This document shows, piece by piece, positions 1-64,000 of a stretch of 64,000 nucleotides of DNA. The stretch comes from a virus (taxonomy: Duplodnaviria > Caudoviricetes). A program made the position numbers and the translations under genes. The notes under the pieces were generated by a model. That model was given only the letters and a program-made list of their open reading frames with translations, did not search any database and had not been told where the DNA came from. Where the stretch lies: positions 1 to 64,000 of IMG/VR virus record IMGVR_UViG_3300020172_002590; one strand, written 5' to 3'. Each line of letters starts with the position of its first letter. Position 1 is the stretch's first letter.

Positions 1-1496
1 GTTGTCATCTTGATTGATTCACGAATACCAAACCATTCAGAATAAATATTGTCATATCTCTTTACAGTTTCATATCCACTATCCATCCATTCACGAAGAA
101 CAGGGATGCCATGAATATCGGCAAAGTTTGCAATACCAGACATTGATGTTCCAATACGGCGATTTCTTTGCATGATTGCATTTGTCTTTTCCCAGTGAGT
201 TGGAAGAAGAGTTACTGTCTTTGCATAGAGGTATGCAAATTTTAAAGTTCGCTTATAGTCTTCAAGTGACTCATGACGATTTAAATAAGTCTCTACGAGC
301 GTACAGCACTCATAGGACTCAAGTGATTGCTCAGCACAGGGGTTATATCCTGCAACACGCCAATCTTTGTTATTTGGCGGATCGATAAGGCGACCATACT
401 TGCGTGACATATCCATCCAAATAACTCCTGGCTCTCCGTTGAGCGCAATACCATCAACAATGTTTGAGATATCAGCGCCAACAGTTGTTTCAATTGAGTT
501 ATTACTCATCCAACCCCAGCCAGGATTTTCTGCATCATAGGAGTTACGCTCAGGATAAACTTCTTTATTCTTAAGATTTAGAGTTTCGGGGGTGTTGCGA
601 CCAATAAAAAGCTCAGCAGAACGGCGAACATTGCCAGAAACAACACAGACTCCAATAAGATTTCCAATATCTGCAATATCAACAGTCGTTAGCTTTTGAC
701 CAGCACGACCATCAAACATTTTCTTGATAGCCTTATGAAGTTTAATCAATGGCTCTGGTCCAGATGCTGTTCCACCAAAAGTTGCAATTGGAGAACCGTA
801 TGGGCGAATAAGGTTATAATCAAATTCAATTGCATTTTGCTCTGGCTTTAGATATGAGTTAATCAAATCACCAGTTGCTCTTGCCCAACTTTCACGATCA
901 TCAGAAATAATATCTAAAACTGTTTTTCCCTTTGGCTCATAGATTGTAAAATCTTTGTCTGAACCCTTATCGTCAAAACCAACTCCAATACCAAGCATTG
1001 ATGCTTCCATAAGAAAAGCAAAAGGCTCTGCTGGATTATCTTTAGTCATTTCAGATGTTGAAACAAAAGCACAGTTCTGAAGAGCAGCAGAGTTTTTATG
1101 GATATTGACCAATGGTGTCCCCATAATCCAAAGTCCACGCCCAGGTGGTGTCCACTTAAGATTAAATAAACGATCAAAAGCTTCTTTAGCACTTGCTTGA
1201 GCCTTTACACCGTTCCAAGGTAGACGATTCTTTTTACAGTGATCCTTCTGAAGAGAATACATGCCATTGATGACACGCTCACAAACATCAACCCAAGTTT
1301 CTTTTGTGCCATCTTCTTTTTTGCGTGAATATGTTCTTAAAAAAGTAATTTCTCCAACAGAGTTACCAGCAGCATCTCTATATCCGAAAGGGGCTTTCTT
1401 GCTTCTATAGGAAGAAATAAATTCTTCGCTTAGCTTAAAAGAAAAAAGAGCGGCCTTTTCGGAAAGACCACCCTCTGTAATTTGAAAATTTGACAT
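1..1496 (-). CDS. nrdJ: Class II (adenosylcobalamin-dependent, monomeric RTPR-type) ribonucleotide reductase, 3' end beyond window
   Basis: Manual translation from ATG 1496: GEITFLRTYSRKK...WTPPGRGLW.MGT...LQNCAFVST...GVGFD...GNVRRSAE...NPCAEQSLESYECCTL; open to window edge, absent from ORF track. Confidence 0.93.
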   Translation of the reverse strand, partial: MSNFQITEGGLSEKAALFSFKLSEEFISSYRSKKAPFGYRDAAGNSVGEITFLRTYSRKKEDGTKETWVDVCERVINGMYSLQKDHCKKNRLPWNGVKAQASAKEAFDRLFNLKWTPPGRGLWIMGTPLVNIHKNSAALQNCAFVSTSEMTKDNPAEPFAFLMEASMLGIGVGFDDKGSDKDFTIYEPKGKTVLDIISDDRESWARATGDLINSYLKPEQNAIEFDYNLIRPYGSPIATFGGTASGPEPLIKLHKAIKKMFDGRAGQKLTTVDIADIGNLIGVCVVSGNVRRSAELFIGRNTPETLNLKNKEVYPERNSYDAENPGWGWMSNNSIETTVGADISNIVDGIALNGEPGVIWMDMSRKYGRLIDPPNNKDWRVAGYNPCAEQSLESYECCTLVETYLNRHESLEDYKRTLKFAYLYAKTVTLLPTHWEKTNAIMQRNRRIGTSMSGIANFADIHGIPVLREWMDSGYETVKRYDNIYSEWFGIRESIKMT

Positions 1497-1567
1497 GTGA
1501 ACTCCTAAATATGTGTAACAACAATGCTATCAAAGATTAATCCCATTAGGAATAAATAATACTAGGG

Positions 1568-2581
1568 TCAGTTAAATGTATTTTTGTAATCTTGATATCG
1601 CGCAATTATCTTATCAGCAACAGCGCCCCAAGACCACTCGGAATGAATAATTCTTGCGGATTTGACAGCAAAATCTGCAACTTCATCGTATTCACTAACT
1701 ACTGATTCCATTGTTTTAAGTAGTTCATCAATATCAGGAGATGCCCATAATCCTGTATCATCAGAATAAACATGATCGTGCCAATCAGCTTTTGTCATAG
1801 TTGCTGAAATAGGAATCCCAAGATGTGCGTAGTCAGTACATCCAGTAGCATTAGTCACAATAGTTGGCAATCCTGTTGCCATTGACTCAAGAGGAATAAG
1901 TCCAAAACCTTCTCCACTTGTTGGATAGACCATGCAATGACATTTATGATATAACCTTACAAGTTCATCAGTTGTAAATATATCTGGAATACCTATAATC
2001 TGAGGATGATTTACAGCAGAGACTAACTTGCCATCGATATATATTTCTGCATGACAGAAATTATTGTATTTAAGAACTAATCTAAAATCATCATCTCCAT
2101 CATAGAGTTCTAGAAAAGCATCAACAACAAGTTGTGCATTTTTTCTTTTAGAATCTCCACCTACATGTAGAAAATTGAATCTTCCAGTAAGTTCTCTTTC
2201 AAAAATTTCCCATTCTGAAGTAATACCGTGAGGAATTACATGGATATTTGTATGTACATTATTTTTAATATAAATATCTTTAACAAAAGAAGATGTAGCC
2301 CAGATTTCATCACATTGAGCCATGTTGTGTAACCAATTTTTTGGAACTTTTGTAGACTCCCAAGGTGTATAACCAACTTTATACTTATTTCTTAACTGAT
2401 AGTATAAAGGGTTACAGAAATTAATATGATAATCTAATTCTTCTCTATTATAGAAAACACCAGTTTGTTTTTCCTGTAGAGCACGTATTGTATTCAATCC
2501 TGCATTATAATAGCCTTGGCTATACCAAAGCTCACCAGATTCGTCAAGATTGTTGAGACTAAACCAACTTATTTTATCCAT
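1568..2581 (-). CDS. GT-B (family 4-like) glycosyltransferase
   Basis: GYTPWEST, CDEIW, RKN, YPTSGEGFGLIPLESMATGLP motif. Confidence 0.88.
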   Translation of the reverse strand: MDKISWFSLNNLDESGELWYSQGYYNAGLNTIRALQEKQTGVFYNREELDYHINFCNPLYYQLRNKYKVGYTPWESTKVPKNWLHNMAQCDEIWATSSFVKDIYIKNNVHTNIHVIPHGITSEWEIFERELTGRFNFLHVGGDSKRKNAQLVVDAFLELYDGDDDFRLVLKYNNFCHAEIYIDGKLVSAVNHPQIIGIPDIFTTDELVRLYHKCHCMVYPTSGEGFGLIPLESMATGLPTIVTNATGCTDYAHLGIPISATMTKADWHDHVYSDDTGLWASPDIDELLKTMESVVSEYDEVADFAVKSARIIHSEWSWGAVADKIIARYQDYKNTFN

Positions 2582-2590
2582 TTTGTTTAA

Positions 2591-2824
2591 CTATGATTGT
2601 TCCTCAGCAAAAGCGTTTAAACATCTTACACCCTTTTCAATGAGTGCAAGGGCTGTTTCTTTAGAAATTTCACAAGTTATTGGTCTATCGCTATACATAC
2701 ATCTTGTAGCAGCCATATAAAAATCTTCAAAATGGAAAACAGTAATATGATCGGGGTCAACAATAATTGCAGGTCCGTAGTCATCAGACTCAACAACAGC
2801 AATTATTTCCACAGTATCAATCAT
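2591..2824 (-). CDS. hypothetical protein
   Basis: ORF with AGGAG SD, abuts GT gene. Confidence 0.7.
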   Translation of the reverse strand: MIDTVEIIAVVESDDYGPAIIVDPDHITVFHFEDFYMAATRCMYSDRPITCEISKETALALIEKGVRCLNAFAEEQS

Positions 2825-2988
2825 ACCACTCCTAGTAATCTAATATATATATTATTAAGTATACTTAATATACTTAGCATACTACGCATGCTGGCATGCT
2901 TTAGCATACAGCACTTGTCAATACCATGTCGGAGAAAAAAGATATTTTTTTAAAAAAAAATTGCTGATTTCCATGATAGTGTGTCGTC

Positions 2989-3687
2989 ATGGATTATAAG
3001 AATACAGTACTTGATGTTCTAGATCATGGAGAAGTTGAACTTCTTGATGTGATGGGGAACGATTTATCGGTTGTAAATGCAGCTAAAGTTTCTTTTGCTG
3101 CACAGATTAAGGAGATTGATGAAGCATCAATTGGACTTATTAATTATCTTATGAAGAATAAACATGCTACTCCATTTGAGCATGTTATTTTTAAGTTTAG
3201 AATTAAAGCACCAATTTTTGTTACAAGAGAGTGGATGAGACATAGATGGTCATCATTTAATGAAATGAGTATGAGGTATCATATTCCACCAGTTATTGAT
3301 TACTATGTCCCAGCACAAAATTCTATTCGTAAACAAGTTGGAAAACCTGGTTCTTATTCATTTGAAGAAATAGAAGATGATGAAACAAAAACATTATTCA
3401 CATTGCTAATGCAAAATGTCATTAGTTATGCGGATGAAGCATACCATCGAATGATTCAAGCTGGAGTTGCAAAAGAGATTGCTCGATGTGTATTACCAGT
3501 AACTCAATATACTGAATTTATTTGGACAGTTAATGCTAGATCTTTAATTAACTTCATAAGTCTTAGAGCAGAGTCAAATGCACAATATGAAATTCAAGAA
3601 TATGCAACAATTATTGAATCATTCTTTGCAGAAATAATGCCAATTACTCATGAAGCATTTAATAAGTCTGGTAGAATGGCAATCTAA
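2989..3687 (+). CDS. thyX: FAD-dependent thymidylate synthase
   Basis: HATPFEH, REWMRHRWSSFNEMSMRY (RHRx7S), NARSLINFISLR...AQYEI. Confidence 0.95.
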   Translation: MDYKNTVLDVLDHGEVELLDVMGNDLSVVNAAKVSFAAQIKEIDEASIGLINYLMKNKHATPFEHVIFKFRIKAPIFVTREWMRHRWSSFNEMSMRYHIPPVIDYYVPAQNSIRKQVGKPGSYSFEEIEDDETKTLFTLLMQNVISYADEAYHRMIQAGVAKEIARCVLPVTQYTEFIWTVNARSLINFISLRAESNAQYEIQEYATIIESFFAEIMPITHEAFNKSGRMAI

Positions 3688-3881
3688 TGAAGAATTTTAT
3701 TGTTTATGCTATTTGGACTTTTATATCAGCAGCACTTTTAAAGAGTGGAATTGATATTATATCTGGTACAAAGGTTGGATACTTGCCAGTAATTATTCTT
3801 ACTGTTTTTACACATGTAACAATTGTATTTCCAATAATGGTTTCAGTTAATGCCCTATTTGCGAGATATGAGAATCGTTAA
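3687..3881 (+). CDS. small membrane protein
   Basis: two hydrophobic segments; TAATG coupling to thyX. Confidence 0.65.
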   Translation: MKNFIVYAIWTFISAALLKSGIDIISGTKVGYLPVIILTVFTHVTIVFPIMVSVNALFARYENR

Positions 3882-4146
3882 CTATCCTCATAGTTATGAT
3901 CTTGGGGATATTGAGACATTATCTATAACAATTAAAGCCGTTCCATTTGAGGGTTACTTCGTTCCAGCCTTTGTTATAACATCTCCAGAAGATGAATATG
4001 AGATAACTATTGATGAATTAAACTGCCTTATGGATGGAATTGAGATTGCAACCAAGAAAGTTGACGATATAATAGATTTTATACTTAAAACAAAAGTTTT
4101 TAATGAAAAGGAGGAGCCAGATGATAATGGGGAGAGTGATTCCTGA
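3868..4146 (+). CDS. hypothetical protein
   Basis: overlapping operon arrangement; start at MRIVNY assumed. Confidence 0.65.
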   Translation: MRIVNYPHSYDLGDIETLSITIKAVPFEGYFVPAFVITSPEDEYEITIDELNCLMDGIEIATKKVDDIIDFILKTKVFNEKEEPDDNGESDS

Positions 4147-4408
4147 TTTTCCATACCCCGAAAAGTTATGTCCATACTGCAACTTTAAATTGGTTGTGGT
4201 AAATGCTATACATTGGCACCAAGATCCGTACCAATTTAAGGCTGTTTATCTAGACCCAAATCCTAAATGTCCAATTTATGATGAAGAAGCACTTCAAGCT
4301 TATGCAAGAATCTATTACACATCTGAAGACGCATTTAATTACTTTAGAGATGTTCAAATCCCAGTACAAAGATGGTCCAAAGAAGAATTATATTCTATTT
4401 ATCAATAG
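4121..4408 (+). CDS. hypothetical protein with CPYC motif
   Basis: AGGAGGA SD before ATG 4121. Confidence 0.65.
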   Translation: MIMGRVIPDFPYPEKLCPYCNFKLVVVNAIHWHQDPYQFKAVYLDPNPKCPIYDEEALQAYARIYYTSEDAFNYFRDVQIPVQRWSKEELYSIYQ

Positions 4409-4431
4409 TTTAATGGTATAATTAGTATACT

Positions 4432-5412
4432 ATGCCTGTAAATCCTTGCTCAGAAAATGGTCAACCCGGCTTTAAATGGGGAGATAGCGGTAAATGCTAT
4501 CTCTACACAAGAGGCGATGTTGATTCAATGGGTGAAGCAAAGAGGAAGGCTACTGTTCAGGGTATCGCTACTGGCGAATATAAGAATAAGAGTGAATTTG
4601 ACGAACAAGAACTTGAAGACACACTTAAGTCTCTTAAGGAATGGTTTAAAGAAAGATGGGTTGATATTTCAAGACCCAAGCCAGGTGGTGGTTTTGAACC
4701 TTGTGGAAGAAGTGATGCAAGCACTGGGAAGTACCCGAAGTGTGTTCCAGCATCAAGGGCTGCAAGAATGACACCTGAGCAAATTGAATCTGCTGTAAGA
4801 CGTAAAAGAAGAGCAGAATCGACTGAAACAAGAGATGGTAAAAAGCCTATTAATGTTTCAACAGATAAAGAGAGTATGGAGAAGGCAAATGTACCTACTA
4901 ATCCAGAACTCTATGCCAGGGTTAAAGCCGAGGCAAAAGCAAAATTTGATGTATATCCATCGGCCTATGCAAACGCATGGCTTGTAAGAGAATACAAGAA
5001 AAGAGGAGGAGGTTACAGAGTGACAAAAGAAAATGTTGAAAAAGTTGCAGAAGATCTTGCAGAAGAAGAAGCAGCACTTGCCGATGCATTGGTAACAATT
5101 GCATCAAACTATGGTAAGTTCAATGAAGATGAAACCGGTATTTGGGCTGGATACGATAGCCCAGAAGAGAACGAAGTAAAAAGCATTGGTGTTAAGTGTG
5201 CTAACTGTGTTCTGTACGAAGGCGAGGGTGTTTGTAAAATTATTGCCCAGCAAGTAGAAGAAGAAGGAAAGTGCAGATTTGCTGTAATCCCAGACGGTCT
5301 AGTATCTCCAGAAATGGAAGATGAAGAAGAAGAGGAGTATGACGAAGAAGAAGATTCAATGTCATCTCTTATCTCTATAATTAGAGATTTATTACTTAAT
5401 AAGGAGAAATAA
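4432..5412 (+). CDS. multi-domain phage protein (DUF5872-like segments plus C-terminal 4-Cys module)
   Basis: LKEWFKERWVDI..PCGRS..YPKCVP; LYARVKAEAKAKFDVYPSAYANAWLVREYKKRGG; CANC-x8-C-x12-C; TATAAT 9 nt before ATG. Confidence 0.7.
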   Translation: MPVNPCSENGQPGFKWGDSGKCYLYTRGDVDSMGEAKRKATVQGIATGEYKNKSEFDEQELEDTLKSLKEWFKERWVDISRPKPGGGFEPCGRSDASTGKYPKCVPASRAARMTPEQIESAVRRKRRAESTETRDGKKPINVSTDKESMEKANVPTNPELYARVKAEAKAKFDVYPSAYANAWLVREYKKRGGGYRVTKENVEKVAEDLAEEEAALADALVTIASNYGKFNEDETGIWAGYDSPEENEVKSIGVKCANCVLYEGEGVCKIIAQQVEEEGKCRFAVIPDGLVSPEMEDEEEEEYDEEEDSMSSLISIIRDLLLNKEK

Positions 5413-5413
5413 A

Positions 5414-5794
5414 ATGAAATACAATGTTGATAAAATGATTCAAGATCATGATTCAATGAAGTCTTGGCATGAAGAAATGGCAAAGTCTGCCGCTGAATCT
5501 ATGCAAGACCATATCAAGGCTGCCGCATGGCACAGTTCACAGGGCGATATCATCAAGGCTATGATGAATGAAGTCCCATTGGACCCAGAAAAGAAGGTTA
5601 CGAGCATTCCAGCAGCTGGTTCTGCTCAGACACCAACTTCTGGCGCTGGTAAGACTGCCCCTACAAAGCAGGTTCCTCTTGACCCAGAAGTTAAGAAGTC
5701 TGATCTAGTTGCTATTCTTTCTGAGCATGCAGCAGAATATGGTGATTTCGACATGGATGTTGAAGCCATTGCTAAATTTCTATTGAATGACTAA
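5414..5794 (+). CDS. hypothetical protein with duplicated VPLDPE motif
   Basis: AAGGAG SD; internal repeat. Confidence 0.7.
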   Translation: MKYNVDKMIQDHDSMKSWHEEMAKSAAESMQDHIKAAAWHSSQGDIIKAMMNEVPLDPEKKVTSIPAAGSAQTPTSGAGKTAPTKQVPLDPEVKKSDLVAILSEHAAEYGDFDMDVEAIAKFLLND

Positions 5795-5797
5795 ACC

Positions 5798-5998
5798 ATG
5801 GATGCCAGTATTGCAAGTCTCATAGGTGTCTTGGTTGCAGGTGTTTTTTCTGTTCTTGTTGCTCTAATTCAGAAAACAAGAAAAGAGAATAAAGAAGATC
5901 ACAACCTCGTATATGAAAGTCTTCAGAATCTTCATGAAGATGTTCGTAGTGTAGGAGACAAATTAGATAATCATATTGATTGGCATTTAAAAAAATAA
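5798..5998 (+). CDS. membrane protein (N-terminal TM plus coiled coil, holin-like/DUF2746-like)
   Basis: hydrophobic N-terminus, KLDNHIDWH tail. Confidence 0.6.
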   Translation: MDASIASLIGVLVAGVFSVLVALIQKTRKENKEDHNLVYESLQNLHEDVRSVGDKLDNHIDWHLKK

Positions 5999-6002
5999 GT
6001 TT

Positions 6003-6071
6003 GTGGAGCGCCTTTTGGCTGTGATATTTCGCAAGATTATCACGGTATTCAGAAGGCGCTTCACTTTTTTT
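6003..6071 (+). terminator. intrinsic terminator with large loop
   Basis: GTGGAGCGCCTTTT...AGAAGGCGCTTCAC followed by T-run. Confidence 0.6.
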
Positions 6072-6137
6072 AAAAAATAACAACTTTCTTTAAAAACTTG
6101 TGATATGCTGTCACAAAGAGCGTAGAAAGGAAAAAGA

Positions 6138-6560
6138 ATGCTCACAAAACAACAAGAACAGCAATTGATCAGCCTCATTCCAGAGGGCACAAATGGCGAA
6201 GACCGCAGGGTTGCCTATTCTGTTATTACTGGGATACGAGAGGATAAGACTCCATCTCAAATTGCTGGTTACTACACAGCAGATCCAGATTTGGTAAATA
6301 AGTGGTACGACTTCTTTGGCTTCTCTAAGCCCAATTCACCACAAAAGTCTGGTAGAGGTCGCAAGAGTAAGGACTTGGCTGGCTTTATTAAGAGTAATAC
6401 AGGGCGTGTTGTAACTCCAAAGATCGTATCAGATGAACTTGGAATTTCTTTGCCTACTTTTTATAATTATTATAACGCTAATCGTCATCTTTTTAAGAAA
6501 GTAAGACGAGGAGAATTTGAAATTATCAATCCAGAAAAGGAAAGAAGTTCTTCAAAATGA
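6138..6560 (+). CDS. HTH DNA-binding protein
   Basis: TPKIVSDELGISLPTFYNY helix-turn-helix; AAAGGA SD. Confidence 0.65.
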   Translation: MLTKQQEQQLISLIPEGTNGEDRRVAYSVITGIREDKTPSQIAGYYTADPDLVNKWYDFFGFSKPNSPQKSGRGRKSKDLAGFIKSNTGRVVTPKIVSDELGISLPTFYNYYNANRHLFKKVRRGEFEIINPEKERSSSK

Positions 6561-7267
6561 AAAGCTCTTTTGAAAAAGAATTAGAAGTACAAGATAATTA
6601 TTTTATTTGTTGGGATGATGCAGCAAAACATTATGTCCAAAAAATCTTTTCTTTTTCTGAACAGTGCGGAAATAAAAGTATTATTGAAATAGTAAATGAC
6701 ATATATACACATAATGGTACAGATACAACTTTTATTCCATTTACATTTGTAAACTTTACTGGACACTCAGAATATATTGAATACTTAAAAAACTTAATTA
6801 ATTCATATATCGAACAAGAAATGAACAAGATAGACCCTCAAAGATCTGAAGATTTTTCAACCCCTGAAGATTTTTTTGACTCAATCAGGGTTCATCAAGC
6901 ATTCTTTCTATTAGCATCACATTGTGCAATCTCCTTGTTTAAGTATCTATCAGAACATCCAGATTATTCTGGTTTTGTTAATACAATGCTTAATCCAAGT
7001 ATGATTGCATCAACTGTCATTAGAAAGCAGAATGACTACGGCCCAGAAAATATTGCAAAATTTGGTATGTGGGGACTGATTGTAAGGCTGCATGACAAGA
7101 TTGCAAGATTTGAAAATCTTATGTCTAAGAAGAGACAAGGCGTTAATGCCGTTTCAGATGAGACTGTTTACGATACATTATTAGACATTGTTGGGTATTC
7201 AACAGTTGCTCTTCTTTGGACAAATGGAGACTTTCTTTTACCATTGCAAAAGGATCTTGTTGGCTAA
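6557..7267 (+). CDS. DUF1599 / nucleotide-modification-associated domain 1 protein
   Basis: C-terminal RKQNDYG..NI...GLIVRLHDKIARFENL...DETVYDTLLDIVGYS. Confidence 0.75.
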   Translation: MKSSFEKELEVQDNYFICWDDAAKHYVQKIFSFSEQCGNKSIIEIVNDIYTHNGTDTTFIPFTFVNFTGHSEYIEYLKNLINSYIEQEMNKIDPQRSEDFSTPEDFFDSIRVHQAFFLLASHCAISLFKYLSEHPDYSGFVNTMLNPSMIASTVIRKQNDYGPENIAKFGMWGLIVRLHDKIARFENLMSKKRQGVNAVSDETVYDTLLDIVGYSTVALLWTNGDFLLPLQKDLVG

Positions 7268-7875
7268 TGACTACAATTGTTGCAATTCAGGGTGATGATT
7301 ATTGTGTAGTAGGCACAGATTCTAGAGTTTCATCTTTTGATGAAAGCGGTCTTGCATATCAAATAACAACACTTGGCACTGGTTCGTGTAAAATTTCTCA
7401 AAAGGGAAGATATTTACTAGGAGCTGCTGGAGATGTTAGAGCAATTAATATTCTTCATCATGCCTTTACTCCACCAGTACCACCATTTAAAACTGGCGGA
7501 GAGCAACTTGATGAGTTTATAACAACAAAATTTATACCACAACTTCAAGTTTGCTTTGAGAATACCGGATACGCTATGCCAGATCAAGCAGATGATAAAA
7601 CACATATGTCAGAACATTCATCTACAATTCTAGTAGCAGTTAATGGGGTTGTGTATATTATTGATGGTGACTATTCTTGGACCTCAGATAGAACTGGTAT
7701 CTATGCAATTGGCACTGGTTCTTCATATGCTCTTGGAGCAATTTATGCCATCACTGGTGGAAAACAAATATCAATTCAGAAAGCAAAGCTTGCCATTAAT
7801 AAGGCGCTTTCAATAACATCAAAGTTCGATCCATACACAGGAGCGCCTTTTCAAACTTTTGCACAGGAGCAATAA
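7267..7875 (+). CDS. Ntn-hydrolase, HslV/proteasome beta-subunit-like protease
   Basis: true start MTTIVAIQG..GTDSR with N-terminal Thr nucleophile; AIGTGSSYALGA; FDPYTG. Confidence 0.85.
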   Translation: MTTIVAIQGDDYCVVGTDSRVSSFDESGLAYQITTLGTGSCKISQKGRYLLGAAGDVRAINILHHAFTPPVPPFKTGGEQLDEFITTKFIPQLQVCFENTGYAMPDQADDKTHMSEHSSTILVAVNGVVYIIDGDYSWTSDRTGIYAIGTGSSYALGAIYAITGGKQISIQKAKLAINKALSITSKFDPYTGAPFQTFAQEQ

Positions 7876-8048
7876 TGCCAACTTATCAATATAAATGCCT
7901 TAGTGGTCATGAAGTAGAGGAAACAAGAAAAATTAATGAAGATCAAAAAATGATCTGTTGTCCAATATGCGGAGATGCTTTAAAACCTGTATACTCATCA
8001 CCAGGTGTCCAATTAAAAGGCGGGGGCTTCTATCGGAATAGCCGATAG
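7875..8048 (+). CDS. FmdB-family zinc-ribbon protein
   Basis: MPTYQYKC..GH...CPICG...VYSSPGVQLKGGGFY; below ORF-track cutoff. Confidence 0.85.
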   Translation: MPTYQYKCLSGHEVEETRKINEDQKMICCPICGDALKPVYSSPGVQLKGGGFYRNSR

Positions 8049-8060
8049 TGTATAATTATT

Positions 8061-8158
8061 ACGACACCTCTGGTGTTTGTTACGCAAGTGCAGGCTACCT
8101 TGGGGATCGTTATAGTTACGCCATCGCCCTATGTGAAAACATGGGGCTTTGGTTTTTA
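8061..8158 (+). ncRNA. candidate small structured RNA
   Basis: extended -10 TGTATAAT at 8049-8056, several hairpins, GCCCTATGT-GAAA-ACATGGGGC plus T-run. Confidence 0.4.
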
Positions 8159-8172
8159 CAAGAAAGAAAAAT

Positions 8173-8460
8173 ATGTGTAATGAAAATTATGCTGTAATAC
8201 GAGATATGCAGCAAAGTGTACAAGACTGTGAAAGACAAATCTCTATATGGATGAAAACTGCTGAACAAACAACAATCCAATCTTTCTATGCAAATGCAGA
8301 AAGAGATGCTTATAAAAAGATTATAAGAGAAATTATTGAGGCTATTGAAAACGAAGGACCAGTACCTCACTATCACCATCATGTTATGAGAAAGCATCGC
8401 AGTGAATGGCCGACTTTGTGGAAGGCTATTGATAAGGCAATTGAGAAAATAAATGATTGA
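8173..8460 (+). CDS. hypothetical protein
   Basis: ORF; C-terminal HRSEWPTLWKAID. Confidence 0.7.
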   Translation: MCNENYAVIRDMQQSVQDCERQISIWMKTAEQTTIQSFYANAERDAYKKIIREIIEAIENEGPVPHYHHHVMRKHRSEWPTLWKAIDKAIEKIND

Positions 8461-9016
8461 TTATATTGAAGACCTGATTCCAAAAGAAAAACAGAATCTT
8501 ATTGAAGACTATGTAAAAGATTCGAGTTTCCCCTATAGGTTTCATAAAACTCATATCTATGGACAAGGAGAAACTGGTAATTCTCCACTGCAGTTGACAC
8601 ATCATCTAATGATGTACGGAGAAGAGCGTGTTTCTCCACACTTTCCGATAATAACATCCGTTTATGATAGCTTGATCAAACTTTATGGGAATATCACACT
8701 ATTTCGTGCAAAGGTAAACTGCACCTTCCCTGACCCTACGAGGACTGGATACGAGCCTCAGGAGCCTCATACTGATTTAAAATACGATGATGGTCGTAAG
8801 ATTCCACATCTCGTATGTTTATATTACATAAATGATTCTGACGGACCGACATACTTCTACGATAGAGACAAGATTTCTTTGGCAATTCCTCCAAAAAAGG
8901 GTTCTGCCGTAGTTTTTGATGGTAGTATCATTCATGCGGGTAGTAACCCCATTCATAACCCTTTTAGATTTGCTTTAAATATCAATTTTAGAAAAGGTTT
9001 AAACCAAATTCTATAG
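8453..9016 (+). CDS. 2OG-Fe(II) oxygenase superfamily protein
   Basis: PHTD, CLYYINDSDGPT, VFDGSIIHAG, RFALNINF. Confidence 0.8.
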   Translation: MIDYIEDLIPKEKQNLIEDYVKDSSFPYRFHKTHIYGQGETGNSPLQLTHHLMMYGEERVSPHFPIITSVYDSLIKLYGNITLFRAKVNCTFPDPTRTGYEPQEPHTDLKYDDGRKIPHLVCLYYINDSDGPTYFYDRDKISLAIPPKKGSAVVFDGSIIHAGSNPIHNPFRFALNINFRKGLNQIL

Positions 9017-9025
9017 GAAAGAACA

Positions 9026-9667
9026 ATGCCAGAGTTAAACGCAAATATACCACCAATTGAATGCTATGTAAGAGGCAACTATCTTCGTGATCAAAAGGAT
9101 TCACACGATAAATACTTCCCATGTATGATTTTTGGAGTCGCCTCAATTCAAGGAAGAAGTCCCCTATTTCATTTTCTAATGGAAGATGGCGGTGTTTGGT
9201 GGAGAATGCCAATTAGTGCGTTCTGTGCAGAGCCTGATACCCCTGAAGTGGACATTCACGACCTTGTGTTGTGGAATTCTTTCAGTCCTCATGTGACCGT
9301 AACCGAGTTTCAGGCTATGAGAAACATGAGAATGACATATGTAAGCCGCTCAGGAGAGTTTGTAAAGGGTAAATATCTCTTTACGCTTGACTGGCATGCC
9401 CCAGATGACAATACCACCAACCTTGGATTCAGTACAAATCCCGGTCAACATAAGTGTGGTCATGTAATATTGCGGGATGATGGTAATTTTGCCATTCAGC
9501 CAAATAATCGGGTCCGTCTATTTGACCCTTCATACACGACAAAAGATGGTAACCTTATTGATAGATTCATTAATACAAGAAAATGGGATGTGGAGGATGC
9601 TTCCAAGTGGAGAACTTCCGATGATGACCATTACTATTATGAAATCAATAATAAATTACAAGGATAA
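9026..9667 (+). CDS. conserved phage hypothetical protein
   Basis: long ORF with LNANIPP, HKCGHV, GNFAIQPNNR motifs. Confidence 0.75.
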   Translation: MPELNANIPPIECYVRGNYLRDQKDSHDKYFPCMIFGVASIQGRSPLFHFLMEDGGVWWRMPISAFCAEPDTPEVDIHDLVLWNSFSPHVTVTEFQAMRNMRMTYVSRSGEFVKGKYLFTLDWHAPDDNTTNLGFSTNPGQHKCGHVILRDDGNFAIQPNNRVRLFDPSYTTKDGNLIDRFINTRKWDVEDASKWRTSDDDHYYYEINNKLQG

Positions 9668-9671
9668 ATAA

Positions 9672-9767
9672 ATGGATACAATATATTTAATTGCAGTTGT
9701 TGCGGTTTGGTGGACAGTTGGGCTTTTGTGCGGAATTCTTAGCGAAAGAAGAAAAAGAGGGCGGTAA
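9672..9767 (+). CDS. 31-aa single-TM peptide
   Basis: AAGGA SD; MDTIYLIAVVAVWWTVGLLCGILSERRKRGR. Confidence 0.5.
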   Translation: MDTIYLIAVVAVWWTVGLLCGILSERRKRGR

Positions 9768-9818
9768 AAGGTGAGCAAATCTCATTCGGGTGGCCCCCGA
9801 AAAAGACTAATTGGCTCC

Positions 9819-9858
9819 TTGCTCTCTTGCTCTCTTGCTTCCTTGCTCTCTTGCTCCT
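9819..9858 (+). repeat. 5 x 8-bp tandem repeat (TTGCTCTC)
   Basis: ttgctctc ttgctctc ttgcttcc ttgctctc ttgctcct. Confidence 0.85.
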
Positions 9859-9983
9859 TTATCCGTCATGATTGTGGGGATTCCGTGATATGATGTATTC
9901 CGATATGCTATACATCATCGGATACTTTGTAACAGTGAGCGTTTTTGCCACCGTGATATTTAAATCATTTAAGGATTAGAGAT

Positions 9984-10154
9984 ATGGAAAATCAAATAAG
10001 AAGATATAGACCACTATCATTGGGGAGTTCTAAGAAGCTGAAGCCCATTGAATTGAAATCCCATCCCTCTGATATAAGAGATAATAGATCTTTGATTAAG
10101 GGATTCTCAGAAAGAACCCAAACCCGATTTTATATTAAAAAGAAAGAGATATAA
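9984..10154 (+). CDS. small basic hypothetical protein
   Basis: 56-aa ORF, TAATG-coupled to next gene. Confidence 0.5.
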   Translation: MENQIRRYRPLSLGSSKKLKPIELKSHPSDIRDNRSLIKGFSERTQTRFYIKKKEI

Positions 10155-10564
10155 TGTTAACCAAGTTAATTAAAAAACTAAATCAGATTCTCTCACGAAG
10201 GAATCAGACAACCGTAACAGAGAGTGTCTTCTATGATAGAGACAAGATTGAAGAGATTCAAGCCTTTGTTTATAAAGACCTTGATCTTATCAAGAAGAAA
10301 GCTGCTCGAACCGCTTATATCAAGAATCTTCCTCAACCGCTTTCTGAAGAAGCAATCAAGAAGATTAGAGATAATAAGATGGAATTATCCCGTGAACTTG
10401 ATCGCATGTTGCGAGACAAGCAGCTGAGAGACAAAAAGATTGCCGAGATCCAATTCAACAAGCTCTCCGATCTGCAAAACAAGATTAAGAAGCAGTACCC
10501 CGATATCTCCCCGATCCCTCGTCACCCTTCTACTCCGAAAGACAATGAGACAGATACTCCGTAA
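10154..10564 (+). CDS. hypothetical basic coiled-coil protein
   Basis: 136-aa ORF. Confidence 0.6.
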   Translation: MLTKLIKKLNQILSRRNQTTVTESVFYDRDKIEEIQAFVYKDLDLIKKKAARTAYIKNLPQPLSEEAIKKIRDNKMELSRELDRMLRDKQLRDKKIAEIQFNKLSDLQNKIKKQYPDISPIPRHPSTPKDNETDTP

Positions 10565-10875
10565 AAATTTAATACAAATTTTTGACGGTAAACTCCCGAT
10601 CTCAATTGTGATGAAACTCAACCGAACCCGTTTTTTCTAGCGAAGCAACTTTTCCCCAAATTTTAGTATGCAGTCGTGGAAGGCTATGCATGCATACGGT
10701 CGTGGAGAGTCTTTGTCTGTTCGCGGGGTCAATGCCATCGGATACCCCTGGGGGTACCCCTGCCCGATGAGATCCTGCATATTATGCAAGCTCGCGCCTG
10801 CCTGCCCCCGTAGATAGTGGATATCGTTGCATAAATATGCGGCGGGGTGCATAGAATAAATATGTGCGGGGGGGG

Positions 10876-10904
10876 TTGTGTTGGGTCGCCTATTGGGATA
10901 GTAT
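10876..10904 (+). promoter_or_regulatory. cassette promoter P1
   Basis: TTGTGT-N17-TAGTAT. Confidence 0.7.
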
Positions 10905-10947
10905 TTACTTATCGGGCGGGGCGGTCTCGCCCGATAGAAAGGCAGTA

Positions 10948-11250
10948 ATGCGTTCAGTAAATATGGCAATTGAGGAGGGTCTGGAAAGTGTTCTTTACAC
11001 TGTCGGACACGAATCAGGTCGCCGTTCCGATATTGTCCACTTCCTTTACAAGGAAGATATGGAGACTTATGTCCATTCAATCCTTGTGCCCTTGCACTTG
11101 GAAGATGATGGATTAGACCCCGATGACACCACCTCAATGTTCGCCAAGTATGACAAGTACGGCAACTATGAGGTCATCGTCAATATTGACTCTAAGACAT
11201 GGATTAAGAGTTTCAAGGTCACTGCTACCGAACGGTTCATTCAATACTGA
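10948..11250 (+). CDS. hypothetical protein (cassette 1)
   Basis: AGAAAGG SD before ATG 10948, downstream of P1. Confidence 0.7.
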   Translation: MRSVNMAIEEGLESVLYTVGHESGRRSDIVHFLYKEDMETYVHSILVPLHLEDDGLDPDDTTSMFAKYDKYGNYEVIVNIDSKTWIKSFKVTATERFIQY

Positions 11251-11260
11251 TACCCCGCTT

Positions 11261-11328
11261 GCCCCGCCCGCAAGGGCGGGGCAAGTCCCCCCAATGAGAC
11301 CCCGCCCGCAATGCGGGCGGGGTCTTTC
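11261..11328 (+). terminator. tandem GC-rich hairpins/terminator
   Basis: GCCCCGCCC-GCAA-GGGCGGGGC and AGACCCCGCCCGCA-A-TGCGGGCGGGGTCT-TT. Confidence 0.65.
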
Positions 11329-11649
11329 CATTCCCGCCCCATTCACGCCCGCCCCGCAAACGGCTGCATCGATCGTGCTAGGACCGGGACCGAGCTCTAC
11401 ACCCTGCCATATAACTGTACGCATTTATGGGAATTGAGTATGGTCTCTTTATGTGGTTCTCTACACCACCCCAAATAGAGGCTACAAATTATGGGGATTG
11501 AGTATACGTCAAATTATGGGAAACGCTGGCCTTTCAAATTATGGCAGCCTATTTTTTCGAGGGTGTAGGGAACAAAGGTACGACTTTCTTACACCCTTTC
11601 GTCTGACGGTGTATGTGCGAGAAATTTCAACACAAATTCTGAACAATAG

Positions 11650-11678
11650 TTGTGTTTCCCGATAGTTTCCTGTAATCT
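11650..11678 (+). promoter_or_regulatory. cassette promoter P2 (leaderless)
   Basis: TTGTGT-N17-TAATCT, ATG 6 nt downstream. Confidence 0.75.
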
Positions 11679-11684
11679 AACACT

Positions 11685-12194
11685 ATGACAAAGCGTCAAG
11701 CCAAAGCAGGTAATGGTCGCGTGGTGACCAATACCCCCAAGAGTGCGAAGGGTCAAAGCACAGTTACCAAGTCCGCTGTATTGCGTCACATTGCGACAGC
11801 ACGAACAGTGAACCTTAGTCGTGGAGTAAAGGCACACTACGACAACGAAGGCACACAGCGTTTAGCGGAAGCCATTGTCAAGTCATTCCGTATGCCAACA
11901 CTCACGGAAGCGAAACTTGCCAAGAAAGGCAAGGACATGCCCAAGAGCGCACAAGACGGAGCAATGCGTAGAGAGTTTGCTGTAGCACACAAGGCTATCG
12001 CCATAGACATCTCTATCATTCTCGGAGAGAGAAAGGGTGGACAGATTACACACAACCGCCCTGAGAACAACCTACACATGAAACTCGCAGGTATTGCCGT
12101 AGCAATGGGGCTACCTGCTAAGACTTTCTATCCCGTTCGTTCTGAAGCCGTTCGTGACGGTGAAGTGCCTACGGTGTACATAGTACGCCGATAG
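11685..12194 (+). CDS. basic hypothetical protein, paralog of 14212..14694
   Basis: shared YDNEG, MPT, RREFA, ILGE, H.RPEN, AMGLPA motifs. Confidence 0.85.
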   Translation: MTKRQAKAGNGRVVTNTPKSAKGQSTVTKSAVLRHIATARTVNLSRGVKAHYDNEGTQRLAEAIVKSFRMPTLTEAKLAKKGKDMPKSAQDGAMRREFAVAHKAIAIDISIILGERKGGQITHNRPENNLHMKLAGIAVAMGLPAKTFYPVRSEAVRDGEVPTVYIVRR

Positions 12195-12216
12195 AGCGTT
12201 CATAATCCCCCCATTG

Positions 12217-12246
12217 GAGAGCCTACCCGAAAGGGTAGGCTCTCTC
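12217..12246 (+). terminator. intrinsic terminator
   Basis: GAGAGCCTACCC-GAAA-GGGTAGGCTCTC. Confidence 0.75.
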
Positions 12247-12264
12247 TGTGTGTTATGGTCTGGG

Positions 12265-12302
12265 GTGGTGTGACAAAGCCCCAGGGGGCTTTGTCACACC
12301 AC
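12265..12302. repeat. hairpin element H1 (divergent, perfect 18-bp IR)
   Basis: GTGGTGTGACAAAGCCCC-AG-GGGGCTTTGTCACACCAC. Confidence 0.75.
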
Positions 12303-12364
12303 TTCGTATGAGCGTGTCTCTATGAATAAATTTAGTGCAAATTCCAAAAATAATCAGAGAATAG

Positions 12365-12393
12365 TTGTGTTTCCTACTTTTCCGTGTTACATT
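12365..12393 (+). promoter_or_regulatory. cassette promoter P3 (leaderless)
   Basis: TTGTGT-N17-TACATT, ATG 6 nt downstream. Confidence 0.75.
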
Positions 12394-12399
12394 CAGGGT

Positions 12400-12624
12400 A
12401 TGAGAAACTTTTCATACATCACACCAACACTTGACCACAACCTATTCCTGATTTCATTCGCCCGCCCAATTCGCATTCAGAGCAAGTATCTTGACTGCAT
12501 TGTGCGTAAGCGTTTCAATGACGCAATGTTGCGACACTACTCAGGTACTGTCATCATTTTCAATGTGTCTCAAATTGACGAGCGCAATTTCCGTGTTCTC
12601 TGTCTCGTTACGCCAACAGCGTAG
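12400..12624 (+). CDS. hypothetical protein (cassette 3)
   Basis: leaderless ATG 12400 in frame with ORF 12322..12624. Confidence 0.7.
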   Translation: MRNFSYITPTLDHNLFLISFARPIRIQSKYLDCIVRKRFNDAMLRHYSGTVIIFNVSQIDERNFRVLCLVTPTA

Positions 12625-12640
12625 CGAGATAGAGAGCCAG

Positions 12641-12679
12641 GCAGGTGTAACGCCTTGGCATAGCCAGCGTTACACCTGC
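12641..12679. repeat. hairpin element H2
   Basis: GCAGGTGTAACGC-CTTGGCATAGCCA-GCGTTACACCTGC. Confidence 0.85.
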
Positions 12680-12740
12680 GTCTATGTAGTCACTCACTCA
12701 GGCAAATTTAGTGCAAATTCTGAAAATGTTTCTAGAAAAC

Positions 12741-12768
12741 TTGCTATTCCAAATTTTTCAGTTATACT
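12741..12768 (+). promoter_or_regulatory. cassette promoter P4 (leaderless)
   Basis: TTGCTA-N16-TATACT, ATG 7 nt downstream. Confidence 0.65.
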
Positions 12769-12775
12769 CTTACCT

Positions 12776-13060
12776 ATGAAGAAATACAACTCATTCCAAA
12801 TGACACTTCTACCCGTTCGTGAAAACGAAGCAGGTCGTGACATTTACACCGTAGCCGTAACCATTCCCAACTATGAGTTGGGCGAGGACATTCATTTTCT
12901 CGGACTTTCCGCTCGTCAGGCGTTCATTGACGCAACGGAATTCATCAACGGAATTATCGGGCGTATGTGCGGTTTCTGTAGCGGTGTCACCACTGAAGGC
13001 GATGAGACATTCCGTAGCGCGGGCATCTGCCAGCCCTGCTACGAGAAAATCTCACTCTAA
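12776..13060 (+). CDS. hypothetical protein with C-terminal CxxC...CxxC zinc finger (cassette 4)
   Basis: MKKYNSF...CGFC...CQPC. Confidence 0.75.
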   Translation: MKKYNSFQMTLLPVRENEAGRDIYTVAVTIPNYELGEDIHFLGLSARQAFIDATEFINGIIGRMCGFCSGVTTEGDETFRSAGICQPCYEKISL

Positions 13061-13080
13061 GAAAAGGACAGCACACAGGA

Positions 13081-13112
13081 GAGCGGGTCGCAAGACCCGC
13101 TCTTTTCCTTTT
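13081..13112 (+). terminator. intrinsic terminator (identical copy at 13544)
   Basis: GAGCGGGTC-GCAA-GACCCGCTC-TTTT. Confidence 0.85.
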
Positions 13113-13116
13113 CCGG

Positions 13117-13155
13117 GCAGGTGTAAGAGTTCGGCATAGCCGTTCTTACACCTGC
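13117..13155. repeat. hairpin element H3
   Basis: GCAGGTGTAAGAG-TTCGGCATAGCCG-TTCTTACACCTGC. Confidence 0.85.
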
Positions 13156-13244
13156 TTGTCTAAACACAACATAGAACCAGCTTTTAGTGCAAAAAATTAG
13201 TTGTAGTGTACAAATACTTTTTTCAAGTTTTTTTGGAATTGGGG

Positions 13245-13272
13245 TTGTGTTTGCCTTTGGATTTGTTATGCT
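13245..13272 (+). promoter_or_regulatory. cassette promoter P5
   Basis: TTGTGT-N16-TATGCT. Confidence 0.65.
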
Positions 13273-13310
13273 GTGTGTATGGCAATAGTGCCAGAGTGAA
13301 AGGAACTCCA

Positions 13311-13517
13311 ATGCGAGTCTTTGATAGCCCCGACAACAAACTGTCCGACATTCTTGACCAAATGCAGGCAGAAGCCGTTGCTTGGGAGAGCGTATTCTCA
13401 CCACAGTTCATTGCAGGAATGATTTACGCCTGCGAGTGCCTGCGTAACAGCGCAAGCAACATGAAGGGCAACGGCGTTCTCTTGAACGAAGCAGTCCTAG
13501 TTCGCCCAAAAAAATAG
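13311..13517 (+). CDS. hypothetical protein (cassette 5)
   Basis: AAAGGA SD before ATG 13311. Confidence 0.7.
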   Translation: MRVFDSPDNKLSDILDQMQAEAVAWESVFSPQFIAGMIYACECLRNSASNMKGNGVLLNEAVLVRPKK

Positions 13518-13543
13518 AAAGGAGAGTTTTTCTTCTGCGGGAA

Positions 13544-13574
13544 GAGCGGGTCGCAAGACCCGCTCTTTTGCTTT
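13544..13574 (+). terminator. intrinsic terminator (copy of 13081)
   Basis: GAGCGGGTC-GCAA-GACCCGCTC-TTTT. Confidence 0.85.
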
Positions 13575-13578
13575 CCTG

Positions 13579-13617
13579 GCGGGTGTAGATCTATTGGCTC
13601 CGCCGATCTACACCCGC
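13579..13617. repeat. hairpin element H4
   Basis: GCGGGTGTAGATC-TATTGGCTCCGCC-GATCTACACCCGC. Confidence 0.85.
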
Positions 13618-13656
13618 AGGTACGAAATAACAACACATAAAGATTTGAGTATGTGT

Positions 13657-13685
13657 TTGTAATTGCCTTTAGTAACTGATAGGGT
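13657..13685 (+). promoter_or_regulatory. cassette promoter P6 (leaderless)
   Basis: TTGTAA-N17-TAGGGT, GTG 6 nt downstream. Confidence 0.6.
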
Positions 13686-13691
13686 GAAGCC

Positions 13692-13904
13692 GTGACAAAC
13701 ACACACACGCCGACTGAAGTTACAGAGGCAAAATCAGCACCCCGCTACTACGAAGAATTGGTCAAGGACTTAGTTGAGACCCTTGCCCTCGGAGACTTTC
13801 AGGAACTGTTCCTGAACTTCTTGTCTCACTACGAGGACAACCTTGAGGTTCTCAAGACCGCCCGTATCTGCTACGGAGACCTCATAGCCGAAATCTACGG
13901 CTAA
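13692..13904 (+). CDS. hypothetical protein (cassette 6)
   Basis: leaderless GTG; followed by GACCCCCTCTC...GAGAGGGGGTC hairpin. Confidence 0.7.
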   Translation: MTNTHTPTEVTEAKSAPRYYEELVKDLVETLALGDFQELFLNFLSHYEDNLEVLKTARICYGDLIAEIYG

Positions 13905-13960
13905 GACCCCCAGCCCCCCCAGCGGACCCCCTCTCAGAGCGAGAGGGGGTCTTGCTATTG

Positions 13961-14001
13961 GCGGGTGTAGACGCTCGGCTCCGCTCGACTCCTACACCCG
14001 T
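13961..14001. repeat. hairpin element H5
   Basis: GCGGGTGTAG-N21-CTACACCCGT with central GCTCCGC. Confidence 0.8.
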
Positions 14002-14067
14002 GTAATAAAAGCAAATATACCTTTATGTAGAGTATACAAATTCCAATTGATATTGACTTTGCTGCAG

Positions 14068-14107
14068 GCGGGTGTGGTGCAAAGCAAACGCAGTGATCCA
14101 CACCCGC
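14068..14107. repeat. hairpin element H6 (inverted near-copy of H10)
   Basis: GCGGGTGTGG-TGCAAAGCAAACGCAGTGAT-CCACACCCGC. Confidence 0.8.
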
Positions 14108-14176
14108 GAGCTTGATACGATTGTTCCGAGCGTTTTTAGTGAAAAAATGTAATCAGAAAAAAAATTGTGTTAGTAG

Positions 14177-14205
14177 TTGTATTTACTAATGGAGTGCGTT
14201 AGTAT
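14177..14205 (+). promoter_or_regulatory. cassette promoter P7 (leaderless)
   Basis: TTGTAT-N17-TAGTAT, ATG 6 nt downstream. Confidence 0.75.
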
Positions 14206-14211
14206 GTCCCT

Positions 14212-14694
14212 ATGGCATCAACACCTAAGACTACTGCTAAGCAGGGTCGCAATACCAAGTCCACCCCGACCGCAAAGGTCACCTACACGGCAGTAATGGC
14301 GCACATCGCTAGTGCTCGTAGTTTCCGCCTCGCACAAGGCGCAAAGGCTAACTACGACAATGAAGGCGCACAACTACTCGCAAAGGCTGTCGTGAGAGCG
14401 TCTGCTATGCCAACAATGGCGAGTGAAGGTATCACTACCGACAAGGCTCGCCCAATGGCTCAGGCTCGCCGTGAGTTCGCTCGCAAGCGCAAGGCTCACC
14501 TACTCAATGTTTCCGACATTCTCGGTGAAGGTAAGAACGGCGAGATTATCCACGACCGCCCCGAAAATACCATTCGTATTCGCCTTGCGTCTATTGCTAA
14601 GGCAATGGGACTGCCAGCAGACACCTACTACGCCGTGAGAGCGAATGAGTACGCCGTAGGCGACATTCCGCAAGTGTTCATCGTTCGCAAATAG
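14212..14694 (+). CDS. basic hypothetical protein, paralog of 11685..12194
   Basis: colinear similarity over the full length. Confidence 0.85.
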   Translation: MASTPKTTAKQGRNTKSTPTAKVTYTAVMAHIASARSFRLAQGAKANYDNEGAQLLAKAVVRASAMPTMASEGITTDKARPMAQARREFARKRKAHLLNVSDILGEGKNGEIIHDRPENTIRIRLASIAKAMGLPADTYYAVRANEYAVGDIPQVFIVRK

Positions 14695-14759
14695 CGAACG
14701 CCTAACCGCCCCCCCCCAATGAAGCCCCGCTCGTCTGAGCGGGGCTTCACATCGTATGG

Positions 14760-14798
14760 GCGGGCGTAAGATCTGCGCAAGCTTGATCTTACGCCCGC
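14760..14798. repeat. hairpin element H7
   Basis: GCGGGCGTAAGATC-TGCGCAAGCTT-GATCTTACGCCCGC; preceded by TGAAGCCCCGCTC...GAGCGGGGCTTCA hairpin. Confidence 0.85.
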
Positions 14799-14887
14799 GT
14801 GTAATATTACATTGAGACCTTTATGTTTAGTACATAATTTCAAATTATGATTACCTAGAAAAAATAGAAACATTTTTGGAATTGGGG

Positions 14888-14916
14888 TTGTGTTTCTCTA
14901 TTAGTTTGGTTAGTAT
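14888..14916 (+). promoter_or_regulatory. cassette promoter P8
   Basis: TTGTGT-N17-TAGTAT. Confidence 0.75.
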
Positions 14917-14954
14917 GTACATACAAGGCGCAAGCCCCTAACGAAAGAAAAAAA

Positions 14955-15245
14955 ATGAAAGTTCCACCGCTAAAAGTGCAGACCATTGTCCACCTAGAAA
15001 TGCCGTACGACATGTATCTTTTTGTTCTGTATTGCATGGCAACCTACAACAACCCAACAGATGAAGACGCAAAAGCGCTACATAAGAATGCTTGGGAGTT
15101 TGCAGAGTCATTGGGCGCAGAGTCACCTCACCATTTCATTGCAGAAAATGTTCCGTTTATGAAGAACTACTGCACTCAGTTGTTGCAACTGTCAAGCACA
15201 GCAAAAGAGCAAGCAGACCTCGCTTACTCGGCTCTGTATCGCTAA
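14955..15245 (+). CDS. hypothetical protein (cassette 8)
   Basis: ORF between P8 and TGGGGGCAG...CTGCCCCCA hairpin. Confidence 0.7.
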   Translation: MKVPPLKVQTIVHLEMPYDMYLFVLYCMATYNNPTDEDAKALHKNAWEFAESLGAESPHHFIAENVPFMKNYCTQLLQLSSTAKEQADLAYSALYR

Positions 15246-15281
15246 TCCGTTGGGGGCAGGTAACACTGCCCCCATAAGCGG

Positions 15282-15320
15282 GCAGGTGTAAGGCTCTTGC
15301 TTTGCGAGCCTTACACCTGC
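15282..15320. repeat. hairpin element H8
   Basis: GCAGGTGTAAGGCTC-TTGCTTTGC-GAGCCTTACACCTGC. Confidence 0.85.
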
Positions 15321-15513
15321 GTCTGTAATGTTACACGATCAGAAAAATTGAGTGTGTATATGTAATATTACTTAGCCTATCTTTATGGATGTAATATTAC
15401 AATCCTGAACTTTATGGAGCTGTGTAATATAAGAGATCCTGTGTAACATAAGCTGTAATTTTAGAAAACCCGTGTAATACTAGAAAAAAACCTGAAAAAA
15501 CTTGGAAAGGTAG

Positions 15514-15542
15514 TTGTGTTCCTTAGGTAGTTCCTGTATCTT
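15514..15542 (+). promoter_or_regulatory. cassette promoter P9
   Basis: TTGTGT-N17-TATCTT. Confidence 0.7.
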
Positions 15543-15607
15543 TATAAATACCAAAGGGAAACGCCCCGATGGTGCGGAAAGTATCCGCTAGTTAGATAGG
15601 AAAGACA

Positions 15608-15898
15608 ATGGACTTTGAGTTTATTGACGAAAACGACATTCAGGCTGTACGCCGTGGACGTAAGTCCACAGCCCCCGCCGAATTGGTAGATGCGTTTGCC
15701 AAGATGCCAAAGGGTAAGGCTATTCGCCTTACAGGTCTACGCCAAGACCCAACTAGCCCTGAATATAAGAATGACAAGGCAACGGTCTCTGCCACCATTC
15801 GCACAGCAGGCAAGTTGGCAGGCGTAGCGGTCTCTATCAGTTGGTCACCCGATGGTGTTCCACAGGTAAAGACCAAGATGGTCAAGGCTAAGAAGTAG
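15608..15898 (+). CDS. small basic putative DNA-binding protein, FEFIDE family
   Basis: MDFEFIDE.DI..V.RGRKS...ISWSP.GVPQV; AGGAAAG SD. Confidence 0.85.
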   Translation: MDFEFIDENDIQAVRRGRKSTAPAELVDAFAKMPKGKAIRLTGLRQDPTSPEYKNDKATVSATIRTAGKLAGVAVSISWSPDGVPQVKTKMVKAKK

Positions 15899-15985
15899 CA
15901 CCCCCCGCTACCAGCCTTGATAGGGGCTAGGGTGTCTGTCATCACCCTAGCCCCGCCCCTTACCCCGCCCGCCCTAATCAGGCGG

Positions 15986-16025
15986 GCGGGCGTAATGAAG
16001 TCGTTCCTTTGTTCATTACGCCCGC
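15986..16025. repeat. hairpin element H9
   Basis: GCGGGCGTAATGAA-N12-TTCATTACGCCCGC. Confidence 0.85.
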
Positions 16026-16100
16026 TTTTCTAATCGTAACATTACACACAAATTTAGTATGAATTTGTAATATTACATAGAGTAAATCCTGGAGCTTGAT

Positions 16101-16199
16101 CGTGTAATATAAGAGATCGTGTAATATAAGATCGTGTAATAATAGACCGTGTAACTTTATGTCAAGCTGTGTAACATAAGGGATCCCGTGTAACATAAG
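16101..16199 (+). repeat. six iteron-like direct repeats YGTGTAAYAWAAG
   Basis: copies at 16101, 16118, 16133, 16148, 16168, 16187; similar cluster at 15422-15482. Confidence 0.8.
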
Positions 16200-16246
16200 A
16201 AACGGAGATACTTGCACACTACAACTATTATTTTTTCCGTTTGACG

Positions 16247-16275
16247 TTGTGTTTCCCTATTGGCTCGGATAATCT
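16247..16275 (+). promoter_or_regulatory. cassette promoter P10
   Basis: TTGTGT-N17-TAATCT. Confidence 0.75.
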
Positions 16276-16280
16276 AATAC

Positions 16281-16432
16281 TTGTCAGATTGACACTCGGT
16301 TACGGGGTTCGGTTAGGCAGGTGATTTTCACCTAGCAGTTTCCGCCCGTTTCGGTTCTGACCTAGCAAGAGTGAAGGGTCGTAGTAGGCGCACCATAATC
16401 CCCTACAAGTCACCATTGGCAATGGTGATTAT
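16281..16432 (+). ncRNA. candidate structured 5' leader RNA
   Basis: nested stems GTCAGA/TCTGAC, ACGGG/CCCGT, AGGTGA/TCACCT, GTAG/CTAC, TCACCATT/AATGGTGA; possible CACTC/GAGTG pseudoknot. Confidence 0.45.
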
Positions 16433-16463
16433 TCAAAAAAAACTTTCAAGAAAGGCTTTCATA

Positions 16464-16766
16464 ATGGATTTTGAATTTATTGATGAAGGCGACATTGAAG
16501 GCGTAAAGCGTGGTCGCAAGTCGCAGGTTCCACAAGAACTCATTGACTTGTTCAAGGCTATCCCAGCAGGCAAGGCAGTCCGACTGTCTGAGTTTGCAGG
16601 TGACCCAACAGACCCCGATTACAAGACACACAAGCAGAACGCAGGTTCTACTATCCGTCAGGCTAGTAAGCAGGCAGGCATTGAAATCCGTATTTCATGG
16701 TCGCCCGCAGGCGTTCCGCAGGTGTCTCGTAAAGCGCCTAAAAAGGTCGCCAAGTCTGCCAAGTAA
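16464..16766 (+). CDS. small basic putative DNA-binding protein, FEFIDE family
   Basis: start MDFEFIDEG at 16464 with AGAAAGG SD; close paralog of 15608..15898. Confidence 0.85.
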   Translation: MDFEFIDEGDIEGVKRGRKSQVPQELIDLFKAIPAGKAVRLSEFAGDPTDPDYKTHKQNAGSTIRQASKQAGIEIRISWSPAGVPQVSRKAPKKVAKSAK

Positions 16767-16828
16767 TTAGGCAGGCGTAGCGCACATACCGCCTAGAGTG
16801 CCGAAGCACTGCAACGGTATGGAAAATG

Positions 16829-16870
16829 TAACCCCGACACACTCGCCAAGTGTGTCGGGGTTCTTTTTTT
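16829..16870 (+). terminator. intrinsic terminator
   Basis: AACCCCGACACACT...AGTGTGTCGGGGTT plus T-run. Confidence 0.85.
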
Positions 16871-16882
16871 GCCCGCTTACGG

Positions 16883-16922
16883 GCGGGTGTAGATCACTGC
16901 GTTTGCTACGCACTACACCCGT
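16883..16922. repeat. hairpin element H10
   Basis: GCGGGTGTAG-ATCACTGCGTTTGCTACGCA-CTACACCCGT. Confidence 0.85.
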
Positions 16923-17043
16923 GTAATGTTACACATCTTTATCGTAAATTATAATACATATTTGTAATCACATTATAGCTAATATATTTTATTACCTTTA
17001 TGTAATCTTTATGGGGGTATGTAATATTACATACCATCGCGCA

Positions 17044-17082
17044 AATAAAAAAAAAGAAAGGGTAGCATTTCTGCTACCCTTT
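17044..17082 (-). terminator. intrinsic terminator for 17117..17431
   Basis: AAAGGGTAGCA...TGCTACCCTTT with T-run on minus strand. Confidence 0.75.
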
Positions 17083-17116
17083 CCCGGACTCTTAGTGAAC
17101 TATTTGTTTTATTTAT

Positions 17117-17431
17117 TTAGGAAACTTTTTTCGCGTATGGGACATTCTTTATGTCCCAAGTAATGCGAACCTTTTTCCAACCTGCAATTTTTGCCTGATT
17201 ACGAATAATCGCGGAATTTGCAGCCTTAGCAGTTTTCTTATCTTCCGCCGTAACAAATTCGTCACCCAATGCCAAGTTTGCTACCTTGACAATTTGACCA
17301 ATTTTTGCCTTAGCAAAAAACTCAACCATCTCAGGAATAACGACAGCCTTACGCCCACGCTTTACTGATTCAATTTCTGATTCTTCAATGAACTCAAATG
17401 AGAATCCATTTTCTTCGTTTTTTGGAGCCAT
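17117..17431 (-). CDS. small basic putative DNA-binding protein, FEFIDE family (inverted cassette)
   Basis: FEFIEESEIESVKRGRK...IRNQAKIAG..VRITWD...VP. Confidence 0.85.
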   Translation of the reverse strand: MAPKNEENGFSFEFIEESEIESVKRGRKAVVIPEMVEFFAKAKIGQIVKVANLALGDEFVTAEDKKTAKAANSAIIRNQAKIAGWKKVRITWDIKNVPYAKKVS

Positions 17432-17617
17432 TTTTCTCTCTTTTCTTTTAGTTATTTGGCTATTTATTTGACACGTTCACCGAGTCATTTATCACGATAT
17501 CGGGGAGAATGGCGAACAACTACCGATAAATAAAAAAATATAAAAAAGATCCATTTCTCAACAAAATACGCGATCTAATCCAGGATGTAATATTACAGGG
17601 GTTGTAATATTACACGG

Positions 17618-17655
17618 ATGGGTGTAAGTGAGTCGGTACCCGAACTTACACCCAT
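17618..17655. repeat. hairpin element H11
   Basis: ATGGGTGTAAGT-GAGTCGGTACCCGA-ACTTACACCCAT. Confidence 0.8.
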
Positions 17656-17828
17656 TTGTAATATTACACGATACTATAAAAATATAGTGTGTAATTTAAG
17701 AATTGCTACCTTTATTTCCATCTAATCGCGTATCTAATCCTGGATCTAATTCTTTATCTTTATATACTTTATGGAACCCCCAAACCTTTACAAATTATGT
17801 GAACTTCTAAAAAAGCTATTTCCGCACG

Positions 17829-17857
17829 TTGGAAATCTAATTTCTACACGGTAGGAT
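17829..17857 (+). promoter_or_regulatory. promoter P11 with ATCTAATT spacer motif
   Basis: TTGGAA-N17-TAGGAT. Confidence 0.55.
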
Positions 17858-17919
17858 ATCTATATGGTGAGAAATATCTCAATAAACCAAATCCAATTCA
17901 TAACCGAAAGGAAAATCTA

Positions 17920-18408
17920 ATGTCTCCGATTGAAAACTTATTCAATGAACCAACAAAAGCTTTAGCAATTATTGCACATCTTTCAAAAAATCACGAAATT
18001 GTTGCTACAACAATTACTGAACTTCATATGCAATTAATTAATGCAACTTCTACTGCAAACCAATTAGATAACTTTTTGCAAAAGTTAAATGATATGCAAA
18101 TCCCAAAAAATATGTTTAACAATTTGGAGGCTGCTATTTCTGAACGTCAAAAAATGGAAAATCTTTTAGACAATAATGAAATTAGTCGTGCTGATTTAGA
18201 CCTATACATAATGGAAACCTTTTCTTTAACTGATGACCTTTGTTCAATTGGACAACAATTTGTAACACTTGTTGGAAAAAATGACCAATTTAATCTTCAA
18301 AACATTGTTGTTAACTTTGACACAATTTTTGTAAAACTATATAACCTTTTTCACGAAGTTGCTTTAACCACATTTGAACTTGTTAAAGAATACGGTTCTC
18401 TTAACTAA
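17920..18408 (+). CDS. hypothetical helical protein
   Basis: AAAGGA SD; followed by terminator. Confidence 0.75.
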   Translation: MSPIENLFNEPTKALAIIAHLSKNHEIVATTITELHMQLINATSTANQLDNFLQKLNDMQIPKNMFNNLEAAISERQKMENLLDNNEISRADLDLYIMETFSLTDDLCSIGQQFVTLVGKNDQFNLQNIVVNFDTIFVKLYNLFHEVALTTFELVKEYGSLN

Positions 18409-18425
18409 TAACTAATAAATAACTA

Positions 18426-18455
18426 AAAGGGTAGACGTTTGTCTACCCTTTTTTT
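18426..18455 (+). terminator. intrinsic terminator
   Basis: AAAAGGGTAGAC-GTTT-GTCTACCCTTTT plus T-run. Confidence 0.8.
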
Positions 18456-18856
18456 ATGCCCAAATGCCGGGCGTGTAATATTACACCATTTGTAATATTA
18501 CACGGTGATGGACAAATTGTAGTATGTAATATTACAGTGCTATCTTTATGAAAAACTAAAACTAAATTCTAATCTAAATCCAAATCCTAACATCCCGGCA
18601 CCTTTATGGCGGGGCAATAGGCTTACTAATACTACGTCTGATACCTGATCTATTCCTAGAGGGTATTGACTACCTATAGATAGGTATTACAGCATTGTAA
18701 TTTGCACATTTATAGCCTCAAAACACACACTAAAATTCTCACAAATAAAAACCGCCTGATTTATGAGCATTTTACTGCCTTTTTGATTGATTTTATAAAC
18801 AATTAGTTTGTTTTTTTATATAATTAGTAACATTTTCTCACCTTTATGGGGGGTAC

Positions 18857-18890
18857 TTATCCACAATATTATCCACAATTCGGGGGATAA
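18857..18890. promoter_or_regulatory. tandem DnaA boxes
   Basis: TTATCCACA at 18857 and 18869; degenerate inverted box GGGGGATAA at 18882. Confidence 0.6.
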
Positions 18891-19109
18891 GTCTTATTCT
18901 GTATAGAGATAGATAGAGTATACAATGTCTGATCGCGCACCAGTTTATCTAATATATTTCTACCTTTATTTAGTACGCTAAACAAGCCCATTATACAATT
19001 CTGGATATAAATCGGAAGTAATTCCTTAGCACATCTCCGTATGCCTTAAAGGAATCTATTTACCTACCTAATCTATATCTAATCTATACTTCTTCTATCT
19101 AGGTATCTA

Positions 19110-19250
19110 TTAAATATCTAGACCGGTTTTTTCAGAATCCATTATTTCTTCCAATCCCCTAGCCATAGAGTTATGGAGAATCTTCCTCAGTTTCCGAACC
19201 ATTCTCCATGTGTAATACCAGAGTCTTATCCTTCTATAAAGACTTATCAT
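19110..19250 (-). CDS. small hypothetical protein
   Basis: 46-aa ORF with AGGAGG SD. Confidence 0.5.
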   Translation of the reverse strand: MISLYRRIRLWYYTWRMVRKLRKILHNSMARGLEEIMDSEKTGLDI

Positions 19251-19259
19251 AACCCCTCC

Positions 19260-19436
19260 TTACCCTAGAATCATAAAGATAAGATCGAATATTACCCAAC
19301 ATATAGAAGCTGCCATAAGGCAAGGAATAAGGAAGGCTGTTACATTATCCCTATCCCTACCATCTCTTACCAGCTCTTTCTCTATCTTCCAAACAATATA
19401 AAGGATTAGCACCCCCATAATATTAAGAAAAATCAT
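19260..19436 (-). CDS. small two-TM membrane protein
   Basis: 58-aa ORF, AAAGGA SD, two hydrophobic segments. Confidence 0.55.
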   Translation of the reverse strand: MIFLNIMGVLILYIVWKIEKELVRDGRDRDNVTAFLIPCLMAASICWVIFDLIFMILG

Positions 19437-19491
19437 TTGTCTATCCTTTCCCGATAGTTTGTATAGTATCTTTTGGCCACTTTTGCTGCCC

Positions 19492-19740
19492 TTACCCTAA
19501 GTTAATAATCCGCTCAAATTCAAAGTCATCTCGAATGTCTTCAAGAATGTCATACATAAGGTTATAATCCCCCATTGGTAAAGCTATTCCCTGACCTTCA
19601 AGTTCCTGAAAAACGCAATGAATATAGTTGAGCTTTTCCACATATGAATCCACAGTCTTTCCACAACTATGTGTGGATATCTCTTCTAATGAAATCCAAG
19701 ATCCACATTCTTTACATTTAGTCATTCCCATTGCCATCAT
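19492..19740 (-). CDS. hypothetical protein with CxxC...HxC zinc-finger-like N-terminus
   Basis: CKECG...HSC; AAGGAG SD. Confidence 0.65.
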   Translation of the reverse strand: MMAMGMTKCKECGSWISLEEISTHSCGKTVDSYVEKLNYIHCVFQELEGQGIALPMGDYNLMYDILEDIRDDFEFERIINLG

Positions 19741-19903
19741 TTTCTCCTTGTAAATAAGAAGCCAAAGCCCCCTCCTAATCTCCTCTCATTCGCAAGCCAT
19801 TTGCCGTGTCTGCTTTTTAAAGATTAGAAAGGGGCAATGACCGACCTTTTTAATTTCTTTACAATTATATCCCTGTGTATTATATACCTAAGGATATTTA
19901 CAT

Positions 19904-20086
19904 TTAAGTGTTAGGGTTATTTGTTGCCTGATTATAATCTTCAAGCGCTTCCATTAGTCCACAATCTGAACAAATTTCTGTCTTATTATCAACCCTAGAC
20001 AAAGCCCCAGGATATTGTCCAGCATATTCGTTATTTGGAATATAACTTACTTTGCAACGTGGACATTTCTTCAATTCGTCATTCAC
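19904..20086 (-). CDS. small zinc-finger protein
   Basis: CPRC...PGALSRVDNKTEICSDCGLMEA. Confidence 0.75.
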   Translation of the reverse strand: MNDELKKCPRCKVSYIPNNEYAGQYPGALSRVDNKTEICSDCGLMEALEDYNQATNNPNT

Positions 20087-20355
20087 GCAGTTTTGCCTTC
20101 CTTGATCATTTCATCAGTCAATGGGGAAACAATAATTGCCTCATTTTCCTTAGTCATACCGAAAAGACAACCAGCATCATTTCCTTCAGGATCAGATGAA
20201 GCATAAATTTTACCCCCATCTTCAAGTTCTAAGACAACAGGAAAACCACCATAATTTTCTTCCCAACCTTCAGCTTCAAGCTCAAGTTTTGTCATCATTC
20301 TTACATTTACTATTTTCAACCCTATTGGGTATGCTACTTTTTGTTCAATAGTCAT
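20083..20355 (-). CDS. hypothetical protein
   Basis: EAEGW, DPEGNDAG motifs; overlapping operon. Confidence 0.75.
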   Translation of the reverse strand: MTIEQKVAYPIGLKIVNVRMMTKLELEAEGWEENYGGFPVVLELEDGGKIYASSDPEGNDAGCLFGMTKENEAIIVSPLTDEMIKEGKTA

Positions 20356-20365
20356 TTTATCTTTC

Positions 20366-20872
20366 CTATTCTATTTCTGAAACAAAATCGTTGTACGCAT
20401 CAAAAGAACCATCTAAATTATTAAGATAAGTTTTCCAGTCTTTTACTTGTTTACCATCATGAATACCTTGTAAAACTCTCAACATTCTATATGATTTTTC
20501 TGTTATTTTCCAAACAGGATTTGATTTTTGGACAGCATCCATAATGCCATTTTCAAGTTCAATAACTGTCCCCTCCAAATTCTGATCATAAAATTGATCT
20601 AAAATCAGACAACCAACCGCACAAGATGCATCAGGCTTAATCTCAGCCAAAAGGCCATAAAAAAGGTCATATGCTTGATCATCATAATCAGAATCGTAAT
20701 CATTAAAACCAGAGTTTTCTTTGATCATATCCATAGTCTCTTCTTTATAACCTCGGTATTGACAATCCTCTCCTAAATTCATAGCCTTTTGTCCTTGATT
20801 TAGAAGATGGCTTTTAATAAAGAGAAATGCCTCATAATCATTTGTTATAACTGACATTTTAATCCTCATCAT
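20366..20872 (-). CDS. hypothetical protein
   Basis: CQYRG, CAVGCLI, LQGIHD motifs. Confidence 0.75.
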   Translation of the reverse strand: MMRIKMSVITNDYEAFLFIKSHLLNQGQKAMNLGEDCQYRGYKEETMDMIKENSGFNDYDSDYDDQAYDLFYGLLAEIKPDASCAVGCLILDQFYDQNLEGTVIELENGIMDAVQKSNPVWKITEKSYRMLRVLQGIHDGKQVKDWKTYLNNLDGSFDAYNDFVSEIE

Positions 20873-21056
20873 CCATATCTACTTCAACTTCTTCACCTTC
20901 TATGACAGAAAAGAAGCTATCCAAAAATGTTTTTAATGAATTAGCACTTGTTCCTTTCAAATCAGCCTCCAATTGGGCAAGAATAAATTCACTAATATCC
21001 TTGTCCTTAGGGATTTGGGCAATATAATTACCTACTACGAAGTATTGCTTGATCAT
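20859..21056 (-). CDS. hypothetical protein
   Basis: packed ORF. Confidence 0.6.
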   Translation of the reverse strand: MIKQYFVVGNYIAQIPKDKDISEFILAQLEADLKGTSANSLKTFLDSFFSVIEGEEVEVDMDDED

Positions 21057-21071
21057 TTTTATCTTTCTTTT

Positions 21072-21281
21072 TTATTGTGGTTTAGGGATACAGACACGCG
21101 AACAATATGCGGAACTATTTTCTTCATAAATAATTCCCTTAATTAGTTCTCTTTTACAAGTTGGGCAAACAAAAGGAGCAGCGTTTTTCAAGCCGAAAAA
21201 CTTAACAGTTTTTCCTGGCAATGCTTTGCTCATATCTTTACTTTGTCCAGCAATTGGTTTTGCTGGCTTTTTACCTGCCAT
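21072..21281 (-). CDS. small basic zinc-finger protein
   Basis: CPTC...YCSRVC. Confidence 0.7.
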   Translation of the reverse strand: MAGKKPAKPIAGQSKDMSKALPGKTVKFFGLKNAAPFVCPTCKRELIKGIIYEENSSAYCSRVCIPKPQ

Positions 21282-21282
21282 A

Positions 21283-21774
21283 TTATTCTCCTATTTTTTC
21301 TGTTAATGTGAATGAAGTCTCGAACTCAATCTTTGATTCTCTGAGAAACGCTCTAATTTCTTTTTCAGTAACTAAATTGTCTCTATAGCCCTTAGCGTGT
21401 TCCTGAGAATAATTCTTAGCAATTCTCTTAGCCCAAACGCTCTCTGATTCAGTAGAGACATTTGTAACCAATCCAAAATGCTTTATGACAATCTTAGGAG
21501 TGAGATATTCTTTAGTTGATTTCTCACCATCCCAAACGCTGTACAGATAAAAATTGTCATACTTTTCAAAAAACTTCCAGCGAGCATAAAAGTCAGGTGC
21601 ATTCTTATAATTAATGCATCCAATACCTAAAGCCATAGAACCAAAGATCAATGCTTTTGTTTCAGCATTTACATCTTCATATTCTTCTACTGTGCCTTCT
21701 CTATACTTAACCCAAAGCGCATCTGGATTATCAGTAAAATACTTTACATTTTCTGTTGACCAATTAAGGCTCAT
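21283..21774 (-). CDS. hypothetical protein
   Basis: MSLNWS, HFGLVTNVS. Confidence 0.7.
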   Translation of the reverse strand: MSLNWSTENVKYFTDNPDALWVKYREGTVEEYEDVNAETKALIFGSMALGIGCINYKNAPDFYARWKFFEKYDNFYLYSVWDGEKSTKEYLTPKIVIKHFGLVTNVSTESESVWAKRIAKNYSQEHAKGYRDNLVTEKEIRAFLRESKIEFETSFTLTEKIGE

Positions 21775-21926
21775 TTTATTTCCTTACTCTATTTCTTCCG
21801 ATTCTGTAGAGAAATCTCTATTTCTGATTTCTCCATTGATTAACATATCCCTTGCTGTTTCCTCAGCAAGAGCATTATTAGCAGCTTCAACATCTACTGA
21901 TGTCCAAATTGATACTCTGTATTTCT

Positions 21927-22262
21927 TCATACAGAAACTTTACTCAAATCCATAAGCAATGATTGTGGATAATCTGTGTCATTTCCTTCATCATCAATGT
22001 TACCGAAAAAGATAACACTTCCAGCAATATAATCTCCAAGCAAAACTACTTGCCCTGAGTTATACCACAATTCAGTAGCAAACTTATTTTCATCTAATCC
22101 AACAAGTTTACCTTCTTCATTGCAATAACAAAAGTATGGTTTATCACCAAAGCTAACTGCTTCAATATATCCATCTACAATTGCACACAATTTTTGATAA
22201 TTGCCTTCATAATTGAATTCTTCAATTTCACCATCTGTATGTAGCACTAATGCTTTAGGCAT
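21927..22262 (-). CDS. DUF3846-like protein
   Basis: VDGYIEAV, YCNEEGKLVGL..NKFAT, DYIAGSVIF. Confidence 0.75.
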   Translation of the reverse strand: MPKALVLHTDGEIEEFNYEGNYQKLCAIVDGYIEAVSFGDKPYFCYCNEEGKLVGLDENKFATELWYNSGQVVLLGDYIAGSVIFFGNIDDEGNDTDYPQSLLMDLSKVSV

Positions 22263-22677
22263 AATACTCTCCTTCATTCATATAATTTTTTACTTTTTCA
22301 AGAATCTCATCAAGAGTTCCTGAAACCATATCTAAATGTTCAAAACTATCCACACCATTCTCTGGCTGGTAATCATCAGTAATGTCATAAGCATCAAACC
22401 AAGGATTATCAATCCATTCTAATTTGTCTTCATACTTTTTAAGATCTTCATCTGTTTTAATTCCAACATCAATCAAATCCCAAAAATCCGTAAGCTTATG
22501 CTCTTCTCCATCGCTATCAATAAATCGAGCATCCATCTCACCGTCACAGCTAATCAATACCTTTTTGTTTTCGCCTTTTACAACGCAAACAGGAGTATGA
22601 TTATATCCGTCACAATAAAACACATCTGATCTTTGCTCTTTTTCTTCGTGGACAAGCCATTCAATATCTATAGTCAT
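22255..22677 (-). CDS. acidic hypothetical protein
   Basis: packed ORF. Confidence 0.7.
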   Translation of the reverse strand: MTIDIEWLVHEEKEQRSDVFYCDGYNHTPVCVVKGENKKVLISCDGEMDARFIDSDGEEHKLTDFWDLIDVGIKTDEDLKKYEDKLEWIDNPWFDAYDITDDYQPENGVDSFEHLDMVSGTLDEILEKVKNYMNEGEYYA

Positions 22678-23084
22678 TAATATAATCCTAACTCTTCTCT
22701 TTCTTCTTCTGTAACAATTGTCAATGTTGTACTGCTACCCATTGGGGCATCGTGATGTGAAAGTGAATAATTAATGTGATCATTAAATACTTCCCCAGAC
22801 ATAACCCATTCACTATTCACAGTCATACCGTGAATTAATTCTTTTACATTATCTGCAAAGAAATAACCACTGCTTTCTCCATCCCATAAACGAATGTTAG
22901 AAACTTTCCACCAATTTGTTTCATTTTCATAAAACAAATCTTTAGTTATTTCTTTAAAGTCATCAAGAACATATTCCCAACAATCACCCCAACAATCAGA
23001 TGATGGAATTGATTCACCTGTTTCTTCATCATAATATTCACAAGTACAAGTATTTGTGTACTCAAACTTAATTCCTGTTTTCAT
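22677..23084 (-). CDS. hypothetical protein
   Basis: SHHDAPMGS motif, coupled ORF. Confidence 0.7.
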   Translation of the reverse strand: MKTGIKFEYTNTCTCEYYDEETGESIPSSDCWGDCWEYVLDDFKEITKDLFYENETNWWKVSNIRLWDGESSGYFFADNVKELIHGMTVNSEWVMSGEVFNDHINYSLSHHDAPMGSSTTLTIVTEEEREELGLY

Positions 23085-23275
23085 TGTTTCTCCATTTTAA
23101 TTTTACAAGGCTGACACATCATTGGGTGAACAATATGTCCATTTTGATATCCAATATAACCAAGATCTTGATTCATAGGCAATTCGCAAAAATAGCATAT
23201 AAAAAAGTCTGGCTGCATTTCTTCATAAATAACTTCTTCTGTTTTCATTTCATTTCTCCACTGGTTCGTTAACAT
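23081..23275 (-). CDS. small CxxC...CxxC protein
   Basis: CYFC...CQPC. Confidence 0.6.
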   Translation of the reverse strand: MLTNQWRNEMKTEEVIYEEMQPDFFICYFCELPMNQDLGYIGYQNGHIVHPMMCQPCKIKMEKQ

Positions 23276-23456
23276 ATATTTCTACCCATTCACCATCTAA
23301 TGGGAGATTCCAATTTTTATCTTCAAAGACAGTTGCATCTTTTTTAAAGACCCAACCATCTTCATTATTCCAATACTCAGACTCAAACTCTGTCCAATGA
23401 TTTGGCAAAGAGATTTTCGGAGTTCCAACTCTATGGATTGTATATTTAACTAACAT
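23250..23456 (-). CDS. hypothetical Trp-rich protein
   Basis: YWNNEDGWV. Confidence 0.65.
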   Translation of the reverse strand: MLVKYTIHRVGTPKISLPNHWTEFESEYWNNEDGWVFKKDATVFEDKNWNLPLDGEWVEIYVNEPVEK

Positions 23457-23721
23457 TATTATTCCTTATAATTGGTGATATTTGGTTTAAATAATCTAAG
23501 CCAGTATTCATCAGTGAATCAATGTGATTTACTAATTCATCCCAACCAGTCTCCTTATTGAAAGTACTTTCCCAATCCTGTTCTTCAGAATTCCAAATTG
23601 TTTTACTATCAAATTTTACTGACTCAACATCATATTCATGAACCCATTTATTTGTTTCTGGATTATATGAAATGACATAATGATATTCTTTCATTTCAGT
23701 ATTCATTCCCATCTTCATCAC
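23446..23721 (-). CDS. hypothetical protein
   Basis: packed ORF. Confidence 0.6.
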   Translation of the reverse strand: MMKMGMNTEMKEYHYVISYNPETNKWVHEYDVESVKFDSKTIWNSEEQDWESTFNKETGWDELVNHIDSLMNTGLDYLNQISPIIRNNNVS

Positions 23722-24031
23722 TGAAAATAAAATTTCTTATATTCGCTTCATGACCCCAACCACAACTAAAGTCATCTTTTGCATAAACTTCAATCATAAT
23801 TATTACATCTTCAAGAGTAATTTCTATTTCTCCTTCTGCTGCGCGATTATCAGATAATAAATTCTGATAAACAGTTTCTACATCATATGAAACAATATGC
23901 GTTACATTAATTGTTGAAGGCCAATCTTTTCTGTCAGTATCCATATTATTCATCATCCTTTTCTTTGTATGCATCATAATGATCAAATTCTTGAATAATG
24001 TCATCTGGTTCTTGACCAAATTCAATATCAT
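23696..24031 (-). CDS. hypothetical protein (start probably MDTDRK)
   Basis: packed ORF. Confidence 0.6.
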   Translation of the reverse strand: MILNLVKNQMTLFKNLIIMMHTKKRMMNNMDTDRKDWPSTINVTHIVSYDVETVYQNLLSDNRAAEGEIEITLEDVIIMIEVYAKDDFSCGWGHEANIRNFIFSDEDGNEY

Positions 24032-24134
24032 CTACCATCTCAATTGCAGCTCTTTCACTTACTGCATTCACGTAGTAAACTTCAGAGTAATGATAATGTT
24101 TAAATACAGCATATTCGCTCATCGATATCCCCAA
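23946..24134 (-). CDS. hypothetical protein
   Basis: packed ORF. Confidence 0.6.
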   Translation of the reverse strand: MGISMSEYAVFKHYHYSEVYYVNAVSERAAIEMVDDIEFGQEPDDIIQEFDHYDAYKEKDDE

Positions 24135-24256
24135 TCTATTTTGTATCCTGTTTCTATTACTTGTACAATTTGATCAATACATTCACCATCACTAAGGTCT
24201 TCACCCGGCGTTTGTAAAATCTCAATAATTCTTTCAATAATAACCCTATCTTCCAT

Positions 24257-24499
24257 CTACTTATCTTTCTTTGTCAAAGCCAATGTTGCAAAGGTTGTTG
24301 AAAGTTGAGCGTGAATCTGAGCTTCAACAAAAGTAAAAGGCGTAGTGCTATAAAAAACACCTTTCTCTGGCTTTGTTACAAGCATTAACTGACTCGCACA
24401 TTCAGCGTGAAAAATTGACAATGCTTCATAATTTTCTGTTTCTAAATAATGATCTTGTATTGCAATGTCATCTTCTGACCAACTCATATTTGTTCTCAT
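24257..24499 (-). CDS. hypothetical protein
   Basis: packed ORF. Confidence 0.6.
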   Translation of the reverse strand: MRTNMSWSEDDIAIQDHYLETENYEALSIFHAECASQLMLVTKPEKGVFYSTTPFTFVEAQIHAQLSTTFATLALTKKDK

Positions 24500-24702
24500 T
24501 CGTATTCCTCATCTCTAATTGAAGAATGATAGCCTTCTCTTGCTATCATTGTTGTTATATGTACTTCGCTATTACCTAAGATATTGTTTTTGTCGTTGCC
24601 AAGCAATGCTTCGTAAACAACACTTATTGCCTCATTGTAATCTTCTGCTTCAACAAAATTTGTTGTAAAAGCTGTTACTGTATATATTTTCTTTTCTGAC
24701 AC
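24496..24702 (-). CDS. hypothetical protein
   Basis: AGGAGG SD, GTG start. Confidence 0.6.
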   Translation of the reverse strand: MSEKKIYTVTAFTTNFVEAEDYNEAISVVYEALLGNDKNNILGNSEVHITTMIAREGYHSSIRDEEYE

Positions 24703-24710
24703 TTTGCCTC

Positions 24711-25136
24711 CTAGAATTGTCTTGTGTCAAAGTTGTCTTTTGTATGAAATGTTAATGTAAAACATCCATTATCTTCATCTGGTAGTTGAACTTCATCAAT
24801 ATTTAACCACCAATCTTTGTCCTTATCGCTGACAACAATTTGAATATCATCATCAACATTTTTCAAAATTTCTTTCAATTGTTTTACTGTAATTGTTGGT
24901 TGAAAATTGGTTGTTTGTAAAAGGAACTTTTCTGATAGGTTATTCATCCAATTAGCGTACTCATAAATCCATTCGTCAAAAGAACCAGTGAAAGGATAAT
25001 CAACAGATGTTTCACCATTATCCTCAGCTGATAGTTGCTCCCAAGCCATAGTTAGTTTCATAAGCGGAGTCCAAAGACTTCCCGCAGCATCTATGAATTC
25101 TTTTCTTGCTATGTAATTATTATATGTTTCTTTCAT
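24711..25136 (-). CDS. hypothetical protein
   Basis: AAGGAG SD; ITVKQLKEIL motif. Confidence 0.7.
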   Translation of the reverse strand: MKETYNNYIARKEFIDAAGSLWTPLMKLTMAWEQLSAEDNGETSVDYPFTGSFDEWIYEYANWMNNLSEKFLLQTTNFQPTITVKQLKEILKNVDDDIQIVVSDKDKDWWLNIDEVQLPDEDNGCFTLTFHTKDNFDTRQF

Positions 25137-25160
25137 GTTTGTCTCCTTTGTTTGAGAATA

Positions 25161-25217
25161 TAAAAAGAGACTAGCTACCGTTAGTAGTATCCAATTTCTA
25201 ACGGTAACTAGTCTCTT
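25161..25217 (-). terminator. terminator hairpin after tRNA-Arg
   Basis: AAGAGACTAGTTACCGTTAG...CTAACGGTAGCTAGTCTCTT-TTT on minus strand. Confidence 0.7.
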
Positions 25218-25219
25218 AG

Positions 25220-25292
25220 CGCTTTCAGTAAGATTCGAACTTACAACCTACTGATTAGAAGTCAGTTGCTCTATCCATTGAGCTATGAAAGC
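25220..25292 (-). tRNA. tRNA-Arg(UCU)
   Basis: GCTTTCA acceptor, ACTGA-CTTCTAA-TCAGT anticodon arm, GTTCGAATC T-loop; no encoded CCA. Confidence 0.92.
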
Positions 25293-25438
25293 ATAAAGGT
25301 ATATAAGTTATTTTTACCCGCATATATACCAGATACGGGGTTATTAGGTAATAACTTAACCTATTTTAATATAATGATTATTTTTCGGCGCATTTATATT
25401 AGAAACGCTTTTCTGTGGTAATAACCTAACCACTATAT

Positions 25439-25960
25439 TCACACTTTGAAACCCCAGTTACCAAATCCACCACCATAATACAGAAGATATTTAGCAACTT
25501 TAATATTACATCTTGATTTTAGGAGAACTGTCATATCTCCCCAACGCTTTCCACAAACTACTTGTGTTACCGTTGTCCAAGATGAATTGATTTGCAATAA
25601 ACCAGAGTCATAAGAACTAATTGCATTACACTTCTTGTAAATATTAGCTGGGGCTAATATACAATTCTTATGTGACTTACCTTTCTTATAATTCCAACCA
25701 ATTGCTTTAGGTTGACACCTAGATTCTCTCCACATAATGTATGAAAAGATTTGTACAGGCAATCCTTCATCTTTAATCATTTGATGATATTTAGGACACC
25801 TATATTTTTGATCTTTTGGTATTTGTCTTTTTACCAAAGATATTTGTTGTTTTAATTCCTGTTCACTTATTTGTTCAGCCTGAACAGAATGGGCAGCAAT
25901 ACTGCTACCTAAGCTGATTATCAAAGTAATTGATAATAATCGTTTTATAAACCTAGACAT
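25439..25960 (-). CDS. secreted lytic transglycosylase (SLT/lysozyme-like)
   Basis: signal peptide; IMWRESRC (catalytic Glu), DSGLLQINS, CNIKVAKYL. Confidence 0.8.
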   Translation of the reverse strand: MSRFIKRLLSITLIISLGSSIAAHSVQAEQISEQELKQQISLVKRQIPKDQKYRCPKYHQMIKDEGLPVQIFSYIMWRESRCQPKAIGWNYKKGKSHKNCILAPANIYKKCNAISSYDSGLLQINSSWTTVTQVVCGKRWGDMTVLLKSRCNIKVAKYLLYYGGGFGNWGFKV

Positions 25961-26158
25961 ATTTCGCTCCTTTAGTTGTTGGGTTTACGATTCTGTTATA
26001 CACAGATAACGCATTAGCATAAGCTAAGGTTGCGAAACGAGGTCATAGCATATTTATCTACAATTCAATGCTCACTCGCTTCACTTACATTTATTCATAG
26101 GCATCACCTTTCCTTTAAAAAACAGATAAATACAATTATATCACTTAATGCAATATAG

Positions 26159-26232
26159 TGCCGAATATAGGAATTGAACCTATTCAAAAAACTTATAAGG
26201 TTTTCTCCGTCAAACCGTTCGGACCATTCGGC
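26159..26232 (-). tRNA. tRNA-Ile(UAU), non-canonical G8
   Basis: GCCGAAT/ATTCGGC acceptor, AAAAC-CTTATAA-GTTTT anticodon arm, GGTTCAATTCC T-arm. Confidence 0.8.
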
Positions 26233-26247
26233 TAATTAATCTACATA

Positions 26248-26625
26248 TTAATCATCTTCATAATTTTCAAACATTTCGTCAATCTCTTTCATTGCTTCTA
26301 ACAATTGACTTAATACTTCTCTTGCTTTATGAACATTTAGCAATGGATTATCAAGAAGTTCTTCTCTAGCAATAGCATAATCTATAGCATAGTCTGAAAG
26401 CAATTTATCAACAGGAGTATTAGTTGCGTGTGAAACTAATCTCATAATAGTTGCCATATGATACATTAATCCATAGATCAAACCCGGCATAAACATATCA
26501 TCAATATTCTTTTCATCATCTTTGAATGACTCCAATATTTTTTCCATTGAATTCATATCTTCTGATATGTAAGAAGAAAATATCTGCAATGCGTAATCAG
26601 TATATAGATCATTTTTATCAGCCAT
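26248..26625 (-). CDS. hypothetical protein
   Basis: acidic helical ORF. Confidence 0.7.
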   Translation of the reverse strand: MADKNDLYTDYALQIFSSYISEDMNSMEKILESFKDDEKNIDDMFMPGLIYGLMYHMATIMRLVSHATNTPVDKLLSDYAIDYAIAREELLDNPLLNVHKAREVLSQLLEAMKEIDEMFENYEDD

Positions 26626-26693
26626 CTCTAACCCCTAACAAAATAATTGTCATAAAAGTTATAACAATAGCCATACTGAAAATACGAAACATT

Positions 26694-27260
26694 TTATGCT
26701 TGTTCCTTTTCGGCAGCTAATTGCTTTCTGAATGCTTCCATATATATCTTTGATGCAATGTCTGCTTCTGTTGGCTTACCAAAATCATACACTTCTGCTG
26801 GCTCCCAAGTGATTTTTAAATCTCCATGCCATCTTGACATTTTATCTTCAAAAAATACAAATCGGAAATAGTCATCATTCTCTTCACCTTTGAAGGAAAT
26901 ATAATCTCCATCTCTTGTATAACCAGCAAAGCATTGCAAGAAATATTCTTCATTGCCGACCTTAGTGTAATAAGAAAGATTGATCAAATTACCATCTTCA
27001 TCGAGTTCCCATTCAAAACCCAACTGTTGCAAAATATCAAACATATTCTTACAAGTTTCTGGATAGTTATATTCCATCCAAGAGAACCACTTATTTCTTG
27101 GATATCTTTCACCTTCAACATTGTCATTATTTGAACCATAAGATCCACCACGCTTCAATTCGTGAAAATCATTTAGTTCACACATTTTTTTATAAATAGC
27201 ATCAAAATGCTTTTTATCTACAAAGATGTTAGCTTCTTCTATGCTTACATAGTATCCCAT
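26694..27260 (-). CDS. conserved phage hypothetical protein
   Basis: MGYYVSI, WFSWM, FKGEE motifs. Confidence 0.75.
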   Translation of the reverse strand: MGYYVSIEEANIFVDKKHFDAIYKKMCELNDFHELKRGGSYGSNNDNVEGERYPRNKWFSWMEYNYPETCKNMFDILQQLGFEWELDEDGNLINLSYYTKVGNEEYFLQCFAGYTRDGDYISFKGEENDDYFRFVFFEDKMSRWHGDLKITWEPAEVYDFGKPTEADIASKIYMEAFRKQLAAEKEQA

Positions 27261-27397
27261 TTTTATTTCTTTTCCTTTTTTTTATTTTGATAACCCTTTA
27301 TGGGCGAGCAATTTGGTCACCTAATGCTACACCAGCATTTTTTTTGCTAAATGCAAATGAAAATTGAGTATGCGCTAGAGCAACCATTACTTAGTTT

Positions 27398-27838
27398 TTA
27401 AATTTTTTGACTTACTATTTCCGTTGTATATTTATTAAATTTGTCCACATATTTCTCCCATCCATTTTGATGAACAGAAACATGACAGTTATGACATAGC
27501 AAAATAAGATTCGTATAATCATCTTCACCACCATTTGATACTGGAACAATATGATGAACTTGAGCACGAATTGTTTCTACTTCTTTGTTGCATAGACGAC
27601 ATATTAAGTCATCCCTGTTTCTAATATAATTTCTTAATTCTTCATTTACTCCGTGTCTAAAAGTTCCTTTTTCAATCTTCTTTTGTGTTTTTTTATAATT
27701 ATGATGCTTTACTTTTTCATCAATAACTTCTTTACACAAGTTATCCCCACACCATCTTTTTCTTCTATGAAAAGTTGTTTGTGGAATATAAAATGAATTC
27801 AGACAGCCAGCGCAAATAACCTTTCTATTGTTACTCAC
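27398..27838 (-). CDS. HNH endonuclease
   Basis: RDDLICRLC...VHHIVPVSNGG..DYTNLILLCHNCH. Confidence 0.88.
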   Translation of the reverse strand: MSNNRKVICAGCLNSFYIPQTTFHRRKRWCGDNLCKEVIDEKVKHHNYKKTQKKIEKGTFRHGVNEELRNYIRNRDDLICRLCNKEVETIRAQVHHIVPVSNGGEDDYTNLILLCHNCHVSVHQNGWEKYVDKFNKYTTEIVSQKI

Positions 27839-28122
27839 AATTCTATTCCAATTTTCTCAAGTGGAGAACCACTCTTAATTTCTCCAATATTTTTGTATGG
27901 ATACCTTAATTTAATTTCTTTTGAAAAAGCTGATCCAACAGAATCAGCTTTTAAAACACTTAAAATATCAAACATTGATACATCGTTATAAATACACGAT
28001 TGATCATTATCAAAAATGACTCCAAGTAAACTCTTATCACCATCATTGTGATAATGCATATACTTAATCATAGATGAATCAATATCTGACCAAATGATAT
28101 TTACAACACCACTCTTATTCAA
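27835..28122 (-). CDS. KTSC-domain-like protein
   Basis: DSSMIKYMHY...YNDVS...ADSVGSAFSKEIK..YPY. Confidence 0.7.
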   Translation of the reverse strand: MNKSGVVNIIWSDIDSSMIKYMHYHNDGDKSLLGVIFDNDQSCIYNDVSMFDILSVLKADSVGSAFSKEIKLRYPYKNIGEIKSGSPLEKIGIEL

Positions 28123-28432
28123 TGTCTTTTCCTTTCTCTATATCTTCTGGCGTTAGCCCTCTTGCAACCAAATCTGTATGATAAGCAATATTCTTTGTTA
28201 TCTCTCTAGATGTTGCTGAATTTGGATTGTAAAAGAATTCTTTTACATACCCCGATGAATTTGAATCAGTTGAATATAAGAATATTCGCGCATTCCAATT
28301 GTCAGGTTTAAAACCAAACTGATTTTGAAATACTTGTCCCGCCATTGAAACCGCTTCTTGAACAGAACCTACAGAATCAATTTTAATTGGGAACCTATAT
28401 TCAACAATGAAATATTCATTATGCTTAGGCAA
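28115..28432 (-). CDS. hypothetical protein
   Basis: AGGAG SD. Confidence 0.7.
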   Translation of the reverse strand: MPKHNEYFIVEYRFPIKIDSVGSVQEAVSMAGQVFQNQFGFKPDNWNARIFLYSTDSNSSGYVKEFFYNPNSATSREITKNIAYHTDLVARGLTPEDIEKGKDIE

Positions 28433-28609
28433 TTAATACTCCTATCATTATTATTGCGTATGCAATAAGCATAAAAAACAAAATGGGTAATGCAATGATA
28501 AATAAAAAGATACATATCATTGCTAAAGCTGAACAGTACAAAAAATGCATAAAGCAACTTTCTTCTAGGCTAGAAGAAAGTCTATACCGAACTCAACCAA
28601 AATGTCTTG

Positions 28610-30043
28610 TTACTTATTCGTTAGTTTATAAATTTTGCAGATTAGTTTAGCGATTTTGTCATCTGCTACGTCCCTAAACATTCTACCAACCATATCTCCA
28701 TCACTAATTCCAGTAGAATAGTGATCCCATTCGTGAACAATAGTACCGATCATTTTTTCAATACTTGTTTTGAATACTGTCTCTTCGTTAATAAGAACGA
28801 TTTTCTTCTTATCTCCATCCTCATTAATATCTACAGTCATTGCTAAGACCATATCTTCTTCATCAAATGGTGTATAAAATCCAACCTTATCTTTGATTTC
28901 AATGACTTCTGGAAGTACGGATATTACCATATCTAAAGCTTGAACTACCATCGGATAATTTTCAATATTAAAATGGTAGTTATATTTCAGAGATTCCCCA
29001 AAAATATCGTCAACACAAGAAATACCTAATCTTCTCATAAAAGAATAAACACCTTCGTGGTCTACTTTTAGAGATAGGAAACCTTTTGCTTCAATCGTTT
29101 TTAGAGCATTAATGGTAGCAAAATGTTCCATAATCATTACACTATTTAAATATTCACTATCAAACACTTCTTCCCAAAGGCTATTTTTTGTGTTTATATT
29201 TTGATAAGTATAATCAGTAATAGATTCTTTTTCGTAAAGTCTATCACCTTCATTTTCAAAGAAATATTGAAGAATTGTGCTGATTACTTCTCTATCTTTA
29301 ACACTTGATAATGATGTAAGAATTTTATAATTCATAGAGAAATTGCCATCTACAGTTCTATCTTCATTCAGATCAAGATTACTAATATCATAATCAAACA
29401 TACCTGGAAGATTTTCTCCACCATAATTATTAACTGATTTTTCTGAAGTAAAGACAAGAATGCCCTTACAATAAACTCTAAATGAATCATCAATAGGTTC
29501 GTAAAGTTTAAACCAACTATCTGAATAGATTGGCTTCCTATTTACACAAAAATACTTATCAAAGTTTTTATGAATTTCTAGCAGCTCATCAGTAGCAGTA
29601 ATATAAACAGAAAACTCACCGGAGACTGGAACAAATTCATCAACATCTACTATTTCAATATTCCAACCATTGCCATTAAGAGTATCTTCATCAATGGCAT
29701 TAGATACTACTTCACGATAAATTTGAAACTCATCTTTCCAAGAAAGTACACCTGCATCTGCAGAAAAAGATGAAGGCTTTTCATAATCTTGATACTTATA
29801 AAATACGGAAGGAATTCCTTCATCATCTTTAATGATGTATTCTAAGACATAATTGCCCTTACTATCCTCTCCTGTAAATGCCCATCTCATTCCTTTGCGA
29901 ATTGCAGCAATTGGAGCAAACTTAATTCCAGAACCGAACTGTCCAATTGTCTGATCATTATCCCGTTTTGTTGACATACCTAATTTCTCAAGTGATAGTC
30001 TGTTTACATTGCTTACATAATTTGTTACTTTAATGTATTTCAT
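28610..30043 (-). CDS. GHKL-type ATPase (permuted motif order) with C-terminal HExxH motif
   Basis: LGMSTK...IGQFGSGIK, then YREVVSNAIDE; C-terminal TIVHEWDHYSTG. Confidence 0.7.
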   Translation of the reverse strand: MKYIKVTNYVSNVNRLSLEKLGMSTKRDNDQTIGQFGSGIKFAPIAAIRKGMRWAFTGEDSKGNYVLEYIIKDDEGIPSVFYKYQDYEKPSSFSADAGVLSWKDEFQIYREVVSNAIDEDTLNGNGWNIEIVDVDEFVPVSGEFSVYITATDELLEIHKNFDKYFCVNRKPIYSDSWFKLYEPIDDSFRVYCKGILVFTSEKSVNNYGGENLPGMFDYDISNLDLNEDRTVDGNFSMNYKILTSLSSVKDREVISTILQYFFENEGDRLYEKESITDYTYQNINTKNSLWEEVFDSEYLNSVMIMEHFATINALKTIEAKGFLSLKVDHEGVYSFMRRLGISCVDDIFGESLKYNYHFNIENYPMVVQALDMVISVLPEVIEIKDKVGFYTPFDEEDMVLAMTVDINEDGDKKKIVLINEETVFKTSIEKMIGTIVHEWDHYSTGISDGDMVGRMFRDVADDKIAKLICKIYKLTNK

Positions 30044-30115
30044 AATATTTTTCTCTCTTTATGGTAGCGACATTTGGGGATAGATATTTCACTATCCCCA
30101 AACGTCATTTTATTT

Positions 30116-30715
30116 TTAAACCAAATCCAATGGCACTGTAGCAGTTACTTCAGTATTCAAAAGTTTTTTGGCATTCTCAACAGCAGTTGAATACTCATTC
30201 AACTCATTGATAAATTCAATACGTAATTCTGAACGAATTGCATCTCTTGTATGAGCAATAATAGATTCACGCACTTCTGCAATCAAATCTTTTTGCTCAA
30301 GACGAGACAAAGCATCTGCGATATCAGAAACGAATTCATCATCCTTAAGCAAAAAGTACCGCATAGCATTTCTAATTGCTTGAGTTGCAAGTTCAGCAGT
30401 TGTACAACCACTTAATGGACTGTATTGTTCAAGCAATTTTTGAATATCAGACTCAGTATCATTTTCAATATAATCACTAAAGTCAATATTACGAATATGG
30501 TCTTCAATATCAAAATGATAATCCATCCAGTTGCTAATGCTATCACTGATATCATAATCATCTCGAATGTAATCAATCACTTTTTCAGTGACTTCATCTT
30601 GAAAGTCATCCTTTACTGCTTCAGCAATTGACTCTTTAATATTTTCTTGAACAAGTGCAGAAATTTTTTCGACTGCCTGATTGTCAATACCCAATGTTAC
30701 GTTAAGATGTTCCAT
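30116..30715 (-). CDS. acidic hypothetical protein
   Basis: packed ORF; followed by TTTGGGGATAG/CTATCCCCAAA hairpin. Confidence 0.7.
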   Translation of the reverse strand: MEHLNVTLGIDNQAVEKISALVQENIKESIAEAVKDDFQDEVTEKVIDYIRDDYDISDSISNWMDYHFDIEDHIRNIDFSDYIENDTESDIQKLLEQYSPLSGCTTAELATQAIRNAMRYFLLKDDEFVSDIADALSRLEQKDLIAEVRESIIAHTRDAIRSELRIEFINELNEYSTAVENAKKLLNTEVTATVPLDLV

Positions 30716-30720
30716 TTTAT

Positions 30721-31083
30721 TTATCCTTCTGTGTCTGCAATTTGCATAGCGTAATCCCAAAGATAGGAATCACTTGGTACTTTAACTTCAGCGTGATCAA
30801 ACCAATCAGCATAATGATAAGTTAATTCAGAAGGATTTCCATCATCATCAACTTTTAATTCAAGCCAATCAGCAGGACCACCTGTTGATAAAAGAATTTT
30901 AATTACTTTAAATTTAGAAATTTCGAGAGCCAAATTATTCAACTCTTCCAAAGCTTCTTCTTGCTTTTCTTCATCAATGTCATCATCTCCAAGAATGTCA
31001 TTGATTTCTTCAAGCTGTTCGCTACGACTAATCATTTGGTCATAGACAAGTTCTGCACAAGTCTTTTTCTCTACTGTACTCAT
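30721..31083 (-). CDS. conserved phage hypothetical protein
   Basis: LLSTGGPADWL...YADWFD. Confidence 0.75.
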   Translation of the reverse strand: MSTVEKKTCAELVYDQMISRSEQLEEINDILGDDDIDEEKQEEALEELNNLALEISKFKVIKILLSTGGPADWLELKVDDDGNPSELTYHYADWFDHAEVKVPSDSYLWDYAMQIADTEG

Positions 31084-31523
31084 AATTCTGTATACTCCTT
31101 GATATACTCATTGAATTGTTCTAAAGATTCAGAATACTCTAGAATTTTTTTTATATTTTCAAATTGACTTTTAATCAAAATAAAAGCCAATTGGATCTTT
31201 TGTTGAACAACATATTCTTCATAATCAATAAAATCATCATTAGGATAATTGATTGTTCTATTATCTTTGTCAATTGGTTTTAACCAACCTCCAAGTCTGC
31301 CATCAATTTCAAACCCCTCAAATCCAAATTCTTTGAGAATATAATTTGTTTGATGAAAGAATGTTTCACTAGCTTCAACGTAAGCTTTTTCAAATTCTTC
31401 ATTGCTCATCTTGTAATAATGAGCATAATATTTAATTTTAAAAGCATATGACCCATTATGGCTATACTGAACAAAAGTATTTCTACATTTTGGAATAGAT
31501 AAAAATGTATTAGTCATAGTCAT
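31080..31523 (-). CDS. hypothetical protein
   Basis: GRLGGWL motif. Confidence 0.7.
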   Translation of the reverse strand: MTMTNTFLSIPKCRNTFVQYSHNGSYAFKIKYYAHYYKMSNEEFEKAYVEASETFFHQTNYILKEFGFEGFEIDGRLGGWLKPIDKDNRTINYPNDDFIDYEEYVVQQKIQLAFILIKSQFENIKKILEYSESLEQFNEYIKEYTEL

Positions 31524-31896
31524 AATCTCTTTCTATTTGCGATTCATAGCTTTTACCACATTTTGGACAAGACCAATAAGTTGTTCCACGAAAAGATTCT
31601 TTTAATACAACTCCATCAAAGTCGCATTTTTCAACAATAACTTCTGGAGCAATTTCTGGCATATTAAACAATGAATTTAAATGTGCTAAATGACGGTAGA
31701 TACCATCTTTAGCTTTTTCTATTTCCTCTGTTCTGTTTACTTTCTTTCCAAATTCGCTGCAATAATTAAAAGCATATTCTGAAATACGAACATAGCTAAA
31801 ATTTTCATTCCAACACTCAAATTCTTCTTCAAACTCAGCGTCAGGCCCAGCAATTTCGTATTCATTACCAGTAACTCCTGGTGGATAATTACTCAT
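31510..31896 (-). CDS. hypothetical protein with C-terminal zinc ribbon
   Basis: MSNYPPGVTGNEYEIAG; WSCPKCG. Confidence 0.7.
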   Translation of the reverse strand: MSNYPPGVTGNEYEIAGPDAEFEEEFECWNENFSYVRISEYAFNYCSEFGKKVNRTEEIEKAKDGIYRHLAHLNSLFNMPEIAPEVIVEKCDFDGVVLKESFRGTTYWSCPKCGKSYESQIERDYDYD

Positions 31897-32166
31897 ATCA
31901 CTTTTTCTCCTTTTTTGATTTCCTTTTGTTACCCCTTTTGAGGATAACAAAAGGAATATTCAAAACTTTTTTTATTTCCGATATTTTAACTGGCACATCA
32001 AAGTTAAGATTTTCATCCATTTTCAAACTTTTCAATTTCACTATAAGTGTAAGAAATATTTCCAATAAAATTAGAAATACTGTTTCTTTCTTCTAGCAAG
32101 TCAGCAATTTGCTTTGCTTCATTTAATGATTCAAGTTCGAGAATAGTTTCATTAATAACTTTAATT

Positions 32167-32463
32167 TTAAATTTTGTTGTTGTCATTAGTTTTTACTACC
32201 TTAATAGAAACATCTTTGGCAATAACGCTACGTTGTGCAAGAATTTTACTTCTTTCTTTTGGAGTTGTGCCTCCCCAAATACCAAAAGCTTCTTCATTTT
32301 TTAAAGCATATTCTAGACATTCCGCTCTCACAGAACAAATCTTACAAAAAGCTTTAATTTCAGCAGATTGCTTTGCTGAACCTTTTACCCCAGGTTCAGG
32401 GTAAAACAATTCTGTATCTTGACCAAAACATGCAGCGTTATTACGCCAAGTTTCATTATTCAT
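32167..32463 (-). CDS. whiB: WhiB-family Fe-S transcription factor
   Basis: WRNNAAC...FYP...CKICSVRAECLEYAL...FGIWGGTTPKER. Confidence 0.93.
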   Translation of the reverse strand: MNNETWRNNAACFGQDTELFYPEPGVKGSAKQSAEIKAFCKICSVRAECLEYALKNEEAFGIWGGTTPKERSKILAQRSVIAKDVSIKVVKTNDNNKI

Positions 32464-32848
32464 TTATCTCCCAATATGGTAATGATTTTGATTCTTCTCT
32501 CATAACAGGCAAAACCTCAGACATAAGAAAAGAGTAATAGTCTTCAATATTAAAACCATCAGCGATTAGATTGCTAATGATATTAGAATAGTTAAAACAC
32601 AAGGCCAGGATTACTCCAAATACATTGTCTTCAACTAAAATATCTTCACTATTTTCTCCATCTTCATAGCATAAATTAATACACTGCATCATAAATGTCA
32701 TTCTATCTTCATCAGATGTAAAATCTGTTGTAGACATAATATTTACAATGTTTTCGAGAATAAAATGTGAATCTGAACCGTCAGTCATACCGTCTGCCAT
32801 TTCAGTTCTCATTTTTTCAATATGATCAAAGTCTTCTTTCTTAAACAT
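32456..32848 (-). CDS. hypothetical protein
   Basis: packed ORF. Confidence 0.65.
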   Translation of the reverse strand: MFKKEDFDHIEKMRTEMADGMTDGSDSHFILENIVNIMSTTDFTSDEDRMTFMMQCINLCYEDGENSEDILVEDNVFGVILALCFNYSNIISNLIADGFNIEDYYSFLMSEVLPVMREESKSLPYWEINE

Positions 32849-32862
32849 TTAAAACTTTCTAC

Positions 32863-33294
32863 TCAGAACAATTCGTTAATTGCTTCAGCAAGTGAACCTG
32901 TAGCATTATTGAAATCATATACCTTTTCATCAGCATCATCAAATTTAATAACGCTACCAAAGATATTCTTATTTGCAATGTTAACAGCAATAGCAAGAGC
33001 AACTCTACGCCTATCTGGATGCTTACTTGGAGCTCCATCTACTTCTCCATCATCATTCAAAGGTGCAGCCCAACCTGTTGTTACAACGCTTACATATTCA
33101 AATAGCAAATGCTTGTTTTGATTTCCAATCTCTTGAATAAGATCATACACATCTGGATTGAAATCAATAAGTACAGACTTAAGTTCTCCTTTTTCATTAG
33201 TTGAAATTCCATATGCTTTGGCATCTGTAATCTCAGGGTGAACAGCAGAGATATCAAAAATCTCATCCAATAGTGTTTCGTTTTTGTCTTTCAT
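32863..33294 (-). CDS. conserved phage hypothetical protein
   Basis: TTGWAAPL...PSKHPDRRRV. Confidence 0.75.
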   Translation of the reverse strand: MKDKNETLLDEIFDISAVHPEITDAKAYGISTNEKGELKSVLIDFNPDVYDLIQEIGNQNKHLLFEYVSVVTTGWAAPLNDDGEVDGAPSKHPDRRRVALAIAVNIANKNIFGSVIKFDDADEKVYDFNNATGSLAEAINELF

Positions 33295-33319
33295 TTTTTT
33301 TCCTTTGTTATTGTTGTTG

Positions 33320-33907
33320 TTATTTTTTGTTTGAATCGAATAGATACTCTGTATCAAATTCGTTTTCGATTAGATCAGCTTGGTATGATTCTTTACATTC
33401 GCCATTAATCCAAATGTTCTTTCCACAGAAACCCATTCCTTCTTCTTGATAGTAAAGACAGAACAAAAGGTTTGGATAATCCATTGCAATTTTTTCAAAT
33501 GCTTCAATAGGTGGAGACCAAGCAGTTGAAAAATCAAAATCAATTTCAATACGCCCTCTTGAAAGCATAGGGGGATTGAAAAACAAATCACTTTCTGGCC
33601 ATTTAGTTCCCCATTTCTCAATTCGCCATTGATACCAATCAGGATAACCAAATTTTTCAATATTAGTTTTTTGAGTATCGTTATGCACCATAGGAGCATC
33701 ACCAATTAACAAATCTGTAGGTGTTGGATAAAGATTTTCCAAAAGACTAACATTAACTTCTCCGTGTTGAAATTCTTCAAGAACAACTTCTGTTGTTTCT
33801 ACTACATTATTGTATTGATCAAGCTTACGAGAAATGATACTAAGAAATTGCATCATATCTTTTTCTTCGCCATAAACATATAAATTATTTGAGCACCAAT
33901 TAGGCAT
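33320..33907 (-). CDS. DUF1281/YubB ferredoxin-like domain protein
   Basis: MPNWCSNNL, WYQWRIEKWGTKW, FSTAWSPP, EEGMGFCG. Confidence 0.8.
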   Translation of the reverse strand: MPNWCSNNLYVYGEEKDMMQFLSIISRKLDQYNNVVETTEVVLEEFQHGEVNVSLLENLYPTPTDLLIGDAPMVHNDTQKTNIEKFGYPDWYQWRIEKWGTKWPESDLFFNPPMLSRGRIEIDFDFSTAWSPPIEAFEKIAMDYPNLLFCLYYQEEGMGFCGKNIWINGECKESYQADLIENEFDTEYLFDSNKK

Positions 33908-34165
33908 CTTGTTCTACTTTCTTATTGCTGTTTTTATTTGCACATTCATAACAGATATTTGTGATATCATCAAGGCAACCCAAAATCCAAGCATCAATGC
34001 CTGACCAAACGATATTTTCTTTGGTATCACATTCTTTACATTTACTCACTATCTTCTTCTTTCTTGAATAAATCATCCCAAGATGATTTTACATACTTGA
34101 CATTTCCTTTTTCATCAACATAAGCTGTTAGCACCATTGTTGCACTAAACAGTTCTGAATTATTT

Positions 34166-34369
34166 TCATTTTCCATTATTTTCTTCCTTCATTAATTGAT
34201 TAATCAGCCATCTTGCTTTTATAAAATTCGGATGTTCTTGATTATGAATAGCAAGATTTCTATTCAACCATCCGATATCTTTTTTCCTACGTTCCGGTAT
34301 TGTCATACCAATAAGAGCATCTTGAAGTAAATCCATCATTTGCTCTTTATCTAATTTCTCAGGTTCCAT
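34166..34369 (-). CDS. hypothetical protein
   Basis: MTIPERR, WLNRNLAI. Confidence 0.65.
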   Translation of the reverse strand: MEPEKLDKEQMMDLLQDALIGMTIPERRKKDIGWLNRNLAIHNQEHPNFIKARWLINQLMKEENNGK

Positions 34370-34371
34370 TT

Positions 34372-35061
34372 TTAATCCTCAAATAAATTTAATTGATTAG
34401 GGTTATATTGTCTTGTAGGAATTGGCTCAAGATTATTACGTTCAATAAACTCAGTCCAACCCCCAATGTTTTCTTTGTTCCAATATTTAATGTTATAGAC
34501 AGCCATTAAAATATCTTCATCTTCTGGATAAAGTCCAGCATCTGGAGATAGCTCCACATTCATATTCATCGCTAATTCGTTATAGATAAAATCAGCCCAA
34601 TTAGAATCAGAAGTATCAATTAAATCTAAAAGATAACTTGGTAGTTCCTTTATGGATTCAATTACACTTTCATATTCTTTGTTAAAGTAATCACCTTCAT
34701 CAGCAACTGAATACTCCATCAATCTTTCTTGCCATTCCATAGCAGCAATAAAAGCAGGACTAATATTGCTTTCTGTAACGTCACTTTCTGATAAAAGAAT
34801 ACGACAAACTAAACGATCAATTGAACCTACAACCCAATGCTTATATGTTTCAATTCTAAAATCACCAGGAAATCTTTCCATTAAATCTTTACTGATAACT
34901 TCAAAGTTTGACTTTTCAAGAATACTTTGAGCAGTATCATCAATTCCAGAAAAACCCCAAGTTTTAAACATATCTTCAGACCCCCAATAACCAAAATCTT
35001 CTGGTTTTTTCAAAGCCATAGTCGCAAGTTCTTCAATGCTGTAATGCGAAATATCAATCAT
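34372..35061 (-). CDS. conserved phage hypothetical protein
   Basis: LEKSNF, HWVVG motifs. Confidence 0.75.
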   Translation of the reverse strand: MIDISHYSIEELATMALKKPEDFGYWGSEDMFKTWGFSGIDDTAQSILEKSNFEVISKDLMERFPGDFRIETYKHWVVGSIDRLVCRILLSESDVTESNISPAFIAAMEWQERLMEYSVADEGDYFNKEYESVIESIKELPSYLLDLIDTSDSNWADFIYNELAMNMNVELSPDAGLYPEDEDILMAVYNIKYWNKENIGGWTEFIERNNLEPIPTRQYNPNQLNLFED

Positions 35062-35380
35062 TTTGTTTTTCCAATTCTTTCAATGCTTCTTCATCCCAAT
35101 TTGAAGGAATAGACTTATCAATTACATAAACATATTCGTCAGCAATAGGATCATCCATATCCCAATACATACAAACTTCGCCATATGAACCAAATTCGTG
35201 ACTAAACCACTTAACTTTAAATCTAATTCCTTTTTCTTCTGCTTCAGGAAAACTTCTATTTAACTGATCAATAAAAGCATCCATTTCTTTTTTAGCAAGT
35301 TCGCGGTAATTATAAGTACCAACTTGAGCACAATCTTCATCATAAGGCGTTGAGCCAATTTCAATATATTCAATATTCAT
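35054..35380 (-). CDS. conserved phage hypothetical protein
   Basis: IGSTPYDEDCAQVG, HEFGSYGEV, PSNWD. Confidence 0.75.
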   Translation of the reverse strand: MNIEYIEIGSTPYDEDCAQVGTYNYRELAKKEMDAFIDQLNRSFPEAEEKGIRFKVKWFSHEFGSYGEVCMYWDMDDPIADEYVYVIDKSIPSNWDEEALKELEKQND

Positions 35381-35381
35381 T

Positions 35382-35615
35382 TTAAATACCTTTCTTCTTA
35401 AACATTTTTTTGATTTTGTAATTACGATAATAACGCTTATAATAAGCTGACCATTTATTATCAAGCTTTTCTACAACGCTTGTGTAGTCTTTAATATAAA
35501 GATCATTTTCACGAAAAGCGCGATCTTCAAGATAATCAAGAGCTTCAATAATTAACTCAAGTTCAGGTTTAGTAAAAGAAACTTTAATACTTCTCACTTT
35601 ACATATACCTTTCAT
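35382..35615 (-). CDS. hypothetical protein
   Basis: packed ORF. Confidence 0.55.
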   Translation of the reverse strand: MKGICKVRSIKVSFTKPELELIIEALDYLEDRAFRENDLYIKDYTSVVEKLDNKWSAYYKRYYRNYKIKKMFKKKGI

Positions 35616-35720
35616 TGTAAGCTTTTACTACTTCTTGTTCCATACACTGAGTACAGACTGAATCATCAGGCAATTCTTCATAAACAGCTTCACAGTTTTT
35701 ACAAATATACATTGCTACCT

Positions 35721-36026
35721 CTATTCGTATTTTGTTTCAATACAATGAACACAAGGCTGACCTTGTTCCATTTCTTCACATTCACACTCATCTTCATCAA
35801 TAGTAAGAAACATTTCTTCCCAACAATTTGGATGAGTTCCTGAAATCATAACTTCTCGAATTTCTTTTGGCAAAAAAGGAAAGACATCTTGAATGTATTC
35901 ATTATTCAGAATCAGTCTTTGATATTCATCAAAAGACAAACAAAATTCACTTTCTTCTCCGCAATGAAAACACTTTCTGGTAAAACCATAAGCATTTTCA
36001 TTAATCATATAAATATTTGCTCTCAT
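35721..36026 (-). CDS. Cys-rich hypothetical protein
   Basis: CFHC, IQDVFP..REVMISGTHPNCW. Confidence 0.7.
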   Translation of the reverse strand: MRANIYMINENAYGFTRKCFHCGEESEFCLSFDEYQRLILNNEYIQDVFPFLPKEIREVMISGTHPNCWEEMFLTIDEDECECEEMEQGQPCVHCIETKYE

Positions 36027-36027
36027 T

Positions 36028-36336
36028 TTAATTGTTCCTTTCAGGATAAATAGTTAATAATGCTTGATACCTTTTTACAAAAGTTGGATTTTCCCAAGCC
36101 AAAGAACCATATTTTGCGCTAGGCAAATCTGGAAGTTCTTCGCGATTAATATGGATTGACATTCCATTAATAAAAATGGAAAGCCTATAACCAAGATAAG
36201 AAGCAAAGTCTTCTAAAGCTTCTTCAATTGTTTGGAAATATTTAATTTCTCCATATTGATTTCGAGTTGAATAATTAGTTTCTTCTTGAAACATCATTTC
36301 ATCATCATTCATTTTCATCTTCCATTTCATAATCAC
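36028..36336 (-). CDS. hypothetical protein
   Basis: packed ORF. Confidence 0.6.
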   Translation of the reverse strand: MIMKWKMKMNDDEMMFQEETNYSTRNQYGEIKYFQTIEEALEDFASYLGYRLSIFINGMSIHINREELPDLPSAKYGSLAWENPTFVKRYQALLTIYPERNN

Positions 36337-36562
36337 TGTTTACATCTTCATTGACCATAACGATTCTTTCTTTCATTTTTTCTTGAATGCAATCATCACA
36401 AATCCAAATTTTCATATGAGATAAGTCAAAAATAGAACCATAAGAACCATAAATGTCAATTTCAATGGCACCTTCAACTAATACAAAATCAGTTTTTATG
36501 TTGTTAGTTTGCATATAACTAATTTGTTTTCCACAAGAAAAACAAGGACAGGGTGTATACAT
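36305..36562 (-). CDS. zinc-finger hypothetical protein
   Basis: CFSC, YGSIFD, ICDDC. Confidence 0.7.
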   Translation of the reverse strand: MYTPCPCFSCGKQISYMQTNNIKTDFVLVEGAIEIDIYGSYGSIFDLSHMKIWICDDCIQEKMKERIVMVNEDVNSDYEMEDENE

Positions 36563-36930
36563 TATCTCATCTCCAAAAATTGAGGGTATTTCTTATAAAA
36601 CAAAAATGTTTTGATCTGGTAATTAACCATTTGATGAACATAGTTAGATGCAAGATGAATTCTTAACTCATCTCCCATCTCGGTTTTACTACCAAGATTT
36701 TTCATAACTTGATCTTTAACTCTTGAATGGAAAAAACATTCGCGTCCTTTCTTAATTTCAAAAGTATTGATCACTTTAACTATCTCTCTACCAATTTTTT
36801 TATTAGTAGCAACATCATCAGTGCCATAATCAGCATTGATAAATATTTTTTTCTCTACGTCATTTATAGAAAAGCTAACCATTTCTTCAGTCTTCATTTT
36901 TTTCACTCCTATATTCGTAAATACATTCAA
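36562..36930 (-). CDS. hypothetical protein
   Basis: packed ORF. Confidence 0.6.
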   Translation of the reverse strand: MNVFTNIGVKKMKTEEMVSFSINDVEKKIFINADYGTDDVATNKKIGREIVKVINTFEIKKGRECFFHSRVKDQVMKNLGSKTEMGDELRIHLASNYVHQMVNYQIKTFLFYKKYPQFLEMR

Positions 36931-36989
36931 TAACGGCTACATAACCGAAACAAATAAAAGGTGTCATTGCGACACCAAATATCAACCAA

Positions 36990-37196
36990 TCAATCATTTT
37001 GCAAATCCTTTCCAGATTCAACATTTTTTGTTTTTTGCATTCCGCAACCTTTTGGGCAATCAGTAAGCTGCCCCTTTTTCAATTGGAAAAACCTCATTGG
37101 TAATCCAGTTTCTATCTTATGTTCACAGAATAAAACTTGAATTGCTTCAAATCTACCCGGAATGTTTTTATTCATTTTGATCTCCATATCCATCAA
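36990..37196 (-). CDS. hypothetical protein
   Basis: packed ORF. Confidence 0.5.
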   Translation of the reverse strand: MMDMEIKMNKNIPGRFEAIQVLFCEHKIETGLPMRFFQLKKGQLTDCPKGCGMQKTKNVESGKDLQND

Positions 37197-37410
37197 TAAT
37201 GTCTGCTCTTGTATTTAGACTTTTAAGTTCATCTTTCCGAACCCAAAAGTAATTGCATTTATGTAGTAAAGCCGGGGTATAAACCTTACGAAATTCTCTT
37301 TCTCTTTCGTCAAGTCCCATACGATTACATTTTTCTTCTAAACAATAATCGTAACCAGCTTCAAATCTTTCTTCAATAAATTCTTGTTCACAAAATTTAC
37401 AAATTGCCAT
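37168..37410 (-). CDS. zinc-finger hypothetical protein
   Basis: CKFC...ERFEAGYDYC....C, HKCNY. Confidence 0.7.
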   Translation of the reverse strand: MAICKFCEQEFIEERFEAGYDYCLEEKCNRMGLDEREREFRKVYTPALLHKCNYFWVRKDELKSLNTRADIIDGYGDQNE

Positions 37411-37558
37411 CGATTGTTTCTTTCTGTTTTTTTGCTATGTCAAATAACACATTTATCAACTTTTTCATTTCATCATTTTTCTTTTGAAGAAGCTTAATTC
37501 TTTTTTCTAAGTCTTCTATCATCATTTTAAAAATGACTTCATCTGTATTTGTATTCAT

Positions 37559-37858
37559 TTATATACCTTCAATAATTAAAGTAATTTTTTTCTTATCTTT
37601 TGACCAACGATGATGTACTTCTATGTTGTTATACAAACAAGATTTTTTAACAGCTTTAAGAATTAATTTTCTATCTTCTTCTTTTGTTCCGTCAATTTCA
37701 ATGTCAATCTTTTCTCCAACTCGCATAGTTGAAATCTTTTTATGAAACATTTTTTCAAGTTCTGTTACAAACTTTAGACCAACTTTTTTGTGGTTATAAG
37801 CTTCAACTTTGTTTACTTTTTCTATCATTTTTATTCTTTCTTTTTTGTGCCTACTCAA
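37559..37858 (-). CDS. basic hypothetical protein
   Basis: ORF; weak resemblance to 40487..40828. Confidence 0.6.
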   Translation of the reverse strand: MSRHKKERIKMIEKVNKVEAYNHKKVGLKFVTELEKMFHKKISTMRVGEKIDIEIDGTKEEDRKLILKAVKKSCLYNNIEVHHRWSKDKKKITLIIEGI

Positions 37859-37927
37859 TGAAAAATGGGATAGTAAACACTATCCCATTTCCCATCTTTT
37901 TCTTATCTTTATGACGTAAGTAATTAC

Positions 37928-38341
37928 TTACTCAGAATCAATTGCTGTATACAGTTCTTCAACATTTTGATAATGAGGAAGAATAACAATTTCACAATCA
38001 CCATAATCAAGTTGACGAATTGTGTAATTATCTTGCGTAATCAAAACTTGAAGCATTTCTAATTGGTAAATGCGTAACTCATCTCTATGTTCTTTACTCA
38101 ATCTTGCAGCATAATCATAATGCTCAATATTGATCAAACGCAAATTCTTAATACTTTTACGAATTTCCATTCGAGCAAAAATCATAAGTATTTCTGAACC
38201 AGCATCATTACCCCAATAAGTTCTATCTTCCAAAGGAGTATCAAAAATAGAAGGTGTTTTTTCTACTTTTTCTCCACCAAAACCTCTTGATGGAACAATT
38301 TCACTTTCGTCAATAAATTCAAATTCCATTACTTCATCCAA
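37928..38341 (-). CDS. hypothetical protein with N-terminal FEFIDESEI motif
   Basis: shares N-terminus with the cassette paralogs. Confidence 0.7.
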   Translation of the reverse strand: MDEVMEFEFIDESEIVPSRGFGGEKVEKTPSIFDTPLEDRTYWGNDAGSEILMIFARMEIRKSIKNLRLINIEHYDYAARLSKEHRDELRIYQLEMLQVLITQDNYTIRQLDYGDCEIVILPHYQNVEELYTAIDSE

Positions 38342-38748
38342 TCTTTGTTGTAACCATTAATTTCTGAATAATCTCTACCATCAACAATCAGCTTATCGCC
38401 ATTTTTTGAATAGTAGTAAAACAAACCATTTTCAAATTCAATATTCATTTCTTGTTTGAGTTTCTGAATAGCAATCAAAACACTACTCTTTAATCCTTCA
38501 TCAATTATTGAATCAATAAAACACATTGTTCTAATCTGTGTATCAAGATTTTTCGTAAGAATTCTTACAATATCAAATCTTGCTACATTCATTTTGTCAT
38601 TATGAACAATTACTTTTTCATTTGCCAAAATACGAAGCTTTTGCTCAAACTCATTCGCACGATTTTTCCAATACTGAATGTCATCATTATTGCTCATTTT
38701 GTTCTTCCTTTTTATTGTTGAAATATTCATTGACGCTAAGATTAGCAC
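38329..38748 (-). CDS. hypothetical protein
   Basis: packed ORF. Confidence 0.65.
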   Translation of the reverse strand: MLILASMNISTIKRKNKMSNNDDIQYWKNRANEFEQKLRILANEKVIVHNDKMNVARFDIVRILTKNLDTQIRTMCFIDSIIDEGLKSSVLIAIQKLKQEMNIEFENGLFYYYSKNGDKLIVDGRDYSEINGYNKDWMK

Positions 38749-39208
38749 GTTCTAAAATCTCGTCAATAGTCAAACCGTTAGGGTTAGTCTTACCTTTAGG
38801 TAAAACAAATTCTTCAGGAAAAGCACCAGCAGAAGTTACAGTTGATGTAATATCAATACTTTCATCATTACTTACTTTTGCAGCAGTATGTATTTGTCCA
38901 CTTGTAAGTGAACGCATACCTGAACGCCTAACTCGCATTTGACGATTACGCAATACCTTATCTGTACCGTCAGGATAAACAATAGCAGGTCTATTTTCTA
39001 ACTTGCGGCGATAGTTATTCATAAAACGCATAGCAGAACCTGAATCAATTTTTCTACCTGTATCTGTTACAAATACATATCTAACAGCCATATTTTCTGT
39101 AATCTTGATGTAATCCACAATCTTACCGAAATCTTTTACGCCATTAGATAATTGAGTGCCAAGCATAGCGATAACCTTATCTTGATACTCATCTAATTCT
39201 GAACCCAT
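38687..39208 (-). CDS. hypothetical protein, first gene of the leftward block
   Basis: GAGG SD; upstream GTGTGA-N17-TAGACT promoter on minus strand. Confidence 0.7.
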   Translation of the reverse strand: MGSELDEYQDKVIAMLGTQLSNGVKDFGKIVDYIKITENMAVRYVFVTDTGRKIDSGSAMRFMNNYRRKLENRPAIVYPDGTDKVLRNRQMRVRRSGMRSLTSGQIHTAAKVSNDESIDITSTVTSAGAFPEEFVLPKGKTNPNGLTIDEILERANLSVNEYFNNKKEEQNEQ

Positions 39209-39600
39209 AAGTGAACCTCACTAATAATGTAATAAAATAACACGTACAAATCCTAACCTATTTGTACGTCTATTTGTGCCATAAAGATAGTCTATCAGTT
39301 GGGAATTAGATTCACACGCTAGAAATTAGATTTCTTTTATATTTCTTTTAGGTGAGAAAATGACGCGATCAATAGATCGGGATTGTATGTCGAGCAGCTT
39401 ATTTATAATATTTTTAATTACATTAGCCAGGATCTAAAAAATCAGCTTATTGACGATCTATATTGCCCGTGTAATTTTAGGCTATTTTCTCACCTAATTC
39501 ACACCCTGCAATATTTTAGCAAATAATGCAAAAATTTTAATATATTTTTTTGGGCCTACTACATTATTCTTATAAAACCCAAAAAAGTAAACACTTTGAC

Positions 39601-40413
39601 TTATTCTGCTGGCTTAGCATTATCTATAAGGAACTGCATAAGAGTTCCTGTGTATTTCATTCTACCTAGATGCGTAAGTTCAATAGTTGGGTCTGTCCAA
39701 ATATCGCCATTCATCTTTTGCCAATAGCGACAGAAACCGTAATCCTCAGATAAGAATCTATTATCTTCGTCTACATAAGAATTAAATAATGCATAAGAAT
39801 AGTTTCTTTCCTCTTCATTAAGCAGCCCGGTATCATCATCATATTTTAATTCCGGATACTGAGCAAACATTTTCTCAAATGCGCTACGCTTAATCATCAT
39901 AAAACCAGTGCCAGCATCATGAACAGAAATTGCACCATTTTCTACAACAATTTGATCACTACCAAAACGAACTGGATTTACAACAAATCTTGTACTCAAT
40001 GATAAAAGCCTATCTGGATCCACACCTTTTTCTACTGCTTTAGAAATTTTTTCCCAATTTATATCCTTTATGGGATAAGCACCAGTTACAATTTCTTTAT
40101 CGTGCCATAACATCTTCAAAATATCATCAGGGTTAAAACCTAAATCAACATCAATAAATACCAAATGAGTAAACTCAGGATTAGCCATAAACTTAGCTAC
40201 AAGTTGATTTCTAGCTCTTGAAATAAGAGAATCAGATAATGTACTAATAGAAAATTTTAATCCAATGTCTTTAAACCCAATTGCTGTCTTTATGAAGGAC
40301 ATAAAAAATGGTTCCGTAATTTGTTGATCATAACAAGGCAAAGCAAAAAATGGATGCCAACCTTTTATTTGATCAGAAGTAATTTCAATTTCTTGTTCTT
40401 GTGTTTGAATCAT
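39601..40413 (-). CDS. GT-A fold (family 2-like) glycosyltransferase
   Basis: SLISRARN, FIDVD (DxD), AGTGFMMIKR, LSEDYGFC; leaderless after TATACT. Confidence 0.8.
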   Translation of the reverse strand: MIQTQEQEIEITSDQIKGWHPFFALPCYDQQITEPFFMSFIKTAIGFKDIGLKFSISTLSDSLISRARNQLVAKFMANPEFTHLVFIDVDLGFNPDDILKMLWHDKEIVTGAYPIKDINWEKISKAVEKGVDPDRLLSLSTRFVVNPVRFGSDQIVVENGAISVHDAGTGFMMIKRSAFEKMFAQYPELKYDDDTGLLNEEERNYSYALFNSYVDEDNRFLSEDYGFCRYWQKMNGDIWTDPTIELTHLGRMKYTGTLMQFLIDNAKPAE

Positions 40414-40486
40414 AAACAAAAGTATACACGAAAAAAACCCCCATGTGTTTCCACATGAGGGTCTTTTCCTAAATATTTTTTAATAT

Positions 40487-40828
40487 TTACTTAGATGCTT
40501 TTGTCTTCTCTTTTGCAGTAACAGAAGGCACTGCATTTGCAGTAACAGAAGTCATTGCATTTGTGTCTTGTGTTGCCTTAAAGTAAAGCTTGCTATCATC
40601 TGCATCAAAGCGAATAACAATATTGAAACCCAACTTCTTAGCCTGAGCACGAATACGCTGCTGCATTGAATTATATGCCTTACCCTTTTCAATACCAGTA
40701 ATGCAAAACTTTTCTCCAGTCTTTACAGACTCATTGAGTGCATCAATAATCATCTGCAATTCTTCAGACACTCTACCTGAGCGAGAGATTTCTGGAAAGT
40801 TTTCTACTTTTTGAATGCTAATGGACAT
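40487..40828 (-). CDS. small basic putative DNA-binding protein (distant FEFIDE-like)
   Basis: RSGRVSEEL...RIRAQAKKLG; AAGGA SD; terminator at 40433-40468. Confidence 0.65.
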   Translation of the reverse strand: MSISIQKVENFPEISRSGRVSEELQMIIDALNESVKTGEKFCITGIEKGKAYNSMQQRIRAQAKKLGFNIVIRFDADDSKLYFKATQDTNAMTSVTANAVPSVTAKEKTKASK

Positions 40829-40972
40829 TTTAATTTCCTTTGTTCTTGTTGTTTGTAAGTGTTGAAATGGTCTTTCCATTTCGTTGAATGTCATCATAAC
40901 ACCGCCTTTTTCACCGTGTCGGCAGTTTGCGTATCTTTTTTAAAAAAAGTTTTTGTAACAATTATTTTGTGA

Positions 40973-41170
40973 TCAAAAGTCTTGAGCAATATTTTTAGAC
41001 TTTACATCGTCAGTTTCTTCATAAGAAGAAATGATTTTTTGCAGCTTTTGCACAGCCAATTTGTTTACAGTAAGTTCAAAATTTAAACTACTAATTTGGC
41101 GATTCAATTCAGCAATAATTTCATCAACAGTAACTTGTCCGCTATCTTTATTTAGACTAGATCTATCCAT
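40973..41170 (-). CDS. small coiled-coil protein
   Basis: overlaps terminase end. Confidence 0.6.
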   Translation of the reverse strand: MDRSSLNKDSGQVTVDEIIAELNRQISSLNFELTVNKLAVQKLQKIISSYEETDDVKSKNIAQDF

Positions 41171-42882
41171 CTCTCAGCCCCTCCAATCTCTTTCTTATCT
41201 GTATCTTCAAACATTTGAAGATCTCTATTATACATTTTTACAGAAGAGAATTCTTCAAATTCATCATCCATTTCAAATATAGGACTAGGTGCTAATACTT
41301 CAATTTCAACTTCTGAATCAATAGCAGCCATACTCATAGCATTAAAGACAGACCCGGCTAATGCATCAGCTAAGTCTTTAGAACCAGTAGCAGGGTGATC
41401 AATTTTGTTATTACCAAATAGCTTTAACTTTAATAATTCTTCTTCAACTAATAACTCATTCCAATATCCGCGTAATCTTGTATCATACATACAGGACATT
41501 AAGGTGTCATAATCTGTTTTCTTAACGCTATGGAAATCTGAATTGATCCCCATACTTCTAAGGCTCTGAATCATTTCAATAGATTGCCAACGGTCAAATG
41601 TAACTAATCCAACATCAAATTTTCTATGTAGATCAACGATCATTTGTCTAATTGATGCAAAGTTAATTTCTGCACCAACTGAAGCTTCCCAAGAATAAAC
41701 AAGATCAACATTAATAATAGGTAACTTTTCTACACCCATTGAAGTTTTTACTTCTTTAAATCCAGCACAATGCGACATACAAAGTGCAGCCCTATCTCGT
41801 TTCAAAGCCAAGTCAACATGAATAAATCTTGTATATCCATCTTTATTATTAAACCAGGGTTTAAACATTCCTTCTTCATCTACTGGGTCTTCTCTATACA
41901 TAAATGCTTTTCTAACTAGATCAGCATCTCTAAAGTATGCGTCTTCCATATTAGGTGGTTCACATTCAAATCTAGCTCTAGCCTGAATAGGATTACGAAT
42001 ATATTCCGACTCTAATTGCTCTCTCTTAATCGTAGGATTAACTTCCCAAGTAGCAGCTTTCATTGACCAAGTTTTTGGTTCATTATTATTTCTAGAATCA
42101 AAATATCTTTGCTGAATAAAGTCACCTTTATAACGAGGGAAAGACAAAAGAATAACCTTACCGACTTCCGGGAAACGAGACATAACAGATAACTTACTCA
42201 TATTATAAATCGCAGATGCAGAACCTTTTGATCTAGTTTCTCCCTTTAATTCAACATCTGTTTTAAAAGCTGCAATTTCGTCAAGAATAATTGTCATAAC
42301 TTCATAACCTTCCCAACCTTCACTTTCAGAGTGACCAGAGAAACATCTTACAGGTCTACTAAAGAAAAATATTTCTGAAACTCTAGGTTCAAATCCTACT
42401 TCATTAAAAAATGGAGAACCAAGCAGTAAGTTTTTAAAAGGCTCAAAGAAAACTCTTTGTGCTTGCTGAGCGTTTACAGCTAAGTTAAGCAAGTCAATAT
42501 ATACACCATTTGCTTTACCATAATAACTTAAAGGATCTCGAAGACAATGCATAAGATAAGCTGTATACGCCATTGAAATTCTTGCACAATGGTCTTTACC
42601 AGAACCTTTACCTAACATGCATATGACTTCATTATCTGTATACTTATCGTAATAAGCCGCACCTTCTTCTTCACCCATCAAATTCATTAACGTATGTTTT
42701 TTAAAAATTTGTGTAGAATGTCGTACAATCTCTAATTGAATAGGAGATAATGGTGGAAGCCCAAGATATTTCCTATCCTGAACAAATACTTCAATAGGAA
42801 CAGGTTCTTGTACAAATTCTTCTTTCTTTAGCAATCTTTCAAAGTCTGCTAATTCTAAGTTCATACCGATGAAGTCAGACAT
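41152..42882 (-). CDS. terL: terminase large subunit
   Basis: Walker A GKGSGKD, Walker B IILDE, RNase H-like HVDLA...TFDRWQS...KIDHP..GSKDLADALAG. Confidence 0.88.
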   Translation of the reverse strand: MSDFIGMNLELADFERLLKKEEFVQEPVPIEVFVQDRKYLGLPPLSPIQLEIVRHSTQIFKKHTLMNLMGEEEGAAYYDKYTDNEVICMLGKGSGKDHCARISMAYTAYLMHCLRDPLSYYGKANGVYIDLLNLAVNAQQAQRVFFEPFKNLLLGSPFFNEVGFEPRVSEIFFFSRPVRCFSGHSESEGWEGYEVMTIILDEIAAFKTDVELKGETRSKGSASAIYNMSKLSVMSRFPEVGKVILLSFPRYKGDFIQQRYFDSRNNNEPKTWSMKAATWEVNPTIKREQLESEYIRNPIQARARFECEPPNMEDAYFRDADLVRKAFMYREDPVDEEGMFKPWFNNKDGYTRFIHVDLALKRDRAALCMSHCAGFKEVKTSMGVEKLPIINVDLVYSWEASVGAEINFASIRQMIVDLHRKFDVGLVTFDRWQSIEMIQSLRSMGINSDFHSVKKTDYDTLMSCMYDTRLRGYWNELLVEEELLKLKLFGNNKIDHPATGSKDLADALAGSVFNAMSMAAIDSEVEIEVLAPSPIFEMDDEFEEFSSVKMYNRDLQMFEDTDKKEIGGAERWIDLV

Positions 42883-43505
42883 TATTCTGCTCCTTTATGG
42901 GGCGAATTTTCCGTTTCAAATTGTGGAGTTTCTACAATCTCTGCTTCTTCTATAAATTCTTCTTGCGTATTCATAATGTCAAAAGCAATAGAAAGCTCTC
43001 TACGGACTTCATCAGCAATCTCTGGGTATTTTGAAATAACATCTCTGAGAACTCTGGATAGGATTTGATTAACATTCTCAGCCTTTTGCATTCGGGCAAT
43101 GTAATCAGAATCGCCATTTGTCCCGCCCATAAGTTTATGCAATTGTGCTTTCTTATTAGCAATGTCTGCTGCCAATTTAAGAGCCTGAATTCTTGCTGGA
43201 ACCATTCCATGATCAGTTGCTATGTTAACTGTCTCCCAAGCTTCCTTGCTTAATTGATCAAACTCTTGAAGAGCTTTAATCGTATTAAATTGAATTCTCT
43301 CAAGGAAGTATGGGTCTTCCTCTGCTTGACGGTTGAGTATCTTTTTATACTCGTTTATATAATCTTTCGCATCCGCTATCTTTATAGATAATAGCGTTGC
43401 TATTTCGTGATAAGAATAACCTTTAACATACAACTGGCCTGCATCTTCTATAGACCTTAATTTGTCAAAGATATTCTTGTCACCTATTGGTTCAATATTT
43501 GACAT
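42882..43505 (-). CDS. putative terminase small subunit
   Basis: N-terminal HTH (GYSYHEIATLL), helical body, coupled to terL. Confidence 0.6.
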   Translation of the reverse strand: MSNIEPIGDKNIFDKLRSIEDAGQLYVKGYSYHEIATLLSIKIADAKDYINEYKKILNRQAEEDPYFLERIQFNTIKALQEFDQLSKEAWETVNIATDHGMVPARIQALKLAADIANKKAQLHKLMGGTNGDSDYIARMQKAENVNQILSRVLRDVISKYPEIADEVRRELSIAFDIMNTQEEFIEEAEIVETPQFETENSPHKGAE

Positions 43506-43734
43506 AATATATAGTTTATCATACTAATACAGAAATAAAAGCGAAAAGCCCCGCCGAAGCGAGGCAATTCACTATTTTTACTTATTAGTTAGAGACAACT
43601 CTGTAAATAGTAATCTTGTCGTTTTTTGCAAAAAGGACAAGTTGCTCTTGGACTTTTATTGGTGAATTCATATTTCTATAATATCATATTCCGGATCGTT
43701 ATTTTGTCGTTTGTTTTTGTTTGTATAAAAATTA

Positions 43735-44499
43735 TTATTCTTTCACAAAACCAAGTTGGTCGCCATCTTTTTCAGCAAAAGTGTGAAGAGTATCATAATC
43801 ATAACCATGCATCTTAGTAAAAACTAATCTATAGTTATACCATCCTCTTACACCTTCCCAAAATTTTTGGTCTGTTTCCGCTGCTAGGTCTACCAATTCT
43901 TCACTCGTTAACAAGAATGTTAGAACTCCCAAAGGCATATAAACAACACTGTTATATGTTGCATCTTTGTCACTTGCATATTCAGCAAGAAGGTCTTGGT
44001 ATTGCTTAATAACTTTGACTACGCCTTCTCCAGAATAATAATCTACTTGTCCATGTGCATTTCTAATTCTTGGGCAGTAATCATCAACAGGGGTAATTGT
44101 TCCAAAAGTTCTGCAAACCATTGGTCTGTATCTGTAAATGGTACAACCACCTTTGTAAAATACACAATGACGATCTGTTTCGCCATTCATTTCCCAATTT
44201 GGATCATGCATTGCTTCTTTCAAATTAGCAATCGTTTCTTCCATCCAAACATTTGCTACATCTTCACCTTCTGATTCCATTTTAAAATAAAAGTCTTGCG
44301 TGATGCGAAAAGCAATATTTGCACATTCAGCAAGCGGAATACGCAAGCCAATACGACAGCACTTGCCAGAACCCAAGCACTTGTATTCTGTTGTGTTCTG
44401 TTTTGATTCAATCACTCTTACCTGATTGTAAACCATATCTAATTTTGAAAATGTGGAAATGTCTTTTGCTGACACACTCCTTCTCATTTCTTTTTTCAT
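43735..44499 (-). CDS. YkgJ-family cysteine-cluster protein
   Basis: CLGSGKCC...CVFYKGGCTIYRYRPMVCRTFG. Confidence 0.8.
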   Translation of the reverse strand: MKKEMRRSVSAKDISTFSKLDMVYNQVRVIESKQNTTEYKCLGSGKCCRIGLRIPLAECANIAFRITQDFYFKMESEGEDVANVWMEETIANLKEAMHDPNWEMNGETDRHCVFYKGGCTIYRYRPMVCRTFGTITPVDDYCPRIRNAHGQVDYYSGEGVVKVIKQYQDLLAEYASDKDATYNSVVYMPLGVLTFLLTSEELVDLAAETDQKFWEGVRGWYNYRLVFTKMHGYDYDTLHTFAEKDGDQLGFVKE

Positions 44500-44792
44500 T
44501 TTAATTTTCCTTTCTTTTTGAGTTCATTTTGTTTTCTCATTTCTCTTCGTCTTTGCTCTACCATTTTTTGGGCTGGCGATTTAGGAGCTTTCTGTTTACC
44601 AGCAGATAAGTTTCTTCCCTTACCTCTGTACTTAAGCAGATCATATTTTTTACACCAGTTGTAAACTGTCTGAGGACTTGTTTTAATATTGTAATTCTTA
44701 TCTAAAAGTTTCACAATATCTGTCAAGTTCATTCTTTTAGCAACATAATGCTCATATAAAAATGTTTTATCTTTATAAGGCTCAAGGCCCAT
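44496..44792 (-). CDS. HTH DNA-binding protein
   Basis: YKDKTFLYEHY...SPQTVYNWC. Confidence 0.65.
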   Translation of the reverse strand: MGLEPYKDKTFLYEHYVAKRMNLTDIVKLLDKNYNIKTSPQTVYNWCKKYDLLKYRGKGRNLSAGKQKAPKSPAQKMVEQRRREMRKQNELKKKGKLK

Positions 44793-45363
44793 CTTTACCA
44801 CCAGTTTTGTAATACCATAAAGCAATTCCTAATGCGTCAATAATATCATCATCTTCAAGACCTGGGGTTTCATTTCCATAAGCAATTGAAACAATTTCTC
44901 TTACTCTAGTTTTTCTTTCGTTCTTCATTTTAATCTGAATAGACCCTTTGGTGCCATTCTTTTCTAAAGAACTCTTATCTTGCTTAGTAACATTTTTGTA
45001 GCCAATAGCTGGCTTCCATTTAAGAGGATTAATATCTCTAGTTTTGATACCTGCTTGATGGAGTATTCCCCATGTAAAACCTATTACATAAGAAATAATT
45101 CTACTTGATTGAAAGTTTTGGACATACACTGATTGCTCAATAGCAGCAACATCTGGCTTATACATATCTATAACCGAAGACATTTCTTTGTATATCTTTG
45201 CAAACTTTTCTGATTCTGTTTTCTCTTTTTTAAGATCTATTTTCCCAGTAGCAATCACATCTTTTTCTTTTGTGACGACTGCCCATGCCAAAGAATGAGA
45301 TGCTGGGTCAATGGCTATGACTTTTTGCCAGTCATTACTACCGACAATATTCTTTAAACTCAT
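44782..45363 (-). CDS. ruvC: RuvC-like Holliday junction resolvase
   Basis: IAIDPAS, AAIEQ, DDIIDALGIA. Confidence 0.85.
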   Translation of the reverse strand: MSLKNIVGSNDWQKVIAIDPASHSLAWAVVTKEKDVIATGKIDLKKEKTESEKFAKIYKEMSSVIDMYKPDVAAIEQSVYVQNFQSSRIISYVIGFTWGILHQAGIKTRDINPLKWKPAIGYKNVTKQDKSSLEKNGTKGSIQIKMKNERKTRVREIVSIAYGNETPGLEDDDIIDALGIALWYYKTGGKDGP

Positions 45364-45384
45364 CTATATATTATAGCGTATAGA

Positions 45385-45696
45385 CTAACGCTGTTCATCC
45401 CTAAGCTTCTTTTCATCCCATCCCCAACTAATTAATCTTTGTATGTATCGTTCAGTTTTACACTGCTCGCATATTTCTTCTTCATTATAGGATGAAAGAA
45501 CAGTATCACAATCTTTTGTTTTACAAATTCTTTTTCGCTTTTTATTCTCTTTTTTTCTGTAGTAGTTTTCAAGCAGTTTTTTATTTGTTACAACTTTTCT
45601 ACATTCTGGCGAGCAGTATATAGTGTTGTAAACTTTTGCTATAAAATCTTTTTTACATTCCTCGTTTTGACATACTCTTTGTTCGCTATCAAACAT
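45385..45696 (-). CDS. Cys-rich zinc-binding hypothetical protein
   Basis: C.NEEC, YCSPEC, LSSYN...CEQC. Confidence 0.7.
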   Translation of the reverse strand: MFDSEQRVCQNEECKKDFIAKVYNTIYCSPECRKVVTNKKLLENYYRKKENKKRKRICKTKDCDTVLSSYNEEEICEQCKTERYIQRLISWGWDEKKLRDEQR

Positions 45697-46408
45697 TCCC
45701 CGACCAGCATTTATCAGCCAAAGCACACTCTGCACATTTAGCAGAACTACGCTTATAGGGCTGAGCGGGGATTTCTCGCTTTAAGAAAGCATCGTAAATT
45801 CCCCTATATTTTTTAAATAATTTATCTATGAATGTGTCATCTCTTTCAATATAAATTGGAAGAATTTCTTGGTTATTTTTATTCTCGTAAATAACTAAAC
45901 CAGATGGCAAATCAAGACAGCGCATATAAATTTGTGCTTATCTAAAATGATCGTCTTTTGGTTTGTTATATAGCTTTCTATAGTGAAAGCCTTCATTTGA
46001 GATTGATTTCAACTCTATTAGTTTATGACCATCAAGATCAATTATACCATCTGCAGTGCCCTCAATTGGGGGATCATCGTGTGTTACTGGAATTTCTTCT
46101 GCTACAAGTATGCCAATCTCTCTCAAATAACTGTAAAGTCTGTCATGGACAGCATGACCATTATCAAAGATTCTATAAGTTTGAGGATGGAATTTAGTTG
46201 TCATTTCAGTACCCTCAAATAGATAATACCAATAACGCGCACATTGATTTGTATAACTAGGATGGAACCCGCCAACCTTTTTCTCAGTTGGGGTATTACG
46301 CTTTTCTAGATGGGTATCAATTGTTTTTAACAACTCCCCTACAATATCGTCACCGGATTTCTGTATCTTTTCCTGTTTTGGGAGTTTTAATGCATTTAAT
46401 GATTTCAA
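45689..46408 (-). pseudogene. Cas4-family (PD-(D/E)XK, Fe-S) exonuclease interrupted by in-frame TAA at 45938-45940
   Basis: HPS..QCAR, GTADG..IELKS, HFR*AQIYM, C-terminal CAECALADKC; both halves in the same frame. Confidence 0.8.
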
Positions 46409-46723
46409 TTAATTTCCTTTTGATGCGATTTTGAGAACATTAATGTTCTCTGCTAGAGCTTCATACATGGTTTTCCATATATCATTTACCATTTTATCTT
46501 GTTCACTCATGAGACTAGATCTTCTCTTAAAAGCCTGAGACTTAATAATCATTTGAGTTCTATATGCTGCCAAAAGGTTTGCATATTTAATAGCTTGCGC
46601 TCCAACATAGTGATTTGGGTTGTCAATAATATCTTGTACAATTGCCATACACTCAATAAATTCTTTTGATCTTTCCCCCATGTGTTGGGCGATGAAATCA
46701 ACATCTACAATAATATCAGCCAT
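46409..46723 (-). CDS. hypothetical protein
   Basis: packed ORF. Confidence 0.7.
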   Translation of the reverse strand: MADIIVDVDFIAQHMGERSKEFIECMAIVQDIIDNPNHYVGAQAIKYANLLAAYRTQMIIKSQAFKRRSSLMSEQDKMVNDIWKTMYEALAENINVLKIASKGN

Positions 46724-48107
46724 GTGTATCTTCTCTTTCTATTAGGTTCTTCAATTGTACACCTATCCAATGCGATACAGGGCTTGCAATAGCATTTCCG
46801 CACATTTTATATCTATTGGTATCAGCAATCTTTTTGCCGTTGCTATCTAATGCTGTGTGATTATCAGGGAACCCCATCAACCTTTCGCATTCAACAGGTG
46901 TAAGTCTTCTTAAAATAAATTTCTTTTCATCTACTGGAATAGCAATGTGGTCAGCAGAGTCAACACCAGTTCTGATTGTTCTATAAGTATCTTCTGTTAT
47001 TTTATTATTATAGCCATCATATGCAAGAACAGGTACTTGACCACCACCTGTCCCCATTCTGTGCTTTAAAGTTGGAACAATCCCATCTTCATAGATTCTA
47101 ATATCATCAACTCTTGTCCCATCAAGCACCATTATATGAGGCATATTATCCCCATTATGATGTTCTGCTCTAAGAGTTGGAACTAAATCTTCACTAACTC
47201 CATAACCTTGTCTAACCATTACTCCCGGCTGAAAGACAAGGACTGTTGCTCTTGCTTCTCCAGTGTTATCAAATGCGTTAAGAGTTGGTGATACATTACC
47301 ACTAATCCAAGACTCTGAATCTTCATTATTCTGCGCCCTCTTTGTCTTAACAAAAGGCTCTAAAATGAAGTTCATATCTGGTCTTTTATGGTCAGAAGAA
47401 GATAGACTTACTCCTCCTTCTTCGTATTTGCTAAATCCTGTTTTTCCATACCAGATAGGTCCATCAATGCCTGTCTCAGAGGCTCTGGGATTTGATTTCC
47501 CTTTCTTTCTCCTCTTCTTAATATCCCCATTGCTGTCTTCGGGGACAGATAATATTTTTCCATTACTTCTTCTAATGGCTGAAGAGTCCCAGCAAGCGAT
47601 GACAAATACTCTTCTTCTTCGTTGGGCGACTCCGAACCATTGTGCATCCAAGATATGCCATTCAATTCCCAATGCCCCGATGTTAGCCATTTGGTTGAGG
47701 ACTTCCCCGAAGTCTTCTCCTTTATTACTTGTGAGGGCACCTGGGACATTTTCCCAGATTGCCCATTTTGGATATTGTCCATTTGTTGCATCACGCATCT
47801 CCTTAATTATTCTAATACCTTCAAAAAATAATCCTGATCTATCTCCGTCAAGACCAGAACGCTTACCTGCTACTGATAAGTCTTGGCATGGTGAGCCAAA
47901 AGAAATCAAATCAACAGGTGTTAAATCTGCGCCATTAACATCTCGTACATCTGTGTACTTTAATGTATCAGGCCAGTTTCTTTGCAATACTTCTTGGCAA
48001 TGCTTATCCCATTCAACTTGGAATTTACATTCCCAGCCAGCAGAATCAAAACCAAGATCAAATCCACCTACTCCTGCGAATAGGCTTCCATAGGTTAAAT
48101 TACTCAT
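46716..48107 (-). CDS. DNA cytosine-C5 methyltransferase
   Basis: SLFAGVGG, GSPCQDLS, WENVPG, QRRRRVF, RRLTPVECERLMGFP, CGNA. Confidence 0.93.
   Translation of the reverse strand: MSNLTYGSLFAGVGGFDLGFDSAGWECKFQVEWDKHCQEVLQRNWPDTLKYTDVRDVNGADLTPVDLISFGSPCQDLSVAGKRSGLDGDRSGLFFEGIRIIKEMRDATNGQYPKWAIWENVPGALTSNKGEDFGEVLNQMANIGALGIEWHILDAQWFGVAQRRRRVFVIACWDSSAIRRSNGKILSVPEDSNGDIKKRRKKGKSNPRASETGIDGPIWYGKTGFSKYEEGGVSLSSSDHKRPDMNFILEPFVKTKRAQNNEDSESWISGNVSPTLNAFDNTGEARATVLVFQPGVMVRQGYGVSEDLVPTLRAEHHNGDNMPHIMVLDGTRVDDIRIYEDGIVPTLKHRMGTGGGQVPVLAYDGYNNKITEDTYRTIRTGVDSADHIAIPVDEKKFILRRLTPVECERLMGFPDNHTALDSNGKKIADTNRYKMCGNAIASPVSHWIGVQLKNLIEREDTHG
47408..47794 (-). CDS. nested alternate-frame polypeptide resembling M.EcoHK31I beta subunit
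   Basis: SESPN...SSL...EKYYLSPKTAMGILRRGERKGNQIPEPLRQAL. Confidence 0.6.
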   Translation of the reverse strand: MMQQMDNIQNGQSGKMSQVPSQVIKEKTSGKSSTKWLTSGHWELNGISWMHNGSESPNEEEEYLSSLAGTLQPLEEVMEKYYLSPKTAMGILRRGERKGNQIPEPLRQALMDLSGMEKQDLANTKKEE

Positions 48108-48502
48108 CTTTTTCCTTTAAATACTACTATAACTGATGGGAACGGTGCATTATACACTGCTCCTTGAAATCTCAGTCTACCTTTGATAAATCTAATTTCA
48201 TCGGCTTCCATTACATATGTATGCCACCATTTGGTGTCTGTACGGCTCGGTATCAAAAATACAGATGTTTTTCCTTTCATCTGCTCTTGAACAGCTTTTT
48301 CTAACCACTTGGTAATAATATTGCCATAAGGAGGGTTAACAAAATTACATTTACCCCATTCAATTTCCAAACCATCAAACTGAGGGCTAGGAGGACAGGG
48401 ATCAAAGTCAAAGTTAAATTCTTCATTAAGTTTTTCATAAAATGCCTTTGGTGTTTTCCAATTATCTCTATTGGCTGTGAAGTGGACTTTGCTTTTATTC
48501 AT
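48104..48502 (-). CDS. phage DNA N6-adenine methyltransferase
   Basis: W.TP, FDFDPC, FVNPPY, LIPSRTDT.WWH, FIKGRLRF. Confidence 0.88.
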   Translation of the reverse strand: MNKSKVHFTANRDNWKTPKAFYEKLNEEFNFDFDPCPPSPQFDGLEIEWGKCNFVNPPYGNIITKWLEKAVQEQMKGKTSVFLIPSRTDTKWWHTYVMEADEIRFIKGRLRFQGAVYNAPFPSVIVVFKGKR

Positions 48503-49187
48503 CAAATTTTCTCCAGTTATAAACAGGCTGTAGACCGAGTGGTTTATTAATTTTATCTTTATATGTAAGAATAATATCGGAAGCAATACATATTCTTTTT
48601 TTATTTAAATCGTAAAATGATTTAACAGGCTCTTCAGGAGTATTTAGAATCTTACCATCACCAAAAGTGTCATGAGGGATCCTTGAAGAGAAAACAACAA
48701 CTTGACCTTGGTATGTGTTTATACTATATGTTCTGGAATTAAACTCATTATAGCCAGAATTGTTATAATCGTATAAACCAGGAAAAGCTTGTCTTTCCTT
48801 ATCGAAATAATGCAATCTTAAAAATTGCCCCATATCATCGGGTGTATTTGCATAATACACAATTGATATGTGTGCATCACCATGACTATGCAATGGTGTT
48901 GTACTTTCACCAAGAATATTAAACCAAGATTTAACAAAATTTATATCAAAATTATCAGCAATGTTTAATGCTTGTAAATATTTTTTAATGGATTTACTTA
49001 AGAAGCAGTATAAATCTTTATACCTAACATCTAAATGTATGTCCAAATTGTTTGTTGATTCATTAGAATATCCATTATAAAAATGGTCTTCCCAACTCTT
49101 AGATAGTATTTCTAAAAATTTTTTATTATCTTCATAGTAATCTTCAAAGATTAATGTTGGGAAAGCATAATGAACAGTTTCATTCAT
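48495..49187 (-). CDS. putative 2OG-Fe(II) oxygenase (TIGR02466-like)
   Basis: FPT, KSWFN, HSH, ISIVYY, VVFSS...H, RICIA. Confidence 0.7.
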   Translation of the reverse strand: MNETVHYAFPTLIFEDYYEDNKKFLEILSKSWEDHFYNGYSNESTNNLDIHLDVRYKDLYCFLSKSIKKYLQALNIADNFDINFVKSWFNILGESTTPLHSHGDAHISIVYYANTPDDMGQFLRLHYFDKERQAFPGLYDYNNSGYNEFNSRTYSINTYQGQVVVFSSRIPHDTFGDGKILNTPEEPVKSFYDLNKKRICIASDIILTYKDKINKPLGLQPVYNWRKFDE

Positions 49188-49479
49188 AATCGCTATCCTT
49201 GATCAACTCTTTAAACACATGCCATTCAATAATAGCAACCTTAACATCAGAATCCTCTCCAAGCACAACAGAAATACATGGGTATTTATGATTGGATTTC
49301 CATGCATCCTTACGCATTTTAATCCAAGCAGTTCTTGTTAATGTAAAAGATGCCCCATTGTGTTTATAATCTAATAAAAACTCATGGAACTCTGCATCAC
49401 CCTTCTTGAATCCTCTACCTGAATTCTTCACAGCCTTTGCTTTATCCTTTTTGATTTCTTCTTTTTCAGTTCTTTTCAT
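49180..49479 (-). CDS. PD-(D/E)XK nuclease / Hjc-like resolvase
   Basis: NSGRG..KGD....LLDYK. Confidence 0.65.
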   Translation of the reverse strand: MKRTEKEEIKKDKAKAVKNSGRGFKKGDAEFHEFLLDYKHNGASFTLTRTAWIKMRKDAWKSNHKYPCISVVLGEDSDVKVAIIEWHVFKELIKDSDYE

Positions 49480-49925
49480 AGTAGCGCCCATACATAACTT
49501 GGCTCATCAACTGGTCTTTCTGTAACATCGTCAAACTTATCACAATACCAATCCCAGTGTTTCCATGCTAACTTCAAGCGGTGTGATCGGTGAATGTCTT
49601 CACGACCAAACCAATATGGCATTACTAGCTTATCATAATTTATGACTTCAAGCTTCATTGTATTGTTATAACCACGATTAATCCATTGCTCAACTGATTC
49701 ATTAAAGTAAAGTTTCAATGCTTCTTCGTAACCTCTCCACATTCTTGTAACAACATGGTTTTCCCAGCCATAATAAAATGTCCCATCCTTTTTCATCTTC
49801 GGCTGAACTCTTTTCAAAAGAACATTCAAGACCTGATGTGTCTCAACACGCTGTTTCCCAAGTCTTTTATAATCAAGAACTTGTAGCGATTCTTTGAAAT
49901 CTGGGTACGGTAAAAATGTTTGCAT
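49476..49925 (-). CDS. pyrimidine-dimer DNA glycosylase (MSMEG_6728/DenV-like)
   Basis: MQTFLPYPDF...LDYKRLGKQRVE, GWENH...MWRGY, HRSHR. Confidence 0.85.
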   Translation of the reverse strand: MQTFLPYPDFKESLQVLDYKRLGKQRVETHQVLNVLLKRVQPKMKKDGTFYYGWENHVVTRMWRGYEEALKLYFNESVEQWINRGYNNTMKLEVINYDKLVMPYWFGREDIHRSHRLKLAWKHWDWYCDKFDDVTERPVDEPSYVWALL

Positions 49926-50138
49926 AGATGCCTCCTATTTAGACGGTGTGCAGAATATAGCACAATGGCAAACGGCAATAGGGGGTAACGAGGATTTTTT
50001 ATTTTTTATTTTTGGGTTATTCCCAAAAAATATCTTCATCAAAGTCCTCTTCAACCTTCTTTATTAAAGCAATTGTGCCAACAACGAGAAGTCCAGAGGC
50101 TACTAAAAATGGTAGTGATACTAATACTAGGAGTCTTT

Positions 50139-51053
50139 TCATCCTAATATTTTAGCACTAATTTCCTCAATTTGCTTATCAGTAAGCTCAATCTTACCCA
50201 TACCATTCCACTTCTGATCTCCGTAGAAAAACCAAGCGCCCCTGCGCTCAATGATATTCATCTCAATTGCAATATCAAGCATTTCACGATATTTATCAAT
50301 CATACCCTCTTGAGGAAGAACATAATACTGCCCATGTGTCCCAATGCTTGGGATCTGTTTTGTCTTTTCAATTGTCCATGTTACTTTTTGAGATGTAATC
50401 ATATTAACTTCATCTCTTTCCATTTCCTTTGACGACATAGATAGGAACAACTTAACAATATTATGCATATTATGATGAACCGTATTACCCATCTTTGCTT
50501 TTGTTATTGCGTACATTCCTGACAAGTCAATCGTCTGGTGAGCAACAAAGATCATCATATTCCTCTCTTTATGGAGATAGTTTACGAGCTTCTGAAGAAG
50601 AAAGCCTTGTGAGCGAGATTGAAGACCCATTGCCTTACCACCTTCAGGCTTGTCATAAAACTCTTCCTTAATAATATTTGAAAGAGAGTCAAACAAGAAG
50701 ATATGCTTCTCTTCTTCGTGAGTAAGATATGGATGGATATTCTTCAGAATGTCTTCAACAACTGTTGATTGAATAACTACAATGTCATCAATATCAATAC
50801 CACACTTAGCAGCATACTCTTCGTTAAATGAATACTCTGAGTCAACAATTACTGGTCTAAAACCCCTACTCTGTGCTTCAGCTAAAATTCTAAAACACAT
50901 TGTAGATTTGCCTACTGATGGAGTACCCCAAAACAAATGTGTTGCTCCTGTATTTAGACCTCCACCTAATGCACGATTAAGTCCAACACTAGGAGTTGGA
51001 ATAACCTCATGCACTGGCATATGGTCGCCTTTTCTTTTATCTACAATTAACAT
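50139..51053 (-). CDS. recA: RecA/UvsX-like recombinase
   Basis: TPSVGLNRALGGG, GTPSVGKST, LFDSLS, RRGAWF. Confidence 0.88.
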   Translation of the reverse strand: MLIVDKRKGDHMPVHEVIPTPSVGLNRALGGGLNTGATHLFWGTPSVGKSTMCFRILAEAQSRGFRPVIVDSEYSFNEEYAAKCGIDIDDIVVIQSTVVEDILKNIHPYLTHEEEKHIFLFDSLSNIIKEEFYDKPEGGKAMGLQSRSQGFLLQKLVNYLHKERNMMIFVAHQTIDLSGMYAITKAKMGNTVHHNMHNIVKLFLSMSSKEMERDEVNMITSQKVTWTIEKTKQIPSIGTHGQYYVLPQEGMIDKYREMLDIAIEMNIIERRGAWFFYGDQKWNGMGKIELTDKQIEEISAKILG

Positions 51054-51100
51054 TTACTCTTCTTTCTACTATAGATTTATGCAATAATAACACATGGGAG

Positions 51101-52138
51101 CTACAGAGTTCCCATCCAGTTATAAACTTTTTCCGCATCGTATGCGAAATCAACATTATTTTTAAATGTTTCATATGCCTTAATTGACATTGAATTCAAT
51201 AACTCTTCATCAGATAAAATTTTTCTAACTTTATGAGCAGCATCTTCAATTGAAATGCCATCAAGATTTATACTGCTTTCATCATTGAATAACTCTTGAC
51301 CTAAACAATTGTCATACATAGAGTTACGAATAATTACTGGTTTACCACACGCGTAAGCATTGTATAGAATATGACCGTATCCATCTCCACCGTCTTTTAC
51401 ATGAAAGATCATACTATTACGATTCATAGAATCCGCTAATAGGCTTGCGCCAGCAATACTTCCATCTCTGCATTGACCACCGTAGCTATTAAATTTAACT
51501 TCATTGACTAAAAGATTTTCCAAATTAGTAAAATCTCTCCAGCCTTGATTCATATTTTGCAATATATTAATATAGCTGTTTATACTGTTATCTGTTTTAT
51601 AGTTTAATGGTTTAAAAATATCTATATCAAATTCTTGATGATAGTAAACAACATTAGAATTATCCAATAGTCCTGGTTTAACTGATGCTAATACATTCAG
51701 CCCTTGTACAATATTTGAAGACCAATTATTTCCAACTTGAACAATCAACTTAGCTTTTGGCTGGTATTGATTAATGAGTTTTTGATATAAATGTATATGC
51801 TGAGGGATAGAAGCAATAACGAAGTCGAACTCCATACTTTTAAATGCATCTAGTGTAATAGCTTTATGAGTAGACTCATACCCAGGATCATATATATGAT
51901 ATATACCATTACTTTCATCATTTACGATGTTTAATGGGGCTGTATTGTCAGGAACAAAAGCAGATTGTGTATCTAAAAATTGTTTTGCAGTATCTGCATT
52001 ATCATTAATTGCCCAAAAACCCTCATTAAACCATTCTAAACCAGCTGGTCTATAAATATCCATGCTTAGTCTATTTTCAAAAAGTAGAACCAACGAGCGT
52101 AATAAAGAATTGTGATGAAAATCAGTTAAGATATTCAT
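51101..52138 (-). CDS. GT-B glycosyltransferase
   Basis: GDGYGHILYNAYACGKPV. Confidence 0.7.
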   Translation of the reverse strand: MNILTDFHHNSLLRSLVLLFENRLSMDIYRPAGLEWFNEGFWAINDNADTAKQFLDTQSAFVPDNTAPLNIVNDESNGIYHIYDPGYESTHKAITLDAFKSMEFDFVIASIPQHIHLYQKLINQYQPKAKLIVQVGNNWSSNIVQGLNVLASVKPGLLDNSNVVYYHQEFDIDIFKPLNYKTDNSINSYINILQNMNQGWRDFTNLENLLVNEVKFNSYGGQCRDGSIAGASLLADSMNRNSMIFHVKDGGDGYGHILYNAYACGKPVIIRNSMYDNCLGQELFNDESSINLDGISIEDAAHKVRKILSDEELLNSMSIKAYETFKNNVDFAYDAEKVYNWMGTL

Positions 52139-52813
52139 TTATTGCCAAGAGTAATCTTCACTTTTTGGTTTATAAAACATTGTCAATCCTCTTGGAGTCT
52201 CATAGTGGAATGGAACTAATTTCTTATTCAAAACTAAGTCGTTAAATTCTTTTGGAATCAAACCGTATGGAGAGCCAAAACCGTGTTCTTCATTCGGAAT
52301 CTGACTCATATGACGATGAAGATCGTGAATAAATAAATAACCGCCTTCTTTAAGGTTTGGATAAAATCTAACCAATTCATTAAATCGAGTTTGTGGTTCA
52401 GTATCTAGGAATATAAAATCATACTGCACATCCAACTTAAGAGTATCAACATTTGTCAAGCTAGATACAATATGATCATTAAGTTGAAGCCTATTGAACC
52501 TTTCATTAGCTATTTTATAATTATCAGGATTGAATTCATGTGTGTGTAGAACTCCAAAGCCATTATTTTTTAATGCAGAAGCAACAAATGAAGAACTAAC
52601 TCCTTGATGTGTGCCTGTCTCCAGTACAAAGTCTGGTTTAATCAAGCGCATAAAACTGTACAAGAATTCTCCAACTTCACATTCCACTCCAGCATCGTTA
52701 AAAGCAGAATACTTCTTAGTGTGTTCATCACCTGCACCCCATTTGCTTTCATTGTAAATTTCTAAAAGACCATCTAAGTCTTTTAATTGTTCTGATATTG
52801 TTTTAATTTTCAT
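52139..52813 (-). CDS. class I SAM-dependent methyltransferase (Methyltransf_24-like)
   Basis: VLETGTHQGVSS, YDFIFLD, LKEGGYLFIHD. Confidence 0.8.
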   Translation of the reverse strand: MKIKTISEQLKDLDGLLEIYNESKWGAGDEHTKKYSAFNDAGVECEVGEFLYSFMRLIKPDFVLETGTHQGVSSSFVASALKNNGFGVLHTHEFNPDNYKIANERFNRLQLNDHIVSSLTNVDTLKLDVQYDFIFLDTEPQTRFNELVRFYPNLKEGGYLFIHDLHRHMSQIPNEEHGFGSPYGLIPKEFNDLVLNKKLVPFHYETPRGLTMFYKPKSEDYSWQ

Positions 52814-52821
52814 ATACTTCC

Positions 52822-53820
52822 TTATATTGTATTTAAAAAGCTTTCCCATTGCTTTATTATTTTCTTTTTACCAAATACATCAATAGCGTAAGCTCTTTGC
52901 TTTTCGCTAATGTCTTTAGCGTAGGACTCATTATTAAGTAGCTCTTCGGTTTGGGAAATCATTTCTTCAACACTTCCACAAACTATTCCTCCGATACTTC
53001 TTAATATTTCTTCAACTTCATAAAAGTCAAAATTATAAATAATATTTGCCATTTGATTATTAATTGCGACAATTGGCAATCCCATCATCAAAGCTTCAAT
53101 AAATGAAAGAGTGTACGAAGCAGGAGCAGTTCCACCATATGGCATAACCCTTGCCTCTTGCATTCTCTTTATCTGTGCTTCATACGGGATTGCACCACCA
53201 TTATATTTACCTAAATCATCATTGCCAGGACCATATACTGTTCCATCAAATTTTTCTATTACAGCTATTATCTCATCATAATGACAATGACTTCTTCGCC
53301 CCTTCAAAGACTGAGCAAAGTTAACAATGCTACGACCACCCCCAGTCCAGCCAGATAACTCATCTTCATCTTTATAAAAACGAATGAGAATATCTTCACC
53401 AATGTAATTAGACAATCTTCTCTCATTTGGTGAGTATCTAATAATCTTTAAACTATCATCACGCATTGGCTTTAAAGATGCTTCAACACCCTCTGTTGAT
53501 TGACCAATCGTTCGCCAAATTACCTTTTTATGCTTAATCTTATCCCAGTTGTTGATAATAACATCAGGTGAATGCATAATTATAATAATATCAAATGGTT
53601 CAATTAATTCATTTGGCAAATTTGTCTTAGGGAAATTAGTTGCAAAAGGAATATATTCTTCATAGTATTTAGCACCCTTAATTCCCGGTCTTGGCAAAGT
53701 GATATGGCCTTTAGGATCAATATATGACCCATTAGAAAATACTTCATGTCCTAAGTCTGTCAGTAGTTGTACCTCATCATATTCTAATATGGAATGACAA
53801 CTTAAATAATGAATCTTCAT
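52822..53820 (-). CDS. GT-B glycosyltransferase
   Basis: SYTLSFIEALMMGLPIV. Confidence 0.75.
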   Translation of the reverse strand: MKIHYLSCHSILEYDEVQLLTDLGHEVFSNGSYIDPKGHITLPRPGIKGAKYYEEYIPFATNFPKTNLPNELIEPFDIIIIMHSPDVIINNWDKIKHKKVIWRTIGQSTEGVEASLKPMRDDSLKIIRYSPNERRLSNYIGEDILIRFYKDEDELSGWTGGGRSIVNFAQSLKGRRSHCHYDEIIAVIEKFDGTVYGPGNDDLGKYNGGAIPYEAQIKRMQEARVMPYGGTAPASYTLSFIEALMMGLPIVAINNQMANIIYNFDFYEVEEILRSIGGIVCGSVEEMISQTEELLNNESYAKDISEKQRAYAIDVFGKKKIIKQWESFLNTI

Positions 53821-54902
53821 TAACTTTTTACCTCTTCTAATATTTCCCAAGCTCTTTTAATGTATGGTTGAGAAACTTTCTCCCAAGTCATGTGCTCATT
53901 GATATACAATGCACTTTCATATGTGCGTTGTGCAACTGATGAATAGTTCTCAGCAACATAAAGCATTTTATCACACAAGTCGTCAAATTCTGGTTCTGCC
54001 CATTCACCGCAGTCTTCGTATCTTCCAAACATACGCCATGTGCCCCATCTAAAGTTAAGCGGTACTGACATATGAGCAAAATCTTTACAAGCCAATACAT
54101 CTGTGCAGATTGTTGGGATACCTTTAGCAATTGCTTGGAATGGCAAGTTACCCCATCCTTCTCCGCTAGTCGGATATATAACGCAGTCTGCCATGTCAAA
54201 GATTCTTCCCAATTCTTCATGAGATACTTCATCATCAATCACTTCAATTTGGGGGTGTCTAAGACCATGCATTTCTCCACCTCTATAAATTCTTCCATCA
54301 GGTTCACCATTGGATTTATAAATTAAACGGTAGTCATCATTGCCCTCAAACATTCTTAAAAATGCATCAACCGCCATCTGAGAATTCTTACGACTAGATG
54401 GTGATCCAATAGACAAGAATGTAAATGTAGAATGAGGTGTCCTTAACTTAGGGAAATAGATATTAGGGTCAACACCTAACTTAAATTCATACACAGGCCG
54501 CTGAATTCCTGAAGCAATGAAAACCTTTTGCATGTCCAAACTGCATGTCCAAATCTCATCCATTTGATTGCATAGTTTTACCCAATGATCGGGGAGTTTA
54601 TTTGTTTCCCAGAATGTAAAACCGACAGAGTAAATCTTTGACTTAACAAACCCTTCAGGAACGGAATGGTTAATTACAATCTCATTTGTGCAATCATCCT
54701 TTTGCATATAACCAAGTCCAAGAAATTCTTGCATCGTGGCAAGTTCGGGTGGCACTTGAATCTTTCCAATCTCATCCCAATTTGTGGGCTTGCTTCTGCG
54801 GATTGGCAATCCGCTTGTGCCGATGAAATCCCATAGACGGTCAGGCGTATAGCCATAGCCTTCACTAAATTTCGGTATTTGGTTATCCGACCATACTAGC
54901 AT
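53820..54902 (-). CDS. GT-B (family 4-like) glycosyltransferase, paralog of 1568..2581
   Basis: GFTFWETN, MDEIW, RKN, YPTSGEGWG. Confidence 0.85.
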   Translation of the reverse strand: MLVWSDNQIPKFSEGYGYTPDRLWDFIGTSGLPIRRSKPTNWDEIGKIQVPPELATMQEFLGLGYMQKDDCTNEIVINHSVPEGFVKSKIYSVGFTFWETNKLPDHWVKLCNQMDEIWTCSLDMQKVFIASGIQRPVYEFKLGVDPNIYFPKLRTPHSTFTFLSIGSPSSRKNSQMAVDAFLRMFEGNDDYRLIYKSNGEPDGRIYRGGEMHGLRHPQIEVIDDEVSHEELGRIFDMADCVIYPTSGEGWGNLPFQAIAKGIPTICTDVLACKDFAHMSVPLNFRWGTWRMFGRYEDCGEWAEPEFDDLCDKMLYVAENYSSVAQRTYESALYINEHMTWEKVSQPYIKRAWEILEEVKS

Positions 54903-57900
54903 TCTTTAATCCTTTCATGTCTATGTACTGTTCAATTGGAATCATTGATCTCTCATTCTCAATCTTGTATGAGTCCAATCTTGTTAGAGTTTTCTTGTCC
55001 TCAATTTTAGCAAGTTTTGCAGCATACCATGTGTTCTTTTTGATAATATTTTTCAGTTTTCCGAATACCGAAGGGAACAGAACGATCTTAAAGATTTGTT
55101 CTCCATCCCAGCAATACAAGTTAGCCATATCCTTACCAGTTTGTGTGGTGAAGAATCGTGTGTGAAAAATGTACAACAATGTCTTTTCGTTATTAACGCT
55201 CCCCAACCCCGATGGATACAGCCACCCAAAGTCATGCTCTAAGCCTTTGGCTCTCAATTTGATAAAGTCATGCAATGGTGTATCAATATAGTTAAAAGCG
55301 TCACTAAAGGCATGGAGCGTTCGGTCACCGATAAGGGCATAGAGATAGTCTCTGACGGCCACCTCGGTATCACGCTCTGCAAACACCGTAGCAGAGCCTG
55401 AGGCATCTTCAAATTCAATACGGAGGTATTGGGGGGTTTTCTTAGTAGAACGCACCACAGCCTTAACCAGCGTCAATGGAGAGTTGATTTCATGGAAGTT
55501 TGCTATGTCCTCTACGAATTCATCCATCTCATTCCTATCCGAAGCCAATGTAATAGGGAATCCTAGGATTGGTAGATAGTATCTTTCATGCTCATATTGG
55601 GATTCAAACCCGATTGATTTGAAAGCACCTACCTTTTCTAAGTTTTCCTTGACATTGGATCTTACGGCTCTCTTAGAGCATTTGTTTACGAATTCATCGT
55701 AAGAGTTAAATGGTCTCTTTGAAGTAATCTCTTCAATGGCTGTCTTGCCACAAGCCTGAACATTGCTCAACCCAAAACGAATACCCTCTACTCCGTCTTC
55801 ACTGCCGATAGTAAAGTACTCGTCTGATTCATTGATATCAGGAGGAAGAACCTTAACCCCAAGTCTTTGCGCTTCCATAAGATATGCAGTAATCTTATCT
55901 GTTGAGTCCTCGTTGCAAAGCAATGCCCAAGTAAACTCAAGAGGATAATAAACTTTCAACCACATTGTCTGATACGACAACATTGAATATGCAACGGCAT
56001 GAGATTTGTTAAACATATACAAAGCCGCTAGTTCAAAGTCAGCCCAAATCTTTTCCGCTTTCTCTCTCGTAATATATTTGTTATTGACGAACTTTTCTCT
56101 GTATTCATCAAATCCAGCAGCATCACGCTTCTTACCAATGATCTTACGAAGTTTGTCTGCTTCTGACCAAGTAAAGTCAGCAAGTAGCACAGCCATTTGC
56201 ATTAACTGCTCTTGGAAGATAACTGTTCCATAAGTTTCACGAAGAATGTCTTCTACTAATGGATGAGGATACCTAGGCTTCTTTTCCCCCTTCTTACATT
56301 CAATATAAGTTTTACCCTGAGAAAGTAATGCACCTGGTCTTACAAGAGCGTTGCTAACAACCAAGTCATTGAAGTCATCAATGCCCATTCGTTCAATGAG
56401 ATTCCTATAAGCAGCGGCATCAGCTTGGAATACCCCAACTGTGTTACCGTTTGCAATGTTTTGGTATACAGCCTTGTCATCAAGCCTGAGTGATTCTTCT
56501 GTAACATCTACACCTGTTCTTTCTTTAATCTTTGAAATACAATCTTTAATAACTGATACTGTTTTTAGACCCAATACGTCAATCTTAATTAGACCAACTG
56601 CTTCAGCGTCTTCCATATCAAAAGCAGTAACAATAGATCTAACTCCTGAGTTAACATCTTTTCTTGTTTCTACAGGACAGATATCAGTTAATGGGATTGA
56701 AGAAACAACCATGCCAGCAGCATGAATGCCTGCGTTACGAATTCGACCTTCTAATTGTTTTGATAACTTTGCAACATCAGGATACTTTTTACAAAAAATC
56801 TTACCCTTGTCAGAAGTCTCAAGTTCTTCTAATGTTTCAAAGTATGGAGTAATTGCGTTAATCTCTTGAAAAGGAACTTGATAAACTCTTGAAACATCCT
56901 TAACAGCCGACTTTGGTTTGTAAGTTCCATATGTTGTAATAGCGGCAACATTATCATGACCCCATCTTTCACGAAGATAGTTTCTAACTTCATGTCTGCG
57001 CTTATCTTCAAAGTCTAAGTCAATGTCGGGATAGTCATTACGGTCTGGGTTAATAAAACGCGCAAATAGCAAACTATACTTGATTGGATCAACTTTAGAA
57101 ATATCCAACAAGAACGCTAAGATGCTTCCACCGACAGAGCCTCGGCCTGTACCACGACCAATGTTGTTCTGGTCTGCCCATTTAACCAAGTCCCATACAA
57201 TCAAGAAGTAGTCAGCAAATCCCAATTGTTTAATGATTGCTAATTCTTCATCAAGACGAGTCTTGTATTCTTCACCGTATCCTCTTGATTGCAATTCAAA
57301 TTCAGTAATCTCACGAAGATAATCATCAGAGTTGAATAACTTAGAATACTTAGGCAATAGATTTGCTCTTTTTTGAAGTCTTGCAGTGCATTTGTCTGCA
57401 ACTTCAATTGTATTCTCTAGAAATGATGCATTAGAATATCCAGCTTCTTGAAACCAACTAAATACAGTATCAGCATCAGCAACATAAGGATTGATTTCAT
57501 CAAATCGCAAGAAACGATTTGGGTACATCTTATTAATCTTGTCAACTACAGAAGCACTAGGGTCATTAATAATTGAACTATTTTCTTTAGCCAATCTTTC
57601 CTCTGCTGCTCCCATACTTGGATACTGTGAAACCATAAGAAGAACTTCCTCACAACCTCTATCGTCATGAGTTGGGAAATGACAGTCAGCAGTGCCAACT
57701 ACTTTCTTATTAAAATGCTCTGCTAAGTTAATTAGACCGTCATTAATATTCTTTGGGTTCCAAGCCTGTACTTCAAAGTAAAAGTCATCCTTAAAGATTT
57801 TAATAAATCTTTCAGACAACTGCTCTGCTCTTGCGTAGTTCTTATTTTCAATAGCCTTAGAGATTGCACTACCCATGCAACCTGATAGTGCAATAATGTC

Positions 57901-58287
57901 ATCATCAACTAATGATTCAAGAAGTTCAAAGTCCATTCTTGGTTTGTAATAAAAGTTATTAGTCCAACCGATTCTTGATGCTTTAAATAACTTCTGCAAA
58001 CCCTCGTTGTTCTTAGCCAAAAGAATTAAGTGATATCTTTCGTGCTTTCCATCACCATCACTACCTACTGATGGAACAAAGTATGCTTCAATGCCAAATA
58101 TTGGCTTTACATTTTGCTTATCACAAGCTTCTTGAAATTTTAAAACACCACCCATTGTCCCATGATCGGTAATAGCAGCAGCATACTGCCCATTCCTACT
58201 TGATGTTCTTGCAATTTCTTCTGGTGTTGACATACCATCCAATAATGAATATTCTGAATGGCAGTGTAGGTGAACAAAATCAGTCAT
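54883..58287 (-). CDS. dnaE: DNA polymerase III alpha subunit (family C)
   Basis: PHP HLHCHSEYSLLDG, GRGSVGGS, PDIDLDF, KIDVLGL, FNKSHA. Confidence 0.96.
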   Translation of the reverse strand: MTDFVHLHCHSEYSLLDGMSTPEEIARTSSRNGQYAAAITDHGTMGGVLKFQEACDKQNVKPIFGIEAYFVPSVGSDGDGKHERYHLILLAKNNEGLQKLFKASRIGWTNNFYYKPRMDFELLESLVDDDIIALSGCMGSAISKAIENKNYARAEQLSERFIKIFKDDFYFEVQAWNPKNINDGLINLAEHFNKKVVGTADCHFPTHDDRGCEEVLLMVSQYPSMGAAEERLAKENSSIINDPSASVVDKINKMYPNRFLRFDEINPYVADADTVFSWFQEAGYSNASFLENTIEVADKCTARLQKRANLLPKYSKLFNSDDYLREITEFELQSRGYGEEYKTRLDEELAIIKQLGFADYFLIVWDLVKWADQNNIGRGTGRGSVGGSILAFLLDISKVDPIKYSLLFARFINPDRNDYPDIDLDFEDKRRHEVRNYLRERWGHDNVAAITTYGTYKPKSAVKDVSRVYQVPFQEINAITPYFETLEELETSDKGKIFCKKYPDVAKLSKQLEGRIRNAGIHAAGMVVSSIPLTDICPVETRKDVNSGVRSIVTAFDMEDAEAVGLIKIDVLGLKTVSVIKDCISKIKERTGVDVTEESLRLDDKAVYQNIANGNTVGVFQADAAAYRNLIERMGIDDFNDLVVSNALVRPGALLSQGKTYIECKKGEKKPRYPHPLVEDILRETYGTVIFQEQLMQMAVLLADFTWSEADKLRKIIGKKRDAAGFDEYREKFVNNKYITREKAEKIWADFELAALYMFNKSHAVAYSMLSYQTMWLKVYYPLEFTWALLCNEDSTDKITAYLMEAQRLGVKVLPPDINESDEYFTIGSEDGVEGIRFGLSNVQACGKTAIEEITSKRPFNSYDEFVNKCSKRAVRSNVKENLEKVGAFKSIGFESQYEHERYYLPILGFPITLASDRNEMDEFVEDIANFHEINSPLTLVKAVVRSTKKTPQYLRIEFEDASGSATVFAERDTEVAVRDYLYALIGDRTLHAFSDAFNYIDTPLHDFIKLRAKGLEHDFGWLYPSGLGSVNNEKTLLYIFHTRFFTTQTGKDMANLYCWDGEQIFKIVLFPSVFGKLKNIIKKNTWYAAKLAKIEDKKTLTRLDSYKIENERSMIPIEQYIDMKGLKNASMVG

Positions 58288-58804
58288 TGATTTCCAATTC
58301 TAGTAGACCGCCGATTGTAGGCAGTTCGTTCCAATATTTGCGATTGTACCATGCTTTTCTAAGGAAAGCGTTATGACCTTCCTCAAGAAGTGTGATTACT
58401 TCATTTGGGTTATCTTCTACAATGAATTCAGGGTTTAATTCCTTAATTACATTGTGCTTTTCACCCATCTTACAGAAGATAGGCTTCATAGTGTTTATCT
58501 TCCACTCATCAAGCCATTGCTCTGTTACTTCAATAGATGCAGGAGTTCGTCTAGCAGTAACAATATATACATCATTACCGTTAGAAAACCACTTGTTAAC
58601 TTGATGCCATGCATCTTCAAAAGGTTTTAAATTTCTCCAAAATAAAGATGAACTCATTATTTCATCTGATAATTCGCATTCATGATGCGTAGTCAGCCAT
58701 TCTGTATAATCATAATCAAAATGGCCTCTTTCTTCAAGTTCTATATTTAACGCTTCGCCAATGTCTGCGATTACGCCATCTAGGTCTAAGGCTATCTTTT
58801 TCAT
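58280..58804 (-). CDS. HAD-family 5'(3')-deoxyribonucleotidase-like protein
   Basis: LDLDGVIAD, IVTAR, IVEDN. Confidence 0.8.
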   Translation of the reverse strand: MKKIALDLDGVIADIGEALNIELEERGHFDYDYTEWLTTHHECELSDEIMSSSLFWRNLKPFEDAWHQVNKWFSNGNDVYIVTARRTPASIEVTEQWLDEWKINTMKPIFCKMGEKHNVIKELNPEFIVEDNPNEVITLLEEGHNAFLRKAWYNRKYWNELPTIGGLLELEIND

Positions 58805-58863
58805 AAAATGAGGATTGGGGAGTGGTTTTTACACCACTCCCCTCTCGCATCATACCTTTCTAA

Positions 58864-59511
58864 TTACCACTCTTCTTTGGTGATTTCGCCAGTCGTATAG
58901 AAACGCTCTTGCTTATCGTATGGCAATGTCAAATAAGTGTTTTCAAGTTCATGCATAGGCAATTGCTTAATTTCACTTGTCATTTCTGAGACACTCAATG
59001 GAATAAGGCTATAGTTAGTGTCAGATGCTCCTGAACCTTGACGAGAATACTTGTAGTCACGATCAGTGATTGTCCCAAATTCCTTTGCGTACTCAATCAA
59101 GATTGCACCAATATGACGCTGATTGAAAGTAGTGTCAATGATTCGTGGTTCCCAAACTCCCGGCTCAACCTCAACTGCAACATTGATAATCAAGTGAGTC
59201 TTTGGTCTCCAAGCCTTATCCTTATGAACCTGCTCTGAGGCCCAGCATCTAAAACCAAACTTTTCAATCTGGGCAGTAGAAGCTGCTCTCCATTTCCAGT
59301 TAATTGGAGAAGTAATAACAGGAACCATAATACCTGTCCCAAACTTCTCATCGTAGCCTTTGCCATCCTCAGTTAGTTCCTGACGGAAACGAACTTTAAC
59401 GGACTCTCCAGCACCAATTGTTAGATACTTCTTAGTGCCAGTCTTTTGTGCACCTGCTACTGGTGCTACTGTCTTTTCTAATTCTGATAGTGTTTTTACT
59501 GATTTAAACAT
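58864..59511 (-). CDS. putative single-stranded DNA-binding protein (gp32-like)
   Basis: GESVKVRF, SRQGSG..DTNY, acidic/aromatic tail, location in replication cluster. Confidence 0.6.
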   Translation of the reverse strand: MFKSVKTLSELEKTVAPVAGAQKTGTKKYLTIGAGESVKVRFRQELTEDGKGYDEKFGTGIMVPVITSPINWKWRAASTAQIEKFGFRCWASEQVHKDKAWRPKTHLIINVAVEVEPGVWEPRIIDTTFNQRHIGAILIEYAKEFGTITDRDYKYSRQGSGASDTNYSLIPLSVSEMTSEIKQLPMHELENTYLTLPYDKQERFYTTGEITKEEW

Positions 59512-59526
59512 TTGTTTATACCTTCC

Positions 59527-60471
59527 TTATATGTGTATTTGTTTGTTTGTTAATGTAAGTTTAATTTCTGTTTCTGTCATATCACCTGCATCCTTGCGGT
59601 CCTCAGGTAATGTGACTGTGTAGAGTTCCTTGCCACTACACGCATCCAGTATATCATGCTTCATCTGCTCTCCAGCCTCATCATTATCCGAGAAGATAAT
59701 TATTTTATCAAAATATCTTCTAAGTAATTTGTATTGATACTCTGAAACTTTTGAGCCGAGTGTAGCAACAACATTGGGAAAACCAGATTGATGAATGAAC
59801 ATTGCATCAACACTACCTTCCACAACTATGCAAGAATCATACTGTTTTGCATTTTGGATATTAAACAATACATCGGCTCTTTTAAAGCCTTTGTTGTATA
59901 AGTATCTTGGCTCTTGCTCCGTACTGATAGCACGACCAATAAAGCCAACTAACTTATATTGTGCATCCCTTACAGGAATTACAATTCTTTCTTTCTTGGT
60001 TGAATAACCAATTTCAAAATATTCAAGTGTTTCAACTAATAGCCCTCTTTCAATGAAAGTAAATAGATTATTAATTTCATCTTCATTAGAGTAATCAATC
60101 TCAACATCAGAAATATTTAATTGTTCTTTTTCTCCCTCTTCATAATTTAAATCTCTATCAATAGCATTTTTAAGGGCTAAGTGATCTAGCTTTATATCTT
60201 TTGTAAAAGGCTTACCAGTAATCTGTTTGTACAGTTGTCTGAAATTACCCTTTTTACCGCAAGACGGATTAAAGCATTGCCAAAGACCAGTTTTTACATT
60301 TATATAAAAAGCAGGACTATGTAGATTTTTATGAAATGGGCAAAAGATTGTTACTTCATTCATACCCTCATTATGGATATGAATATTATAATTATCAAAT
60401 AACTCTCTTATGTTTCTTTCAATATTACTTGAAGAAATGTAACTGGAATTTGAAGATATTTGATTTCGCAT
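59527..60471 (-). CDS. dnaG: DnaG-type DNA primase
   Basis: CPFH zinc finger, VVEGSVDA, SDNDEAG TOPRIM. Confidence 0.9.
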   Translation of the reverse strand: MRNQISSNSSYISSSNIERNIRELFDNYNIHIHNEGMNEVTIFCPFHKNLHSPAFYINVKTGLWQCFNPSCGKKGNFRQLYKQITGKPFTKDIKLDHLALKNAIDRDLNYEEGEKEQLNISDVEIDYSNEDEINNLFTFIERGLLVETLEYFEIGYSTKKERIVIPVRDAQYKLVGFIGRAISTEQEPRYLYNKGFKRADVLFNIQNAKQYDSCIVVEGSVDAMFIHQSGFPNVVATLGSKVSEYQYKLLRRYFDKIIIFSDNDEAGEQMKHDILDACSGKELYTVTLPEDRKDAGDMTETEIKLTLTNKQIHI

Positions 60472-60646
60472 CGTAGTCTGTTGTTAGCTTAGTCTTCTTA
60501 AAATCACCGTATTCGGCCTTCCATTCATCTTCAATCCAAGGTCTCAACCTTACGATTGTCTCAATGTCTTGAGCCTCACCAGCAATATACTTCTTTGGAA
60601 TTATAGTTCCCATTCTTCTGTCCACTTTCCTGTCTCTAGGTTCCAT
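60425..60646 (-). CDS. hypothetical protein
   Basis: between helicase and primase. Confidence 0.5.
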   Translation of the reverse strand: MEPRDRKVDRRMGTIIPKKYIAGEAQDIETIVRLRPWIEDEWKAEYGDFKKTKLTTDYDAKSNIFKFQLHFFK

Positions 60647-61818
60647 CTTAGATAAAAACCAAAATGTGTTGATCTTCTTACTTTTCTTGATACTACTTGA
60701 AATACATCTGAATTATATTCACGATGAATTGCAAGCACTAAGTCTGCATCGTAAGCAAGTTGCTTACTCCATGCTACCTCTTCCAATTCTGGCGGTCTTT
60801 CTGAGTGACCTTCATTCATTGTTACTGCTGCTACGTCAATGATAGGAATACCATTTTTAACAGCAATTCTCTTGAATGCCTTTGAAAGATTTTTTGCCTT
60901 CTCTGTCTCATTTTTTGCACCACTGGCATCATCAAATAATCCGTGGTAATCCAAAATAACCATGTCAGGATGATATTGGTCAATCTTTGCTTGAACCATA
61001 TTTTGATCTGCAGTTTCAAGACCCTCTGATGTTACAAGATAGATAGGATGCTTACCCTCAAAGGTTGCTTCAGCCCATCTCTCATAACTATCCACAATGC
61101 CCCTGTTCGCTTTTACAAGATCGGTATTGGTAAAGTGACCTTCTCCATTGTTTAACAATGTATCAAGTCTCTGGCCCTCCTGTTGCTTATTCATTTCTAA
61201 TGAAATAATCAATGGGCGATAACCTGCTCTCCAAGCATTAGCAGCAAATAGTCTAGCAATAAAACTTTTACCAACTCCTGTCCAACCTAAAAGAACAACA
61301 AAGTCTCCCGGTTGCCAACCACCAAAAGATTTATCAAGAACTTTAATACCACTTGGAATCCCAGGAATATCTCTAGCTTCTTGCAAGGATCTTTCTCTTA
61401 AGTTGTCTGCTCTATCTTTCCACTCACTTACTAAGTCAGTATCTTTCAAGCTGCTAGAGAACTTATACAATTGAGATGTTGATTGCATAAGGTAAGCCAT
61501 TGATTCTTTTGGCCCCATATCTTTGAGTATATTATGTGCCTTAGAAATAATCTGTCTTGTCTGATAGGACAGAGATTCCCTCTTTGCTTCATCAATATAA
61601 TAAGTTAATGGCTCAGGTGTGTTAATAAATTCAAAGTCTGGGTAATGATGTTTTACCGTATCTTTTGATGGTGTCTTTTTATATTCATCGTAGTGTTGCA
61701 CTACGAAATTCCAAATGTCACGGTATTCAACGAATACATTCTCAATGCCATCGTTTACTGCCGTTACATATTCTCCAGAATTAAGTAAGGAGTTTATAAC
61801 CCTTAACTCATAATTCAT
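60601..61818 (-). CDS. dnaB: DnaB-like replicative helicase
   Basis: GWTGVGKS, ISLEM, VILDY, YDADLV. Confidence 0.9.
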   Translation of the reverse strand: MNYELRVINSLLNSGEYVTAVNDGIENVFVEYRDIWNFVVQHYDEYKKTPSKDTVKHHYPDFEFINTPEPLTYYIDEAKRESLSYQTRQIISKAHNILKDMGPKESMAYLMQSTSQLYKFSSSLKDTDLVSEWKDRADNLRERSLQEARDIPGIPSGIKVLDKSFGGWQPGDFVVLLGWTGVGKSFIARLFAANAWRAGYRPLIISLEMNKQQEGQRLDTLLNNGEGHFTNTDLVKANRGIVDSYERWAEATFEGKHPIYLVTSEGLETADQNMVQAKIDQYHPDMVILDYHGLFDDASGAKNETEKAKNLSKAFKRIAVKNGIPIIDVAAVTMNEGHSERPPELEEVAWSKQLAYDADLVLAIHREYNSDVFQVVSRKVRRSTHFGFYLRWNLETGKWTEEWEL

Positions 61819-62116
61819 CTGTCATTCGCTTTCTTGTTTCTTCTAATATTGCCTGAAATTTGCTTTCTGATTTATTATCAAATTGCACCTTGTCTATATA
61901 TGTCTTAGATTCAATTGCAAAATCAAAAACTAAAACTGGCCCTGACTTTGCTTTGACAAAAGATTCAATTGCCTTAAACAACAGTTCTGATTCATAGAAT
62001 TCAGAGATTGCTTTTGCTACTGGCTCTTGTCTTGGTGAATCTGGGATAAACAACTTACTGTGCTTTTTGCAACAATCTTGAAAGTGTTGAATTGTCTGTT
62101 CTCCAGTTACTTTCAT
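61808..62116 (-). CDS. hypothetical protein
   Basis: packed ORF upstream of helicase. Confidence 0.6.
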   Translation of the reverse strand: MKVTGEQTIQHFQDCCKKHSKLFIPDSPRQEPVAKAISEFYESELLFKAIESFVKAKSGPVLVFDFAIESKTYIDKVQFDNKSESKFQAILEETRKRMTDEL

Positions 62117-62357
62117 CTTCCTTAGATGCTCTTTTCCAAATCGTGTTGAGGTAATCATACTCTGACATACCTGCAACAACTCCTACAAAATAATCATTTT
62201 CTAATGCCATTATTAGGCATTCTTTTTTAACATTACATCTCGCACAGCCAGATTTTGCATATTCAACATCGTTAAGATCATAAGACAGCCATTTGTTAGC
62301 AAACTTATCGTTAGTACAAACTGCCTCATCTCTCCAACTACTTTGTTGTTGCATCAT
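62055..62357 (-). CDS. WhiB-like protein
   Basis: WRDEAVC...CARCNVKKECL...GVVAG. Confidence 0.75.
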   Translation of the reverse strand: MMQQQSSWRDEAVCTNDKFANKWLSYDLNDVEYAKSGCARCNVKKECLIMALENDYFVGVVAGMSEYDYLNTIWKRASKEDESNWRTDNSTLSRLLQKAQ

Positions 62358-62541
62358 CCAACTCTTTGAGTTTTGCTTCAATTTGCAAATCAATAGAATC
62401 CCAAAGCTTTTTCCAAGCTGCTTCGTCTTCTAAAGATGATGCCATTGTCTTTGCACCTGCATCCAATCTTAGCGACTCATAGTTGCCAAGATTTTTCGTG
62501 ATGCCAAGTGATGCCCAAATTTCTACTTTTTCTTCTGCCAT
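62338..62541 (-). CDS. conserved phage hypothetical protein
   Basis: GITKNLGNYESLRLD. Confidence 0.7.
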   Translation of the reverse strand: MAEEKVEIWASLGITKNLGNYESLRLDAGAKTMASSLEDEAAWKKLWDSIDLQIEAKLKELDDATTK

Positions 62542-62548
62542 AATTACC

Positions 62549-62983
62549 TCAGAATTTTAATTTTACTTTCTGTTCAATTGATTTAATTTTTGAATTAACA
62601 TCAATACTTTTACTTTGCGCTGGTCTTCCCGGAATCCTAGTGTTAAAGAATTCAATCATCTCATAAATGTCTGATTCTTCATAGTATCTCCAGTTTTCAT
62701 AGCTTTTATACTTATCCCCAAATTTATTTGGTGAGGGAATAAGATTTTTTTTCTCATACTTTCTTAGGGTATCAGATCTTTTTTCTACAATCTTTGCAAC
62801 TTCTCCAACAGTATAAAGTCGTGTTAGAAGAATTTCGCATTGCTCGTATGGTATCAGAATAGATTCTCCATTGTCCAGCCTTTCGGCAAGAATCTTATTA
62901 GAATTTTTGCTGATTTTTTTTAATTTCACAATAGTGTTTGCGTATCTATAAAACTTATTTAGAACTGGTTTTCTTGTTATCAT
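62549..62983 (-). CDS. MerR-type HTH DNA-binding protein
   Basis: YTVGEVAK....DTLRKYE...WRYY. Confidence 0.75.
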   Translation of the reverse strand: MITRKPVLNKFYRYANTIVKLKKISKNSNKILAERLDNGESILIPYEQCEILLTRLYTVGEVAKIVEKRSDTLRKYEKKNLIPSPNKFGDKYKSYENWRYYEESDIYEMIEFFNTRIPGRPAQSKSIDVNSKIKSIEQKVKLKF

Positions 62984-63167
62984 TTACAACCACTTTCTCA
63001 TGCTTAAGTTTTTCTAAAAATACATTTAATTTTTCAACCTCAATATCTTTGGTATCACTACATATTACACATGTAACATCAACATAGTAAGTTCCATATA
63101 CATAATATGGTTCACCAATAAACTTAGGTCCACTACATACAGCACACTTAAGTCTAATTTTATCCAT
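62955..63167 (-). CDS. zinc-ribbon protein
   Basis: CAVC...CVIC. Confidence 0.65.
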   Translation of the reverse strand: MDKIRLKCAVCSGPKFIGEPYYVYGTYYVDVTCVICSDTKDIEVEKLNVFLEKLKHEKVVVNDNKKTSSK

Positions 63168-63168
63168 A

Positions 63169-64000
63169 TTAGTCCAACCAGCAAGTATACTCGGCAGTTA
63201 CTATTCCCTTTTCTGGGTGGATAAACATCAACGGCTGTGATGCTTTACCAATAGCAGCAAGACTCTCCATTGCGTATGTATTAGTTGATTCAGGGCTTCC
63301 TGAGATGCGACATTGAACACTATTAAATGTCATCTTAGTTGGAGTATGGAAGTGTCCAAAATAAACATCATCAAAATCCTCCTCAATTGCTCCGACCTTC
63401 CATCCATAAATCTTCTTTTGGAATGAGTAGAGAGTTGAAAGACTGCCAAACTGATCACCATGAATTAACAATGACTTATAGTTGCCAATTGTGTCAATTG
63501 CATACCAGTTTCTTTCACCACGACCATCTGGAATAATGAACTTAATCCTCTTTTCATTTTCAAACATGAGTTGAACAATGCGATAAAGCATTCTATCTCC
63601 GTTTGTTTCGGGATCGTGGTCTCTTCTTGCTCTACCGCCAATTGAACCATGATTACCAATTACACCGACAAATGTAACTGTTTCAAAATTCTCAAGCATC
63701 TTTGTCAAGAAATTCTTAATAATTCTTGGTCCATCAACAGTGATTTGACGATACAAGCCTCCATCAACTAAGAAGCTCTGACCAGGAAAGATTAATTCTC
63801 CTTCAACAATATCTCCTAAAGCCCAAACATGTAGGTGCTTAACTGGATGTTCAGTTCTCTGAATTTCCGTTAGTCTGATTACAGTATCAGCATACTGTTC
63901 AATTCTCTTTTCACAAATTTCAGAATTATAAGTAGGAGTTACTTTTGCTAACTGCCAGTCTGCAATCACAGCAACAGCAACTTCTTCTGAGTGCTTTCTT
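63169..64000 (-). CDS. calcineurin-like metallophosphoesterase, 5' end beyond window
   Basis: ADWQ, GDIVEG, GNHG, IHGD, GHFH. Confidence 0.85.
   Translation of the reverse strand, partial: RKHSEEVAVAVIADWQLAKVTPTYNSEICEKRIEQYADTVIRLTEIQRTEHPVKHLHVWALGDIVEGELIFPGQSFLVDGGLYRQITVDGPRIIKNFLTKMLENFETVTFVGVIGNHGSIGGRARRDHDPETNGDRMLYRIVQLMFENEKRIKFIIPDGRGERNWYAIDTIGNYKSLLIHGDQFGSLSTLYSFQKKIYGWKVGAIEEDFDDVYFGHFHTPTKMTFNSVQCRISGSPESTNTYAMESLAAIGKASQPLMFIHPEKGIVTAEYTCWLD

Follow-up and report, generated by a model that had tools for sequence, protein, structure and literature searches.

The island described here is a hyperplastic, cassette-like region of small genes, and with moderate confidence we attribute it to modular shuffling like that of the promoter-early stem-loops (PeSLs) of T4-type phages, taking place in a new lineage without a dedicated recombinase and with an added boundary palindrome of the DNA level. 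By this analogy, the shuffling itself works like the known T4-type process, and what is new is the lineage and the added conserved palindrome. Each slot would be bounded by a composite, reusable module consisting, in order, of a GC-rich terminator-like hairpin, a 41-nt palindrome, TGTAA-type small palindromes or repeats, and a promoter-like motif. The palindrome may act on DNA as a boundary bound by protein or as a site resembling an operator, and slot events would arise through ordinary homology- or microhomology-driven recombination, or template switching, between repeated modules. A dedicated site-specific recombinase would not be required for slot exchange.

The analysed window, 64,000 nt long, is part of the 81-kb record of an uncultured freshwater phage. 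The phage is best read as a lytic-type siphovirus, and the host is probably an actinobacterium, since two WhiB genes were found in each of the four records examined (in a control WhiB search, only Corynebacterium was positive among 14 genomes) and the terminase is 42% identical to terminases of Streptomyces phages. The island sits between rightward and leftward gene blocks, and its genes are assumed from position and size to be early genes. Twelve copies of the palindrome separate 12 small ORFs, most of which have a promoter-like motif and a terminator-like hairpin, in agreement with the preliminary description of about 12 single-gene units punctuated by a conserved hairpin. The hairpin was put there at 38-41 bp but measures about 41 nt once the bases flanking it are included; the right end of the island moves from 18455 to about 18540.

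Features lie on the plus strand unless otherwise stated, and palindromes and repeat arrays carry no strand. At the left end, a promoter-like TTGTGT-N17-TAGTAT found by motif scan (10876-10904) precedes g1 (10948-11250; alternative start 10963), an ORFan of 100 aa with no family match and no relatives in IMG/VR. Two GC-rich terminator-like hairpins (11257-11326) and a degenerate palindrome, HP1 (11558-11599), follow it. The g2 gene (11685-12194; 169 aa, family F2, a paralogue of g7) has its ATG 6 nt past the -10 of a promoter-like motif (11650-11678), a leaderless-type arrangement, and is trailed by a terminator-like hairpin (12216-12245) and by HP2 (12263-12304), a GGTGTGA variant with a perfect 18-bp stem. 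The same distance of 6 nt separates the -10 of the motif at 12365-12393 from the ATG of the ORFan g3 (12400-12624; 74 aa), behind which stands HP3 (12640-12680). A promoter-like TTGCTA-N16-TATACT (12741-12768), with the ATG 7 nt past the -10, leads into g4 (12776-13060; 94 aa), which contains CxxC…CxxC and has six metagenome homologues with 65-99% identity. Its terminator-like hairpin (13077-13106), 92% identical over 37 nt to the hairpin at 13540, is followed by HP4 (13116-13156). The ORFan g5 (13311-13517; 68 aa) has a scanned promoter-like motif (13245-13272), a terminator-like hairpin (13540-13569) and HP5 (13578-13618), and the ORFan g6 (13692-13904; 70 aa) has a GTG start and a terminator-like hairpin (13924-13952). 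HP6a (13960-14002) is the left edge of an empty slot, which was recognized previously: HP6b (14067-14108) is spaced 64 nt from it, with no plus-strand ORF between the two.

To the right of the empty slot, g7 (14212-14694; 160 aa, family F2, 47% identical to g2) has its ATG 6 nt past the -10 of a promoter-like TTGTAT-N17-TAGTAT read from the sequence (14177-14205), and is followed by a terminator-like hairpin without a T-run (14720-14749), by HP7 (14759-14799), a covariant GGCGTA/TACGCC copy, and by TGTAATATTACA. Motif scanning also placed promoter-like motifs at 14888-14916, before g8 (14955-15245; 96 aa, 61% identical to its homologue in the related genome G001), and at 15514-15542, before g9 (15608-15898; 96 aa), the first of the three paralogues of family F1 (RGRK motif). 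Behind g8 lie a GC hairpin without a T-run (15251-15274), HP8 (15281-15321), whose interior is similar in the relative G004 (10 of 13 central bases), and an array of TGTAAT-type palindromes and GTGTAAyAT direct repeats (15324-15483). Behind g9 lie a GC hairpin (15923-15954), HP9 (15985-16026), the other GGCGTA/TACGCC covariant, and TGTAATATTACA with at least six GTGTAAyAT repeats (16066-16199). The next promoter-like motif (16247-16275) is followed by a leader of about 190 nt conserved in G001, g10 (16464-16766; 100 aa, family F1) and a terminator-like hairpin with a T-run (16822-16870). HP10 (16882-16923) lies between g10 and the convergent g11 (minus strand, 17117-17431; 104 aa), an AT-rich F1 paralogue conserved in relatives, whose terminator-like hairpin (17056-17083) is also on the minus strand. 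Between the divergent g11 and g12, HP11 (17617-17656) is flanked by three TGTAATATTACA copies (17586-17668). The AT-rich g12 (17920-18408; 162 aa) is followed by a terminator-like hairpin with T-runs on both sides and no assigned strand (18425-18452), and by a cluster at 18472-18536 of paired TGTAATATTACA palindromes, hairpin-like at 18472-18504, with a third copy at 18525-18536.

The palindrome has the form GGCGGGTGTA…TACACCCGC. Its pattern GGTGTR-N14-30-YACACC matched 10 times in the window against 0.04 expected, a number reached in none of 100 shuffles, and the two GGCGTA/TACGCC variants at 14759 and 15985 raise the total to 12. All 12 lie between 11558 and 17656, and a search across the 81-kb record found no further palindrome of this type outside the island. 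They occupy tandem, convergent and divergent intergenic regions alike, at slot borders. The interior of HP6b (14067) is the reverse complement of that of HP10 (16882), with 90% identity over 39 nt, and the flanks are unrelated. This near-exact inverted copy, the many copies and the conserved ends would suit a selfish miniature element, REP- or MITE-like, spread in the spacers with no function for the phage. We consider that highly improbable, as orthologous palindromes keep the same positions, and their own interiors through compensatory change, in genomes that are 50-90% identical. Moreover, in records of about 100 kb there is exactly one palindrome per intergenic region and none elsewhere, the copies are confined to a single island in each of five related records, and a Y1 transposase is absent.

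The other parts of the module are also repeated. In the window, TGTAATATTACA has 10 exact copies, all between 14800 and 18536, and 14 copies with at most one mismatch, against 0.42 expected. TTGTGT-N16-18-TAnnnT was found nine times versus 3.3 expected (1 of 100 shuffles reached nine), and seven of these motifs lie between 10876 and 16275 on the plus strand upstream of ORFs. In the module, the promoter-like motif has a -10 of the TAnnnT form and is often of the leaderless type. Enrichment of the promoter sequence proposed earlier, TTGTGT-N17-TAnnnT, is upheld; its promoter function we only infer, because a generic TTGACA/TATAAT scan of the window was not enriched (13 found versus 17.2 in shuffles). 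Terminator-like sites number 15 in the window versus 7.8 in shuffles, and several GC hairpins after genes have no T-run. The reuse of regulatory parts beside unrelated genes was confirmed by stretches of 37 nt at 92%, 36 nt at 83% and 54 nt at 74% identity.

A clade of uncultured freshwater phages shares this palindrome in conserved form, and 78 distinct copies were collected from it. The core is 36-38 nt long in 70 of the 78, and positions -3 to +4 are Watson-Crick paired in 76-78 of 77-78 copies. In a set of 35 equally long copies, pairing reaches 94.5% of cells versus 78.9% in shuffles (0 of 500 reached the observed value), changes affect both sides of the stem in 74 cells and one side only in two, and pairing falls to 24-44% when the partner is slid out of register. 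The two strands fold equally well (mean energy -22.1 versus -22.0, Wilcoxon p = 0.36), with 11 versus 14 G·U pairs, and neither extrahelical bases nor strand asymmetry were found by the pairing and folding tests. The two-sided stem changes and equal strand folding point to a DNA-level palindrome rather than a one-strand RNA element. However, an RNA hairpin that folds in both transcript directions would also be selected for strict Watson-Crick pairs, as observed here. Such an element could be a second terminator or insulator acting in both directions, or a processing site of the RNase III type; it would shield the transcript of each slot from two-way read-through, leaving cassette exchange as a side effect of the repeats. 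In the window, the palindrome lies 3-30 nt beyond the GC hairpin trailing each gene, several of these first hairpins lack a T-run, so that read-through into the palindrome is plausible, and stems of 13-18 bp suffice for double-strand-specific RNases. Nevertheless, we regard an RNA-level role as rather unlikely. The outer 10 bp are sequence-conserved across phages whose small palindromes differ, which a mere hairpin would not need, and copies also stand in divergent promoter regions (HP11, and 5287 in G004), where transcripts should not end. In the clade L033-L039, paired AT-rich TGTAATATTACA sites, which would be weak RNA hairpins, take the place of the palindrome, and no Rfam family matched it.

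Whole slots, which hold one gene in the window and one to three in relatives, have been inserted, deleted or replaced between related genomes and among natural population variants. Between its g8 and g9 homologues, G001 carries additional genes, with three palindromes there versus one in the window. Compared with G003, L048 is missing one slot and carries one that G003 does not have; in L043 a slot has been replaced, and L052 has about 3 kb with three extra palindromes where G004 has 0.8 kb. Contigs of two runs from two studies contain about 0.5 kb extra at 13103-13127, by HP4. Contigs of two runs from two other studies lack 17669-18538, including g12; both ends of this natural 870-nt deletion are at TGTAATATTACA, the left in the HP11 region (17586-17668) and the right in the cluster at 18472-18536. 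Genes shared with the closest full-length relative are collinear, so that the suggested capture and reordering platform is supported for gain, loss and replacement, which were seen, and is not supported for reordering, which was not. Likewise, the supposedly inverted unit at 17117-17431 does contain a minus-strand ORF, but it is ancestral and not the product of a rearrangement, this minus-strand F1 paralogue being found in five of six genome types compared.

Aligning the island across relatives placed breakpoints within the repeated module around the palindrome, often in TGTAA-type motifs, at varying positions, which together with the whole-slot differences bears out the PeSL analogy. Switch points in three-way alignments were the TGTAA motif directly after the palindrome and the interior of a small palindrome that precedes it by about 45 nt. 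A palindrome lies no more than 40 nt away from 23 of the 43 breakpoints in the island and no more than 100 nt away from 34, versus 5.7 and 11.6 under a uniform null (0 of 5000 draws reached the observed values), but palindromes are intergenic, where surviving breakpoints are expected anyway, and the same events were counted in several loci. If intergenic DNA alone is considered, about 40% would be expected within 40 nt by a rough estimate, not a computed value, and compared with this 23 of 43 is not clearly enriched. TGTAA/TTACA motifs are dense in spacers, and breakpoints there may reflect coincidence or alignment extension. In L010, L006 and L009, a further 21 breakpoints fall in the flanking gene block, 1.8-5.5 kb away from the nearest palindrome, indicating that the palindrome is not required for mosaicism. 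The empty slot retains two palindromes, and thus its deletion did not occur by crossover between palindromes. One orthologous palindrome has a flipped loop between genomes that are 92% identical, and this and the inverted paralogous copy (14067/16882) show that recombination occurs within or between palindromes.

The flipped loop and the inverted copy also speak for an integron-like system, in which the palindromes, the TGTAA half-sites or both would be recognised by a phage recombinase or a structure-specific nuclease of a kind not yet recognised, which would catalyse the capture and excision of cassettes. The attC-like architecture, with a conserved base and a variable but paired interior, fits such sites, as do junction overlaps that repeatedly include the palindrome's conserved 5' base or a TGTAA motif, and the uncharacterised family F1, with its three paralogues, is always found among palindromes. 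Yet tyrosine recombinases, serine recombinases and Y1 HUH proteins (Phage_integrase, Resolvase, Y1_Tnp) were not found in four records, two of them rated 100% complete, which goes against the integron-like reading put forward earlier, and F1 and F2 proteins had no fold or family match to a nuclease or recombinase. The lack of extrahelical bases and strand asymmetry and the collinearity of shared genes also make a dedicated enzyme distinctly improbable. A single crossover site is not supported, as crossover points vary between events, nor are promoterless cassettes, as slots have their own promoter-like motifs.

Several known systems resemble the island in part. As in integron attC arrays, single-gene units are arranged serially with an imperfectly conserved palindrome between them, whose base is conserved and whose interior is variable yet paired, and there are empty units and variable cassette content. 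In contrast to integrons, the island has no IntI or other tyrosine recombinase and no GTTRRRY core sites or extrahelical bases, its palindrome is symmetric, and its slots have their own promoter-like motifs, variable crossovers and mixed gene orientation. Like REP/BIME elements with RAYT transposases, the palindromes are short, extragenic, post-gene and present in many copies in either orientation, but they are confined to one 7-kb phage island with conserved orthologous positions and without a Y1 or RAYT gene.

Repeated intergenic elements have also been described in actinobacteriophages. The extended start-associated sequences (ESAS) of Cluster K mycobacteriophages are reported as paired 17-bp inverted repeats with a 4-13 bp spacer, close in size to our palindrome, conserved per gene family, of a function given as not known, and placed directly upstream of the 13-bp start-associated sequence and the start codon (Pope et al., 2011, PMC3203893). 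The island palindrome instead adjoins the terminator hairpin of the upstream gene, 27-221 nt before the next promoter-like motif by our own count, and the ESAS arms are presented in that report as sequence-conserved, not covarying. The stoperators of Cluster A phages, as described, are many repressor sites across intergenic DNA, asymmetric and of 13-14 bp, unlike the symmetric palindrome.

The modular shuffling concept comes from the PeSLs (Arbiol et al., 2010, PMC2839356; Comeau et al., 2014, PMC4122927), for which recombination by homology or microhomology, or template switching, between modules is the proposed mode. PeSLs share with the island hyperplastic regions of small ORFans between conserved modules, a repeated module of terminator stem-loop and promoter flanking each gene, and indel or replacement endpoints inside the repeated modules, with no dedicated recombinase involved. 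They belong to T4-like myoviruses, whereas the island belongs to a siphovirus-type phage whose host is probably an actinobacterium, and the motif sequences are unrelated. To the PeSL-type module, the island adds arrays of TGTAA-type palindromes and a strictly paired 41-nt palindrome with a conserved base, distinct from the terminator.

The window carries twelve palindromes, each about 41 nt long and built on the consensus GGCGGGTGTA(A/G)…(C/T)TACACCCGC, all inside 11558-17656. The GGTGTR…YACACC form matched 10 times in the window against 0.04 matches expected, and two further palindromes had the covariant form GGCGTA…TACGCC. They set apart 12 small ORFs (g1-g12), one ORF per slot. A GC hairpin resembling a terminator stands 3-30 nt before each palindrome, and the next promoter-like motif starts, as read from the sequence, 27-221 nt past it. 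Seven motifs of the type TTGTGT-N16-18-TAnnnT, which are promoter-like, lie upstream of ORFs in 10876-16275. Promoter-like and terminator-like motifs are repeated between unrelated genes, but a generic sigma-70 scan of the window showed no enrichment. Modules are shared between unrelated genes at 74-92% identity. The preliminary description had claimed such a grammar, with regulatory parts reused between unrelated genes and one unit without a gene. The grammar holds for most slots, with promoter-like motifs, GC hairpins, palindromes and TGTAA-type repeats all located, the reuse is evident from the shared modules, and the empty slot is real, consisting of two palindromes and no gene at 13960-14108. 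The TTGTGT promoter-like motif was not common to the relatives examined, so it is unusable as a clade-wide marker. A smaller palindrome, TGTAATATTACA, has 10 exact copies in the entire 81-kb record, only within 14800-18536, and an Rfam scan of 10-20 kb gave no family at threshold. In addition, a motif of the type AAATTATGGG(A/G) occurs four times in the long spacer after g1 (11400-11550), twice with ATTGAGTAT behind it, and related TTTAGTG/TTGAGTAT boxes come after most palindromes. In the spacer ahead of the island (9815-9860), units resembling CTCTTGCT form a short tandem series.

Related islands were gathered by a pattern scan of IMG/VR and by protein-guided scans of IMG/VR and metagenome contigs. 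In five related records the palindromes were restricted to one island per record, and 29 of the 39 metagenome loci encoding F1, the family of g9, g10 and g11, carried at least one palindrome. One clade of loci (L033-L039) has paired TGTAATATTACA sites where the palindrome would be, and locus L063 has a variant palindrome base. Across the 78 distinct copies collected, the conserved base is GGCGGGTGTA/TACACCCGC, the core length is 36-38 nt in 70 copies, and Watson-Crick pairing at base positions -3 to +4 was observed in 76-78 of 77-78 copies. Coupled changes in the stem were common (T-A to C-G in 17, G-C to A-T in 19, and C-G to T-A in 13). Covariation was tested in 35 copies of equal length, in which 94.5% of cells were paired compared with 78.9% after shuffling (0 of 500 shuffles as high), two-sided changes were seen in 74 cells and one-sided changes in only 2, and pairing fell to 24-44% once the partner was slid. 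The folding energies of the two strands were equal (-22.1 vs -22.0 kcal/mol, p = 0.36), with 11 and 14 G·U pairs, and the palindrome was found in tandem, convergent, and divergent spacers. A rival explanation is a hairpin obliged to fold in transcripts of both directions. The strict symmetry, the conserved outer sequence, the constrained length, and the presence in spacers of every orientation argue for a palindrome that acts at the DNA level rather than as an RNA structure of one strand. The palindrome may serve as a boundary or operator to which a protein binds, insulate transcription in both directions, or be a hotspot of recombination. The small palindromes vary by sub-clade (TGTAATATTACA, TGTAAGnTTACA, and CTAACGTTAG) and the base of the large palindrome is constant, suggesting that there may be two distinct recognition specificities. 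No description of this palindrome was found in the literature searches made: those for the motif sequences hit nothing but unrelated primers and one motif of a Shewanella regulon, and those on phage intergenic stem-loops gave nothing about it. INPHARED phage DNA searches with the island, a 20-kb block, and one palindrome plus flank gave nothing useful.

The flanks of the island are syntenic with those of the closest full-length relative, record G001, at 37-80% amino-acid identity, and the content of the island differs. In this comparison g1 and g3-g6 are confined to the window, G001 has extra genes, and the genes shared by the two are collinear. In place of the single spacer that separates g8 from g9 in the window, about 2.4 kb and three palindromes lie between their homologues in G001. 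Similar differences separate other relatives. Locus L048 lacks one slot of record G003 and has another slot that is absent from G003, locus L043 has one slot exchanged for unrelated sequence, and locus L052 has about 3 kb and three extra palindromes compared with 0.8 kb in record G004. Three-way alignments placed one switch point at the TGTAA motif right behind the palindrome and a second inside a small palindrome about 45 nt ahead of the large one; other ends fell at the end of a TGTAATATTACA, in the first 7-12 nt of the palindrome, or at a terminator. Natural variants were also observed when contigs of four runs from four studies were compared with the window. Contigs of two runs had about 0.5 kb extra at 13103-13127, with a 25-nt overlap formed by the terminator T-run and the 5' arm of the palindrome, and contigs of the two other runs lacked 17669-18538, including g12, with TGTAATATTACA at both ends. 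These results show that the slots bounded by palindrome modules (GC hairpin, palindrome, TGTAA-type repeats and promoter-like motif) are units of gain, loss, and replacement. The gene shuffling proposed in the preliminary description was supported as far as gain, loss, and replacement of slots are concerned, but not for reordering, the genes shared with G001 being collinear.

Excised mini-circles are a feature of the PeSL cassettes of T4-type phages. Contigs of runs X11 and X14 contain a joint from 14956 back to 9664 (5.3 kb back), its sides separated by 12 further letters; it is ambiguous and could reflect a relative whose genes are ordered differently, a duplicated stretch, or a circle. The palindromes themselves show recombination within and between copies. 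The interior of the palindrome at 14067 is the reverse complement of that at 16882 (90% over 39 nt), and their flanks are unrelated. The loop of one orthologous palindrome was flipped between two genomes that are collinear at 92% identity, one flip among 11 same-orientation comparisons inspected.

Whether breakpoints map to the palindromes was checked with 79 internal homology breakpoints. Thirty-one were set aside, 10 in palindrome-free loci and 21 in the flanking gene block of loci L010, L006, and L009, 1.8-5.5 kb from any palindrome, which indicates that mosaic joints arise without palindromes too. Of the 48 kept, 43 were in islands. With some events counted in several loci, 23 of these 43 lay within 40 nt of a palindrome and 34 within 100 nt, compared with 5.7 and 11.6, respectively, under a uniform null drawn over genes as well as intergenic DNA; none of 5000 draws matched the observed values. 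TGTAA motifs are dense in the island spacers, which is a caveat for breakpoints placed at TGTAA.

The proteins encoded by g1-g10 (10 scanned) had no Pfam or PHROG match above noise, and g1 and g4 had no relatives in IMG/VR. Two groups of paralogues were recognized, namely g2 and g7 (family F2, 47% identical) and g9, g10, and the minus-strand g11 (F1, 40-56% identical). A Foldseek search with the F2 model (pLDDT 74) gave no match, and a Rep3 winged-helix assignment was rejected with Atlas rows at TM 0.36-0.39, below the bar. The relatives of F1 comprise 129 representatives, every one unannotated. The three paralogues of F1 carry an invariant RGR motif and are always among palindromes, two on one strand and one on the opposite strand. 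For F1, neither an AlphaFold model (pLDDT 77.5) compared with the PDB by Foldseek, nor a profile search of the PDB, nor the ESM Atlas gave a recognizable fold or family; a Pfam scan of 40 family members returned no answer, and tblastn with F1 found nothing. The window, G001, G003, and G004 each have F1 twice on the plus strand and once on the minus strand, the mirror arrangement is present in G005, and two copies were found in G002. Accordingly, the unit earlier described as an inverted cassette is an old, conserved arrangement and no rearrangement.

The G+C content of the island is 44-50% (10900-17000) in a genome of about 32-36% (roughly 33%), and the GC3 of its genes is 0.49-0.63, while genes elsewhere range over 0.21-0.46 and most of them over 0.21-0.36; g11 and g12, which close the island, are AT-rich. 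All relatives examined, L005, L010, L026, L027, and L028 among them, show this local rise too, so it is a property of the region rather than recently imported. The second F1 paralogue is preceded by a leader of about 190 nt (16276-16463 in the window and 10735-10911 in L005). The window and G001 share long identical blocks in it (for instance one of 26 nt and several of 8 nt), to a greater extent than in the spacer around it; its consensus fold comprises 24 pairs, including 3 supported by compensatory changes, and it has no Rfam match. This leader is possibly a cis-regulatory RNA. Short motifs of the ATCTAATC type are repeated at 17570-17750 and 18550-19110 in AT-rich non-coding DNA, where gene direction and cumulative GC skew turn, and this stretch may hold a replication origin or a divergent control region.

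The record (81,457 bp, IMG/VR), of which the window is bases 1-64000, is rated 78% complete. Among its genes are those for the alpha subunit of DNA polymerase III, a DnaB-type helicase, a class II ribonucleotide reductase, a C5 methyltransferase, several glycosyltransferases, and a terminase. Two WhiB-like genes (32245-32448 and 62157-62336, minus strand) were identified, and there are two in each of four related records. The WhiB control search was positive only for Corynebacterium among 14 reference genomes, and WhiB genes mark actinobacterial hosts. Nearest to the terminase are those of large Streptomyces siphoviruses, at 42% identity. Runs with the island come from freshwater, lake, aquatic, and unspecified metagenomes, with a small share in four wastewater runs. 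The WhiB genes, the terminase, and the metagenome sources suggest that the host is probably a freshwater actinobacterium. TAnnnT -10 motifs, start codons 6-7 nt past the -10 motif, and terminator hairpins without T-runs are typical of actinobacteria, and all three occur here and fit such a host. Two tRNA genes, tRNA-Arg(TCT) and tRNA-Ile(TAT), lie at 25219-25292 and 26158-26232 on the minus strand. Outside the window, a minus-strand ORF of 3066 aa (72124-81324 of the record; 10124-19324 of L025) matches tape-measure families at residues 1080-1216 only and has no Pfam family match. As a tape measure it would be unusually long and would imply a long, non-T4 tail. An N4-like virion RNA polymerase reading hairpin promoters was also considered for this protein and rejected, as tape-measure families matched and no Pfam family did.

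The preliminary description had likened the island to an integron and had noted no recombinase in the window. This absence extends beyond the window: Phage_integrase (PF00589) had no match in four of four records (G000, the source of the window, G001, G002, and G004; completeness is rated at 100% for G001 and G004) and matched all 14 control genomes, and Resolvase and Y1_Tnp (PF01797) had no match in the same four phage records, with positive control searches. The integron comparison itself did not hold. An integron has an IntI-type tyrosine recombinase beside its array, whereas PF00589 was absent here. The attC sites of integrons have extrahelical bases and strand asymmetry, whereas the stems here are strictly Watson-Crick and the strands equal. 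The attC core boxes are GTTRRRY, in contrast to the palindrome base GGCGGGTGTA/TACACCCGC. Integron cassettes are promoterless, in one orientation, and served by a common promoter, but here seven promoter-like motifs and minus-strand genes occur in the arrays. Integron junctions fall at one fixed position, but the switch points here vary (after, about 45 nt before, or within the palindrome, or at the terminator). REP/RAYT elements, too, have a Y1 (HUH) transposase partner, and PF01797 was absent from the four phage records. It is improbable, in our judgement, that some undescribed phage protein for DNA binding or recombination, with F1 as the candidate, recognizes the palindrome and TGTAA half-site arrays and actively promotes the capture, loss, and exchange of single-gene slots. 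If this were true, lytic actinophages would have an integron-like platform that needs no known recombinase family, and the high G+C of the island could be a trace of very frequent recombination.

Hyperplastic regions are the home of most unknown early phage genes, and functions in host takeover and anti-defence are usually sought there. Their turnover has been documented mainly in T4-type phages, and the same logic appears here in abundant uncultured freshwater phages of probably actinobacterial hosts. The slot border is sharply marked by a strictly paired palindrome with a conserved base, which offers a simple sequence handle to find and delimit such islands in metagenomes and a well-delimited DNA element with which to assay binding and insulation; the natural variants allow slot gain and loss to be followed. 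If the palindrome is a protein-bound boundary or a recombination hotspot, this would explain the recombinase-free transfer between phages of single genes with their own expression signals.

Inverted repeats of similar size (ESAS) occur in Cluster K mycobacteriophages, and the paper describing them gives their function as not known (PMC3203893). There the repeat lies directly upstream of the start-associated sequence and start codon (PMC3203893), whereas our palindrome adjoins the upstream terminator hairpin (3-30 nt) and stands 27-221 nt before the promoter-like motif. The closer comparison is with the PeSL-mediated modular shuffling described in T4-type phages (PMC2839356; PMC4122927). As there, a hyperplastic region of small variable genes lies between conserved modules, and indels and replacements between close relatives end within the repeated modules, so the PeSL likeness that had been proposed stands in both location and indel ends. 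The PeSL joins a sigma-70-like promoter to a stem-loop terminator; the motifs repeated here between unrelated genes are candidate promoters and terminators, with no enrichment in the generic sigma-70 scan. Unlike PeSLs, these modules occur in a lineage that is not a T4-like myovirus, and their motif sequences are unrelated. Taken together, because junctions vary within a repeated module and no known site-specific enzyme is present, the turnover of the island looks like PeSL-mediated shuffling in an unrelated lineage, with the addition of a conserved palindrome.

What the first reader, a model, noticed from the sequence alone, without database searches (positions are those of the whole stretch)
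12265..17655. Eleven copies of a length-conserved, covarying, polar DNA hairpin
H1-H11 are 38-41 bp with arms GCRGGYGTAR...YTACRCCYGC. Both outer and inner stem positions differ between copies yet stay complementary (CAGG/CCTG vs CGGG/CCCG; GTGTAA vs GCGTAA vs GTGTAG; inner CGC, GAG, ATC, GGCTC). In H2, H3, H4, H8, H10 and H11, a 2-5-nt bulge lies 5' of an apical mini-hairpin, mostly with a 3-nt loop (GC-ATA-GC, GC-TCC-GC, GC-TTT-GC). Most sit just downstream of a terminator and lack U-tails, so they are probably not terminators. Structure conserved over sequence, with extrahelical bases, is how integron attC sites and REP/IS200 ends are recognised as folded ssDNA (established). These lack the attC AAC/GTT core, so they may be a new site class.
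Basis: partly seen in the sequence, partly recalled or inferred. Interest (0 to 1): 0.85.

Follow-up and report, generated by a model that had tools for sequence, protein, structure and literature searches.

The report
Palindrome-plus-promoter joints between phage gene cassettes
The repeated DNA hairpins are real and keep their pairing through matched changes, but each sits at a fixed distance upstream of a promoter-like box, so they look like control and boundary elements of small swappable phage gene cassettes, not integron-type recombination sites.

Summary
All 11 hairpins are at the stated coordinates. Ten match a family model. H1 does not, and a degenerate twelfth lies at 11559-11598.

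The family recurs as arrays of 3-6 copies in about 16 other IMG/VR contigs of one lineage of ~105-kb freshwater siphoviruses. In each of 3 complete genomes it is confined to one 5-7-kb block. Stem covariation is strong.

New here: a -10-like box (TTTAGTR, TTGAGTR, TATAAT) starts exactly 27 nt after the hairpin in 51 of 57 copies. The distance to the upstream terminator varies from 8 to 56 nt. The hairpin therefore belongs to the promoter side of the next cassette.

- Loops have flipped twice.
- Interior pairs show no G-U bias.
- No integrase, Y1 transposase or sigma factor was found.
- No Rfam family fits.
- Cassettes differ between relatives, with joints in or near the module.

Best reading: a DNA-level promoter-upstream palindrome within a PeSL-like boundary module. 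I class it as a new variant of a known kind. The scan has noted similar palindrome-jointed cassette arrays in other phages.

The parts
11559..11598 (+). H0, a degenerate twelfth copy of the hairpin
   Evidence: Model R1 gives E 0.002. The DNA fold is weak, z -2.7.
12265..12302 (+). H1, a perfect 17-18 bp palindrome with GGTGTGAC arms; an outlier to the family
   Evidence: Not hit by model R1 at E <= 0.1. It still has the box 27 nt downstream.
12641..12679 (+). H2 hairpin
13117..13155 (+). H3 hairpin. In other strains about 537 extra letters are joined at 13103-13127, which is the T-run plus the 5' arm.
   Evidence: read laying records 19 and 23.
13579..13617 (+). H4 hairpin
13961..14001 (+). 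H5 hairpin. Its box is followed by no gene, so it is probably the remnant of a lost cassette.
14068..14107 (+). H6 hairpin, an inverted copy of H10
   Evidence: 35 of 40 identical to the reverse complement of H10, against 24 of 40 direct.
14760..14798 (+). H7 hairpin
15282..15320 (+). H8 hairpin. A contig of run X11 holds it alone, in different flanks.
   Evidence: loose ends at 15281 and 15319.
15986..16025 (+). H9 hairpin
16883..16922 (+). H10 hairpin, between the convergent genes 16464-16766 (+) and 17117-17431 (-)
17618..17655 (+). H11 hairpin. It lies in the divergent region upstream of gene 17920-18408 and is not 3' of any + strand gene.
12331..12337 (+). -10-like box TTTAGTG, 27 nt after H1
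12707..12713 (+). -10-like box TTTAGTG, 27 nt after H2
13183..13189 (+). -10-like box TTTAGTG, 27 nt after H3
13645..13651 (+). -10-like box TTGAGTA, 27 nt after H4
14028..14034 (+). -10-like box TAGAGTA, 26 nt after H5
14135..14141 (+). -10-like box TTTAGTG, 27 nt after H6
14826..14832 (+). -10-like box TTTAGTA, 27 nt after H7
15348..15354 (+). -10-like box TTGAGTG, 27 nt after H8
16053..16059 (+). -10-like box TTTAGTA, 27 nt after H9
16928..16956 (+). Best sigma-70-like site of the region: GTTACA, 16 nt, TATAAT. The second hexamer is the box 27 nt after H10, and the first lies in the short palindrome that abuts H10.
   Evidence: 10 of 12 matches.
17683..17689 (+). -10-like box TATAGTG, 27 nt after H11
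12216..12255 (+). Terminator-like stem with a weak T-run, before H1
13080..13112 (+). Intrinsic terminator before H3. It has the same stem sequence as the one before H4.
13542..13575 (+). Intrinsic terminator before H4
   Evidence: I25.
13929..13959 (+). Terminator-like stem before H5
16830..16872 (+). Intrinsic terminator before H10
14800..18536 (.). Twelve copies of the 12-bp palindrome TGTAAnnTTACA. It shares the half-site GTGTAA with the hairpin arms, and several copies abut hairpins H7, H8, H10 and H11.
   Evidence: flanks.
10875..16253 (+). Seven + strand copies of GTTGTGTT, a -35-like element of a second promoter. It is followed by 16-17 nt and TAnnnT. ATG lies 6-7 nt after the hexamer at genes 11685, 12400 and 12776, which looks leaderless.
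   Evidence: 7 of the genome's 11 copies; by eye.
10963..18408 (+). The cassette genes: 10963-11250, 11685-12194, 12400-12624, 12776-13060, 13311-13517, 13692-13904, 14212-14694, 14955-15245, 15608-15898, 16464-16766, 17920-18408, and 17117-17431 on the - strand
   Evidence: ORFs. No Pfam or PHROG family at E <= 0.01 for 9 of the 10 scanned (16464-16766 and 17117-17431 were not scanned); 17920-18408 has only weak hits, DUF3231 (E 2e-4, 21.3 bits, below its 29.6-bit cut-off) and phrog_27884 (E 0.006). Only 15608, 16464 and 17117(-) have homologues in all relatives.

Best explanation
Each hairpin is the upstream, palindromic part of a repeated intergenic module. That module cuts a GC-richer block of the phage genome into self-contained single-gene cassettes. 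Read along the + strand, the module is: terminator of the previous gene; a variable gap; the 38-41-bp GC-clamped palindrome; exactly 27 nt; a -10-like box; in this phage a second promoter; then the gene.

I infer that the palindrome acts on DNA as a cis-regulatory element of the promoter just downstream. It would span roughly -40 to -80 from the predicted start. Most likely it is the binding site of a dimeric or tetrameric regulator that also reads the short GTGTAA-type palindromes beside it. It would also serve as a boundary between neighbouring transcription units. Because the module is repeated, it also supplies the homology at which cassettes are gained, lost and replaced, as PeSL elements do in T4-type phages.

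Shown: the family exists, its stems covary, it is confined to one block per genome, it has a fixed spacing to the box, loops have flipped, and cassettes turn over. Inferred: that the box is a promoter element, that a protein binds the palindrome, and that the folded form is or is not used.
For: Fixed geometry: the box T[TAG][TGA]A[GA]T[AGT] starts at offset 27 in 51 of 57 copies and at 26 in 2 more. In the window this is 10 of 11 at 27 and 1 at 26. The spacer sequences between hairpin and box are unrelated. In the opposite direction no offset has more than 5. By contrast the upstream T-run lies 8 to 56 nt away.

The best sigma-70-like site of the region (10 of 12) uses the H10 box as its -10 and the abutting short palindrome as its -35.

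H11 has no + strand gene upstream but does have one downstream.

The arms share the GTGTAA half-site with 12 TGTAAnnTTACA palindromes found only at 14.8-18.5 kb. In relatives the inner arms carry the lineage's own short motif, GTAAnnTTAC in most and AACGTTAA in L039. That motif also flanks the hairpin on both sides.

Stem sequence is conserved and loops are not, the opposite of what I recall as usual for protein-bound RNA hairpins.

Interior mismatches show no sense-strand wobble bias: G-T 5 against A-C 8.

Model R1 hits fall in one 5-7-kb block in each of 3 complete genomes.

All 6 of 6 loci found through the conserved FEFIDE protein alone carry arrays.

Cassette turnover:
- About 537 extra letters are joined at the 5' arm of H3 in two runs from different studies.
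- One cassette is replaced between 93-95% identical flanks in G001 against G005.
- A cassette is absent in G002 relative to G003, with homology resuming inside a hairpin arm.
Against: No transcript data exist, so neither the promoter nor the absence of the hairpin from RNA is shown.

A plain double-stranded operator does not explain why uncontacted inner positions stay complementary. Either folding or arm-to-arm copying must be added.

The box has T, not A, at its second position in most copies. It fits the -10 consensus only if read two bases further on, so the reading frame is unresolved.

The consensus promoter scan finds fewer sites than shuffles do: 9 against 14.2.

In H1-H6 no -35-like hexamer lies between hairpin and box.

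No binding protein is identified. The FEFIDE model (pLDDT 81) has no structural match: Foldseek E > 0.1 and VIA Z <= 5.5.

The 27-nt spacing could in part be inherited with the duplicated module.
Confidence: 0.55

Rival explanations
1. RNA element. The hairpin is transcribed by read-through of the upstream terminator. It then acts as a second, U-less terminator, an RNase III-type processing site or a 3' stabiliser of the upstream mRNA.
For: It is co-oriented with the genes and lies 5-56 nt after a stem-loop that ends most genes. As RNA the stems are very stable, -20 to -34 kcal/mol. The stems covary. The terminal pair is G..T in 9 copies and A..C in 1 on the sense strand. Four of the upstream stems in the window lack a T-run, so read-through is plausible.
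Against: The spacing is fixed to the downstream box and variable to the upstream terminator. H11 follows no + strand gene. Interior G-U 5 against A-C 8 shows no wobble bias. The terminal G..T is explained by overlap with the TGTAA motif that abuts the 3' end. Loops flip between near-identical relatives. Stem sequence, not loop, is conserved. No T-run follows the hairpins.
Confidence: 0.15
2. Hairpin-form promoter element. Negative supercoiling behind the downstream promoter extrudes the palindrome. The cruciform or single-strand hairpin is what a factor or RNA polymerase recognises, or it buffers supercoiling between cassettes. This is the logic of phage N4 early promoters, applied to a host polymerase.
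For: Complementarity is kept at positions that vary freely. The base has a GC clamp, and in this phage the loops are 3 nt. The position upstream of a promoter-like box is fixed. Loop flips show that the arms interact in vivo.
Against: Loops of 6-12 unpaired nt in most relatives disfavour extrusion. No virion RNA polymerase is present: the 3066-aa ORF matches tape-measure families. The geometry differs from N4, where I recall a 5-7 bp stem close to the start site. Arm-to-arm template switching could keep the complementarity without any use of the fold.
Confidence: 0.1
3. No function of its own. The palindrome is carried along with a duplicating promoter-terminator module. Its arms are kept alike by template switching during replication, which also flips loops.
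For: There are two loop inversions, one of them between loci whose flanks are 150 of 150 and 146 of 150 identical. The copies are paralogous: the terminators before H3 and H4 have the same sequence. Palindrome correction by template switching is a known mutational process (recalled, not read here).
Against: The outer arm, the length and the 27-nt spacing are kept across lineages whose array DNA is only 65-70% identical and whose short flanking motif has changed. The element is present at nearly every cassette boundary in every relative. I recall that long palindromes are usually lost unless selected.
Confidence: 0.13
4. Folded single-strand recombination site. A dedicated enzyme cuts and joins at the hairpins to move cassettes, as at integron attC sites or REP/IS200 ends.
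For: Hairpins stand at cassette boundaries, cassette content differs between relatives, and two joints lie in a hairpin arm. Six copies in this phage have bulges on one strand.
Against: PF00589, PF01797 and PF02407 have no match in 5 of 5 records, 3 of them complete. The PF02407 control rang nowhere, so that blank is weak. Other joints lie 60-185 nt from the hairpin. Bulges are absent in relatives. There is no conserved cleavage-type core, since pair 11 is free. The cassettes carry their own promoter-like elements.
Confidence: 0.07

Closest known systems
PeSL (promoter-early stem-loop) cassettes of T4-type phages. Sources: PMC2839356 (abstract and 12 passages read) and PMC4122927 (abstract read).
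   Same: Both are repeated composite intergenic motifs that combine a stem-loop with a sigma-70-like promoter. Both flank small ORFan genes in hypervariable regions. In both, indels and replacements between relatives have joints in the motif, and no dedicated recombinase is present.
   Different: Here a separate ordinary terminator precedes the module. The palindrome has a sequence-conserved GC-clamped arm kept across diverged lineages. It lies at a fixed 27 nt from the box and is flanked by short operator-like palindromes. The phages are ~105-kb siphoviruses with a DnaE-type polymerase, not T4-like myoviruses. This is therefore an analogue, not a relative.
Integron attC sites (features recalled, not read here)
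   Same: Imperfect palindromes with covarying stems at the boundaries of co-oriented gene cassettes. In this one phage there are extrahelical bases on one strand.
   Different: No integrase. No conserved core sites. The length is 38-44 nt, against my recalled 57-141 nt. The cassettes have their own promoters. The element is tied to the downstream promoter. Bulges are not conserved and loops flip.
REP/BIME elements with RAYT transposases, and IS200/IS605 ends (recalled)
   Same: Intergenic 20-40-nt GC-rich imperfect palindromes, often found after genes.
   Different: No Y1 transposase in the phage. There are 3-11 copies in one block, not hundreds across a chromosome. No arrays turned up in one genome for each of 185,579 species when scanned with one arm variant.
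Hairpin promoters of phage N4 read by the virion RNA polymerase (recalled)
   Same: A DNA hairpin upstream of a start site, in a block of small phage genes.
   Different: No virion polymerase. The stem is 12-18 bp and lies about 40-80 nt upstream, not a 5-7-bp stem next to the start.
Activator or repressor sites centred near -60 of bacterial promoters, and the stoperators of cluster A mycobacteriophages (recalled)
   Same: Sequence-conserved sites at a fixed or oriented position relative to transcription, repeated in intergenic gaps of a phage genome.
   Different: Those sites need no intrastrand complementarity. No binding protein is known here.

Membership tests
Integron attC | A partner tyrosine recombinase (IntI) encoded with the array | tested here: not met
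   PF00589 has 0 matches in 5 of 5 records, 3 of them complete. The control rang in 14 of 14 genomes.
Integron attC | Conserved inverse core and core sites ending in AAC and starting with GTT (recalled) | tested here: not met
   The pair that would give AAC/GTT is C-G in only 15 of 47 copies, G-C in 13 and U-A in 11.
Integron attC | Extrahelical bases at conserved places on one strand | tested here: not met
   5' bulges occur in 6 of 11 window copies. They are absent from most relatives. H6 carries its bulge on the other side.
Integron attC | Mostly promoterless cassettes read from a common promoter | tested here: not met
   Each cassette has a -10-like box 27 nt after the hairpin. In the window most also have GTTGTGTT-N16-17-TAnnnT. 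These are promoter predictions, not measurements.
REP / RAYT, IS200/IS605 ends | A Y1 (HUH) transposase partner | tested here: not met
   PF01797 has 0 matches in 5 of 5 records. The control rang in 6 of 14 genomes. A host-encoded enzyme cannot be excluded.
REP / RAYT | Many dispersed copies in a bacterial chromosome | tested here: not met
   Copies lie in one 5-7-kb block per phage genome. The genome-contig scan with one arm variant gave 37 single hairpins and no arrays.
Intrinsic terminator | A GC-rich stem directly followed by a T-run | tested here: not met
   Only H9 is followed by TTTT, and the other ten are not. None of H1-H11 is listed by the terminator scan.
PeSL-type regulatory cassette | A repeated intergenic motif that joins a stem-loop to a sigma-70-like promoter | tested here: met
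   The hairpin plus a box at 27 nt occurs in 51 of 57 copies. The best consensus promoter of the region uses the H10 box. Promoter activity itself was not tested.
PeSL-type regulatory cassette | It flanks small ORFan genes in a hypervariable region | tested here: met
   9 of the 10 array proteins scanned have no Pfam or PHROG family; the tenth, 17920-18408, has only weak sub-threshold hits. Only the FEFIDE paralogues are shared with all relatives.
PeSL-type regulatory cassette | Indels and replacements between relatives have joints in the motif | tested here: met
   Two joints lie in a hairpin arm. Others lie 60-185 nt away but still inside or beside the conserved module.
PeSL-type regulatory cassette | The stem-loop itself terminates upstream transcription | not testable with these tools
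   No RNA run holds the sequence. Here a separate terminator precedes the palindrome.
PeSL-type regulatory cassette | Belongs to T4-type myoviruses (descent) | tested here: not met
   The phage has a tape-measure protein and a DnaE-type polymerase. The nearest isolates by DnaE are Streptomyces phages at 38% identity.
N4-type hairpin promoter | A virion-carried giant RNA polymerase | tested here: not met
   The only giant ORF (3066 aa) matches tape-measure PHROGs and no Pfam family. The record is 78% complete, but R1-positive complete relatives were not screened for such a gene.
Any Rfam family | A match at the gathering score | tested here: not met
   Only two tRNAs match in the window. At E <= 1 no hit centres on a hairpin; the one hit that touches a hairpin (sX13, 24.3 bits against a 50-bit cut-off) overlaps only the 5' arm of H9.

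The most novel reading that the evidence does not exclude
The palindromes work in folded form. Supercoiling from the neighbouring strong promoters extrudes them, and the hairpin or cruciform is read by a phage protein or by the host polymerase. That would be a structure-dependent promoter and insulator switch. The same folded joints would be the crossover points of an integrase-free cassette-exchange system, driven by strand switching at the arms.
Probability: 0.15. Interest if true: 0.8.

Novelty: new variant of a known kind. Interest (0 to 1): 0.5.

Why it matters
Blocks of small, fast-changing genes are where phages keep host-takeover and counter-defence functions, and how such blocks are wired and reshuffled is known mainly from the PeSLs of T4-type phages. 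This lineage shows a sharper version:
- a sequence-conserved, covarying 39-bp palindrome locked 27 nt from a promoter-like box,
- kept across relatives whose short flanking motifs have changed,
- with direct traces of arm-to-arm exchange (flipped loops) and of cassette gain and loss at the joints.

The element gives a defined cis-element and a simple spacing rule that can be tested with reporters. It is also a search handle (model R1 plus the box) for finding such arrays and their cargo genes in metagenomes. The case also carries a caution: covariation in a DNA palindrome need not mean a folded single-strand recombination site.

Tried and rejected
**Expression data.** No RNA holder is listed for window 11000-18600, so expression, 5' ends and 3' ends could not be examined.

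**Similarity to isolated phages.** The INPHARED phage collection gave no DNA match to 12000-18000 and no tblastn match to the FEFIDE protein.

**FEFIDE as the candidate binder.**
- The profile found no PDB sequence at E <= 1.
- The model has pLDDT 81.3.
- Foldseek against PDB gave nothing at E <= 0.001.
- VIA-align wide gave a best Z of 5.5, within the noise stated by the tool.
- The resemblance of its RGRKS motif to Lsr2/H-NS-type hooks is recalled and stays untested.

**Other protein partners.** No sigma factor was found: PF04542 gave none, and PF04545 gave one hit of 11.5 bits, below the cut-off. The PF02407 blank is uninformative because its control rang nowhere.

**Host or prophage.** One genome-contig scan returned 37 single GC-rich hairpins in unrelated bacteria. 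I read these as ordinary hairpins that share the 10-nt arm by chance.

**Loci dropped.** L012, L014, L018, L034, L036 and L042-L045 (GC up to 69%, a single site, mostly no inner stem) were dropped as unrelated before all counts.

**Terminal G..T as RNA evidence.** I first took the terminal G..T pair as evidence for an RNA wobble. I rejected this once the abutting TGTAA motif explained it.

**Scripts and scans that did not help.** My first regex for the box was wrong and found 19 of 54. ORF-length orientation of loci was ambiguous and was replaced by tblastn with FEFIDE. L040 was oriented only afterwards, by the box. The consensus promoter scan is not enriched over shuffles.

**T5 comparison.** The repeats of the T5 injection-stop region (bioRxiv 10.1101/866236, passages read) are only a loose analogy.

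**Literature.** Searches found no description of this hairpin family. The library lacks most subscription journals, and supplements were closed. The one hit for the 12-bp palindrome (PMC2532739, one passage) is an unrelated Shewanella motif.

Full report
**What the window is.** The window is the first 64 kb of an 81,457-bp IMG/VR virus record rated 78% complete. The record encodes:
- a 3066-aa protein that matches tape-measure PHROGs, plus tail-fibre proteins;
- a DnaE-type polymerase, a DnaB-like helicase, a RecA-like protein, a C5 methyltransferase and several GT4 glycosyltransferases;
- ThyX and nucleotide-modification-type genes upstream of the array;
- two tRNAs.

The nearest isolated phages by DnaE are Streptomyces phages at 38% identity. 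The host is unknown.

**The observation.** The arm pattern occurs 17 times against 0.23 expected and nowhere else in the 81 kb. All 11 fold as single-stranded DNA better than shuffles. The 5' bulge with an apical mini-hairpin is reproduced in H2, H3, H4, H8, H10 and H11.

Model R1, built from 47 distinct copies, recovers 10 of the 11 and adds a degenerate copy at 11559-11598. It misses H1, whose arms differ.

The array lies in a block of 46-52% GC. The rest of the genome is 30-39%. Relatives show the same contrast.

**Relatives.** Three exact-arm scans of IMG/VR and one protein-based scan brought in about 16 further contigs with arrays of 3-6 such hairpins spaced 0.5-2 kb apart. Three of these are complete genomes of 105.7-108.7 kb.

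R1 hits in the complete genomes fall in one block each: G001 at 8.5-12.9 kb, G002 at 99.4-102.9 kb and G006 at 84.3-90.3 kb.

Single-site hits in GC-rich contigs were set aside as unrelated.

Only one gene family of the array is shared by all relatives. It is a ~100-aa protein with an N-terminal FEFIDE...RGRKS motif, present as two forward copies and one reversed copy. The other cassette genes are lineage-specific and have no Pfam or PHROG family. All 6 of 6 loci found through that protein alone carry hairpin arrays. All of them are one lineage, so this co-occurrence is not independent.

**Structure conservation.** On the 47 copies:
- 92.2% of cells pair, against 75.3% after shuffling (0 of 500 shuffles reach it).
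- 126 cells carry changes on both sides, against 41.7.
- Sliding the partner by 1-3 columns drops pairing to 29-49%.
- Pairs 11 and 12, which were not used to find the copies, each take four pair types.

Orthologous copies show matched double changes. L037:1732 and L041:3717 have nearly the same loop, but their inner stems read CTTTT/AAAAG and GGTTT/AAACC.

The outer arm GCRGGYGTAA is kept in every lineage. Loops are not conserved, and the bulge with mini-hairpin is peculiar to this phage and its nearest relative.

**What ties the hairpin to its surroundings.** Three observations bear on this.

- *Upstream side.* Most hairpins follow a GC-rich stem-loop that ends the previous gene, often a canonical terminator. 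The T-run lies anywhere from 8 to 56 nt before the hairpin.
- *Downstream side.* A box matching T[TAG][TGA]A[GA]T[AGT] (TTTAGTR, TTGAGTR, TATAATA, TATAGTG) starts exactly 27 nt after the hairpin in 51 of 57 copies and 26 nt after it in 2 more. The spacers are of unrelated sequence. Reading the other way, no offset collects more than 5. In the window this is 10 of 11 at 27 and one at 26. The rule holds in L039 and L040, whose short flanking motifs differ.
- *Link to a promoter.* At H10 the box is TATAAT. Together with GTTACA 16 nt upstream, inside the short palindrome that abuts the hairpin, it is the best sigma-70-like site of the region at 10 of 12.

H11 was puzzling as a 3' element because no + strand gene precedes it. 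It simply stands upstream of gene 17920-18408.

The hairpin therefore belongs to the 5' end of the next cassette. If the box is a -10 element, the palindrome spans about -40 to -80.

**Link to the short palindromes.** Twelve copies of TGTAAnnTTACA occur only at 14.8-18.5 kb. Several abut hairpins. They share the GTGTAA half-site with the arms.

In relatives such a motif flanks the hairpin on both sides, and the inner arm often contains a full copy of it. In L039 the flanking motif is AACGTTAA-type and so is the inner arm. This pattern is what a DNA-binding regulator and its sites would produce. No such protein is identified. The FEFIDE family is the obvious local candidate, but its predicted fold matches nothing informative.

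**DNA or RNA.** Against an RNA role:
- the geometry described above;
- conserved stems with free loops;
- no sense-strand wobble bias at interior pairs, G-T 5 against A-C 8;
- a terminal G..T excess (9 to 1) that is accounted for by overlap with the abutting TGTAA motif;
- two loop inversions.

The inversions are these. H6 is the reverse complement of H10: 35 of 40 against 24 of 40 direct. L084:7644 and L085:6307 have flanks 150 of 150 and 146 of 150 identical, yet their loops match only as reverse complements, 37 of 39 ungapped.

R1, which was trained on sense-oriented copies, still scores the sense strand higher in 8 of 9 distinct new copies. The exception is the flipped one. Some asymmetry therefore exists, but it is tolerated in either direction.

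No RNA data exist, so read-through transcripts that contain the hairpin cannot be excluded.

**Recombination.** Cassettes turn over.
- Contigs from two runs of different studies carry about 537 extra letters between window positions 13127 and 13103. The joint therefore falls in the T-run plus the 5' arm of H3.
- Another run lacks 17669-18538, with its joints next to two short palindromes.
- One contig holds H8 alone, in different flanks.
- G001 and G005 are 93-95% identical on both sides of a cassette replaced by unrelated sequence (550 against 310 nt). Homology ends about 60 nt after one hairpin and resumes about 133 nt before the next.
- G002 lacks a cassette present in G003, and homology resumes inside a hairpin arm.

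Joints thus lie in or near the repeated module but not at one nucleotide. No tyrosine recombinase, Y1 transposase or Rep was found in 5 records, 3 of them complete. This fits homologous or template-switch exchange at repeated modules, as described for PeSLs (PMC2839356 abstract and passages; PMC4122927 abstract). It does not fit attC-type site-specific recombination.

**What remains unexplained.** A duplex operator does not need complementary inner arms. Either the folded form matters, or the arms are kept alike by strand switching, which the flipped loops show does occur. I cannot separate these two readings by computation. I give the folded-form reading 0.10-0.15.

**Verdict.** The attC/REP analogy is not supported. 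The best-supported reading is a DNA-level, promoter-upstream palindrome inside a PeSL-like boundary module of a cassette array. I class it as a new variant of a known kind, conserved across a lineage of freshwater siphoviruses.

The scan has already noted comparable palindrome-jointed cassette arrays in other phages, and the FEFIDE paralogues in two relatives. Those notes were not checked here.

Noticed in passing
window 10500-17000; L083 3001-9000; L015 (reverse strand) 3001-10000: The cassette block is 40-54% GC in phages whose remaining genome is 27-39% GC. The contrast recurs in two relatives and is unexplained.
   Followed up: partly
window 15608-15898, 16464-16766, 17117-17431(-): Three paralogous ~100-aa proteins with FEFIDE...RGRKS...WSPxGVPQV are the only array genes shared by all relatives. 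The model has pLDDT 81 and no informative structural match. They are the local candidates for binding the palindromes.
   Followed up: partly
window 15400-15480 and 16090-16200: Arrays of 3-6 direct repeats of the CGTGTAATATAAGA type (single GTGTAA half-sites) lie upstream of the two forward FEFIDE genes, like iterons or autoregulatory sites.
   Followed up: no
window 11650-11687, 12365-12402, 12741-12778: Three genes have ATG only 6-7 nt after a TAnnnT hexamer that follows GTTGTGTT or CTTGCT by 16-17 nt, so their mRNAs would be leaderless. This hints at a host that translates leaderless mRNA well.
   Followed up: no
window 14020-14027, 14819-14826, 15381, 15410, 16996, 17007 and others: A further box, CYTTTATG, recurs next to the -10-like box: directly before it in some copies and 8-10 nt after its start in relatives.
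   Followed up: no
G000 72124-81324 (-), beyond the window: A 3066-aa tape-measure protein, which implies a very long tail. Earlier notes of this scan propose cargo domains within it.
   Followed up: no
window 13961-14107: H5 and H6 stand 66 nt apart with a box but no gene between them, which looks like the scar of a lost cassette.
   Followed up: no
window 16950-17116: The promoter-like site after H10 points into the 3' end of the reversed gene 17117-17431 and could make an antisense transcript.
   Followed up: no
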